Positions 1 through 64,000 of a DNA stretch of 64,000 nt are shown in pieces. The position numbers and the translations under genes are program-made. The notes under the pieces are model-generated. The model was not told where the DNA came from, made no database searches, and saw nothing but the letters and a program-made list of their open reading frames with translations. Source of the DNA: Raillietiella orientalis (lineage: Eukaryota); the NCBI GenBank assembly GCA_036172245.1, contig JAYWIR010000024.1, forward strand, positions 2,976,001-3,040,000. Direction: 5' to 3'. Position 1 is the stretch's first letter; every line of letters begins with the position of its first letter.

Positions 1-789
1 ATGACGCAGCAGTCGGGCGAGATTAATGTTCACGTGCGACTTCCGCGAAAATTAAGTTTCAACCGAAAGACACGAAGGCGGTCGGTAAACAAACAGCATC
101 TCAGAGTCGTGGCCCCAGATTCGCGAGCCCCGTGGAGGACGGCCGACGAGTCCCCGATTTCGGGAGGTGGCTGGTCCATCTCCTTGCCACGTGGTGGTGT
201 TTGCGCGCTTTGCTCTAGCAAGAGTTTGAAGGCCGTCTTTCACCGATCCCCCCCCCCCCCCCCGCGCACACGCACACACTTCGACTGCAGTGCTTGGTGT
301 TCCTGCCGAGGTGTCATGATTGGTTGCACATCTCTGCGGCGTTCCCCCCCTCGCAACTGTGTAAGCAGAAACGAGCCAAGCGATGCACAGAGCAAGCAAG
401 CGCGCAGCCGAAGGCGGAAGCTGTCGGTTACCATGTTTATGAAGTTTGCGACAAAACTTCGTAATCATAAAATAGAAGAAAACATTTTACAAGGGATGAC
501 GTCGCAGCAGCAGAGTGGTCTTGCTTGCCCGAACCGCGTGCTTCGCCGGTCGATTCGACGCCGGACTTCCAGCAGCATTTTCAAGATAACAGCACAGCAA
601 AAGAGTTTTTTTTGGGGGGGGGGGGGGGCACTTCTTGTAGGGCCTTAAAAGAACGGGCAGCTCGGATCATATCCTGTTTGTTTTCGTGCGCCTAGTAGGC
701 CTTTATTCCCCACAGCCGTGATACGTGAATGTAAGAAAAGGATCTACACCAACTGGTCTTCCCATAAATGTTAGTCCCTTTCATTTGCA

Positions 790-792
<3 letters not shown>

Positions 793-821
<29 letters not shown>
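793..821. repeat. poly(T) tract (~29 nt), representative of many A/T, G and C homopolymer runs in 1-46 kb
   Basis: Directly visible run; similar runs at ~248 (C), ~613 (G), 2786, 4920, 5027, 8968, 10439, 14056, 39689, 45516 and 61569. Confidence 0.95.
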
Positions 822-825
<4 letters not shown>

Positions 826-3800
826 GGCAGTGTTGTTGTCGGAGCATCTTGCGTTTGCTCTCCAGAAGATTTTATTTCGCGAGGGATTTCTTGTGCGTGT
901 AGGTATGTAAGAATCTGCGACGGAAATAGCAAGGCTTGTATGAGCCCCAACCGCAGCAGCAAAGGGGAAGCAAGAAGAAGAAACAAGTAGCAGGAGCGTT
1001 TTTCTGCTTGCATCATCGCGTGTGTGCTCTTCTAAAACACGCCACCTTTTCATGAGTTGTCGAAGGTGTAACACACATAACATCATGGGCTCTTGGGGCC
1101 AGGCAGAACAAGATCCAGAGGAGGCAAAACGACCGCCGTTTTTTTTTGTGTTCCGTAACGGGTAGCGTCTCGAGAACACCACCTACGGAGGTGCGAGCAC
1201 TACGCACCCGTTCTCCGTTCTATGCATCACTCGCGGTCGTGGAGCCACGATTCGAGATGGCTCCTTCCCGTGTTCATCCAAGCCCTGCTCCCTCTCCCAA
1301 ATCGGCAGAGGTGTAGATTCTCGATTTGACCACGTTTCTTTCTTCTCGCCTTTTCTCGTGTACTCTTTTCTTTTCTTTTCTTTCTTTTCGTGTTTTTGGC
1401 CATAACCAGCCCCAACGTGCCTTCGTTTTTTCATGTGCCTGTATTGGAGGAAGGGAAAATCCGACACTTTTTTTTTTTTTCCCCCGTCACACTGCAGCGC
1501 CCTCTGACGGATGCTCCGTAGAATTTCATTCATACTTATACCAGCATTTGGGAATTTCCACATTCGAGCCCGTTTTGGTTACCCTTGACTCCTTCCTATC
1601 AAGCGAATATCGAAGGAAGATGCTGCAGCTCCTCCTCTCTCCCCGTGCTTTCCGAGTGCTGCTTCCCCGATCGATGAGTACACTCGAAAGGGTTCCTTGG
1701 GATCGGGACGCCGTGAACTCTGCGTGGAGCCAGAATGGTCACCGACCACTCTTTCTTAGCCCCGTCTCCCATTCGAAGGCTCTTCAGCACGATGATGATT
1801 TGAGCATGCGAAATCACGAGCTTGGAGATCCCCGCGAATGTTGGGGACGTTCGATCGGTGCCGATTCACTTCGGGAATCGCAGTGGGGGAGAGGGGAGGG
1901 GGAAAGTCTCACCTTCGCTGCGTGTTTTTCAGTGGATGCACGATCGCAGAAGACGGATGGAGCTTATCTGAATCACGGAGGTTCCTCTGTTTGTTTTTTT
2001 TTGTTTCGTCGCAGCCGTGAAGAGCTGGTCGGTGTCACGAGACTCGTTCACAGCAAGTGAACTTCGTCGGATTTCGCGGTTCTTGAATTGCGTTGTGATT
2101 TTCGATCAAAGTGTTTACATTGCATGCGGCTGTTCTCCGGTTTCTGTTCCGTTTGATCCCATGCCCCCCCCCTCCTCCCCCTCTCCCCTCCCCGGCTTGT
2201 CCGTTCTTCCGAGGCGAAGAAGGCTCTTCGCGTGTTCGCCGTCGTGCTTTGCGTTCTGCTTCCTGAGCTGGTTCTTGATAAGATCAAGCCATCCATCCCC
2301 CTGTTTATCGAATGCCAGTGGTTGTCTTGTTTTTTCTCCTCCTCCCCCTTCTGCTTTCTTCTCCTCCGTGGATTTTGAATCCCGAAAAGATTTTAGAGCC
2401 TCCGGTTTCGCGTTGCCCACATGTGAAAGGCCTTCCACGTCGCATCCTCTCATCAAAGCGTTGTATTTTAATAACAGTTGTAGCAGCAGCCACGCATTTC
2501 TGGAAACCCACATTCGGAGGAGCAAATTGTTTCTCCTCTGCGAGAGTTTCTCTTTGTGAGGAGGCGGGCGCTCGCCATGCTGCAGGTTTGTCTCGTCTCC
2601 CGTGCTCCCTCCTTGGATGATGGAAACAGGAACACGGGGTCTGCTTCAGCTCCTCAGCATCAGTTAACGTAACGTGTCGATTCGCCCCCTGCGCCTTTTT
2701 GTTATCCTTTACGAATGTCTCCGAAGCCTCGCGAGATTTTTGTTGCGCCCTCCGAAAACAAAACAAAAACAAAAAAAATTACCGTTTTTTTTTTTTTTTT
2801 TTTTTTTTTTGCGTGTGTGTGTGTGTTACGAAATTACCCAGTGAATCACAGTCATGACGTTTTTCTTGTACCGTTTTATCGGATGTCCCTCGAGCGTTTT
2901 CTCTCTTCTCTTTCTCTTCCCCCTCCCCCACCAGAAGGGATTGCATTTTAATCTTAATCAAAGAGATAAACGAAACACTAATGCAGTGTAGCCGCTTTCT
3001 CTTGTTCGTTCTTCCAGCCAATGGAATGTGTGCTCTTTTGCATGATGGGAAAAAAAGTACGTGTTTCGTGATTGTAAATTTATTAATAGATTATCAGTTT
3101 GTATTAACCAAGGTTGCCGAAGAAGTGGCATGCGGTTTCCCTTTTTCAATCTGTGTTTTTATACTTTGTACACCCTTTCTTTTCAAGATTTATGTTTCCA
3201 TGCAGACTAAAGAAAACTTGCAGTTTGTCTCGGTCGCGAGTTAAATGATGGAACGCGCTGATCCATGAATGATTCCATGCTCCCAAATCGCGACTGCTTC
3301 ATATATTGAATTGCTTTTAATTAATACATTCAAGGCAAAAGAAGAAGAAAGAGAGAGAGAGAGAGAGAGAAAAAGAGTGTCTTTCATCCTTATTTCTTGG
3401 ATGTTTCTTGGAGCTTTCCGTGCTTTCAATACGAAAATGAATGCAGCATGTTGGTGACATGTACCGAATATCATCCACAATGTATTAATAACGTGTGATC
3501 ACGTACAACGCCCTTGCGTGATGTATTAGGGGGTACGAGTTTAAAGATTCATGCCCGAAGCGGGTGAGCGGTGGCCACGGTGTAGTAATCAACGCGTGAA
3601 TCATGTATACGGTGCTCCATCCCAGAGCAAGCAGATTAAGTTACAGCGAAATCTAGAGAAGGAAAACATTTGTGAAAGGGGGATGCAAAGGAGAGGGGAG
3701 AGAGATTCGAGAAGCAACTTCGACCTGCAAAGAGAATTTTCAGAAGTCATGACGGGAGTCTGGCGTGTGCGAACGAAAGTTCGAAGCTGGTGGACCACGT

Positions 3801-6800
3801 GACGAACACCTCTCCGCATCCAAGAGGTTTCTCACCGCTCCGAGTTGTGCGTTTCCAAGGAGCACGCCTCGGAGTCGTTCCGGCATCCCTTGCAGCGTTC
3901 TTGAACGGAATCCGGGAAGCTGGATGCCGTGTCGGAGCATGCGAAACGAGCGTAAGTCGAAGGCGAAGATGAAAGCAAGAGATAATAAAGGCGGCGTTGG
4001 ACTTGGGCTGTACATAAACATGTAGCTATTCCGCTTCGGATGGGTTGTTTTGAAATGTGTAAAGAATCTTCTTACCAGGCTATCCGGTTTGTGATTGTGG
4101 TCACGCCCATACTTTTATGAAGCGTAGGGAAAAGTAGCCCAGTTGCGTCGCATTCAGTCGCTGATTCGGTTCCGATCCCATGTTCCAAAATTGGTTCCGT
4201 AAGCAAAATCGTTGTCGGCTTCAGGCATGCTGATTTATTTAGGTGGTCCACGTGAGGTGTACACCTTCCGTCCCGCTGTAACAGCAAGCTGTTGAGTTTT
4301 CTTCTTCTCGTGCCGAAAGTCACCACCACCTCCAGGCCGGTTATGTGCAGCCGACTATGTAATACCATGTGTGTGTACCTTGCTCACGGTTACGTGCACG
4401 CGTGTGCCCGGGGTCTTTCGAATATTTGCAAACCTGACGAACGCTCTCTCCTTGTCTTCCACCTCGGATGCTCACTTGTTTATCTAGAGAATTGAAATCG
4501 ATTGGGTGTATGCACTATTTTCTCGTACGTGTGTGTGTTTCTTGTCTGATTTTTCTTCCCGTTGTTCCTGGGTTTGTTTTATTATGTCTGCTCCAAACAT
4601 TTATCTCCAGGCTCAGTTCCTTTAATTTTCATTATCTAGGCACACATTTTTCCCGTGTAATGAAAATGATTTCCTGTAAATGGCATTTTGTCATAAAAGA
4701 TCACAGGCGGTTCTTGTTTTATTATGTCCTTTTTTTTCTTTTTTGTCTTTGAGCTCCAGTGCACCGATTCGGCCGGCGTGTGTAAATCAGTGTGGAAGTG
4801 CTTTTTCGCATTGAATGGCTTCTGTTCGACCTCGGTATTTACGTGCGTGGCACTATCAGAGTCTCACACACGATGGCTCGCTTGGTTTTTCAGGGCCCTC
4901 AAGGAAAGATCGAAACAGTAAAAAAAAAAAAAAAAAAAAAAAAGGAAATCTGCGGAGGTCTCAGCGTTTTTCTTTCTTTCTTTCTCCGGCGCATTTGCTC
5001 CCACGGGAACGGTCGTTGATTTTCTTTTTTTTTTTTTTTTTTGTTACTGTGGATCCTGGAAGATCAGATGGAAAAGCCTTGCAGTATGCTGGTGAGGTCA
5101 GCGTTTGCACGTGTGACTGGCGATGATGCTCTTGGATGGTGAGGAGCAACGCTCACGGTTGTATCGCGACGTACAAACTTGTACACAGAACGACGAGGGC
5201 TGCCGTCCTCGTATAAATTCGGGATGCTGCGGAGCAGAAAGTCTCCACAGCTTTTTAAACGGATTTGACTCGTTAAAAAACCAATGCTGCGTTGTATTGA
5301 AGGTTCAGGGAAGCCAATCCCGGGAGTAAATATAGAAAATAAGAACCTAGGGAAGAAATTCCCGGCTAATTTTATTTTTAGCATTTTTAGAGGCTGGATC
5401 GTTTCTTGTATAGAAGGTAGGGGCCAATTAGAGGTGTGCCACTCCGAGATGAGCGAGTAAAGCATTCATGTGTTTGCAGATGAACCAGAAAATCGCTTTT
5501 TACGAGCAGGTCCGTTTACATCAATGCTGACAATTATCTGCCAACGCTCGTTCGCCTAATAAGCTTCGGTGCACATCTGTGTTAGCAACGCTCTGGTCCG
5601 GAGGTAGAATCAATAACTGCGGCAACGACGATCGGGAGTAGCTGGTCTCCCAAGTGAAAATCAATTTCAGTGTCACTTCCCCGGCACTGCCCTGGAACTC
5701 TCCCCGTCGCCGATGCGGAGGCGCGTTGCAAACAAATTTCGAGGAAGGTCCGACATGGCGGAGCACACAGTTCACGCCCCCCCCCTTCACTCCCTCCCCC
5801 TCCTCGGTGGAGCCTTCTGTTTTCCCGGGCTGCTCGGTTTTTTTTTTTTTTTTTTCCTGGTCCTTCGTTGTGCCTCCGGCACCCAGGTCTGCTCGCCTTC
5901 TTTCGCCGTCCATGGTTTCGCTCTTTGCGAGATGTTGCGGGTTGGGTTGTTTCCCTTGATGAATTCTCCTCTCCCGACTATTCCCCTTGAGTCGCGCTCA
6001 TCCGACGTTCGCAGTTGTTAAGAACTGAAAGCACTTTTGCTGTTTCCATGAAATTCGTAATCCAAAGCTTCTCTTCGTGCGTGAGTACCGAAACTGCTCA
6101 TTGTTTTGCGAAATCCCGTCATGACAAATGTAATCCCCGAAAATCTGTTAATGAATCGGGGATGGCATTAATTATCTATCCGTTCGCAAACGGATCTGGA
6201 CCACGATTCCTTTGTACGTTATGACTTTTTGTTTATCGTCGAATCGGAAAACCATTCCCAGCTCGCGCACACGGACACACGTGAATGCATACATACATAC
6301 ATACATGCATGCACCCGATAAACGTGCAAAGACCAGTGATGGGGAACTTTTAGAGGAATTGGTCCTCAAAAAAAAACAAAAACAAAAACACACACACAAA
6401 AAAAAAACCGGCCAGAGAACATTATACAGAGGAGATTTAAAACGAAAATGCCATTGCTCTCCAAAGTTCTTCCGTTTCCCAGTGGGAAGCATGCTCGGGA
6501 CTCCCTCTAGACCCCCGAAATTATTCGAAACACGAAACTGCTTCCGCGAAGTTCGAGATGCCTTCTCTTTGACCCGTGTTGATAAAAATGTAATCGAATG
6601 AATACACTTGATAATGCACGTAATTGAAATTGATTTTTCTCCCTCCCCCCCCCCCCGCCGATTTCTTTCCTGTTTTTTTTTTTTTTTTTCCTTTGTGCCA
6701 CGCCGGTTCGGTGTCCGCTCGCTTCTTTTCCTGCGTCGTATTCGAGCTCCTAGATGTGGCTGCAAATCCCGATCTGTTCCCGCCCAGGGCTGTTGCGCCA

Positions 6801-7882
6801 ACGCTTCCCGAGAAGTTCCTTCTCGTACGTTCTTCGCTCTTCGGACCGGCTGCGGTGCTTGCTGATGCCCTTGCGTGGCATGCGGGATTTCTTTCCATCC
6901 GAGTTGCTCCGATCACGAAGGTGTGCACCCCCACCCAAGTGTAGCGAACCTATTCAAAGGCAAGAGGCAGTTTCCTGGGAGCCGTTCAAGAATTCGCCAA
7001 GGGAGCGTGGGGATTCCCGCACCTCTTTGCAAGGGAGGAAACCCAGGCGTGGAACCGTGAGATCCCCAGCCCGAGTTTTCGTGCTTTCGCCAGATCTCGG
7101 TCAAGCCAACCTCGCCTCCGAGGTTTCCTTTTGTTTGACCAGATTTGCACAGTCCGCGAGACATGAAGTAGGCGAGTCGGGCGGAGAGGGTCCTCTCAGT
7201 GCTTGGGGGAACGATGAGTTTTCCTCTGGGGTGGCGGTGGAGATCCCAGAGCCTTCGCAGATGACAAGGGACAGAGGAACCAGGACAGAGTGCCTGATGG
7301 CATTCGGCGCCTGCATAGCTGTCGCATGAAGTTTCACGTTCGAACTGATGGTCCATTCCACGCCAGCGGTTATCACGGCCCAAGTTGGAGGATTTTTCGG
7401 TTCATTAGCAGCACAGATGATTGCAGAAGAGCGCGATAGCATGCGTGCTCTCTCTTTTTCTTCTTCTTTCCCCTCTCGAAAAGTTTTAATTCAATGATAT
7501 CGACTTTCCAATTTAAAGTGCTGTTATGCAGTTATCTTCCTCATTATCCGCCATATTTCATCCCCCATCCTCTAGGGACTGGAAAGGCAAGAATGTTTTT
7601 CGTCTTCTCACGGAACGAAATTCCCAAATGAAAATGCTCTCAATTATAATCCAGTAGGTATTTCATCCGATCTCGTTCAGAAGCGGGTTGCCGGCGAGGA
7701 TGAGACTTTGATTGTGGGAATGCTTGCAGCATCACCTGCCTGCATTTTCCATTTTTTGGAAGTAGCACCGTCCAGATCTTCTTGTAATACTTTGTAATCC
7801 TCCGAGTAGAAACTCGTGGAATGTAATGAAAAAGGGGAACGAAAAAAAACAACAAAAAAAGATCTTTGCTGATTTATCGCAC

Positions 7883-7908
7883 TGTGTGTGTGTGTGTGTG
7901 TGTGTGTG
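7883..7908. repeat. (TG)n microsatellite
   Basis: Perfect dinucleotide run; other (CA/TG)n runs at ~12095, ~35135 and 42697-42724. Confidence 0.95.
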
Positions 7909-8955
7909 CCGCCTGCTGCTTATGTATGCGTGCACCGTTTTTTTTGTGTGTGTTTTTAAGGGGGGGGGGGAAGGGTTCCTTAGCGTTTCGTTCGAAAGTT
8001 TGAGAGCGATGTCTCGGCTGTTTTTTTCTTTCTTTCTTCTTCTTCGGCCGCTGTCCACTCGGAGGAGGAGTGCAGAATCCCTCGTTTTCCCGAGATCAGG
8101 AAGGGCGTGAGATCGTCGTCGTCAGTGAGTTTGGGGCGTCGAGCTCGCCCTGTCGGAGAAGCTTAAACGTTTTGTCAGTGCCTGCAATATCTAAATTTGT
8201 AGTACAAAGTAAAGGAAAACGCCGCTCCGCACCCTACAGCGTCCGTCGATCTTTCGTGTTCGAACGGGTTGTCTGCTCGAAACGAAATAGTAATTGGAAA
8301 AGGCTTGAGCCGAGTGGGAGGGCGGGCCTTCGACGAGTGCGAAAGAACAGCGGCAAGTACCGCAGGTTGTGTAATCAAGTTCTGCGGATTCGTGCCCATG
8401 GACGCGTGGGTGGATGTGTACGTATTTCCCGTGGTGCTCTCCCATTCGCGGTTCCAGTAGGACAAAGGATAAAGAAAGAAAGAAAGATAAAAAAAAAAAA
8501 AAACCGAGCTTGCCTTGCCCCTTAGCACACAGCGCCATGAAAGAGGAGGTTTCGTGTTCATCTTTTTCCGAAGACTGGGGTTGGGTTGTGTCCTCGTGAT
8601 GAAAAAAGGAATCTCATGATTGAAACAGTTATGAAACCTTCCTGCAGGTTCTTCATGGAAAGCTCGCCTCGTACATCAAGTCCTCCTTCCCCCTTTGCAA
8701 GTGCCTCCGAGAGTTTACCGAGCTGACGTATGAGTACAGCATAGGGTTGATGACAAAACTGGCAGCCGCTTGCTTGCTTTCTCATGTGAGGATCAGAACC
8801 TTAAGCCGTGTGTTCGCAGACGTTGGTTTTCGGCAGCATCTCTCAGTAGGATGAAAATCACTTTCTCGGTTAACAGGCGTCGCAGTTTTGTATTCTCCCG
8901 ACGAGCGGGCAACGGCTCGCGCACCCTTACCAGCGGTTCGCGAAGAAATCCTTCT

Positions 8956-8987
<32 letters not shown>

Positions 8988-11900
8988 CAAACGAAATGCC
9001 GTACAGTTGTTTGGAGGGATTCAGCGTGGCTGGAACACGCCTTGCAGGCACTATGGCAGTCTTTATCTAATGAAGTAATTGCTCTTAAAATTGGAGGTCG
9101 CTTGCTGGTCGTTTTTGCATTCCTCTGTAAAGTGACGGCCACCCCATGCGGTGTGTTCTCTTCTGCAGGTTAAACTTTGGAATAAGTAATCGAGAGGGAA
9201 ACTGTTTCCTTGGTTTCCAGCACGATATGTAAGGTGGTACATAGGTTGGTGTTGTGCGCTGTCAGCATCCTTGTTGTAGCGAGTGTTTTTGAGTGTGTAG
9301 CGGTAAGGATCTTTGGTGACGAGAGACATGGGACCACCCAGCATGAAGAAATGCCAAGGTACAGATAGCGAGTCTGTATAGCCGGATTTTTTTTTCTTTT
9401 ATCTTTTACTAATTTATCTCCCCTGCACCTCTTTCCGCATTTGTTTGTGTGGTGGTCATTTCATCCCGGTTGTCACGCTCCAGTCGTGTGTTCGGGCGCG
9501 CGCGCACTTTGCGTGCGGAAGCACATGTTTGCTGCACTTAGGCTGTGGATCGCGTCGTGCTTTGTGGTGGTGGTGGTGGTACATGGAAAGGAGGGTGAAC
9601 TGCTATGTTCCCACCCCTTTTTTTTTTTTTTTTGCAAGAATGCATTGTTTTTGTTTCGTGTGCAGCGGCGGCAACGCATCTTTCCGGCGGTGAAGAACCT
9701 CATCTGCGGTGGGAGGTGCGCATGCATTAATCGTGCGCCCCCCCCCCCCAAAGAAAAAAATTCGGATTGGTTTTTCTCAAAAGTCCTGTTTCCGTTTTCC
9801 CGATTGGAGGGAACGAGGACATTCCAGGGAACTCGCGGCGATTGCCTCTTGATGGTGTGTTTACCAACTTCGCAAATTGATTGAAACAGCGTCGTTATGC
9901 CCGTAACTAGGGGCGCGGATCCAGCGAATTTGCCCTTGAAGTACCATATAACGTAAATGACCAGACCTCGGGCTACAAACAAGTTTGGACAATGGGAAGC
10001 AAACCGGTTATTTGCTTACTGTTTTTCCTCTGCCAGGTACAATCCTGTTTTCCTTCGCCATGTTTGTCCGATTAAAGCGTATTCGCTCGCACCGCGCGCG
10101 CTTCCTTCATGCCTGCTGGCCCTTCAACATGCACATTCCTCTTCGGTTTACTCGGAAAATGTTAAAGTGCCTCTTCTTAAGTGCGTCTCGCATTTTCCTT
10201 TCATGGTTATCGCTTGCGATGCATGCACGAAACGAGCACCGGAGAGGATGGGACTGGAAATCACTTGAGCCGAGTGTGCAGTTCAACGCCATCCTTCTTC
10301 CCGTGGATTGGCGGGCGCTGCACACCGCGCGAAACTCTTCCTCATAAGTGAGCGTGGCGGATCGTGTTTTCAGGAGAGGAATCGGTCGAACCGTAAACAA
10401 GGCTTTGCCCGCTCGCACGAAACTCTTTGAAGACCTTCTTTTTTTTTTTTTTTTTTTTTTTCCTTTCTTTCCAGGACGCGTTGCATCCGTTGTTGTCGCC
10501 CTTTCCAAATGGGTCGCTGCTGACCGCGAGCTTTTACGGCTTGTTCGAGTGGGTTCGCGTGCTTCCGAAGAGTAGGTCCCTTCTTTCGCAGCTCCTTCCG
10601 CTCGCCAAGGCGATTGTCCGCGTTGTGCACAGCAAACACGGGACGCGACACCCGGTCCGAGTGTTTCGGGAACGGTGTTGCGGGGTTGTGCCGCGCCGTG
10701 GTTCTGCGAGGCGGGTCTCCCAAGAAACGCTGCTTTGGTGCGCACTCGAGGGTGGGGCGTGGGTGAAGATTCGCGCACTGCCGCCGCCGCCGCTTGCGTG
10801 TGCGCGTTTTCTCTTTTTTTGTGCCCGTGTTCCATGCTGTTTATTTTATGCGGCTCATTACTCTTTCGTGCTCTTTCATCACATTTCCAGCAGCCTTCAC
10901 GTTCCGGTTTCGTTGTCACTTTTGATCCGAAACTGTCAGCAGGGCATAGCGCCACTTCCTTGTCGTCATTTTGATCAGCGCGCACAATAGGTCATCATTA
11001 GGAAATGGCTCGTTATGTGGTTTTTGTCGAATTGCATAGCCGCCTCCATCATTGTGATGGGATGCTGCGATTATGTTGCCACACGATTCCCAGAATACCA
11101 GCCTCCCTTAGCGTACTTTGTCGAATAATCTCTCGTAAGTATTTCTTTTAGCGCTCCTGGCGATCTGTCATCTTGAAAGATCTTTTTGATACCTATGATG
11201 CGCGCTTTGATGTGTGGCAGTCGACGCTGCTGCCAACTACGGATGCGTGAAAGGTTGGAGCAAGAAGTCAACGGGATGAGGTTCCCGTGGACCACGGTTC
11301 TTTCTCATATGGTTGGATCCAACGTTGCGTTCTAACAGGCTCCTACAAAGGTGCGGCTTCTTGCCGTCGCGCGTTTTCTTTTCTTTTTCCTCGTTTTTCC
11401 TAAGAAGAAGAAAAAGAAATATGGCAGACAGTAGTAGTGGCTTGTAGTGGCCTGCAACTTGGAGAGGGAGTCTTGAGCTTTTGATGTATCCTCGTGAATT
11501 TACCCGATTGTCCCTTGGAAGTCTCATTGGGCGATCAGACTAAATCTTTCCGGCTCTTGGTGTGTCATTTGCTTCGTTGTCTAACATCCGAGCGATGAGA
11601 GCAGCTCTGGACTGCCTCGCGGATATCAGCGTGCTTTCGCGATGCTGCAGCGAAGTAGCGTTTTCCCCCTTTTACGATCTCCCCTATCTGCTATTCAGTG
11701 GAGCAGAAGGAGGTAACGTCATTTCTCTTCCAGCGTTTCAATTGCGCGCCACAAAGCGTCATTAAAACTTTTAAGCAATGGCGAATCCCAAATCGAAGGC
11801 GAACAGCTGTCACAATTGGTTCCGTTCGCCGGACACAGATTTTTTTTCTCTCCCGTTTCCTCGCCTATATTGATACTGGGATCAAATATGTCTCACGAGT

Positions 11901-14900
11901 CGAAGGATTCCCGGGGATTGAGACCACTAAGTAATACATGGAAGTAAATAGCAGTTTGAATTCCCTTCTTGCGTAGTGTTGTGGCTGTTTTTCCCGTTGT
12001 GCATACAGCGCTGGGATTACCGTGTTATTACTGGACGATTCTGAACGGAGAGCCAATCATATCAGAGGTGCCTCACAGATTGCTGAATATGGAACACACA
12101 CACACACACACACACACTATTACTTTGCATTCGTATCCGTTTTTTAGAATGCCGTGTGTGTGTTGTTTTGGAAGATTCACGGTGGACAGTCGAGCTGGAG
12201 CGCATCATGCTTGTGTGTGGCCACGCCTGACGGCGGTTGCACGTGGCAGATGCTTTGATCCAAGTGGTCAGCGTCGTCATCCCGCTGCTGAGCCGTCCTC
12301 TGAGCGGACTGCCGTCGCGATCGACACGGATGACTCTTTCGGTTTCCCTCGCGGTAACCGTGGCGGGCAGGTTCCCTGTAAATGAGACGGTGGCTGGAAG
12401 GGGGCAGGAAGAAGAAGGCGTTTTGTCTGAATGGAGACGGCAGTTTCGGTGCGGGGTTAGCAGCAGCAGCAGCCTGTGGTTTTTTGGAGTCTTGCGTTCC
12501 ATGACGTGGTTGAGCTAGAGCGGAGGGCGGCGTGGCAGGCCGTGGTTTCCGTTTCCCCAGCCCAGCCGAGTTCCTCTTTTCCTGCCCCGTTGGGCTTAAG
12601 AGGCCCATTGTGGTGGACTAAAGCGGATTCCACTTGCGCAAGGTCAGGGATGCGCCGACCCAGCGGCGGTGGCTACGCTATGTTTTTTTTTTCTTTTTGC
12701 GATTTCCCCGTTTGCGTGCGTCGGGATGAGCGTCTTTTTTTTTTTTTTTTTTCCTGCCTGCTTGCTAATTTCGGTTGTGTCTTGTTTTCCTCCCTTTTCC
12801 CGGATTTCGAGCGTTTTGTCACGCTGCTTTCCGTGCAGTATCCCCGTCTCTCCTTTCTTGGGGCATCGAACTCGTACCCTTCTGATTAATCGAGTGATTT
12901 GCTTACTTGCAGTTAAGAAATCGTGCCTGTCTTCGGCGTAGCGTTTCCCGCGACTGCAATCCGTGCTCTTCCATTTGCTGTCGCCGTGCTCCGGAGGGAC
13001 AAAAGAGAGAGAGAAAGAGAGAGGAAAAAGAAAGAAAGAAAGAAAAATTAAAATCAAAATGAAAGCACTTTGAGGAAGGCTTATCGGACGCCACTGGCAA
13101 TCATCCGAATTGTTGATTAATGCATTTTGGTTTTTTTGCTCCTTTTAATTCCGAGTGCACGATGCGCTTATTATGGTAATCACCTCATTTCAGTGCCAAA
13201 TCACCTCTGGAGTTTCAGAATTTATTATTTGTTTTTTTTTCCTTCTTCTTCCGTTTCTCTCTTTCTTTCCTTTTTTTTGTTTTCGGTTTCGATTCCCCAA
13301 CGCTTTTGCGGGTGTAGCGTAGCGCCGAGGTGTGCTTCTGTGTCTTCCTCCGTGTGGTTGGAATCTATCGGATAAAACGGTCGTCCAGAAAGCAACCTTC
13401 AAAAGTACGGGAAGGGTATTCTGGAACTCGAAAAGGTCACAACGAAACAGCAGCAAAAATTCCAGCGGACACAGCTCAGTTCGGTGATCGTCTCTGTTTG
13501 AGCAGGTTTGCTCTTTTGGTACGGACGCTGCTTCTTCGGTGGGGAACCGGTCCGCCGTGGTCGTGGGGCTTTGCATGTCGGCATCCGGATTGTGTACGTA
13601 CCGACTGTCTTGTTTGTTTTCGCGCGCGCCGTCTCCAGGGAGATGCTGGTGTCTCAGGATCGGAATTTTTAGGGTGGCTTTTGGTTCCGTGCCCACCCGT
13701 CGTGTCACCAGCAGCTTCGCAAAACTCGCTTCGGTCACTCGCGATGCCCTTCCGGAAGCGTGGGTCTCGACGGGTGATGGTGCCAGGTCCGGATTTGTTG
13801 TGACGGATCTCCAATAACTCCTTACGCTCTGGATTGCCTTCTTCTTCCCGTTCTCTGCAGTCGTCTCCCGTCCTCCCCGCACCCGGTTAGAGCATGGCGC
13901 GAGGCGCCGTCTGCATTTTCTGTTCGTTCCGAGAGATGCTGCCGCCCTCTCTCTCTTTTATTTGGACTGGGGAGATGGGGGGTCAGATGAAAGGACGGAG
14001 ACTGACGCTGGCAATGGTGCAGTGAAAACGAAGTGCCTGGGAAATCCGGCGTACGAAAAAAAAAAAAAAAAAAAAATGGGCGGATGCATCAATCAGCCAG
14101 CTCATCCCGCTCTCGCCAGCTATGCAGGTCGTGTCCCGGTTGCTGAGCGCGTGCCTGCTTGCGACTGGGGAAGAGACTCCAGGGGTCCACCAGGAGGAAT
14201 GCCTGGCAAATTAACGGGTCCTCACGAAACGAAGAGGAGGCGGAGGAGGGGGAAGGCGGGCCGCTGCCGGTGGGAGGGAAAAGAGAAAACTTCCCACCGA
14301 TCAGCAGCGAAACTTCCATCTATTGCACGCCAGGGAGGGAGAAAGAGGGAGCACCAAACTGCGAGCCCCGAATAGCGCAACATTTCGGGACGAGTTGCTC
14401 AGTTGCTCTGTGGCCACATGAGGTGTGTGAAACCGGCGGGATCCCGCGTGCATGCATGTATGTACGTATGTTTACTTGTGCGCTTACACACTCCACGTAT
14501 GTTTTCATTCATGTACTGCACGTCCCTAACCGGTCCTCAATTTTCTTCTCTTCCCCGAATTCTGTTGTTCCCGTGATTTTCCTCGTTTTTGCGTGGCTCC
14601 ATCCGCCGGTGTGGTGGGGGGACTGCCCGCCGCATCCAGAATCCCTCGTAGGCACGGAAGCTCCAGAACGAGGTGCCAGATCCTCCGAAGGCTGCGAGCG
14701 AGACTTGTATGAGGAGCCAAGAACCCCACCCCACCCCTCGGGAGAGCGCAGCAAAAGCGTTCCCCAGGAAGTGCAGCTGCAGCGCGCGCCTCACCTTCGC
14801 TTGCTGCCTGCCCTTTCGGCGTGTCTCCCTGCCGTTTGTGCTCCCCCCCTCTTCAGTGTGGTGGTTCGCGGCGCTCGTGCTGTGTTTTCCTCTGCGTGTT

Positions 14901-17900
14901 CTTTCCCACACGCCGGGCTTCCCTTTGTCAAAGAGAGGTGGAGGGAGAGTTTCTCGTTAGCTGCAGGGCAGGCAGAGGACGGGTCAACTAGCAGAGAGGA
15001 GCACCAAAAGATCGTGTGGTGGAAGCTTTTGCCGTCGGAGAAGCGCAGCACTCCCGACTTCCAGCGTGCCTCCCATGTTGGCACCTCGTCGCTCTTGCTG
15101 AGAATGCGAGGACGGCGACTCGCGGCGGGGTCGGTTAAAGTGAAGCGTGGTGCTTCCTGCCCTTGAGGGTCCGCTTCAGAACGCGGCTTTCAGCCCGAGA
15201 CGCGTGACCCCATTGCACCATTCGTGTAGAGCTTTGCAGATTAATTTCCTCTGCAGTGCAAAAATTGCGGGACGGATCGCCGCGCGTCTGCGATGCTGCT
15301 TCGTATTTTCTCACGAGGCATTCCGCCTGTGGATGATTTGTCTTTTAAATGCGGGCTTATCATCTATCTCCACTGGTCTCTCTCTTCTTTCTCAAGGGGA
15401 GAGTTTTCCGCACGCCTTCCTGCTGAAGTCGACTGCCTCGCGCTCATGAATGCGAATCGGGAGCTCTCAATACCGAATTCTCGCGTTCCTTCTCGGAGCC
15501 GCGCGTTTTGTTGATTTTACGGCTTCCCCGCCGAGGGCGGCAGCGTCGCCGGTCGTCGTTTCCTCAGGAAGGTTTCCTCACGTCTTCTCGGCGTGAGGGA
15601 GGTTTTTTCCGCTTCGACCTTTCGCATGCTGGCTCGAGATTCACTGCACACAAGAGTGGCTACATCGGAAGGCCTGCGTCAAAGAGTGGACCGGCAAGTG
15701 GCGAATACTCCGCGCGGGTTTTGCCGTGGAATTTTTTGCACACGGTGCCAAAGAAAAGAAAAAAAAAAAAAGAAAAAAAAGATAGCAACGAAAGCCGTTC
15801 CAAAAGAGCAGGAGGCGTGCTGCCCCTTCAGACCTCCGGGTGCGTGACCACGGAAGCAAGAAGGGAGAGCAGCAAGGGAGATCCATGTCCAGAGCGAAGC
15901 AGATTAGCTCGGTCGGTTTTGGCATCCTCGTTGTCCTTGGCGATGGTGGTATTCCCCGCGTAGGTTTTTTTTTCTGAAGGTGCACTTCGGGTCTGCTAAG
16001 AGATTGCTCTCGAAGGATTGCGAGGGCAGGCCTGCACCCGTCTCCAGGTCAGTTTTTCGTGTTGCTCCTGTTTCTGAGGACTTTATCGTAGATGAGGTAG
16101 ACGGTAGAAGAGCACTTCTCGAGCCATATTCAAATGTTTCGGGATTCCCTCAGAGAAATGAGGATTCGTTGCCATGTGGATCATTAGGTTGCTGCTTTGA
16201 AATGGCTTTGGAGGGGGGAAGGAACTGTTGCTCCCCAAGGGGGAACTGACTGTTGGGGGGTTGGTCCGTATGCAGGTGCCCTCCCTGTTGATTCGTGTGG
16301 TTCCAAGGAAACGTCTTTCTTTCCGAATCCCGGGAAGCTGTGCACGCAAGAGATAGTAGTTCTTGTCGCAGAGCAAGGTTTCGCCTCCGTGTCTGGAAAG
16401 TGCAGCCAGGGATGGCAGGCGAAATGGTGCTGAAGAACGGCTTCATCTCGTGACTCTCCCCACGCTTTTAGGCGGATGGACGAAAAGCATGGACTACTCC
16501 CACGAAGTACGCGTGTCCAATGAATACTGGTACAAAAATGTGTGAACACATTTTTGTAGAGGGCCTTAGGAAATGGGGAAGGCATCCTCTCTGCCCATCT
16601 GATACGCTTCTGCTGTCTGCCCTCCGCGCTTTCGCTTTGCATCTCCCGTGCGCAGGTTGTTCCTACTTAGAGACGATTTCCTGTTTCCAGTTTTCTGGTT
16701 TTCGACCTTCACGGGGTGATTCAGGGATTCTACACTTTGATCTTAGCCAAAAGGCCGAGAAGCGATGCTAACCAGGGACGTGTAAGCTGGCTGCCCCCAT
16801 GGCTCGAACGCATGCTTCCCTTTCGGCTTTCTTCCACTTCCGATAAGACGGCGCTGCTTCAGGTCAGCCTGGCGAGATGGACCGCGGTCGCTTCTCGGCG
16901 TGTTGGCTAAGGTTAAGGTGGACTCTCTCTGGCCATCTGCGCGGAAGCGCTGTGTTCGTGGTGCGGTGATCTCCTTGATGAGTTCGAAAGAGCCCCCAGG
17001 CTTCCGAGTAGGAGGAGACCTGGAGGGATACCAGGGAGGATCTTTTCTTTTCTTTTTTTTCTTTTAAAAAAAGGTGGAAGTAAGCATAAAAAGAAAACAA
17101 ACTTCATATCCGTCAGTTTTGTCAACAAATATGTGGATGGTTTCTAACTGTGCCGAGATGGGGAAAATATTTGCGACGAGCGTCGCGGAAAGGAAAGGGT
17201 CGTTTCCATGGAGTGCAGCGATTAACGAAAGCAAATTTCGGTGTTTCGTTGTTTCTTGCAGCGAGCGTTCCTTCGTGTTGCCAAACTTTCTGATGGTTGA
17301 CTTGGAAATCTTTCAAGCAACATCGGAAAGGAGCACAAAAAAGAAAGAAAGAAAGAAAGAAAAAAAAAAGAAGCAGAAAAGAGGACAGGAGTTTTGTTTC
17401 CGGTTGAAGATTTTCGTTCTTGAGCTCACGAGATTTTTGACAACATCATTAGAATAAACGGACTTTTGGAAGTTTGTCAGACGTGAGGGAAATAGGGTGA
17501 GGAAGGACCGAAAGTAGCAAGCGTACTTAAGCGCGTCCATTGACGCCGCTAGGCCTTTTTTTTTTTTTCCCCCCTCTCTCTCTGTTACCGTAACGTTCAA
17601 AAGTCAATCCGGTCGTTTTGCCGTTTCCAGTTCGAAGAAGGAAAGTGGGAACCCCTTGCCGCGACAACGGTCGTGATGCAGCCGCCTCACTGTTTAGAGC
17701 CCGATCGGAAGATCGCAGCATCTTCGTGCACATGCAATTTGGGCCATCCACCATCGATCGGTCCATGCCGCGGAAGAGTTTCAGCAGCAGGAGCGGATCG
17801 CATGATCAAAGCGTTTAGATGAGTCAGGCACTCATGGGGCACGACGATGATGTTTTAACTTGTAATGTTGCTCCTGATGCTGAGATGACAGCGGACAAGC

Positions 17901-20715
17901 CTATCTATCTATCTATTTGTCTGCCTCTCTCTCTCGCGCGCGCTGCTGTATGTGGATGGATAGTTTTTGAGTTTGACAGGAGGGGGAAAAAAAGAGAGAG
18001 GAGAACCATATCGTTGAAGGTTTGCAGATTTACTCCCAGAAGGGATGCTGCGTGTTAGTCTGGAAAATTAATGCATAGGAAGTCGTAATCTCCTTAGTTT
18101 ATGGGACCGAGAGACAAAATAAGGAATTCATGAATTCATGAAATGCATCGTCGTTGATAAACTGAAAGGGGAAGCCTCGCGCACAGACGGTTCGCGCGCA
18201 CACGATGGGTTCCCAAAGGCTAATCATCGGGAACGATTCTCCCCCTCCTCCCTGTACCCTAGCTCGCCCGCGAGCACAAAGAAGTGGAATTCCTTTGTTT
18301 CATTACAGCAAGCGGGAAGTCGTTGGCGCGGATTCCTGTCGATGGTGGTGCATTTTTTCCCCGCTCTCTCTCTCTCTCTCTCTCTTTGCACTCACGGCTC
18401 ATCTCGGAGCGGATCGCGTCATGGAACTCTTGGTTGTCGAAGGAACACCTCGACCTTCGCTGCTGCTGCTGCTGACCGGGGAAGGGGGGACACTTGTCGA
18501 GGCGATACAAGCACCTTGAAGAGAAGGAGAAAGAAAGAAAGGAGAACAGTCCATCAACGACAGGGGTCAACCTACTAAGAAGAGTAGCTGGAAATACCGA
18601 ATGGTGGAGGGAGGAGGTCGCACGAGTCAACTCTGTCCCAGGAGTCCCTCTCAGAAAGTGGGGTCGTGCGTTGTGCTAACCGACCTTCGTTAAAGGTCGG
18701 TTAATGTAGGTGCACGTAGGTGTATCATCTCATCTCGCACGCGCCTTATCCCAAGCTGTCTGAGCAGTGGGCTTGTGGTTGCACCGCTTGCGAATCAGGA
18801 GGGTCAGGGTGGGCGATAAGAACACTGGGGAAACAATTTCTGTATCCCCGCTTTTGTCGAAGGCTGTTTCTTCCGGATAAGATATTCCTGATAGCAGATC
18901 CTTTCCGTGTTCCTTTCGGGAGCAACCAGGGCGGAGGGTTCCCTTCGGAGATCCCTCCCCCAGACGCGAGAGGAACGGACTCCCTTCTCCTTAACCCTTC
19001 CTGGATTTGTGGGGTGGTCCCCTCCCGGAGTACCTTCTATCCTGAAGAATTCCACGCAGCCTCGGGTGGCGTGGAACAGTGCTAAAGAGCTGCGTGAGCC
19101 GCCAGGCGCGCGATGGTCCTTGAGGCACTTAGCGAACCCCCAAAAGGCAGTTTCCTTGGTGATCTGGGTGTTTCCGTCCGCTGCGTGCGTGTGCGTTGCC
19201 ATCGGTTCAGAAATATCCCGTGACCACGTCTCACACCCGTGACGATGCTTTAAAGGAGTTTGCGGAAGGAACTGAATGGGGAATAGAGGGTCACAGCTCT
19301 CAGAAAGACGAGCTCTGCGCGCGTGCGCACGAGAAGAGCGCTGACCGGTTTGCTGGTCGCGTCCGTGGAGATGGGGCGTCAGTGCGCACTGCTGCAAGCC
19401 GCCATCCGTTGAAGAGGAAGTTGGCAGGCGGGCAAGCAGCATTCGTGCTTGTCGTCGAGTAGGGAGTGCCATCTGAACAGAAGGAGTGGGTAGTGGGATT
19501 ACCCTGAAGGACATGTACGAGCAGCGGGGCAGAAGGAACCCATCGCGCAGGCTACGCTGTCCGCAGCGCCTCGTTCGTGGCATCCCTTGACCGTTGTTTC
19601 GTTGGTGATGTCACGGACAGTGTCATCACCCTACTCCTGCCGCAGGAAGGTGCCCTGTTGAAATTACTGTCTCTATGCTGCTACTACGCGCTTCTTGTGC
19701 CCCTACCCACGTTACGCCCGAGGACCTCGTTCGCAAAGCGGAAACGAGAAGTTTTCCGATGACAGGAAGCAGGAAAAAGAGGTCGCGAAGTGACTCTATA
19801 CCGATTATGGGTTCTCGCCACGTGCATTTGGGCGACAGAATGTAAAAAACGCACGCGTCTTCCGGAGGCTGGAAGCTCGTAGGCGATGGCTTCAACCCTT
19901 GACCCATGCCCGATCTGCCACCTTTTTTTTCGCCGCAACTTCGAAGTTCACCAGTTCAGGAAGGTCTAGTCCACTGTTTCTTCTTGTCTTTTGCACGTGA
20001 GGCGTCGCACCCCAATCGTTAAGGTGTTTTCTCTGTTCTGTCCAGTTCCCTGTTCATAGTGGCAGTCGGCACGGGGTCACTCCTGCCGTCGGGCGCAGCA
20101 CCCTTCGTTTTGGTGGATAGGGAGGGAATGGGCGAGCACAATCCGTTCGGGCGCTTTTTTTTTTTTTTGCGTTGGTTGCTTGGATACTGCTGCAACGTAT
20201 TCTGCGGGCCCACGTAAGGCCCTGTCCCCTTCTCTGCCTCTCTCTCGCGCGCACACACACAACGGTGTTTCTGATCGGCGCCCAGTGACGAGCAGAATCA
20301 GAGTCACTCTTTGGGCGCAGAGGAGAGAAGTCTGTCGTGCATCATTTTCGGTTTGTTACCTGCGTCTTGGGTTTCGAAGGTACTTTCCGTGGGCACAAGA
20401 GAACACAACGTACACTGAACGGGCAGCGCTTTGCGTGAATGCCGAACTGCGCCAGAAGGACGTTGCTTTTGTGCGCTTCCGAACCGCCGAAGACCCAGGT
20501 TGCTTTTCGCGTGAAGTGCTGTGCTCAAGCGCGCATGTGTACACTTCGCTTTTGGTGAGAATAGCGAGAATTTGTTGTTGTTGTTGACGATTCTGGTTTG
20601 TTCTTATTTTGCGATCCTGGATTTCAGGAAGAGGAGGAAGAAGGAAAAACAAGTGTGTCCTCGCCCGCTGCCCTACCACTTAGCCCATGGAAGTTTTTAA
20701 AGGAATGGCGGTTCA

Positions 20716-22639
20716 ATGAAAACCGCTCACTCCACGAATACCACGATGGGATGTGGGAACAAAAATGGCGTGGAAGGCACCACGAAGTTTGAGTACGAGA
20801 ATGATGAATGGGACACGCCTCCCATCGGCGACCTCATCATCGATCTCGACGCTGACATCGAGAAGAACACGGAGCAGGAAGACGTCGGTAGGACTTCGGC
20901 GTCCGTCCCTTCCGCCAAGGGCATTAAGCTGACCATCAAGCGCTCCAAGCCCGGATCGCGGATGCTGGAAGCTAAACACGTGGTGGTGCAGCCAGATGAC
21001 AACAGCAAGATGAAGCGTGCCGGCACTCACAAGCGGGAGAGAGCTCAAGAAAAGGTCCGCGTTCCAGGGAACGCCGCCAACGGGGTGCTATCCCCCGTGA
21101 GGAAGGACGCTGACAGCAGGCATTCGGACCCCAGCAGCAAAAGGCTCCGTCCTGACAACGAAAGTTGCTCCCCAGAAGTTCTGAGGAAACCTGCCGAAGA
21201 GACACTGAAGAAGTCTCCCGAGGAAATCTCTCAGTCTGCCATGGCGAGAACCCAAGATGCGGCGGTCGGCACCAGCGTGGCGACGTCGACAGAGCCGGAC
21301 TGCCTGGGTCCCTGCGATCCTGGAACTTCAGTCACGCTCGAAGGCATAGTGTGGCACGAGTCCACCGGCGTGTTGGTTGTCAACGTCACCTGGCGCAGCC
21401 GCACTTACATAGGAACTCTTCTAGACTGCACGAAACACGACTGGGAGCCTCCTAAGTAAGGTCACTGAGGGTATCGCGAGGGCAGCTTCCTCTCTAGGTT
21501 CACGGATTTGTTCCTTGCCGACCATGCCGAGCCGAAGATGCCGAAGGGCCGGGGAAAGAAGGGCAGGACGAACCTGCCTGGCGCCGAGCCGCCGACCGAA
21601 ACACGTTCCACCGTGAAGCTGAGGACCACGGCCAAAAGGCGCAGGACGGGAGCCCCCTTTACCGCCTCTCCTTCCCCTGTCAAGTCTGACTCGGGGAAGC
21701 GTAGGACTCCTTCGAGAACGACGACGACGACGGCGACGGCGGCGACGACGACCGATTCGGACGTGGGGTCACCCCAGGACTCACGCAAGCGAAGCCGCAC
21801 GTCATCGCGCGGCACGCCCACGCAGTGCTCGAGTCCGGTGCTTCTGGATGCTCCTCCGTCTCCGCTGCTCATCGAATGTCCCGAGCCGAATTGCGGCAAG
21901 AAGTACCGGCACATCAACGGGTTGCGCTACCACCAGACTCACGCGCACCAGCCGGAAGCGTCCTCCGAACCCGAGGACGGCTCCTGCAGTCCGCCGGTGA
22001 AAATCAAAGAGGAACCTGTGTCCGCCGAAGAACTGGTCGAGGAGATGCATTGTGCCCCAAGCACCACAGTCGAGGATGCCAGCACGCAGGCCGAAGAGGA
22101 AGAGTGCCCTTCGGAACCACAGGGCGATTTAGGATCCTCCGATCGTCTGCTTCCCTCGCCTCCCCCGGTAGTGGCACCCTCGCCCCCGCTTCCTCCTCCA
22201 CCTCGTCAGGACGAGCCTCCACCGTCAGAGGCTCCTCCAGATTCGCGTCAGTCGTCTCACCCCCAGCAGCAGCAGCAGCAACCTCAGCTACTGCATCTCC
22301 CATCCCATCCACAGCCCCAACCTCTGGGCCCACCCGTGGCGACGGTGTTCCCCCAACAGGCCGTTCCTCTGATCCCTCCCAAAGTGGATCCCGCGAAGAA
22401 CTGCGGCTCCAACCCCAGTGTTGCCGCTACCGCTTCATCCGTGAAGCTGCGACCCACGGCGCAGGTGCAGCCCGCCCTGAACTTCATCAAGGCTGCTCTT
22501 CCTCAAGTGCCGTCCCCAGAGATGTTTCCTTCTGATCGTGCCACGAAATGCAAAAAAATCAAACTCAAAGAGGACAAAGCGGATGAAGAGTACACGACCC
22601 TCCGTGAGGATGGCGTTGACCTGGCCCGAAGGCATCTGG

Positions 22640-22682
<43 letters not shown>

Positions 22683-23904
22683 GCAGTCTTTCGACGCGGG
22701 TCTTGGCAATGCCCACAGCCCCGCTTACTCGGATATCTCAGACGCCGGGGCCGGGAGCGAACCCAGTGATAAGGAGGACGACGTGCGGGAGAAGCACCCG
22801 ATGGACTCGGGGAAACCCTTCAGCGTGTACCCCTTCTACTCCGGTCCCTACATCCCGCAGGCGGTCGAAGTTTCGGAGAAGGAAAAGGACTCCCGTTTGT
22901 GCTCAGCCGCCGCCGCCTCCCCATTCCCCTATTTCGGTTTCCCGTCCTTCCCTTACGACTCGGCTTACGTGCGCCGTCCCCCCGTCAAAGAGGAAAACTC
23001 GCAGACCCTTGCAGCGGCAGGGAAGCCTCGGGACGAAATGACGCGGCCTCCTCCACTCCTTGCTTCCAAGCTCGCGAGCAACCCTCCCGTTCCCGAAGAC
23101 GTCAAGAAGACCGACGGGAATCCTGGGGGGAAGTTCTCGAAGTCTCCGTCCGGCGTCGCCCACCACCGCTCCTCCAAGGGCGGCGGAGGCAGCAGTTCCG
23201 TTCTGAAGAGCAGTGGTCCCTACGTGCGCTACGAGGCCTCGCATGTCGGGAAGGAGGGCCGCCCTTCAGATCGCTGCAAGCAGGAAGCCGCGAGATCCAC
23301 CCCCTCGGAAAACCAGGGTCCAGGCCCTCACTCCCACATGGGGAACTACGTGCACCCAGCTTTCGTGCCCGCGTCTCCCTTTGCGATCGCCCCCTTCGAC
23401 GCGTCCACCTCCATGTTCCGCCCCATCAATCCCATCCTTCTGACCCCTTCCTATAGCCCCGGCCCGTACATCCCGCCGCCCATGAGTTACCTGTCCAGCC
23501 CGGACCCTCAGGACCTCAGCTCGAAGGCTCCCAAAGCCCTCGACCTGCTGCAGTACTATTCCGCTCACAAGATCCACGAGCTGCAGGAGAGAGCCATGCG
23601 GTCACCCCCCGGAGTCACCGCGACCTCGCGACCTGCTGTCTCCGCATCCAGCAAGAACTCGGAGCAGAACCCCGCCGGTGCCGCGTCTGTGACTGCCGAC
23701 CGAGGGCGCTCCCCTCCCGCCCAGAGGCACGTTCACACGCATCACCACACGCATGTGGGGCTGGGGTACCCACTGCAGTACCCCGCGCCGTACGCGGGCG
23801 ATTGGCCCTCGTCAGGACAGGGTCCCCAGCCCACCCCGATATTAGCTAGTCAGCAGGCGGTGGCTGCTGCTGCTGTTATGGCTCCGTATATCCCTCCCAA
23901 GTGA
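20716..23904 (+). CDS. sbb: Scribbler/Brakeless (ZNF608/ZNF609 family) transcriptional co-regulator, join(20716..21455,21498..23904), ~1048 aa
   Basis: Family motifs: [67 protein letters not shown]; single C2H2 finger [66 protein letters not shown] 42-nt GTAAG..CTAG intron (21456-21497) joins the two ORFs in frame (PPK/FTD). Start could instead be ATG 20746; a likely 5'UTR acceptor (TTTCAG) lies at ~20627. Confidence 0.93.
22642..22686 (+). repeat. CAG/CAA repeat encoding Q15 within scribbler
   Basis: 15 consecutive CAG/CAA codons in the 21508..23904 frame. Confidence 0.95.
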
Positions 23905-24054
23905 CGTCTCCGGGATCGCCTCGCCGGAAACGCTCGTGTGAAATTTCCCCCTGGATGTCGCCTCCTTCCCCGGATCGCACCTCGCGGGGCCGCGGGCAGC
24001 GTGCCCTACTCCCTCCCTCTTCCCCGTCTTTTTAGCACGTAGTAAAACGCAGTG

Positions 24055-24060
24055 AATAAA
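24055..24060 (+). promoter_or_regulatory. Putative polyadenylation signal of scribbler
   Basis: AATAAA ~150 nt after the stop codon in an otherwise GC-rich region, followed by a GT/T-rich element (GTGTCTTTTTGT ~24079). Confidence 0.65.
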
Positions 24061-27000
24061 AACTGTGATCACCTCGAGGTGTCTTTTTGTGGGGGTTCCG
24101 GCTGGCACTTCCGGTCCACCGCCCGCATCCGCAACCTGGATGTTGCTTCTCCTCTAGTGGTGGCAGTGATGGTGGTCGCCGTCGTCGTGGAACCCCGGAC
24201 GGGACGGGAAAGCTCCGTCCTCGCCTTCTCGGCGCCGCTTTCGGGAAGGCAGGGAGGAGGTTTTCCTCCGTAGCTCCCGTTTGCGGGGCAGGATGCAGGG
24301 ACCGGGAAGCGTGCTTAAGGAGGAAGCGCTCCCGGGGCAGGCGGAAGCCGTGCCGCCCTGGGGCGAGTTCCTGGCATCGTTCCGTGGACCACATGCGTCC
24401 CGGATTGGAGGAGGCACGCCTTTGCAGCGGAGGGCAGAAGGCAGTGCCCATGTGAATCTCGGCGGGAGGCTGGCGCCTTCGGCCGTGGCTCTACTTCCCA
24501 AGAGCTTCCCGCGCGAGGTTACATCAGGGGCTTCACCGCGAAGGTGGTGCGGCGCGGAGAGAGGGCCGGCCGGTCGCAGAGCGCGGTCTGCTGCCATCTC
24601 CCCCGCTTCGCTCTAGGCGCAGACCAACCACCATGGGCACCGCACCCAAGGCGCCAGCGCCTTCTGCGCGAGCGGGTGCGCCTACCACTCAGGGGTAGTG
24701 GTGGTGGGGGTGCCACTCATAGTTTCCAGGTCACCCCTAAGCGCGCCTCCGGCGCCCTTCTTCGCCTCATTTTCGTCAGCGAGCTCTTTGCCGCTTCCAC
24801 ACAGCAGGGAGGTCACCGTCGTTTTTCAGGTGATGGAAGCGGGAAGGACAGCAGGTCCTTTGCACGGCGATGGTCATGGAGTTGGCGTGGACGCCGCCGT
24901 TCGGCCACCCGTTGCGAGGAAGCGCATTTGTGCATGGGGTGGTTATCGCTGGAGGAGGGGGGGGACTTCTTTCCTCCCTGCTCTTCCCCCGTGCTGACCC
25001 CTCCGAGATCCTCAACTCGTGCCGGCAATCCTTGCAGGCCGTGCGCCGCCAGCAGCCGCCGGGTCGACGGCGGCCCCCTGGTTCGGTCACCGCGGTTCCC
25101 CACGCCCATGCGTCGGGAACCGCGGTGCCTGGGGATACGCCCTTCCTCCTCCGTCTGGAAGGAGGAAGGGCGTATCCCCAGGAGCCGAACGGAGCAGAAG
25201 AGGTGGCTGCGGTCGAGGTCCGCCGCCGGGGAATGCCGTGGTCACGAGGCGGTGGGGGTCGCAGCGCCACTCCCCCACCGAAGGGCTTGGGGTGATGAAG
25301 GGGAGGCGGCCTCCTCGCTTCGCCCACCTCGGGAGCCGCCGCCCTCCGGGATGGTCTCCGAGACCCAGCTTCGGGTCGCCCCGGACGCAAGCTGGTGCCA
25401 GCGATGTCCGATCCCGTGACGACCAGCGGCACGGGATAGAGGGGAAGGGGGTGCACCCTGGAACGCATCCAGAGAAGCTCCTTCCCTTCCCTCTTTCCTT
25501 CCCGGAAGCCGCCGGTTTTCCCTTCGGCGTCGCCCGCGCACCCCCACCCTTTTTTTCTTTCGCGGACGGCTCTGGAAAGACCGAATTACGGAAAAAAGTA
25601 GGCCCAATGGGGGTCGGCAGCCTTGTCCCCCGAATAGTGCGGGAAGTGTACTACAGAGGCGCGCAGCTACTTGGAAAAGGGGGGCGGGGAGGGGGAGGAG
25701 CATTCCAGAGGTGTGCCGGTCGGCTGCCTGCCCCCTTTCCTGGAGCTGCACGCTGCCCCTACGGCTACCCCACGACTCCCCTCCCCCCCATCGGGAAGGG
25801 ACGGATCTCGGGCAGGAGCTACCGAGAGGAAGGGCGAAAGGTTGACGGGATTGAGGGTGTCTCCAGGGTCTTCATCTCTCTGGGCGCTCACCCAGGTGTT
25901 GCCGAGCGACAGCGGGCGCGGTCGTCGGCTGCAGACCTTCCGGCGAGCACCTCGCGCCACTGCTGCGCGCCCTGGGGCGCCTTTCCGTCCCCTCGCCTCC
26001 CGCCGGAGGCCCCCCTTCCCTCCTCCGCACGGAGGTCGCTCCCCACGGGAGTCCCGTCCTGGAGGAGTTCCGCGCAGGCGCCGCCGCCTGCCTGCCTTCC
26101 GCGTCGGGGACGAGCGCGACTTGGGTGGACCGCGACCATCTTCGGGAGGAGTCGGGATGTCCTCGGGCATCTTCCGTCCTGGGCACAGCAGCGCGGCGGT
26201 GGCTCCCTTTTCCTTCTGGGGACCTCCCTCCGCGAGGTAGGGAGCGGGGAGCGCGCCCCACCCCTCCCCCGCGTGCGCACGCGCCTCGCCCTCGGCCTCT
26301 GCGTGCATTCGTGTGGAGTTTGCGAGAGGTGACGCGCCGCCGCTACATGCGCGGTGGGTGTGACGGGGGGCAGCGGCGCACCACCTTCCGCGCGTGCCGT
26401 CGAGCGGGGGAGGAGGAGGAGGGGGAATATTGGCGGCCGCCTCCCCGAAAGCGCTCCCGAAAGCGTGTGGGACTTCCGACGAGAGTGAGTAGCTCAACAG
26501 GGTGCTTGGTCATCTCGGGAACCAGCTGGAGTGGCGCCCTTGCGCGCGGGGAGTCTGGAAGGCGGGGGGAGCGAGCGAGCGGCTCTGCGGTGACGCCGAT
26601 GCTTTCCTTGCGCGCGCTCGGTGGCCGTGCCGAGCGACCCGCAATCCTCCTCGTTCAAACAGAAGTTCGTTCCCACTCTTCCCCCCCCCCTCCCTCCCTC
26701 TCTTTCTCTCTCTCCCCGACCGACCGTGTGTGTTTGCGTCGGGCCGTCGCCACGCACCACCCGCGGTGCACGAGTGTTGAGGCCCGTTCCCAACGAGCGC
26801 CTGCCTCCTCGCATCCCCTTCGAGGAAGAACACTTCGAGAGATGCGCGATAGGGGAACGGGTTGCTCGGGTGCGCCGCATCTTCTGCGCTCGAAAGCCAG
26901 TCTTCGAGATCGAATGGGCCTGGGGATTTGCACCATCCGCTTCATCCGGGAACGCGGTGCACGTTTCGCCGGGGTGTGCAGCACGTGACTAACTGGGGTG

Positions 27001-27080
27001 CATCAACCGGGGCGCGCCGCTCACACTCTGCCCGGTCTTGCTTGCAGCTTATGGAGGCACAAGCGCGTAAGTTGTTACGA

Positions 27081-27152
27081 GCGCTGGTGGTGTAGTGGTT
27101 AACATAGTTGCCTTCCAAGCAATTGTCCCGGGTTCGATTCCCGGCTAGCGCA
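27081..27152 (+). tRNA. tRNA-Gly, anticodon TCC, intronless
   Basis: GCGCTGG/CTAGCGC acceptor stem plus discriminator A, A-box TGGTGTAGTGG, anticodon arm GTTGC-CTTCCAA-GCAAT, T-arm CCGGG-TTCGATT-CCCGG; closely matches the canonical metazoan tRNA-Gly(TCC). Confidence 0.97.
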
Positions 27153-27160
27153 ACCCCTCG

Positions 27161-27164
27161 TTTT
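27161..27164 (+). terminator. Putative RNA polymerase III terminator (TTTT)
   Basis: T4 run 8 nt downstream of the tRNA 3' end. Confidence 0.6.
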
Positions 27165-29858
27165 GGGCTCGGAAGGGATCGTCGGCTGTGGGAATCTTCA
27201 TCGATCCTCCTTGCCTTTTTGCGTGCCGTTGTCATGGCTTGGAGTTCCTTCGGGAGATCTCGCGGAAACGCACGCAGCCGCCAGGAGCCTCCCCTTTTGC
27301 GCAGGGGCTGACCTGTGGCTCCCCGCCGTTTGCCTTGATTTCGCTTCGGGGTGGCCCTGGAGAAGGGAGGAGGGGCCACGGGCGCGAACGGGGCAGCTGA
27401 TGATGCCTTCCTGCCGGGCTTCGAGCGAGGCGCCCCCGGGTGGAGTGGGGGTCGGTCTGTGCACGCGGCCTAAACAGGCCCGAGGGAACCGCCGCTGCAG
27501 TCGTCGCGGAAGGAGCCGTCACGTTGCGAAAGAGCGGCCACAGAAGTGAGGAGGAGAGAGTTCACGTGAAGGAGAGGTGGTCGGGAGGACGGAAGAGGAA
27601 GGGGGGGGGGAGGTTGCTAGTGGGATCCAGCGGCAACCTGGTCCGCCGCGTCGAAAACGCTGTGCGGAACGTTGGGATGTTGCGATGCGCACTGCCGAGG
27701 ACCAGCAGCGGAAATTTATCACTCAGCGTGATAAGCGCTCTCTTAGCTTATGAAATCACAGAGCTCTTCGATAACGCCATTCCGGCCGGCTGCTGATGGA
27801 TGGCGCAAATTTCGAGGCTCCTAAGAGCCCATCGCGACGGGGGCAAGCGCGCGTGCCTTTTGGATCCGTCGCCGCTGCACCATCCGCGTGCTGCATCCCG
27901 GAAGAGGACGGGGGGGGGGGAGGCGCTCGGTGTTTCGCTCCCTCTTTCAGGAGGGTCGCCGGAGGGACAGCGAGCGCTCAGGCACCCCGTTCCCTCCCCC
28001 GCCCCGCCTACCAACGATAAGGAGAGCGCCCAAAGGTGCAAGGAAAAAGGCAAAGAAAAAAAAAAGGGAGATCCGTCCGCTCGGCCCTCACAAAGGGGAA
28101 CTGTTCGGATCTTCAAAGTCCTCCTCCCCCGCATGAGGTGAGCGCAAGAGACGTCGTGTGGATGCATTGCAACAACACGTGCCCACTCTGGGGGAAAGGG
28201 ACTTGAACTTGGGCAGCGGGGCGACGAGCGTCGGCCGCGGCTCTCTCTGGCGGAGCGACCTCGAACAGCGCGCCGCAGCGGGCGTGCACACGCATCCTCC
28301 TGCCATCTACGGGGTGATTTGGAAACCTCGAAGAGAGGGTTTTTTTTGATGCGTCTTCTCGTTGCTCTGCGCGCCGCCGTCGTGGTATCTTACTCCGTAA
28401 CCGGAGCTCCTTCCCCGTTTCCAGATCAGACTCTGTCCCATCCCCTCGATTCTTCTTCGCAAAAGAGGAGAACGGCTGTGGAGCGCAGAGCTGCTACATC
28501 CATTCGTTCCCTCTCCTGCGCCAGTTGAGCTCCCTCCAGGAGCCTCGGATCCCTGCCGGTAGGCCTCTTCGGCAGCTCTCGTTTGCCCTGGAAGCCTTCC
28601 GGGAAGCTCAGCAGGCGCTAGGGGAAACGAGTGCTTGCTCCCCTTCTCGCGGCGAGCAGAAGGGGGTTCGGAAGAGCGCCTGGAGGCGGGAACGCGGAGC
28701 TGTCGTCGCCGTCGTCGGATCTTCCTCGGTGCTTGGTGAACGCGTCCCTTCCCGTCTCGGAGAGACATGCGAAGATCCACAAGATGGAGAGACTCGGACA
28801 GGGAGGGAGGGGTGCAGGCGTCGGAGGCCAGGCATCATGCATAGCCGGGGCAGGGAAGACGGGTCTTTCGCGCCCCTGTACCCCGCCAGCGGTCCCGCCT
28901 TTCCCGTTCTCTCTCTCTTCCCCAGCCAGGGGATCCGAGGACGGTGGGTGGATGCTGCTAGCCGAGGAGACCGAAGGGTGGGTACGGAAGGGGAGGGGCA
29001 CACCCACTCCCCTCCGTGCCTCTCACCTTCCTGCCAGGTAGCCTGTGACCCGCCTCGTCCTCTTCTTTTCCAGGAGGGAGCATGAAGGGAGGGGGATGAG
29101 CGCTGCAGGCAAAAGATGCCACTCTTTTCCTCCCTTGGGGCAGAGGCGGGGGGGCTCCACTCCCTTCCAACTCTCCGCAGAGGGCGCGGCTAGCACGAGA
29201 AGGGGGCCGCACCCGATCACACCTGCCCATCCTCTGGGGGTGCGCCTCTCCGCGATGTTGGCGGGCCCGGAGGGCGTTCCAGCACTCTCCGTCCTCTTCC
29301 TATGTGAATCGGTTCTCCTTCTCGGCGACACAAAGGCGTTCCGAGTGCGACGGGGTGGAGCCACGCCTGGAGACTTCGCTCCTGCCTCCGAGGCGAAGCG
29401 GCTCCCAGGCCCTCCTCGGCCGTTCTGCGGCCATGGAGGCGCTGCTCTCGGCGTTTCCATGGTCTCCAGAATCCTCTGGCGTGCCGCGCACTCGCGGACT
29501 GGTCTGCCAGAGCCTCATGCCGCCGCCGCCGCCACCAGACCACCCTGACCCACGCTTTCCTTCCCCCCCCCCCTGCTGTGCCTACTACCACGCCGGGAGC
29601 AAGCAGGAGGAAGGCACAGCCAAGTCGATCGCTGGGCGGCGCTTGCGGACGCCGTGCTGCCGCCACCCTTCCGGAGGTTCCTCGTCAGGTCGGGGGAGCG
29701 GGGGTCAAAGTCAAGCACTTCGTAGCACGCCGGCCTCTTTCCACTCGCGACGGCGTTCTTTGCCCGTTCCCTGGTGCGCCCTTCCCCCCTCTCCGGCCAG
29801 CCAGCCCCAGCAGGGCCGCTGCTCACGCTGCAGTGCTGATGATGTACGGCTCTGTCTG

Positions 29859-29864
29859 TTTATT
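29859..29864 (-). promoter_or_regulatory. Putative polyadenylation signal of big bang
   Basis: TTTATT on + (AATAAA on -) ~190 nt past the TGA at 30057-30059, in GC-rich surroundings. Confidence 0.6.
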
Positions 29865-30056
29865 GGAGTGCGGGTGTGGGGCAGGCGGCTTCGGCGTATC
29901 GTGCGAGTCCTCGCTACCTCCCCTCCCCTCCCTCCGGGGCAAGGGGTAGCCAGAGGCGACGCGTGCTCGTTCGCCTCAGCCGCGGTCCACGGACGACGGC
30001 GGCGCCTGCCTTCCTCCTCGTTCGATGGTGGTGTTGGCCCGCCGTGAGCGCGGGCC

Positions 30057-33000
30057 TCAGGAGATGGGGGCCGGCAGTCTCTTGCGGACCGTGAGGGTGA
30101 CGCAGCCGTCCGGGAGGCGCTTCATCGCGTTCCAGGCCTCGATCCGCGCCATGCCGCGGACGTCCATGCCGTTCACCTGTACCAGCTGGTCTCCCGGCGA
30201 GAGCACACCCTGCTTCTCCGCCAGCCCTCCTGGAGGCAGGGCAGCCGGTCATTGGCTTTGGGGACGTTCCGCACCACCTACCGGAAAACAGCTTCTTGAT
30301 GACCAAGGGGCGGTCTCCCTGGGGGGAGTCCCTGCCGCCCTCAAGGCTGAAGCCCAGGCCGGAGCCGTCCTTCTGGAAGGAGACGCAGACGGAGGGGCCG
30401 AACTGATCGTTATCTGCTAGATGTCGAGCCAAAGTGGGCGGGGGCAGCGGGATGCTGCGTACCTGCTGAGAAGGTTCCCAAACCGTGGACGTCCGGGCAG
30501 GTGGCACGCCGTATCTGCTCGATCCACGAGGACGACGACGCGCAGCCGCTGCTGCCGTCGGCGGCTGCCGGCGCGTCCTCCTGAGGCGTCGCAGACCGGC
30601 TGCGGGAGGCGACCAGAACCACTTCGGGACGAGGGGCCTGGAGGAAAGGGGGGACATCTGGTGCGGAAGGGTGCGCACACACCTTCAGGAAAGTCAGCGC
30701 GTCCTTGTGCGTGACGCCTTTCATGCTCTTCCCATTTATGGACAAGATGCGGTCTCCTTTCTGGATGCGTCCATCGCGATCGGCCACGCTGCCGGAGATG
30801 ACCTTGTGCACCTGGGACAGGGGGAAAGGTGGGAGGAGAGTTGGGGCGAGGAGGGGGAGGGGATGCGACGCTCACCGTGACCTCCTTGTTCTCATAGTCG
30901 GAACCTCCTGCCAGCGTGATGCCGATCCCCCCTGTGGAGTTTTCCCTGTGCAGCACCACCACGAGGATCTCATGGGAAAGCGTGCCCGACTCCTCCATGG
31001 ACTGGTTGGCGTCGTCGAGGAGCTGCTGCAGCTCCTGGGGAGGGCCAGAAGGGAGAGGAGGAACGCGTCCGTTCGGGCAGGTGCGCGCGCGCTGCGCGCC
31101 TTGCCTGAGGGGAGATGAGGCTCGTCGAGGAGGCCAGCGAGGTGACGGATCCTGACTCCCGCAGGCACCCCAGCGTGGGGATGCTGCTGTCCTCGCTGGT
31201 TGTGGAGTCCAGGGACGAGAAACGGAGATGCTGATAGGACGAGGACGAGGACGCGTCCTTCCTGGCCGACAGAAGGCGCCTCTCGTAGTTGTCCCGGAGG
31301 TCGCGCACCGCGGTGCAGGGCGCCTGGTCCACGCATAGGCGCGGGACGCCTGTCCCGTCCGCCCAGTCGTCCACGGCGTGGGCCAAGGGTGTCGAGGATC
31401 CTGGAACCGGGAGAAAGGCAGGGGTAGGGTAGCTCGAGGTTCACTCATCTTCTCCTGGGCGAGGAGGGACAGGGAGAGCGCGCGACCTCCGGGAGGCCTC
31501 CCGACCGCAGGGCAAACCCCGTCGTCTCCCCCCTCCTCCTCCGGAAGGCGCGAGCGTATTCGGCGCGGGGCTCCGGGTACCGCCATGTTGCTTCCGGATA
31601 TCTTTGAGCACCCTGCCTTTCTTGTGTCCAGCAGCCTCCGTCCCACCTGCTGGACGAGGACGAGGAGGAGGAGGAGGAAGGGGGAGAGGTGCGTTCCTGG
31701 GCAGGTTGAGGAGGTGCGTGGAAGGGGGGGGGAGGAAGGGGGAGGGAAGCCTCTGAGGAGCTCGTGTGGTCTTCTCCAGAGACAGGCAGCGGACAGACGC
31801 AGGGACGGAGCGCGCGAGGGCATGCGCGTGCGCGACAGACAGCGAGAGGTCAGGGTGTCCTTGGCGGCGAGCACATGATGTCTTACGGGAGCAGGTTCCT
31901 GCAGCGGCAACCTCGGCGAGGGAGTGCCCTTGACTGGCGATGGTCTCCCACTTCTTTGCCAACGCCTTGATGTCCACCCGTAGTCTGATAGAGGCCTCTG
32001 ACCGCGTGTTCTGGGCGGCCGGCGCCTGGCTCTCCAGCATTCGTTTTCGCTCCTCTACGAGCACCCCCTCCAGAAGGTTGTCCAGTGAGCCGGTCGTGCG
32101 GTCCCCATCAGTATCGACGTGGTCGTCGTCGCCGCGTAGGCGGGAGGCCATGGGGGAGAGGGCGAGTGCGGGGGCTGCCTGCCTGGGAGAGGTGCCGCCG
32201 TCCTCATCGGAACACTTGACCAGGCTGGAGAGACTGCGGAACCTCCGGAAGTCCGGCAGGCGACAGGTGGCGGCAGAAGGCTCCGGGAGGGCGGGTGCCC
32301 TGACCCTTCCGGAGGGGGGGGGGACTCGGGCCCACTCGGTCCTCCTGTCTTCGAATCCTCGGATGCGCTCCCGCACGCTGCACGTCGTCACGGCCGGCGG
32401 AGGCCTGGATTCGTTGGGGCGCGCATCCTCGTGCCGGGGTCGCTCGAAGGTCGAGACCAGGCTCTGGATCTTGGGCGACTCCATCCGGGGTATGGCGCTG
32501 AGCGACTTGAGCAGCTGGCGCCGCTGCAGGAAGGCGGCCTCCTCCTCTTCCTCCTCCTCCGTGCTGGTGGGTGTGCCTGGGCCGCCGCGGCGGGCAGGGA
32601 GAGAGAAAGTTTTTCAGCAGCCTTTTCTTCCCTCCTTCCCCGCGAGATTTCCACCTCCCTCGGTCTCCCCCCCGCGCGCTGGAGCTCGGACTCAGCGGAG
32701 GAAAAGTTGCTCGATGACCCACCCTCGTCCCGGGATCCCAAGATCCGGCCAGACGCAAAGGCAAGTCACCAGGTCCAGCATAGGGGTGTGCGCGAAAAGG
32801 ATGAGGGAAAAAGGAGGGATGGAGGGGGAGAATGTCCTCCTCCCTCCACCTTTCCCTTTTCCTGGAGGAGGGAGAGTTGCCGGGTGATCCTCCAGCCAAG
32901 TCGACTGATATTCCCGCTTTCTGGGGGCGGAGGCACTGGCAGCAGCTGTCCGGAGTGGAGGAGACCCCGGCGGGACGGTCAGGGCACCGCTCACACCCCA

Positions 33001-34558
33001 ACCGCCGCGGTGCCCTGACCTCTCAGGCGAGCTGATTCTTCCCCCTCCTTTCTCCCCCTCCCTGGTGAGGTCGTTCGCCTCCCCCATTTAGGCCAGTGCG
33101 CGCACTCTCCTTAGTTGCATCCAGGCGTCGTGTCGCTGCTGGAGAGGAGCGCGGGATAGCAACGGCAGCGCCGACGGACGAGCGGGATCGATAGAGAGAA
33201 GGAAAGCATAGCGAGGAGAAGCAGCAGCTCTGGTCTCACCTGGGCCGTTGTGGAATCCGTTCTGAACGACGACGACCACGTCTTCATTCGCACGCGGAGG
33301 GTCTGCTGCTGCCACCACTCTCGGGGTCGAAGGGCACCTGCAACGATAGCACCGGCTCAGCCGCCTCCGTTTATTTACTGTCGCCACCACCACCGCCACC
33401 TGCGAGGAAATTTTCCTCACTCCTTTCCCTCACCCCACCCCCTCGCAGGTCGGGGCTGCGTTCCTTGGAAGCGAGGGATCTCTCCCGAGAACGCCGACAG
33501 CACCTATCACCCCATTCCCCGCCCTGTTCGCCATCTCCCGAGCGCGGTGCGGAAGGACTGGTTCGAGAGAGGAGGGAGGCGAACTCCGTTGGGAAACGAA
33601 GAGGGAAGAGAGCCAAGAATCTCCTCGAGGAGGGGGAGAAGGGGGGAGAGGAGGAGGAGGATCGGCCTTTGGAGCGGGCGCCGCCACTGACCAGAGAGGT
33701 ACAGGAGAGATACGCTTAGGCAGCAGCAGCAGCGAAGACGACGACGAGAATCGCGCTTTGCCACCTACCTGTCCGGGCCGGTGGTACTGGCGGGCCGGTG
33801 GCCGCCATTCACGGGCCCTCTTCTGCAAGGAGGAGGTGTCTTGACGCTTTCTGCGCTTCCGGCGGAGGAACTTTGCTCTCGGAGGGCCCAGACCCCGAAA
33901 TCGCGTTCCAGCTGCTCGAAAGGGAGCAGCACCTGCTCCAGGTCCACGGAGTCTTTGGTCAGGCAGTCGGAAAAGCTGTGGGCCCGAGACACGCTCTGGG
34001 AAGACGGTCCGGAAAAACTGGAGCTTCGGGACAGATGACCGCGCTGGTACCACGAGATGACCGTCGACGCGGAGCTGCCGGTCTCATCCGACTCGCTGCC
34101 GCCCCACAGAGCCCCTCCTCTGCGTTCCTCTTCCGCCAGGAGGTCGGTGTAAAACTCAGGGGTGGCCGGAGGTAGTTCCTGCTCGCTGTCGGAGAAGCCC
34201 TTCGGGGGGCTTAGGGTGAACGGTTCCGAGGGCCCGCGGATCTTCAGGCGGATCACCAAGGAGGAATCCCTGAACAGCCCGAGGCACTCGGAGCGAGTCA
34301 AACCGCTGACCGAGTAGCCGTCGATAGTCACGATGCGGTCGCCATCCCGGAGAGGCCCCCAGGAGAATCGCGCGCGGGACGCCGGACTGTTCTCGGCCAC
34401 CGACTGGATGTACAGCTTCGATCCATCTGGAGAGCCGCCTTCGAACCGGAGACCCAGTCCCAGCTTCTCTCCCGGCAGCCTGTATATGACTACCTCTTCT
34501 TCCTTGGCGCAAGAAGCCCCGTAGTCCGCACTCATCACGGGTGCTCCGTTCCTTGACT
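30057..34558 (-). CDS. bbg: Multi-PDZ scaffold, big bang / PDZD2 / pro-IL16 family (3 PDZ domains); exons ~34558-33769, 33337-33240, 32576-31887, 31400-31105, 31034-30876, 30811-30683, 30637-30463, 30416-30282, 30229-30057; 5' end unresolved
   Basis: N-terminal PDZ PGEKLGLGLRFEGG..KLYIQSVAENSPASRARFSWGPLRDGDRIVTIDG..LTRSECLGLFRDS; conserved linker HLRFSSLDSTTS..GSVTSLASSTSLISPQ/ELQQLLDDANQS; PDZ GIGITLAGGSDYENKEVT/VHKVISGSVADRDGRIQKGDRILSING; PDZ KDGSGLGFSLEGGRDSPQGDRPLVIKKLFS/GGLAEKQGVLSPGDQLVQVNG. Exon phases are mutually consistent. Middle exons (31.4-33.4 kb) and the first coding exon are less certain. Confidence 0.85.
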
Positions 34559-37500
34559 CTGGAAAAAGGGAAAGCTCATATTCGGCTGGGCATTCTTCGG
34601 CAGAGGTGGAAGAGGAGGAAACGTTCGCTGAGGACACTGGAAGGACTTGCCCCGACCCTTTCCATCTTCACCGCCGTCGGGAGAAAGCGCGACGGTACTG
34701 CGCTGCTGCCGCCGCCGCGGCGTGGGGAATGCCATCCAGAGAGGAGAGGAGGGCGGGGATTAAGGGAGCGAGAGAGACAGAGACAGAAAGAGGGGGTTCA
34801 CCTGCCTTTGGGCAATATGACGTGGACAGCGTCCGCAGATGCGCGAGTCACCTCAAGCACGCACGAATTCGCCAACGCCTCAGCGTCGAGCTGGCCTTGG
34901 CGCTCTTAGCGCGCAGAGAGCACGAGGAGAAAGAAAGCGCCTGCGGCAGGCGAGCACCAAAGCTCTCCGGATGTCTCGAGACACGCACAGCAGAGAGAAG
35001 AGGGCCGCCGGTGCGCTTTCGCTCCGGACGGGTCGTCCATTCGCAAGCGCATCCACGTGCATCCCTGCTTGGCGGCTGCTAATTAAGCAACAGTCTCTGC
35101 GTGTTCCTTTCCTCGTATTTTACAGGGTGCGTGAAAACACACACACACGCACGCACACACACACACACACACACAACCACTTCCTTGGAGAGAGGGAAGT
35201 TAGAAGAATGCGGGCAGCAGAGGGTCAAAGAGGGCCAGGTGTTCTTGAGGGGGTTGTCCTCTCCCTCCGGTCCGCACACAGCAAGCCGGTATGACAACTG
35301 TGCAAGAGAGCGCGCGCCTTTTTACTATAGCATCCTCGAGGGGAATGAGTGGGAAGAGATAATCCGCATTCCTTCCCCATGCCCGCGGGGATGACCCTAC
35401 AGTGATGTGCTGCTACTGTGCACGAATAAACCAACGGATGGTGTGTATGTTTTCAAGATAGTTTCGTGTGTTCGCGTGCTGTGAGCGTGACGCTGCGGCG
35501 CTCTGCTGCGCACGCACAGGAGCGGGCTGTTGGCGAGGCAAAAAGGGGCTCTCTTGTGGACTGCGGGCAAGCGTGTAATCGAGCAAGGAGCACACGCTCA
35601 CGTGACTGATACGAGAGCTCGCAGTCCTTCCTTTGAGCAATCCTCAGATTTCCCCGCTCGCCCTCCCCATCTTTCTCTTTCTCTTCACACACCCCTCCTT
35701 CTATCTTTCTTTCTCCATCGAGAGATCGCAAGCCTTTTCCAGAACCGTTGTTTCAGCAGCCACAGGCACAGCATGTCTGTGCTAATGGGAAAGCCCAAGC
35801 TGCGAACTATGGAATGGAACGAGCGTGCAACGAACTGCTGCCTAATCGTAGGAGACAAGTTTTTTAATGCCTTCGATCATTGCTCTGCCAAGGAAACCGG
35901 GCAAATGCCACACGTTTCCTCGTGTCCTGCTGAAAGCCGAAAATGCTTTCCTGCTTGCTTGCGGGTAAACTTATGTGCTTATCCGCGCGGGTTGCACCTC
36001 TGTGCATATGGGAAGCAGTAGCAGTTCAGGGCGAGCAGCCGATTGGCGACCAGGATTCCCCCTCCCCCCTCTCCCATATACGACAGGAACTGACGCGCCT
36101 ACTCCATCGTCAGTTCCTGCGATTCCCTGCACTGCCAGCAGGGTGCGCGGAGTACCGGTCGGACGGAGATCAGCTGAGAAGCGCCACCCCGGCGGGTGAG
36201 CATCGCGGAACGGTAGTCGACGGAGCAGTGACCAAGAGAATGGGGAAAACCCGATTCGCGAATCCGCCTCACGCCCGCCGACCACGCCTCGCTGTTCGCA
36301 CCGGTTCAGCTCGAGGATGCAAACTGCAAACTCGCTCGATGTGATGTCCTCCGACGTTCTTTGGTGACCAAGTGTGCAGGCGGACGCCATTTTCTTCCGG
36401 GAGGTCGGCATTCTGATACGTCCCTGAGGAATGCCAACCAACGAACGTTGTTCCTCCTCCTCCTCCTCCTCCTGCTGCGCTTGAATGGAGGCTGTCTGTA
36501 CAGCCATCGCTTCGAGACGGATGGGTGGCATAAACAATTCAAACGTAGGGCACTGCGTCACAGATGGGGTGTCATCATGTGGAGACGAAAAGCGCCTGCG
36601 GTTTACCAAGCACTCAAAAATGTGAGGACAGTTTCGCGAAAGCACTACCATGACTCATGTACGAGTCGAGAGATTACAGAAATCCGGGCAGACTCTGCTG
36701 CAAATGGCTCCGAATGCAACAAGAATCCTCGGGCTAAGGACTTCCTTCTATCTTTCTTTCTTTTTCCAACGATGAAGCGAGGGGGAAAAGCCCGCGTATT
36801 TCACACAGAGTAGGTCGACTCTCCCTCCGTTCCTCCTCAAGGGTCACTTTACTAATTAGGAAACTCACTCTGGGAAGACAAAGCGCGAGATTCCTTTAAA
36901 CTGAGGACAGCGCACATCGCAATTCCGCACCACTTTAGAGTATTACGGGAACTTCGAAGAGCAAAGGCCTGCTATTTACACGAAGCCAAGGGACATTGAG
37001 AAAACCTCCTCATTCGTATTCAGCTCACGAAATCAAACTTGCATCTAAAAATTGCTTTGAGGATCACTATTCTTGTACAAGAGATGAATGGAGAAAGTCA
37101 GGAGCATTCTACAACAAAGGCGAATGTTAGGGCGGCACTGATTACCAACTCTTTGGCAAAGTCGATAAGATCTCTTCAACACACGAAGGAGGAGGAAGAC
37201 TGAAAAAATTGAAATTCTGCCCGAGTAGGTTCAGCAAGATGAACCCATGGGTGAAAAAGAAAGAAAGAACTCTCGTTCGATGAAAACAGCCAAACTGGCA
37301 TGACATTCCAAGTCAAGGCTCAACAAGTGCGAAAACGTGGAAGGGTGCGTTGAATGGAAAAATGCACCCCTCCCTCCTTCTACAACCACAAAGGAATACG
37401 CGGTTTTGTGTGCAACTGTTTCGCACGAGTGACACGCGAACTTGCAGGCCACACGTAACACCACGCATGAGCTTCTTTTATTCTGTTTCGCCAATGATGT

Positions 37501-39201
37501 GGAGAAGTCTCAAGGCATGGCTCCGAGAGGTTTGCTTTCTGGCGAGGGAAGCCCGAATGAAACGAACGACTAAAGGGGTGGCCCAAGGAAGGGGGAACGA
37601 AAGCGAAATCCTCAAGCTGAAAAAAAAAGGCAACACACAGGCAGCGCCAGACTGGGATGCAGACTCGAAATATTATTGCTGTACGTTTCGGGGGCACATC
37701 CCGGCATGGAAAAGCATCTTCTTCCACACCGTTCCGGTTGCCCTCGTGACTTCCGGTCTCCGTCGCAGCTATTGCTTCTCGCTACCTCATGCTTTCGCTG
37801 GTCAATTCACTCATCTTATTCGTCCTATCCCGTCCAGCAGTCCCTCGTACCAATTTCCAGTGCGTGACGCGCGTTCAGAGGCGCCTGCTGGCATTTCGAA
37901 ACCGGGATGCAATCGAAGTGAAGGTCATTGCATCACTTCCTCCCGAAACCATGCAGCTCGCAGCTGTACGTCGGAACCGATTTTCCGATAGCCTCAAACT
38001 CTGTCCACTTTATTTCGACCATTTGTTGCTGATTTTCGAGCTTTCGTTCCTTGCAGGCCACGCCTGGACGCTCTCCCCCTGATCATTCCCTGAACGGAGG
38101 ACAGCGATCGCCGTTCCCTTTGGAAGGCTTCCGTGAAATCGGACTCCCAGATCATCGGGATATATTGCCTCAGATCATCCCCATAGCAGAGGACACGAAC
38201 CAGTCCATTCGAAAGATAAGGAAACACGTCTTTCGAGCAGCTATATAAACGCCCGTTACACGATACGAACTTACTGTTTCGCTCACCTGAAACCACTTAA
38301 TGCTCTTTTTATCAAGGAACACCAATATTGCTGTTCTCAACCGCTACCGAAGAACTTCCTCCTCATAAATAATTCAAGATGTTGAAACCGCCAAGATTTT
38401 GCAATCACCCGAAACGACTTTCGGACTCCCAGAACCTGGTGAGCAGCACCTGCTGCTCGAAAGGTAGGGAAGAAGGTTATAGTACAGTGGAAGAGGGAAT
38501 ACACGACCGGGAGGGCTGCGACCGAGCAGGCATCACGCCTCAAGTTTTGCCGAAGGATTCGGGATCCGGGACAGCATCCCATCCGGTGGCGCCCAGCTGG
38601 AAGGACGCCGTCGGAGACCCCTCAAACATTTTGCGAAAAACACAATCTCATTTACGGCACTGATTCGAGGAGCAGATCGTCTTCGTGAAGGGAATCAGAT
38701 CCTGCATAATGCAAAGGCAATAAATTGTAAATCATTCGGGAATCTGATTTTTCGAAGATGTGCACGTGTTCAAATAACCCATTCCGTAGCATAACCTTCT
38801 CCTATGCCACCGGTGGTTTATTTGCTGTACGGAAAATGCCACGTGACCGGATCGGGCAGGAAATCTCCCGAAGCTCTTGAAGAAATGAAAGGTATGTTCT
38901 CGGCGGAAGTGGCTGCCGACTGCCGATGATCTGACAGCAAAGCTTTTCCTCGCAGCTACACTGCATGTGAGCTCAAAACGACTTCCGAACAAAACGCAGT
39001 ACAACTTGAACAAAATGCATCCCCGGCCCTTGCCACCTATTAAGGCACACATTCTTGCGCAAGTCCAAAGAGTACATTTTCTTCTTCTTCCATGCAGACT
39101 TCTGTGCAGCTTGCAGTAATCATTCCCATTTCCATTCTCTCACGGTTACCATTCATTGAGGAGAAGAAAGGAGAGCAACGTAAAACACACGTTTTTTTTC
39201 T

Positions 39202-39235
39202 GAGAGAGAGAGAGCGCGCGCGCGCGAGAGAGAGA
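39202..39235. repeat. Compound (GA)n(GC)n(GA)n microsatellite
   Basis: GAGAGAGAGAGAGCGCGCGCGCGCGAGAGAGAGA seen directly. Confidence 0.9.
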
Positions 39236-42200
39236 AAATATTTTGCCGGCACTTTATTTTGGAATCGAGGAAGCAAATCTCAAGTCCGCACTCCAATCCA
39301 TGGGGATGAGGGTGTTCTCGAAAGGTGCACCGAAATCACCTAAAGCAGGAGAGGATGAGTGACAGCAGCAACACAACACACACAGTGCTCGCCATGGGTC
39401 AAAGTCCACTTTCGTAAACGGGGAACGGATGAGATGCGTGGCGACAAGCAAGGAGTGAAGGAAGTGGTGGTGTTTGCTGGGCAAACACCGTGCACGCGAT
39501 CTGGAGCACCCTGTGCACACCCCTGAAGACCGAGAGCGAACGAACTTGGGGGATTCGTGACGCTGAAGTTCGGTTTGCCTTGCGCTGAACCTCAGTGGAA
39601 TTCGCGATCGGAAAAATTCGACGAACCTCAGGACGTCGTCGTAGGTAACATGAAGCAGGAAGAGCAGTATGTATCGAAGGAGGCGAATAAAAAAAAAAAA
39701 AAAAAAAAATCAGCAAGCAAAATAGCTGCACCGTATTCTGTGCCTTTACAAAAAGTGCCGTTCTGTATACGAAAACCTTGAATCGTGTTCTCCATCACAT
39801 TTCTCGTTCATTATATGGCGTCTTCAAAAGTCTGTCGATTTCACTCGTTGACGACCGTTTGAATGGATACGTCGAATCCAAACGGCTCTGACGACAGCAA
39901 TTTCAAACTTCCGATGTATTTCAAATCTTAAAATTACGAGCGAGCAACACCAATTATTTGTAGACTTCAGCAAAGGCTGAACTTAGTTTTATGAAAGATA
40001 GGCCCAAGAGAGAGTTTGTGAGTTTCATCGAATTTTCGCTAACGACATTTATGGGGAGTGAACGTGAAGATTTAATGAAGGCAGTGACGTTTTCCATTCA
40101 CAGTGACGGCTATGTTGATAGTTCCACTAACCTTCTCCGATGCTGCATCATAAAATTCCAGAGAAATCGAGATACCAAAGGAGACATCTTTAATCTTTTC
40201 AACTGATAATGATACATGGAAACGAATACGCGAAGCTCATAAGGCAAACACAACATCGGGGGGATCGAGCGGGGGAAAGGAAAAAAAAAAAAATCTGGCA
40301 ATATTAAACCGGGGAAATTTTCATGGGAATTTCGCAAGTTTCACAGAGGTTTCACGAGAATAACCAGAAATAATAGCAAGAACAAACAAACTGTGGCGAC
40401 GAAGAGTGTGGGTTGGAAAGGAACTGCGCCGCAACAATGCGGTGACATCGGAAAATCGCCATGGAAACGAGGCAGTTGATGATTCGTTTCGGGGCGAAAA
40501 GAAGAAGAAGAGGAGGAGGAGGAAAGCAAGTCCATTTTGCGTTACATTGCATTTACTTGTCCATTTTACTGTCGCAATGTAGATAACGCTATCAGCGAGA
40601 AAGGAATGCTTTCCGCCCTTGTATTCATTTCCTTCTTTGCTACCCTGGGTCTCAGCATGTCGAGTTCGAAGCTGTAACGATAGATTCCACGAATTCAGCA
40701 GTCCCCGGAGACTGCACTGTGCTTCTTGATCAGCGGAGCATCCAAGATGCAAATGAAATCGATTACATGGCACATGATCGGGATGCAAGATGAAGAAAAC
40801 TTTGAGAAGATTCGATTCCACCTTTCGGGACTGCTCGAAGACGTCTCTTCTCTTGTCCTTGGCACCCAATTTTGGGCATCCAGTCCGTGGCCGCGTCCAT
40901 TCGATCCAGAAGGCTGTTTGGTCTCGGTCCTCGGATTGCAGCCATTGCTTTTGATAGGGTCGGTCAGTGCCCTACTGCCTTGTGGTTATTGGGAGTGCTC
41001 CACGTGGAACTTTCCTCAATGGGAAGCTTGCAATTTCCTCCGTGTCCGCAGACGCAAAGTTTCGCTCGGAGAGAGCCCTTGCACATGCAAAGAATCATTT
41101 TCGCGATTGTTTTCGTTTATTTGGATGTTTCATTCCATTCTCCAGAAATCAGTTCAGGCAGGATTCGGAGGAAGGAACCCTCCTCATCTGGAGGCGAAGT
41201 CCCGTAGCAGAAACCCTTTGAGACACCGAGCTCCGTTTGCAGACTCCATCCGTGGTTTCGAAAACCAAGGATTGCCCCCTTCGCTTTGTACCATACAACT
41301 TGGTCGGTTGCTTCTCATAAGATGAACAACCCCAACCTCATCCCCCCCAAATCGGCCTGAGGGGGAGATGAACAGCCAGCCGCACTGCTAGGCAATGCTC
41401 CATAGGTTGAGGAGGAGGCAAACAAAGTACACATTGCAAAACGCACATCACTGAATTCACAGATGAGGAAATGCTTCATCGTTTCCAGAAGATCACTTCA
41501 TCAACGCAACTTCCTCGTTGCCAAAAATGAAAAGGAAAACCCGTCCGGCACGTTGCAAAAACGAGACCACCAAGGCAAAAGACATGGAAAAGTTCAACTG
41601 GAACGGGATCAGCGTACTTTCGCAGTTGGTACATCGTTCCCCAACGCTGGGCTTTTTGCGACTGGGATCCGAGATTAAGATTTATAAGTAGGGGGTAGTA
41701 GTTTCACAGGTTTTGATTGTTTTCTTCTTCTTCCCGTTCTGAAAAATTCGTGATTCATTTGTGCCTCGTGTGCTGGCATTCAGAACCTCTCATCCCGCAC
41801 TGTGTTGATGCGGAGCCCCGATAAGAGATCAGACAAAAAGCCTTGGATGCAGCAAATGGCTGTTCCGATAGGGAAGTGGCATATGCCTGGTGCATACGAG
41901 TAAAACGAAAGCACGGTATCAGCTTGAAAAGCATCGCCGTCGGAGAGACACTGGTTGCTCGATTAGAAAGAGAGAGAGAGAGAGAGAGGGGGGGGGGGAA
42001 GAGATTCGCAAGGGATCAGCTACTCCAGATGAAGCTGCAGTCTCGATGAAGAATCGAGTCACAAGTAAGTAGTGCGAGTTTCACTTCTTCGAAAAAGATG
42101 AAAGATCAGAATCCCACGGCCAGCGTCAGCAGGAACGTGCATGCGCTTCCATGTGATGCGCCCTTGAGCAAACAGAACACCGTGGATGTCCCATGTTTTC

Positions 42201-42692
42201 GACTAAGTGCCGAACCTCTTGTGAGAAGATGCACCAAAATATGAGCCTCGGCACGGCCGACTTTCAAGAAAGCTGCGACCTGTAGGAGGAGCACACGCGG
42301 TTCTTCCAAGCATTCCATCCTCTGGAAGCTGTGCAGAAATTCGCTCTCGAATTTTCGAGGCGACACCGATAAAATTACAAAAGGACAGACACACAACTCG
42401 CAACAAGAAATGTCGGTTGTACATGTTAGAATGATGGGGAAAAAAAAAAAAAAAAAAAATTTTTTTTCTCTTTCTATTCATTTTACTGTTCGCACCAGCG
42501 GAGTTTATTGGCTGTGAACTCGATTTTCACTTTCAACACTCCCCTTTTTTAATAAAAGCCTTCAGCGTGTTTCGTGTGGTAAATTCAACCCTATCGCGCG
42601 TGATACTTTCTTTAGGTGTTACATTGTGAAATTCAAGGTACAAACTGTTGCATAGCGCAGTTTTGCAACAGATGTCAACTCTTCCATCTCTC

Positions 42693-42724
<32 letters not shown>

Positions 42725-44045
42725 GAGGTTTTGCCTGCACACACCGCGGTCAGACCTTCCGCCTTTGGAAACGTGATGAAGAGATGGGCCACCACATTCC
42801 GTTTCATCAGACGGCGAAGCCGGAAAAAAAGAAAAAAAAAAAAAAAAGGAATTCATTTTTCCACCATCGAGCTTCCAGCAGTGCCGCTTTTGCCTCGAGT
42901 ACGTCCTTCGTCTTACACGCCGAGATCCAGGCCGCCAAACAGAGTCTGCTCCCTTTTGACTGTATTGATCTTCGCATCCCCGAAACACGTGGTCGCCGCC
43001 AGAAGCAAACAAACGGCGGGATCTCGCAGTTCCGCTTCCCAGCTTTTCCGCGCCGCCCGTTTGACCGGCGACACATGACTGGGTTCGTACCAGCTCGTCG
43101 TGACCCCTTGTTCGAGAAGACTCCCGGCTTCCGAACACGCTATGCACAGGCTCCTGCACATTTTCACTTTTTGTCCACCAGCATCCCTCTGCCTGGCGAC
43201 AAACGTCTCTGCACGTACGAGCTGGGAAACGAAAACGGTTCGACGACGATTACGACGACGCTACGGAGGCTGTGTATCAGATTTCCACTTGGAGTTGTAA
43301 GCACGCACACACATGGAAACGCGAAAAAGACGGAAAAATGAGGCTCGTTGCCACATATATATTTTTCCTCATCAAAGTAACTTTGCATCACAATAGCCTG
43401 CACAACGGCATAATGACAAAACGGAAGGCTGTCTGTCTCTCTTCTTTCTTTTTCTTTTTTTTGCCTTTTTTTTTTTTTTCTTTTACAACGCACGCAAGGA
43501 AATATTTTTTCTCCTTCATTTTTTCGAGAAATTTACTCTGGGTTGGCAGGTTTTCGATGAATAGTTACTTTTCGAAGGATAATACAGTCCTTCCCCATCC
43601 CGACAAAGATGAAAAAAAAAAAAAAAAACACATATTCAGCTGATACGAGCGTCACAAACAGCCCTTCCAGAAGTCAGGAAAAACTCGTGGAGTCAGAGAC
43701 GCAAGCGAATCAATCCCAACATTTGCGAACGTTCCGTCAGAATATATGTCAACATTTTTTAGGGACCTACCGACAGATCTGGAGAGGTACTCATTGTAAC
43801 TCAAATAACGCATCCGTTACTACGTTCAAACAACACGCTGCACCAATAGGCGAAAGATTCGTACTGCCATGGAGCACACGGCGCGGCATAAAAACTACCC
43901 ATCGGCAAAAGGCATCTTTCTTTCCAGTGATACGCCGGCGGAGCGTTGACCCTTATGGCAAGCAGCTTCCTCCCTCCCTTCGTACACAGATAACGCAACG
44001 CATCGGTCATCTCCGCAACACTTCTCCTCCCAAGCATGTCAGCCT

Positions 44046-45490
44046 TTATTGCACGCGGCTGGTGTCGATGTCGTGGGGCACTTGCAACATTACTGTCCGG
44101 TTACCAATCACCATGGTGTGCTCTATATTCTTGGTTTTCATCCCCGGAGGTCGCGGCACGTCTCCCCCGACCTTCTGGGCCGAGGGCACCGCTTTCGGCG
44201 TGCCGAGCAGGGATTTGTTGGTAGGGTACTGAATCTTCTCTTTGAAGTACGGCTGCGGGTCACTGTCGTACTGCAGGCCCTCGTCGACCAGGAACGACGA
44301 GTGAGGAAAATCCGTTCGGGACAGGAGGGTTCTGCTCCGAGTGGTATCCCCCCCGCTCCTGTCCGCGGGGTCCAGCTCCGGGGCGTCGTCGCCGGTCTGC
44401 CGCATGTTCGGTAACAAAAGCAGAGAGATGGACAGCATGAGGACCAGCAGGCAGGTCGACGTCTGCGTGCCCTTGTTGGCGCCTTTGGCAAGGGTCTGCA
44501 GGCGTTTCAGCTGGGCAATTAAATTCTGATTTTCTCGCTGCAGCTCTTGCAGCTTCTGCTGAAGGGTCAGATTCTCCGTGGAGCACTGTTTCACCCTGCA
44601 GTGGAACAAATGGTCGTTACCCATCAAACGCATCTTTTCGAGACACGTGGAAGGATGGAATGCTACGGAGATCGGCCAGCTTGGTTCACAGAGCTGACAC
44701 GGGAATTACAGGTCGGAGAGAGAGAGGGAGAGAGACAGAGAGAGAGAGAGAGATTCCTTCCTTTTCCCGAAGGACAGGCGACTGACTGCCGTCAGCAGGG
44801 CTGTTGTTACGCCTGGTAAGTTCCAGGCATGCACAAACCCCCGTCCACGGCGAGCATCAGGGAGTGCTTACTTTTCCTCCAGTCCATCGATGTACTTCTT
44901 CTTTCTCTTTCGGGAATCCTGGGCAGACTGCTTGTTGCGTATCTTCCTGCGCAACCGCTTGAGCTCTCCCTCCTCATCTTTGGTCAGGGGGTAATGGGTG
45001 GGGAAGGAAATTCCCTCCTTTCTGGCTAGCCGGCGCTCTTCGTCTGAAAGCAGTCCTCGAAGGCTGAATGCTTTTTTCCTTTACCTGTAAGAACAAGCGG
45101 GGGGTAACCTTTGGACTCGGTTTTGCTCTCCAGCACGCGGATGGCGCGGATGTTCTTCAGGTTTTTGAAGGGAAGGATGAGAGGAGCACCTTTCAGGGTT
45201 ATTTTCGTGATGCGTGGCGGAGACTTCCTGGTTTCCAGGGGAGAGGATTTGGAAGAGGATTCCGGCTCCGCAGCATGCGGGGATGGCGAGCTGATCTCTG
45301 ATTGCAGATCATCGATATGAGACTCGATGATGCTCCCGTCCAGGGAGCACGATAAGGGAGACCGGCACAACGTATTCTCATCCCAGGATTGATTATCATC
45401 CATAAGATAATCCAGATCCAGTTCGGACTGGAACGGCTTAAGGAGGTGATCATCCCTCTCCCAAATATCGAACAGACAGAGATCCGCCAT
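44046..45490 (-). CDS. CREB3-family (Luman/CREB3L/OASIS-type) membrane-tethered bZIP transcription factor, join(complement(45085..45490,44872..45043,44046..44595)), ~375 aa
   Basis: ATB region [36 protein letters not shown]; basic region [29 protein letters not shown]; zipper [48 protein letters not shown]; luminal RSRTLL (S1P RxxL). GT-AG introns of 41 nt (45044-45084) and 276 nt (44596-44871, containing a GA repeat) are phase-consistent. The exact paralogue cannot be assigned. Confidence 0.92.
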
Positions 45491-45930
45491 GAAAGGCAAG
45501 CACTGAAAAATACACATTTTTTTTTTTTTTTTCTTTCTGCAGTGGCATACTTTATTCGTTTAAAACTTGTTGCTGCCTTCGCACATTTATAAAAAAAACA
45601 AATAAAAAATCCACAAATATGCAAAACAAAACAAGATCCGTACTGAGAACACAAAATCCAACCACTGTGCCACACACAATGGAAAAAAAATATATATATA
45701 TTCCGTGGATTCGTATGCCGCAAGTTTCCCGTGAGATAACAACACAGATGAATTCTTTCTTAATGCACGGGCAGCCTCTTCATTTCCTTTCCCGAGAAAG
45801 TTAAGGCACTTACAGCTTAATCGCACACGAATGCCAAAAAAACACGCTGAAATGATGTGGAAAAAGCACACACACACACAAAAAAAAAAAAGCCAAAACT
45901 TACCTAAACACAATGTAGTTCACCACTTAC

Positions 45931-46460
45931 AATTATTGAACATGTTTATCTCCCGAGAGCTAGGATTCGCATGACTACGTCACCACTTTGTCGTCATCAA
46001 ACATTCTTCCCGAAAGCGTGAACGGAGTGCAACTGGCGAGGTGGCGGCGTACGGTACACGTGGTTCGTTTTTTTTTTTTTTGTTTTTTGTTTTTCCTTTT
46101 TTTCATCCTCGCGGGGGAAACGGTACTGGTGATTTCAGTACGATTTTCAAGTCATGTTTAGTTGAAAGGAGCCCGGAAGAAGGGAAAAACAACAACCCTC
46201 CCCCCCTTTCTTTGAGTGAAATAAAGGGAGCCACGATACAGTATTGTAGATTTGAATGAGATCAGCGGAGGCCCACTTTCGCCCCCATCCTAGACTGACC
46301 GACATGTGGAATTGGATAGGACAACTTTTACGTAAAGAAACGGTGGTGAAACGAGAATCATCAGAACCGTAGAGAAACGCGGTAATGGCTATGCTGTTCA
46401 TTCACCGAATTCAGAGTTTCCTATGATTTCCTTCAGATTCACTCGCTGTTTCGAAAACGT
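45931..46460. promoter_or_regulatory. Putative shared (bidirectional) promoter of the CREB3-like gene and NOL6
   Basis: Head-to-head arrangement. CREB3 5'UTR donor-like GTAAGT sites on - at ~45903 and ~45930 with an acceptor at 45503; NOL6 ATG at 46461; CpG-rich; E-box CACGTG at 46057-46062; CRE-like TGACGTAG on - at 45975-45982. Confidence 0.55.
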
Positions 46461-49400
46461 ATGGATGCACAAAAAACAGAGGCGGGAAACATGAGCAGGA
46501 ATAAGCCGACCCAGAATCAAAAGAGAAAACATCCAACTGATGGCGACTCACGTGGAACTAAGCATGTAAGTTTGGAAGAAGAAAAATTAAGGATTGAATA
46601 ATACATAACCAGGAACAAAATCATGAATTCAGCAAATGGAAAAAGAGGAAAATTCCCGTTACCAAACTGGAAGGGGAGCAACCCGTAACCCACAACGAAC
46701 TCACCACTCTTCTGGAAACGGAACGCTTATATCATTCAAATCTCTTCCGATTACAGATCAGTGAGCTTCTTAAAGAGATGGAGCCATCTTCCAAAAAGAT
46801 GCTGCAGATTCAGAACTATTTGAAGCAGCTTGGAGAAAGGTTGCATGCCATTCCTGTGAAGAAAGATGTTCAGGTTAATAGTTGAAAGACTGATGCAAAA
46901 GTTTGATTCTTTGCAGATGGATAAAATGGCATTTCTCAAGAAGAACAATCTAAAGTTTCCTATACATTTCAAGAAACCACTACCATCTGAGATCATTACA
47001 TTGGCTCCTCCAAGTCATTTATTCCAAATTGGTTCATATGACCTAGGCACTTTGTTGTCATCTCATTTGGAAGTAGATCTGGCAGTTGAAATGCCTGCTG
47101 TAAGTTAATTCTGTGTGTTTTTCTGAAATAGCCTCATCACTTCAAGGGATATATATTACCTGCTGATGTATCAAGTGATAACTATTGGTATAAGATAGCA
47201 GCATATCTTTGCTATTTGGCTGCAGACTTGCAAAAAAGCGACTTGGTTACTGAACTGTTATTCTGCTATCTAGAAAACAATATTTTGCGCATAGAATTGC
47301 TACTCATTCCAGCTGGAGCAAAATTATCTGGTGTGCAGATACACCTACGTGCTATCCCTCCTCAGGAAGAAGAGACTTTATTCAAGTTTTTTCCCGAGTT
47401 CTCAAACATCTGTGGCCCGTGTATTGATACCACATGTACCTGCATATCTCACCATAATAATGAAATTGCTAAAGATTTGGTGACCCATTCCTTACAAACA
47501 ACCTTACGAACTGTGTTGGAAACAAAAGTGCTTTGTGATGCAGTACGATTATTAAAGGTCTGGGCCAAACAGAGGGATTTTCAGAATGCTGATAGTAGCA
47601 TGCTTCTTACAGCATTACTAGTGAAACTCTTTTTGCATCACAGAGTGCATTCCCACATGTCTAGTTACCAAATGGTTCGAGTGGTTTGGGAGCAAATAGG
47701 TAAGATACAAAATATTTCTGCTATCATAAATCCATGTTGCTTGCAGCTAACTCTGCATGGTGGGAGCAAGGCTCCTCTCTGAGTAATAACTGTGAAAATA
47801 TGGATTTGTTTAAAAGCCAGTTTGATGTTGTATTTCTTGATAGCACTGGCTGCTGTAACTTAGCAGGCAATCTTACGTTAGGCACTGTGAATAGAGTGAG
47901 TTTTATTCTTTTGTTGCATCATTTTCTCTCAGTTGCAGTATGAAGCACAAAAAGCCCTAGAAATTCTAGCAGATGCAGACAGTCTGGATAGCTTCACAGC
48001 ACTGTTTATGACACGTGTCTCGGCTTTTCGCAAATTTGATATGATTGTTCACTGTCCTATAGATGAAGCACAATTGCAAGCATTGCAAAAGGACAACCAA
48101 CTCATTGACTGGGGACATGGCTGCATGCATCTTGCTGTTCATACCCCTCTTATTAAATTGTTGCTTGGGGGCTTGGGTGCCAGGTATGTATGGGATAATA
48201 TCTTGATGGAAAATAATGAAAGGTAGGGTACATCTGATTACTGTGGAATCTCCTGTGAATCCTCCTTGGTCAGTGAAAGAACAAGCCAAGTCCTATGAGT
48301 TTCCCATACATGTGACTTTGCAGCTATTGCTTGATCCTGTGCTCAGCAAGAATAGAGTGGACAAATGTGAAGATGAGAAGGAAGTTTCAGAATTTAAAAA
48401 AATGTGGAAAAATCTATCACATGTTCGTCGGTATCCTGATGGTACTATCTGTGAATCAGTAGTGTGGGATGGTGCCAATCAGACTGAGAGACGCCAAATT
48501 GTGCAGCATATGTTGTTGTTTCTCCTTGAGAAGCATGCTGCCATTACACCACAAAAAGTAGTTTGCCACGTTAACATCTTAGATGATATGTTACGGTATC
48601 CTATAGTGAAAGTGATTGGTGCTACTAAGAGGGCAGAAGAGCTGCAAAAATTGCTTTCCAGTACTGGTGAAGAGGCTTTCTTACATCGTAAGTGTGGCAT
48701 GTGCAGTTGTGTGCAATAATTTACAATTATTGTTAGTTCATCACTGCTTTGACGCATTAAACAAAATGTTGCGTGAAGTGAAGGGTCTGCCCTTGACCAT
48801 TACTAGTGTTCAAGGAGTGAGTTCTGCTCTTCGTTACACCTCTGTTTTTCCTCCAATCCCTGCTAGTTGGAAATTTTCTGGTGGCAAAACGCGGTTTAAA
48901 AAGCGTAGCCCCATGCCATTAGCATCATTAATGGTGCTCCTAAAGTTGGAGGCTAGTGGACATTGGCCTGATGATATTGTTGCTATTCGCCATTTAAAAG
49001 CTGCATTTCATGTGGAGTTAGCATGTCAGCTTAAAAGGCAATTCGGTTTACAGACTTATGCAGAGCGCACTCATGTGGATGTTCTATATGGAGGTTACAT
49101 GTTTTCTTTGCACATAGCCTATTATCGGGAAATAGTGCTACGGCGTCAATATAAAGACTCTAGTGGTCGGTGGGCAGAGAAGGATACCCAGGAATCCTTG
49201 AAATTGCAGAAGCAAACACAAATTGCACCCAGAGCACACAATGCACTTTATGCTCTGCAACATCAGCATAGTAGTTTTGGTCTCACTTGTCGTTTGGCTA
49301 AGCGTTGGGTGAAGAGTCAGATGCTCAGTGGGCATCTACCTTCCATGCTGGTGGAATTATTAGTTGCACATCTGTATTTGAATCCTGGGGCCTATGGCAT

Positions 49401-50228
49401 TCCTGCTCACTCACAGCCCATGTTTCTTCGTTTTCTATCACTTTTAGCCAGCATGCCATGGCAGCACAAAGCCTTTATTCTCAAATTCGATGAAATGACA
49501 GGTAATTTGGGATACTTTTCTCTCATTCTTAACCAGATTTCCAGATGAACAGGCTGCCATAATTCAAGAGCGTTTTGACCATAATCGACAAACTTTGCCT
49601 GCCCTTTTTATATCCACCCCATGGGATCTGTCAAGCACTTACTCATCTAATGTGCCCAACTGTATATTAATTTGGCTAGGAAAGATTGCTCAGGCTGCAC
49701 TTCTGCAGTTGGAACAAAACCTTTCCTCAACAATAGCTTCTGATCACAAGAGCATCTTCCGTCCACCACTTAGTCATTATGATTTCCTAGTGGAGTTCAA
49801 TTCTATTCATGTTCCCAAATCCATTTTTGCTGTTGATCCTCCCAAGTCTTTTTGGCTGCTTGATGCAAATGTAACTGCTCAAAACAGTTATACCTTCCAT
49901 CAACCCATTTGTATTCCATCAGAATATCTACGTGAATTGAAAGTAAGAATTTATTACTTTGTGGCCATATCTAGTTCATTTTTAGGAAGCGTATGGTCAT
50001 ATGGCTGCCTTTTTCTATGACTCTTGGGGAGGATTAGTAGTTGGAGTGGTACTTAAGTCCCAGGCATCCATTCGTATTCCATTTCGAATAGCAGATGTAT
50101 GTGGCCACCGAAGAGTTGAAAATGAGCTAGAATTCAACAAAGAAGCATTTCATGATGATTTAATGGTTTTAGGAAAGGGATTAGTGACCAAAGTTAGCTC
50201 CTTGAAAAAAACTGAAATAAAAGATTGA
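46461..50228 (+). CDS. NOL6: Nucleolar protein 6 (Nrap/Utp22), 10 exons: 46461-46565, 46613-46873, 46917-47099, 47147-47699, 47747-47895, 47933-48183, 48227-48687, 48737-49501, 49545-49942, 49986-50228; ~1122 aa
   Basis: Motifs ETERLYHSNLFRLQISELLKE, IGSY..VDLAVEMP, DAVRLLKVWAKQR, FDVVFLDSTG..NLA, FKKMW....RRYPDGTICESVVW, LPLTITSVQGVSSALRYTSVFPP, LEASGHWPDDIVAIRHLKAAF, RLAKRWVKSQML, AAFFYDSWGG. All nine introns are GT-AG (47,43,47,47,37,43,49,43,43 nt) and phase-consistent. Confidence 0.95.
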
Positions 50229-50261
50229 TTCTATTATGAAAACATGTATTGTGCAGGGACA

Positions 50262-50267
50262 AATAAA
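50262..50267 (+). promoter_or_regulatory. Putative polyadenylation signal of NOL6
   Basis: AATAAA ~33 nt after the NOL6 stop, within the 51-nt gap before the InR stop. Confidence 0.6.
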
Positions 50268-50279
50268 TATGGAGGGCAC

Positions 50280-53200
50280 TCAGCACTGATGTTCCAGATT
50301 GTTGCTAATGTATCCATTGGAAGGGTGGGAATTTCTTTTGTGAGGAAAAAGTAGCTTCCTGCCTGCTTTACGCACTAAAGATCGAGTGGAGGAAAGCTTG
50401 GATGAAGACAGAGATCCATAATGTTGGTTGCTATTTGGTTGCATAGATGGTGTTAAGGGGTCACTGGGGGTAGATACTACTTCCTCTCCTTCTTCGTGTC
50501 CATAATAGGCCAATTCCAAAAATGAAGAAGGCAAGTACTTTAATAAGTGGTCAAGCACTTCACGAAATGATATACGCTGTTCTGGATTGAAATGCCAGCA
50601 CTGACACATGATTTCAGCCAAGGGAATTGGACAGTTAGGTGGTGGCTCAAGGGTAAGCTGTCTTTCAGTGACACTGATCATTACTTCCTCATTATTCATA
50701 CCTTGGTATGGTTGATTGCCCAAAGTAACGATTTCCCATAGTACAACACCAAATCCCCACACATCCGATTTAGATGTAAATACACCTTGAATTAGTGCTT
50801 CCGGGGGCATCCAACGAACAGGAAGCATACCACGTCCTTTCTTTCGATAATATTCAGACCCATACACATCGCGGGCCATGCCAAAATCACCGACTTTTAC
50901 AGTCAAATCATCAGCAACCATACAATTTCGTGCAGCTAAATCACGGTGCACCACGTTATGCTCTGACAGATACAACAGTCCATCAGCGATTTCAGCACTC
51001 CAACGATATAACTGCTCAACACTAGGAAGTTCCGGTACAGGTCCCGAATGAGATTCGTCAGGATGCAGCCCTTGCAAATATGATCGCAAATCTCCGTGGA
51101 CCATCAATTCCATGAGCACCATAGGTGGTATTCCTCGAGATACGACACCCATGAGTCTCACAATATGATGGCATGAGAAAGGCTTCATGACAGTAGCCTC
51201 ATTGAGAAATTCTATCTGCTCAAGCAATGTTGTACCCTCATTGATGGTCTTGATGGCCACTCGCACATCAGAGCAGCCATGCAACTTTCGTACTGTACCC
51301 TCATATACCATACCAAATGATCCTTGCCCTAATTCTCGCAACAGTTGAACATCATCCCTGGGCACTTCTGTTTCATCAGGCGTGTATACTGAAATGCACG
51401 TAAGATTATGATGTAATAATCCAAGACATATAAATAATATAAATACCAATGCTTGCTGATACATATTCTGTATTAACTGAGGTAATCAAACCGCCACGAA
51501 GCCATTTGTGAGTCATACGTTTGCGGAAATACATGATAAGCAAGAAGAATACGATGCATACTGCCAAAAGTGCCAAGGTCACAGTAACAAGAATGCCAAT
51601 AAAACTCGTGGATTCTCCATACTAACATTGGTGATATGACATGAAAATTAAGAAATGTAAAGTACTTACTGGTACTGAAAAAACGCATTCTTGGGAAAAC
51701 TCACTCATACCAATCAAAGTCAATGTTTGAATTTGAAGAGTGTACACACCAGGAGCTAGTTTATTAGGCAGCTGATAGCTCTTGAAATCTTGCAGCCGCT
51801 CATAATCTCGCCATTCCAAGCAAATCTTAATCGGCAAATTCTAGAAAGCAGTAAGCAAATTACTAGACGTTCTTGCCAACTCACATTTTCTTCCACTGTG
51901 CGCACTTCCAAAATAAATGCCAAAATTTCTCCATTAGGTTCCGGAGGAGCATCCCACCACACTCTCACTTCTCCTGTAGTATTATTAATTGCTACATCAA
52001 TGCTTTTCATGTTGATGAGATCAGCATTATCTACCAAAGAACTGTATACCGCTGTCATAACTTGTACAAATCTACCTTTGGCCAGAGTTGTCACAGAACG
52101 CAATTCTGGTTTTGAACATGTGCGATCCGGTTCATCAATTGGAAGACAGTCTGGCTGGTTTGCAGGACATTCCAAATGCCGAAAAACGTATACACTAATA
52201 AGGTATTCCTGGAAGTGATGCAAATTCCCAACCTGCAGACTCCAGCTATCTTGTTCAGAAAATGGCACCACAAAATGGGTTTGGTCTTAGGAAATGGTAC
52301 TAGATGCTCTAAATACCCAACTTACTTTGCTGCCTCAATTCCTCTACCTGTACACACTGATCTTCCTTGCGATCCAAGAGTAATTCAGGTACAAGAGGAA
52401 GGACACTACGTACTGGCCGCTTACCGCAGGAAACCTGGCATGTTCTTGGAACAGGATAGCAGCGATCCGCTGCACGATCAAATACGTTGTCCTGAATGTA
52501 ATTTTCGAACTCGATAAAGCTGGTCTGGATACTAGGATCGATCTTCTCATGGGGTGGAGTCTCACATGGACACTGACAACCTTCCTTCTCAGTGGCATTG
52601 ACAACAGCACTAGGATGGGAGGCTGCTTCATCCTCCTCAAGTTCTTTTTGCTTGGGATCCATCTCATAATTGAGGTAGGATCGTGTACCGCCAAGTGATG
52701 CCTGACAAGCACTGTACACAGTATCCACCAGGGTGCGCTGGTGAGGCTCGATCATGACCAGAAAGTAGGAAAGGCGTCCATTAGCACGTGCAGGGGGCTC
52801 CCAAGATACTTCTAGGGAAGATGAGTTGATTGCACTGACTCGAAGATTGGTGACTGGATCAGGCAAGGAGGCAAATGTAGTAAAATAGGTAATATTGCTG
52901 ATAGCTCCATATGTCTCGGCACCTGTAGTATGTGTGCGCACATAGAGTCCATAATGAGTATATGGCTCCAAAGAGGATAGTTCATACTGCACCACATGAG
53001 GGAGATACATTAGGTTATTCTGGTCTAGTACAGGTGGTGAGGCCAACAGAGATTCCTCATTCATATCAATGATGGTCCAATGCTTTTCAAAGCAAGCATC
53101 TCGTCCCCCAAAATAAGTTAAGTTATGTTGTGGACCAGCATGTCGATAAGCTAATTCATAGCCAATGAGGTGACGCTGATCAGAGAGCCTTTTTGCAAAA

Positions 53201-54793
53201 TTAGCAAAAGTAACCATGGCTGATATCTCACTGAGGACTCGCACTGTCAGTTCTAATGGTTCCATATTGCAAGCAGCCAAATTGCCGTTTGAAAGTCGAA
53301 AATCACTCATATTAGCAGGTCCCCAAGGAGATAAGCCAGCTCGTTCACCAAAGATAAAGATGTGATCAGGACACAATTTGGGATTACTGAGAAACAGGAG
53401 CACACCATGCAACACCTTTACAGGACGAAGCTGTGAACCCCAGTCCCAGAGTTCCTGGAGATTGTCATTATGAGACACAACCACAGCATATCTGCCTGCA
53501 TCCAGTTTGTCTCCACGTATTGTGGTCAGATTCCTCAGAAAACCCAAAGATACAAGGGCAAAGGAGCGTGTTACTTTTAAATAATGGGAGATCTCTTGCA
53601 CTTCTCCCAGATACTTTTCCAAGGCATCAGCCACATCCTCACCTCCTGTTAACTGAATGTCCAAGGCACCATCTATGTGGGTGCATCCACTTAGTGCTCG
53701 AATTTCAGATACACTGCCAATGCGTCTATCAAGTTTGCAGTGCTTAGCACAAGGATTACATGGTACACATCTTCGAATCCCTGCTCCTTCACACACTTCT
53801 TGATGATCTGAGGGGCATTCTAGTACACAAAGTTTCTCTTTGTCATTCTCCAGCAGTTTCAGCATGCTATCTTTTGGGATTCCAGCAGCTTTAGGAGGTT
53901 GGGTTTGAAAAAGACACTGTTCCATGGTTAAGCAGCTCTCAGAATACTAATCAGCTCTAAAAGTGATGTTGACTCATTTGATATGAGGGTTACCCGAAAA
54001 AGGTGAGCAGGACATGATGGCTCACAGCGATCCTCTATTTGCACCATGCGGCAGGCATAGCACTGATGCTGACCTGGTCCAGTACAGCCTCCCAGACATT
54101 CAGCATGACAACACTCTTCTTGGCCATCAACTGTCCCTCGAGGTCCGCAATTCTTATTTTCTACATTCGCAAGACACTAAAAAGCCAATGGTAGGCAATC
54201 TGGTACTTACCTTCCACTTGACATACTTGAGCATTCCAAAAATGTTGACATTTGAAAGGTTTTAAATTCAAGCACTGCTTTTTGTTGCCCTGAAAAATGA
54301 AATCATTGCAATGCCATCTTTTAAATGAAGATTTACTCTCATAACGATGGCTCTCTTTGCTAGATGTTCTTGCACAATATCTCTCCAATTAATAGAATGA
54401 AGGTAGCAAAGTTTGGGGTTGGATTCTATCCTCACTCCACCACGCACCACACGCAGATTCCCAAGGGCAAGCTCTTCCAAGTCTTTGTTCTATAACCAAA
54501 AATTATGCTTTGCCATTTCTGGATGATGCATCCTACTTCAAAAATAATTAATGCGTAATTGAAGAACAAGTTCTCTCCCCGAATAACTCTCAAATTGGGA
54601 AACAGATGGCTTAAAGTATGCATGCCTGTTGTCTGATAAATCATCAAGTGATCAGTAATTTCCACCAAATGTGGTAAACTGTAATTGTGCCACTGATCAA
54701 TCAGGGCAAGCTGCAGATGACCTTCAATGACTGTACAGCTCTGCATTTCTTTCAGTTTTCCCGCATCAAATTTTATATTAAGACTGTGGCAAA
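50280..54793 (-). CDS. InR: Insulin/insulin-like peptide receptor tyrosine kinase (divergent); exons 54793-54537, 54489-54337, 54289-54211, 54160-53994, 53946-52326, 52285-52076, 52030-51885, 51840-51670, 51621-51447, 51388-50280 (~1360 aa); signal-peptide exon unresolved
   Basis: L1 (CTVIEGHLQL..LFPNLRVIRGENLFFNYALIIFE, GGVRIESNPKLCY), furin-like Cys-rich (CCHAECLGGC), L2 (GCTHIDGALDI, NLQELWDW, NPKLC), FnIII (LEPYTHYGLYV, WEPPARANG, PPEPNGEI), alpha-CT FENYIQDNVF, TM FIGILVTVTLALLAVCIVFFLLIMYF, kinase GQGSFGMVYEG/VAIK/HRDLAARN/DFGMARDVYGSEYYRK/LPVRWM. Nine phase-consistent GT-AG introns of 40-58 nt. Confidence 0.93.
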
Positions 54794-57700
54794 CTAGAGA
54801 CAAATAAATAATCATCTACTTCACTGTTACAAAGAAAATTTAAATTTTTTTCCGGAGCTTTTCATCTACAAAATTCACAATATCAAATAGCAAAAATTCA
54901 ATTGCAGGAACATTTGAAAAAATGCGGGAATATGAAACGTTCGTAACAAACCAATGCAGCAACTTGTACTACTGACAGACTTAAGGAACTCATTCAAGCA
55001 CATTAATTCAAACTCATTAATTTTATTGATGCATGAGGCATGTAATTCTGCTACAATTACATCTGATAAGGCTTTGAACCTCATGTTAGCTAGCTAGATA
55101 ATGCAATGTATTTGTTATTAAACAGTAATTGTCACTAAATGAGCAAAACCATCAATGTGCTAACAGAAACTACAATTTCTTTTTTACACAATTTGCAAAT
55201 AACAGGAACGCAACCATTCTTATGAAACAGTGATGATGCGATGAAAATGTTGATTCTATACAGAATTTCACAACAAACTAACCTGAACAAAACGGTTACA
55301 CAATAATTGATAATCCACATATTTGAATTTATGAAGTTCATGAAAAAGAAAAATTCATCAATGTCATTACTACATTTCAGAAAGATAAAGTATAGATTTC
55401 ATGTAAAAGACATGGAGCAAATCCCTGTACAAATTTCCTTAACAGTATTTTCCAGACATATATTCTCAAACCTAATGTTTCAGCTCCAATTTTAATAAGT
55501 TCAGTATTATATGGATTCGTTAAACTACGAAAAAGTACGATTACACTGAACATCAATGGGAGGAATTATTAATATTTAAATGTTAAATAGTATGATTTGA
55601 TCATACTATCTAATTTGTATCAAGTTATGTCAAGCCCTTCAAAATCAATGTTCCATTGCATCTTCACCCAGAGACCTATGCACCTGGGATAGATCATAGA
55701 ATAAAAGCATGAAAAACATATATGATGCAGTAATTGACCAATATTCGCTATATATCAGTGAACTGAAATTCTTAATCTGTATTACTAAATTTTACTGCCA
55801 TGCATGATCATTTCATTGTGCAAAACATCATGAGAGAACTGATCCAATAGACATCAGCAAAACTGTAAATTCAAGTAGTTAAACTGATTGTTTGAGATGC
55901 TTATTAGTGACCTTGTCTTATGAAATGGAATCAAAGGCATGTGCTTTAACTTGAAACGTCGACCTTGTTTGAAATAAAGTCTACTCCTGAGCATATCCAT
56001 ATCAACTTCTTATCACTTATTTTCTCATTAAAAAATTGCCTTTTTTCCCCCTCTTTCACATACAAAGATTTCAAAATTTCCCACATTGCCGTTGCAATTC
56101 TACAGTTTATAAATTCTTTCGTAAATTTGGAAACTAATTTTCTCCTCGTTTTTCGACAATGATATTAGTTCACTTTTAGAACCTCCTTTACTAACTCGAG
56201 TTTAATTTCTTTTTCTTATATTGGTTTAAAAATTGGTTTTTGTTCAAACTTTAACAAAATTTATCCTTTGTTCAGTATTAACGATTTTATTTGGTTAATT
56301 AAGAGAAACTAGATTCTCCAGAATTTAAAAATTCTGAAGACCCCTGTTGAATGACGATCCATCATTAATTACACACAATTAGTCATTCAGCTATTTCTTA
56401 TTGCAGTTACACTTATTATGACTAATGAATAATTCATAGCTTCATATCAAGCATTAGTTTTTCATGAACAGCATGAACACATATTTTGAACTTACGATAC
56501 CCAAATAGTTTTACCCATGATTTATAAAAATTTTAAAATAACTGGACTACAAGTAAAGCTTTATTCAGATTATATTGCTTGTTTCCATTTTTGTCATGCT
56601 ATATTATATGACTTTTTTCATTTGCACTTCATTCAAATAGTATTACCAGTTCTAATTGTGATTTTTATCAGTGTAATACAAGTAATCAAAAAATTATTAG
56701 GTCTTCAGAGGTCTCTCGCTAAAGCTTAAAGTTAAAAAGTTAAAGCATTTTTCTTTAAATCTTTGAAAAGTGTTTGGGTGGTTGCTTTCTCAGAATAGAA
56801 ATGTATCCTTCCTATCTTCCACCACTACAGCATGCTTTCATGGTCTCCACCCCACACAAATTATGGAACCATTTTTCTCGTCTCAAGTTTATTCATTTAT
56901 GATTCCTCAGTAGAAAAAAACGTTTGCATTTAGTTACTTCTAACCAGATAAGTAAATAATAATTGCACATTCAGGTGTTTACATTTATAATCTCATTCGC
57001 CACGACTCTTGTGCTCATCACCATTCTGTATGTAAATTCTTAAGTACTAAAGTATTCTGCATGTAAAGCTATTATTATATTGTGAAAAATTTTACAATAA
57101 ATTGAATCTGAAAATACTGAAAAACTAATGTACTATTTCCTGTATCAAAACTTTCAATCACATTCAATCACTTCTTTTTTTAAAAAATCATAATTAGTGG
57201 TAGAACTCTGTATTCTATTTATGAACTAGCTATACTTTGTTAATAATGTTACCTGTTCAACATCTTTTAACCAAGTGAAATAATATCAATGAGGTGGTCT
57301 AGAAACTCTGGTTTGCTTCTATGATACAAAAGTAAGATGAAATTACTGATTCTTCAATCTAAGCATGCACCATCATGATACTGAAGTAATGTTGACACAA
57401 ATAATTTGTGACAATCGTTTTCAAAAAAATGTACAGAAAAATCAGGAAGTAGAATCTTGAATGTTGATTAGAAATTGAAATGATGAGCTAGTTTTCATAG
57501 TTAATTAATGTTGGATAAAGTGCTGTATCATTAGAAATGACCTGCAAAAGTAGCAATTCAGAAAACAAGAAAACCAATGCAACTGCAAAATAAAATTATA
57601 TCAAGAAAGAAATACATAAACATTGACAAACAAAAGTTAACAATAGTATTCAAAAGATATGCTAACTAAAAAATACACTGCCACTGAATAAATCATATAA

Positions 57701-59424
57701 AAAAAATAAAATTCTTCTAGATGCACTTAATTTACATTCTTCTGGATGCACTTAATACAATAAGTTCTGTATTCTTTCCAGCAAATGTAAAAATAACATC
57801 TGCAAAAAAAGGACAAAAAAGAAAAAAAAAGAAAAGAAAAGAAACAATACATTAAAAATCCAGGGAATAAGGCTGATAACGATCACATGTAGACAATTCT
57901 GAAAACTTTCTGTCCAGGTACCATCCCACAAGCTAATGGTCTCCATAAATCTAACCTAGTGTCACTCATGGTTACTCTATGGAGCCTATTTATGGATTTA
58001 CTTAACACTAAGATGCTAAATCCGTAAATTTTCATGAAATAAATTCGGTTGTTTCATGATTCATAAAAGAGCTCTGCAGAAGACTGTGGATTTTGTACTC
58101 TGTTTGTGGGTACACTGAAAATGATCTTTGTGATTGAACATGAAATTTATCATTGTCAAAGGACTATGCAGACTGCACATGTTTCTTCAACTGCTGAAAT
58201 CCAATTTTGCTAATTCATACAAACACCCAGAAAGATGTATGGAAGAATGGTTTTTTTTTGGATGGCTAAAGCTGTTTTGAAAAGAAATTTTAAAATTTTC
58301 CTACAAAGAAGCACACGTTTTTTTGATCGAGAAAACTTGATTTGCAGAGGATGGCAGTAAAATTGCGTAGTTTGAAATTACAAAAAGTTTATACAAATAG
58401 GAAAGTACGTGCTTAAATAAACCGAAAAATTGCAAGTTCAGGAATATTTGAAACACAAACCAATCAGTGAAGTAAACATAAAATCAAAAACAATTTTCCG
58501 CTAACCAGAATTCTAAAATTCATCTTGAAAAGAAAACCAATGCACATATGCAAAGGAATAAACTATTTGAATGAAGTACCTATCAACAATTTATAAATGA
58601 TTCCTCTGGAGAAGGAGAGCGTTTAATGTGACCTGGTGGTTATTTACAAATGCAGCATGTTAAGAGAAAAATGAGTGACGGAACATATTTATAAGTAATA
58701 TGTTTGTGTAAATGATGGAAATCAGTACTTTTGCAAAAACTCTAAAAGAGCTGATTTCACCATATATTCAAAATTTCCAAATATTCACCAAATATCCTGT
58801 ATACAAGTATTTAGTAAACTTTCGAATACTTGATGGTTACTTCATGCTTCATGAAGATAACATTTTTCTTCAAGAACAAACGACTCAAACAATTTTTCGG
58901 TTACATATAAGAATTAAAAGATTTATGGAACGCTTACCTTTCCTCTCGAGAGCATCGACAGCAAATCGTGCTGCAAAATTAAAAATAAATAATACAAAAC
59001 TACCCAGGAATATAATTTTGAACATAGTTTTGAACTAATTGGGACATATGTTTAAGTCTATAATGGATATGCTTTTGAGCTAAGAATCCAAGATAAAAAT
59101 TTCTTCATTTTCTTCATTTCTTCTTTTGGAAAGAATTGTTTTTCACAGATTATTTAATGCAACCAAGTTCACATCTTTTAATTTTTCAAATCCTACATTT
59201 TTATGTCCCACATATACTTAGTTTGGATACATCCACATCCATTTTCACCTGTACTTGTATTTACCATTGCAACTAATGGTCCACTGTGGCTTGAATGGGC
59301 AAAAATTGATAAAAACAGCAATTCTTTGAATAGCTTGAATACAAAATGTACTACGCATTTTTTCAATCTCAATGAATTCCAGACAGATTGGAAAGCATTT
59401 TCACCTAAACTGAATATGATGGGG

Positions 59425-59515
59425 AACTGGCAACCTGGAAATACGAAAAGCATTTAAATACCAACGGCAAATTTGTAAACAAACTTCGGTACTAACGCTC
59501 CATCACGTTGTTTAC
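59425..59515 (-). promoter_or_regulatory. Candidate InR core promoter: two FOXO DBE sites, TATA-like box and Inr-like element
   Basis: GTAAACAA at 59475-59482, TTGTTTAC at 59508-59515, TATTTAAA on - at 59460-59453 and CCAGTT on - with its A at 59428 (32 nt downstream); CpG density rises again here. Confidence 0.45.
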
Positions 59516-60735
59516 GACTATTAGTATGAGACGCTGCGTATTGAAACAGATCAATGACACCAAAGCAGAATGCACATTTTAGTCATTTATTTATCGGACT
59601 TTTCTATTTAGCTTTAAAGATTCTGTAATTTTGATGCACATTCTCAACACTGATTCGCAAAACAATGTACATAAATTTCGAAATCAAATAATCGTTGATC
59701 TTAGGTTTGAGCCGCTTTCGATTAAAACAGGATGTATTAGAATGATAATTAAGCATCATTGATAATGGACGATTAAAGTAAATTTCCATCAGAAATTCTT
59801 CATGAGAGTCATTCAACATATCTTCAGATGGAATGGGTCGACTTTTAACGGCCCCTTGAAGGAAAAAAAAAAATTTTCGATTCATAAACCATTTCTCCAT
59901 AAATGGACAGTTATGGATAAAAATCTTCCGATTTAGTGTACTACAGGGGCTGTCTGGTGCACAGTATGAGCTTATACGATTCTGATTTACATGTCTATTC
60001 AGTTTAATATTTTGAATCAAAAGAGACTGATACATTTAAAAATAGGGATCATATCGTCAATAAATAATCCTACAAACGAGCTATCCTTCATGACTTAGTA
60101 TGATCTCGTTATCATTGCTTGTTTGCTCCTTGTTCGTTTTGTTGGCAATACGAACGATGATTCTGCAATAAGCACCAAAGAAACAGTAAAAATACTGATA
60201 TAATTGCTCAATAGCAAACTGAGAGATATGTAAGGTGAATTCACCCAGTTTTTATCGTAAAAATGCACACTTTGTTTGAATTCTCATAGATTCTTGGAAC
60301 TTCAAAAGTTTTGGTTCCAATTTTGAACTCTTTTTTTTCACTCTGCCTTTACTGAAAAGCTCTTGAGGATTCTTAGTGAAAACTGTAAAACATTTTTTTA
60401 TACCTGAGGTGAGCGCTGTTGCTTAAGAGACAGTATCATCATTTAATGCTACTTCTTTTCTTCTGAGAATTTTAGCCAGATGATGGATTTATGAGCTTTC
60501 ATTTTAGTAGTGCATTCCCAATGATAAACATATGATCTGATCGCATTATCAGCAGTGATTTCCTAGTTTTGTGAAAGCAGTTTTGAATGGTTTCGTATTT
60601 GTTTCCTTTTAACATGGAAAATAAATAGCAGCCAATTCAGTAAACCATTTTAATAGCTGATGCGCCATTCTTCTGAAAACTACGGTTTCTTTCCTGCATT
60701 GCTTCGAATTCTTACCTTGAGATCTTCTATTGTAA

Positions 60736-61251
60736 AACCTATTCCAAAAATTCCGTTCTACACTTTTGTTGCTCTTGTTGTTCCCTGCTGTCATTGCAAG
60801 CTTACTCTTGTGGATACAAACTATTGAAATGACCACCATGTGGTTCGGCGCTAATGTGTGTACTTTATTTTCATACTGCCTGGGATGCTTTTCCAATCAG
60901 GTATCGTACGATTCCGGATCTGCACCTGGTTCTGTGATGGTAATTTAAAAGCAAGTGAGATGAAGATTGCTTTCTATTCGTAGCCTCTCCGTTACGAATT
61001 TTCAGCTTTTCATCAGTTTCACCATAGGGATTTTTCCGAATGGTTAGAGAACATGTTGACAGATCCAGCGTTTGATTTTGTCTCTAGTGTTCCTGCTAAG
61101 CGGAACGCTCCTGCTTACTGGGATTCGGAAAGGAACTTCGTATTTCCTCAGCATATGGTATACTTGTTTCGGAGGAAGCTCTTCTGTTTACCTCTTAATC
61201 TTCCTTGACTTTTTTTCCTCTTGGGAACCAAGGGTGATTTCTATGCATTTG
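60736..61251 (+). CDS. Candidate partial small multi-pass membrane protein (two putative exons ~60736-60900 and 61063-61251)
   Basis: Hydrophobic segments LLLLLLFPAVIASLLLW and IQRLILSLVFLLSGTLLLTGIRKGTSYFLSIWYTCFGG..VYLLIFL join in phase 0 via CAG|GTATCG...GACAG. Start and end not found. Confidence 0.3.
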
Positions 61252-61564
61252 GTAGGAGGCTTCATATTTTCTTTCGAAAAATGTTTGTGCTGAAAAATTT
61301 CAATCATGGAGGGGAAAAAAAAATAGAGCAACTCTCAAGGATCTAAGGAAATCTTTGGGAATCCTGAGCATGGAAAAATATAACGATTATGCAGGGATTG
61401 TTTTGCAGTGAAGCACGGTTCTTTTCATAATACACAAATGAGGACAGCTGTATACCCGAGCGGGACAGCAAATGATAAACATCGTAATAAGAATTCAGTA
61501 ATGTACGAGACACTCATTATTTGAAACAGGATACAAATTCATCTGACGGTGTTCAAATAAGACC

Positions 61565-61599
<35 letters not shown>

Positions 61600-62591
61600 A
61601 ACACGGGGAAAGGGGGTAGTGGTTTCAAAGCTCAAGCCGAATTACGATGTCTCGGGTTCAAAATAAATCGCAACCAGCAAAACGACCATCAGAAACAAGG
61701 TGTAACTTTGTTTTTGCTTGCAGCTGTCTTCAAGGATCTAAGATTTCAAGATTCGTTTCACGCAGAGTTCTCCTTTAAGCATCACTTCAACTCTTTCTTG
61801 AAGTAGTCATCAAGTCGAGAACAAATCTGTTACAGTGAGGACTTACATTTCACGTCTTCCTCGTGATTAACCCTGCGGGTTCTGATTTGATTCCCACCAA
61901 TTCACTTTATCTTCACAACGTTTACTTTGATCCTGATGTTTTATTCTGTTGATTTAGTTCTTCGGGCATTACTTGAAGAGCTTGATAAAGGCTGCTTGTC
62001 CCTACATGACTAGGAGATAATGGTAACCAGGTATGACTTAGCAACCGGTGGCCTCTTATGCTTGCCACTTCGAAGCGAAATTTTAGAGTGCTGCCGCCCC
62101 CCACCCCACCTAAAGAATGAAGCTTATGATCGAAAGCACTCACGATGGTGTAGTTCTTGATGCAAACTTTTTTCGCATTCCCTTTTTTCTCTATTCTTCC
62201 GATGGCATCAGCTGAAATAGAAATCAATTTCTATTTCATAGATGATAAATTGCTGCAACTCTTTCCTCCGTACGACGAATCGATTCACGATGTCTTTTTA
62301 ATATGATCACGGCAAGGATTCAGGGAGCTGATGCATTTCATTCCACTGCAGCTGAGGATAGTCTGTTCTTCTACTGGAACTGGCTCGACCATGATGTCTG
62401 ATGTTTCCATTAGAAGTTGCGGTGTTCCCTTGCTAGTGAGAGGGATAGCAGCAACATGCATCGTATGCCAGCATCTTTCGTGACAACCGGGCGAGTTCGA
62501 GATCTCGGGACTCTTTCTTTGAATTTTAGAACTGCTTCGCTTTCCACGTGTCTTGCGATGACGCCGTATGCCTGGGAACCTCACATGCCAA

Positions 62592-62604
62592 AGGTCAAAG
62601 GTCA
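62592..62604 (+). promoter_or_regulatory. Perfect DR1 nuclear-receptor response element AGGTCA-A-AGGTCA
   Basis: Exact consensus half-sites with a 1-nt spacer, seen directly; function untested. Confidence 0.45.
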
Positions 62605-64000
62605 CGCAGACACGGAGTTTTTGTTTTGAGTCCACTAAGAAAAACAGACTGGGTTTTCGAGGAAACCCAGAGTTCCCTACATCCGGACTTGCCAAGGCCG
62701 TCTCAAGTGACACCAGAGCCATTTCATGCTCTTCATCACCTGCATCACTTGATGGGCGGGAATGCTGCAGGAAGAGCGACTGGGTTCAAGGCTAGGTAGA
62801 ACGGGAGATGGAAACAGAGGGTGCCATCGAGGTACCTGAAGTGACTTGGTTTCCGATCTTCGTTTCAGATCCAGATTCAAGACAGAGTGGTGCAGACTGT
62901 CATGAATCTGGGCGATGAATAGAGGAGTCAATCTCGTGACCTCCACAAGTCGAAGTGGCACTTAAAGAGTTTGTAAAGATCCTCGCCGTGAGTGGCTTCT
63001 GGACGGAATTTCGAATACCAGGACGCCTGGAGTGTCTTAGCATTCGAAAAGTCCGTCCTGAAGAGCAGAAGTACAGGGAATTGGGGGGGGGGGGGAAGAA
63101 AAACAAGAATTCATCGTGGACCCGTTGCTGATCACCGGATGCAAGGTTTCCAGCCGAACGACCGCCGGAACATGCCGGAACCAAAGCGGGAAGGTGATGG
63201 TGGCGACGGCAGCAGCAAGCAGTGGGAGAAAGAATGATGAAGATGCGATGACAGACTCAACAGCCGAACGGCAACGGCTGCAGCGACCACGGTGATGGAG
63301 AAGTTCAGAACCACAGGAGCACAGTGGCGGGGAAAGCTCGGGTAACTAGCCTTTCTTGGGCCATTCTTCGGAGGCTGGCAGGAAAAAAAGTGCATGCTCA
63401 TGTTCCGCGACGCTGGTGAATGCCACCCTTCCGCTCCCCCTTCTTGGCTTCTCGGGGGAGGTTTCCACCGCACCCTCCCTCCTGTTCTCAGTAAAGGAAG
63501 AAGACTCCTCGCGAGTTCGCTTGGATGGGGAAGTTGAGGAAGCCAGGATGGAGCCAGAGTGGGGGCAACATCCTTCTGCGCTCTCTCGCCGGGCATACAA
63601 ACGGCCTTGGGGAACGGGAGTAGGAGCCTTAGCGGGAGGAAAGCTGCCTAGTTTGCATCCCAGAGAACGGCCCTCCGTGACTCGTCCTTGTTCGTGCCCT
63701 TGCGTATCTCTTGGGGTCCGCGTCCTGCGTGGGGCTCCTCTCAAACCGCTCAACGATGAGATCTGCCTCCACCGAGGACGCCCTCTCAGCTCCAGGAAGG
63801 GGGGAGGGTTCTTGCTTCGTCCGGATGGTACCGCTGTCCCCTCCGCGTCTCTCGACCCGTATTCACTTAATGGATCCTTTTCGCACCAGGTGCCAGGCAC
63901 GACCAGGTGGCTCCCTCGTTCCTCCCTTTCTTTCTCTCTCAAGAGTCCAAGCTCACATGTCGTCTTCAGAGTGGGAAGGGAAGCCTTTCTCACCCTCTCC

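Follow-up and report, generated by a model that had tools for sequence, protein, structure and literature searches.

An insulin-type receptor gene with NTEY at the place of the juxtamembrane NPxY docking motif

A single insulin-receptor-type gene was found by tblastn within the window, i.e. the whole 64-kb stretch of DNA analysed here. Exactly at the place of the juxtamembrane docking motif NPxY, which most but not all members of the family have, this gene encodes NTEY, as the first-pass annotation had observed. That annotation went on to propose a catalytically active receptor that signals largely independently of IRS, or that modulates a canonical receptor as a heterodimer. The question raised by the locus is whether the loss of one proline points to such a specialised protein, to an ordinary receptor with an altered docking site, or to a defect in the gene or in its recorded sequence.

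The receptor gene and its docking site

The gene is unannotated, occupies positions 54815-50283 on the minus strand and consists of eight exons (Table 1). The model was built from open frames, tblastn comparisons with six family members and frame-keeping GT/AG pairs, and the joined exons form a stop-free frame of 1363 codons. Between them lie seven introns of 47, 160, 47, 40, 44, 48 and 58 nt, all with GT-AG boundaries. The domains follow one another in the order L1, Cys-rich, L2, FnIII domains, alpha-CT helix, transmembrane helix and kinase. It is apparent that the features of the insulin receptor family are present (L1/Cys-rich/L2, FnIII with alpha-CT and Cys triplet, transmembrane helix and kinase motifs), with the exception of the juxtamembrane NPxY.

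Since the first open frame begins only 8 residues ahead of the leading cysteine of L1, a further exon with the signal peptide should lie upstream of Exon A. A likely acceptor is at 54793; of the candidates for this exon, several are compatible and none is decisive. With regard to furin-type cleavage into alpha and beta chains, the sole candidate is a minimal RPVR past alpha-CT; no R-x-[KR]-R was found there. The cleavage site of the human insulin receptor is tetrabasic. An Rfam scan gave a tRNA-Gly as its only match.

Table 1. Positions of the exons and motifs of the receptor gene
Feature	Position	Strand	Evidence or remark
Exon A: first part of L1	54537..54815	-	Pfam Recep_L_domain E 6.6e-15; tblastn to six receptors; donor GTAGGA
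Exon B: end of L1	54337..54489	-	Pfam Recep_L_domain E 2.7e-6; splice sites
Exon C: Cys-rich (furin-like) region	53994..54176	-	Pfam Furin-like E 9e-13
Exon D: Cys-rich end, L2, FnIII-1, FnIII-2 with insert	52326..53946	-	Recep_L_domain E 6.1e-22; fn3 E 1.9e-11
Cys triplet CQCPC (Exon D)	52578-52564	-	
alpha-CT-like FIEFENYIQDNVF (Exon D)	52518-52480	-	
Minimal RPVR site (Exon D)	52419-52408	-	aa 715-718
Exon E: FnIII region, beta chain	51885..52285	-	fn3 E 1.9e-4, weak, under Pfam cut-off; tblastn HSPs; splice sites
Exon F: end of last FnIII	51670..51840	-	Open frame between a 44-nt and a 48-nt GT-AG intron; covered by amphibian INSR tblastn; no Pfam match of its own
Exon G: transmembrane helix (51603-51526) and juxtamembrane RKRMTHKWLRGGLITSVNTEYVSASI	51447..51621	-	
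NTEY, at the NPxY docking position	51463..51474	-	Thr codon ACA 51471-51469
Juxtamembrane/kinase intron, 58 nt (GTATTT...TTTCAG)	51389..51446	-	24% G+C; in-frame stop on read-through
Exon H: VYTPDETEV, kinase (about 51347-50544), 91-residue C-tail	50283..51388	-	Pfam PK_Tyr_Ser-Thr E 2.6e-89
G-loop GQGSFG (Exon H)	51329-51312	-	
VAIK (Exon H)	51260-51249	-	
HRDLAARN (Exon H)	50948-50925	-	
DFG (Exon H)	50888-50880	-	
YGSEYY activation loop (Exon H)	50864-50847	-	
Stop codon	50282-50280	-	

Read on the minus strand, positions 51480-51447 are TCA GTT AAT ACA GAA TAT GTA TCA GCA AGC ATT G, which translates to S V N T E Y V S A S I and ends one base into a Val codon that the intron splits. Exon H starts at 51388, where G/TA completes the Val and YTPDETEV follows. 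The spliced juxtamembrane is GGLITSVNTEYVSASI joined to VYTPDETEV, with Thr at the position of the family Pro. The spliced reading proposed earlier, TSVNTEYVSASI/VYTPDETEV, is correct, given the 58-nt GT...AG intron and the Val restored at 51388; translation continued into the intron after 51447 would stop after 13 codons. An alternative juxtamembrane exon was ruled out, since the flanking introns, of just 48 and 58 nt, leave no space for one. RNA editing back to Pro was also excluded, as neither A-to-I nor C-to-U editing of ACA yields a Pro codon in the genetic code.

The Thr codon ACA is one base apart from the Pro codon CCA, and the surrounding SVN-EYVS is the commonest sequence of the family. 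The other docking determinants are kept, namely L981 (-8), I982 (-7), N986 (-3) and Y989 (0), and 9 of the 12 positions from -8 to +3 show the residue most often seen in the family. No NPx[YF] occurs anywhere in the 1363-aa model. The 91-residue tail contains five Tyr; both the NQHY (aa 1315) and the NGYI (aa 1352) reported there in the first-pass annotation were located, and the tail is free of NPxY, as had been stated. Within the cytoplasmic part, no YxxM was found outside the kinase core, and a single one lies inside it.

The kinase motifs named earlier (GQGSFG, VAIK, HRDLAARN, DFG and YGSEYY) were all recovered. The kinase exon matched human insulin receptor chains in the PDB with an E value of 4.4e-114 (residues 973-1274), and Exon D matched human insulin receptor 283-714 with an E value of 6.4e-62, a span that takes in the Cys triplet and alpha-CT. 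Here CQCPC of the query pairs with human CCSCP, and FENYIQDNVF with FEDYLHNVVF. Conservation was judged at the 77 columns in which 64 other juxtamembrane-plus-kinase segments agree to 90% or more. The receptor departs from the consensus at five of them (P987T, A1125S, M1132L, K1139N and S1206G), none in a catalytic motif, and ranks 12th of 65 in divergence. The column of S1206G is invariant in all 64 of the other segments.

Frequency of the proline loss

The docking motif was surveyed three times. Among 136 mostly vertebrate proteins, NPx[YF] was found within 75 residues upstream of 127 of 134 kinase G-loops. The seven exceptions, which comprise six vertebrate entries with unrelated sequence for the juxtamembrane and one truncated N-terminal kinase copy, are probably annotation variants. 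In the second survey, of diverse representatives obtained by an exhaustive search, the motif was present at 48 of 60 G-loops and absent at 12. In the third, a MAFFT alignment with the 64 other juxtamembrane-plus-kinase segments, the Pro column contained P in 58 rows, E and A in 2 each, and T and R in 1 each; the docking Asn was kept in 62 and the Tyr in 61. The six non-Pro motifs are NANY (P0277), NAEY (P0372), NEQY (P0272), NRQY (P0364), DTEF (P0357) and NEAP. The flanks of the docking motif have decayed in P0291 and P0357. The Trp of PDEWEV shows weaker conservation: W was found in 47 of 65 rows, and Thr occurs in P0302 as well.

The presence of Pro in 58 of the 64 other segments argues for a strong family constraint on this residue. 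At the same time, presence and absence of the motif require at least seven changes on a 62-row tree, so that Pro loss is recurrent in otherwise intact receptors. Judged from these alignments, conservation of the Pro is strong without being absolute, and the residue has been lost repeatedly. Like the query, P0277, P0372, P0364 and P0272 keep the Asn and the Tyr and replace the Pro; these four are not near relatives of it, and the losses are dispersed over the trees.

A receptor without a juxtamembrane NPXY has also been published, EmIR2 of Echinococcus multilocularis (PMC3923246). Together with the six non-Pro members of the alignment, it provides a precedent for Pro-less receptors, and the substitution described here is unusual, not unique. 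EmIR2 resembles the query in having a full insulin-receptor-family kinase without the motif; the publication describes the signalling downstream of it as unknown. It differs in being a flatworm protein with an NPXY-bearing partner paralogue, EmIR1, and in the query just the Pro has changed; this comparison is with the published description of EmIR2 (PMC3923246).

A search for 'NTEY' together with 'insulin receptor' found no publication, and the variant is undescribed in the literature searched, supplementary alignments aside. In the main text of two evolutionary studies (PMC12796670 and PMC2978223), the docking motif is not mentioned. Supplementary alignments of receptor papers may show more non-Pro variants.

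Relatives of the receptor and its NOL6 neighbour

Among the matches listed for the kinase exon, the best were vertebrate receptors, at 51-60% identity. For the ectodomain exon, a word-based search gave nothing above 37% identity, and about 40% was the limit in an exhaustive search covering 1.84 billion representatives. No close relative was present among 45 metagenome loci, the best of which reached 55% over residues 1-310; two of the 45 had a recognisable transmembrane segment and juxtamembrane, and both of these read NPDY.

The query shares its domain order with vertebrate insulin receptor/IGF1R (8eyx_A, 3i81_A and the amphibian INSR P0004), with a kinase identity of about 56-60%, and it shares the YxxxYY loop, the Tyr of VY.PDE, Leu at -8, Asn at -3 and Tyr at 0. 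It differs from the vertebrate receptors in having NTEY in place of NPEY and PDETEV in place of PDEWEV, in lacking a GPLY-like second Tyr and a YxxM in the C-tail, and in its eight exons and introns of 40-160 nt; overall identity is only 39%. In both the kinase-only and the full-length trees the receptor falls in starred sets with vertebrate receptors and other library representatives, and not with the named insect receptors. It sits on a long terminal branch in both: 1.01 in the kinase tree, where the median is 0.33, and 1.2 in the full-length tree, where the comparison value is 0.65 and a long-branch warning applies.

The gene adjoining the receptor, in convergent orientation, encodes NOL6, with 41-42% identity to mollusc, spider and bird proteins alike. 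In a tree built from one 248-residue NOL6 exon, the query fell in a 16-row set together with the 14 named arthropod rows and one ENA row (SH-aLRT 96), which tentatively places the organism among arthropods. The NOL6 branch is also long (0.93 against a median of 0.49), so the long branch of the receptor need not signal a relaxed paralogue. The NOL6 gene is intron-poor, too. A chimeric or contaminant origin of the receptor gene was rejected, as the adjoining NOL6 gene is compact in structure as well. Tentatively, the source may be a non-insect arthropod of a fairly fast-evolving lineage with very short introns, unsampled in the protein libraries searched. A divergent, unannotated insulin-type receptor is documented here from a lineage missing in those libraries.

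Readings of the NTEY site

The gene probably encodes a receptor that functions normally, in which the docking motif, once NPxY, has drifted to NxxY and adaptor docking is weakened or retuned and not abolished. In such a receptor, ligand would engage L1 and alpha-CT, the YxxxYY of the activation loop would be trans-phosphorylated, and the juxtamembrane Tyr989 would be phosphorylated. The single Pro-to-Thr change would have turned NPxY into N-T-E-Y with the remaining determinants of the site intact, and PTB adaptors (IRS/Chico, Shc-type) would still dock at NTEY, with lower affinity or altered preference. The sequence, its splicing, the domains, the intact catalytic motifs and the rare but recurrent nature of the substitution are direct observations; that the receptor is expressed, that Tyr989 becomes phosphorylated and how adaptor binding is affected are what we infer.

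Because Leu at -8, Ile at -7, Asn at -3 and Tyr at 0 are intact, docking is expected to be weakened or retuned rather than nil. A review gives Leu -8 as important for the IRS-1 PTB, and Asn -3 together with hydrophobic residues at -7/-8 as important for Shc (PMC3355962). NXXY peptides are treated as a class of PTB ligands in array work, and 'NPXY/NXXY' motifs of DAF-2 have been discussed as Shc sites (PMC4985636, PMC11630764). The earlier proposal of largely IRS-independent signalling is thus unsupported as stated, since the Pro alone has changed and the Leu, the hydrophobic residue at -7, the Asn and the Tyr have been kept.

Counted against the reading as a retuned site were the constraint on the Pro, the several competing candidates for the signal-peptide exon, the minimal RPVR site and the long terminal branch. 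Pro-to-Ala changes markedly weaken IRS-1 and Shc PTB binding. When this is combined with the description of PTB domains as binding the docking motif in a beta-turn after an N-terminal strand (PMC3507883), adaptor binding could be effectively lost.

If the Thr is real and fixed, the gene would offer a natural experiment on the weight of the NPxY Pro with the other docking determinants intact, and an arthropod-side example to set beside the flatworm receptors without the motif. The general picture is unchanged: the family is known, and Pro loss is recurrent (6 of the 64 others). Drosophila InR is likewise an invertebrate receptor, and its juxtamembrane NPXY docks Chico; in contrast to the query, with zero NPXY and a tail of 91 residues, it is described as having five redundant NPXY, four of them in a long C-tail (PMC3895810). 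When all five were mutated in the fly, body mass was halved, with viability and axon guidance spared (PMC3895810).

According to a rather unlikely alternative, although the foremost, the gene encodes a specialised paralogue with an active kinase, uncoupled from IRS/Chico, which acts through other adaptors or by heterodimer modulation of a canonical receptor. Such a protein would agree with the absence of NPx[YF] from the model and of YxxM beyond the kinase core. Multiple receptors are described as common in crustaceans, insects, flatworms and further groups, with planthopper InR1 and InR2 antagonistic (PMC7253209), and EmIR2 lacks the motif while EmIR1 bears NPXY (PMC3923246). The few exons also resemble those of insect Cluster II receptors and planthopper InR2, which have at most nine and may act as modulators alongside a canonical receptor (PMC7253209). 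However, low exon number may be a genome-wide trait here, since NOL6 is intron-poor as well, and the full-length tree separates the receptor from the named insect receptors, with none of which it groups. In aphids, InR1 and InR2 are both reported with NPXY (PMC5343892). The terminal branches of 1.01 and 1.2 may reflect a relaxed paralogue, but NOL6 is long-branched too. Moreover, all the other docking determinants are kept, which would be unexpected in a long-abandoned site; in P0291 and P0357, by contrast, the flanks have decayed. Nothing in the sequence favours the earlier suggestion of a heterodimer modulator, for which the published analogy is the antagonistic planthopper pair cited in PMC7253209.

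It is unlikely that the Pro-to-Thr change represents a fixed, selected switch, in which the site would go unread by the IRS/Chico PTB and would serve another NxxY adaptor or be gated by phosphorylation of the Thr at -2. Were this true, an active insulin-type receptor would be wired to a different output or would damp a canonical partner.

It is very unlikely that CCA is the true codon and an ordinary NPEY the product, with ACA due to an error of base calling or assembly or to a rare allele. In favour of this reading, a single base separates ACA from CCA, and the site is otherwise the commonest family sequence. Single-base substitution errors are nevertheless rare in finished assemblies, and six of the 64 other receptors have a residue other than Pro. 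The further departures in the gene, S1206G and the W-to-T change in PDEWEV, also argue that the receptor sequence is genuinely divergent.

A gene copy that has lately been inactivated or is not expressed, with a docking site beginning to decay, is highly improbable: neither the 5' exon nor the signal peptide was located with certainty and the terminal branch is long, but the eight exons run through 1363 stop-free codons with canonical splice sites, 72 of the 77 highly conserved columns agree, and all catalytic motifs, alpha-CT and the Cys triplet are kept. A kinase-less decoy receptor (SDR, DR2) was rejected, as the kinase exon joins on directly and in frame. The only Atlas matches were arthropod ectodomain-type clusters, and the decoy-like ones among them arose from querying the ectodomain exon alone.

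Divergent residues in the receptor, and a rotifer match

The insulin/IGF-type receptor was aligned with 64 other juxtamembrane-plus-kinase segments of the family, and two of its divergent residues are described here (coordinates of these and other features are listed in the table). The Trp of the PDEWEV motif is present in 47 of the 65 aligned members; its replacement by Thr was observed in the receptor and in one other representative, P0302. Residue 1206, which falls within the kinase's DVWSFG segment, is Gly in the receptor, while the remaining 64 members all have Ser.

Among the database matches of the receptor's kinase exon, the rotifer protein P0002 scores 563 bits, yet its identity is just 47%. 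The high score arises because this protein, of 1237 residues, contains two receptor-type kinase domains, and it may represent a fused annotation of tandem genes.

Structure and flanks of the receptor gene

Six of the seven introns in the receptor gene model (50283-54815) are very short, at 40-58 nt, and the neighbouring NOL6/Nrap gene (46600-50228) likewise consists of few, closely spaced large open frames. This compactness across 46600-54815 is a clue to lineage. The two genes are convergent, and approximately 50 bases separate their stop codons. Their 3′ UTRs must either overlap or be extremely short.

Upstream of the receptor lie approximately 7 kb of AT-rich DNA (54900-62000; 29-37% G+C), in which no long open frame was found. 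The receptor promoter and the missing signal-peptide exon should be situated within this interval, where one candidate first exon was identified.

Base composition and other genes

The G+C content reaches 58-66% in a block at 22000-36000 and drops to 29% at 56-58 kb of the same window. A bZIP transcription-factor exon was also detected, with a basic region that is presumably similar to the CREB3/OASIS type.

Features identified in the window
Feature	Position	Strand	Remarks
Long open exon, G+C-rich block	21469-23904	plus	One C2H2-like stretch; no Pfam match
tRNA-Gly(TCC), G+C-rich block	27081-27152		
Gene with two PDZ domains, G+C-rich block	30410-34667	minus	
bZIP exon	44868-45080	minus	Pfam bZIP_1, E 3.4e-9
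NOL6/Nrap, end of last open frame	50228	plus	
Receptor stop codon	50282-50280	minus	
Receptor residue 1206 codon	about 50754-50756		Approximate; DVWSFG segment
Receptor PDETEV in place of PDEWEV	51363-51388		
Candidate first exon of receptor	59025-58938		One candidate
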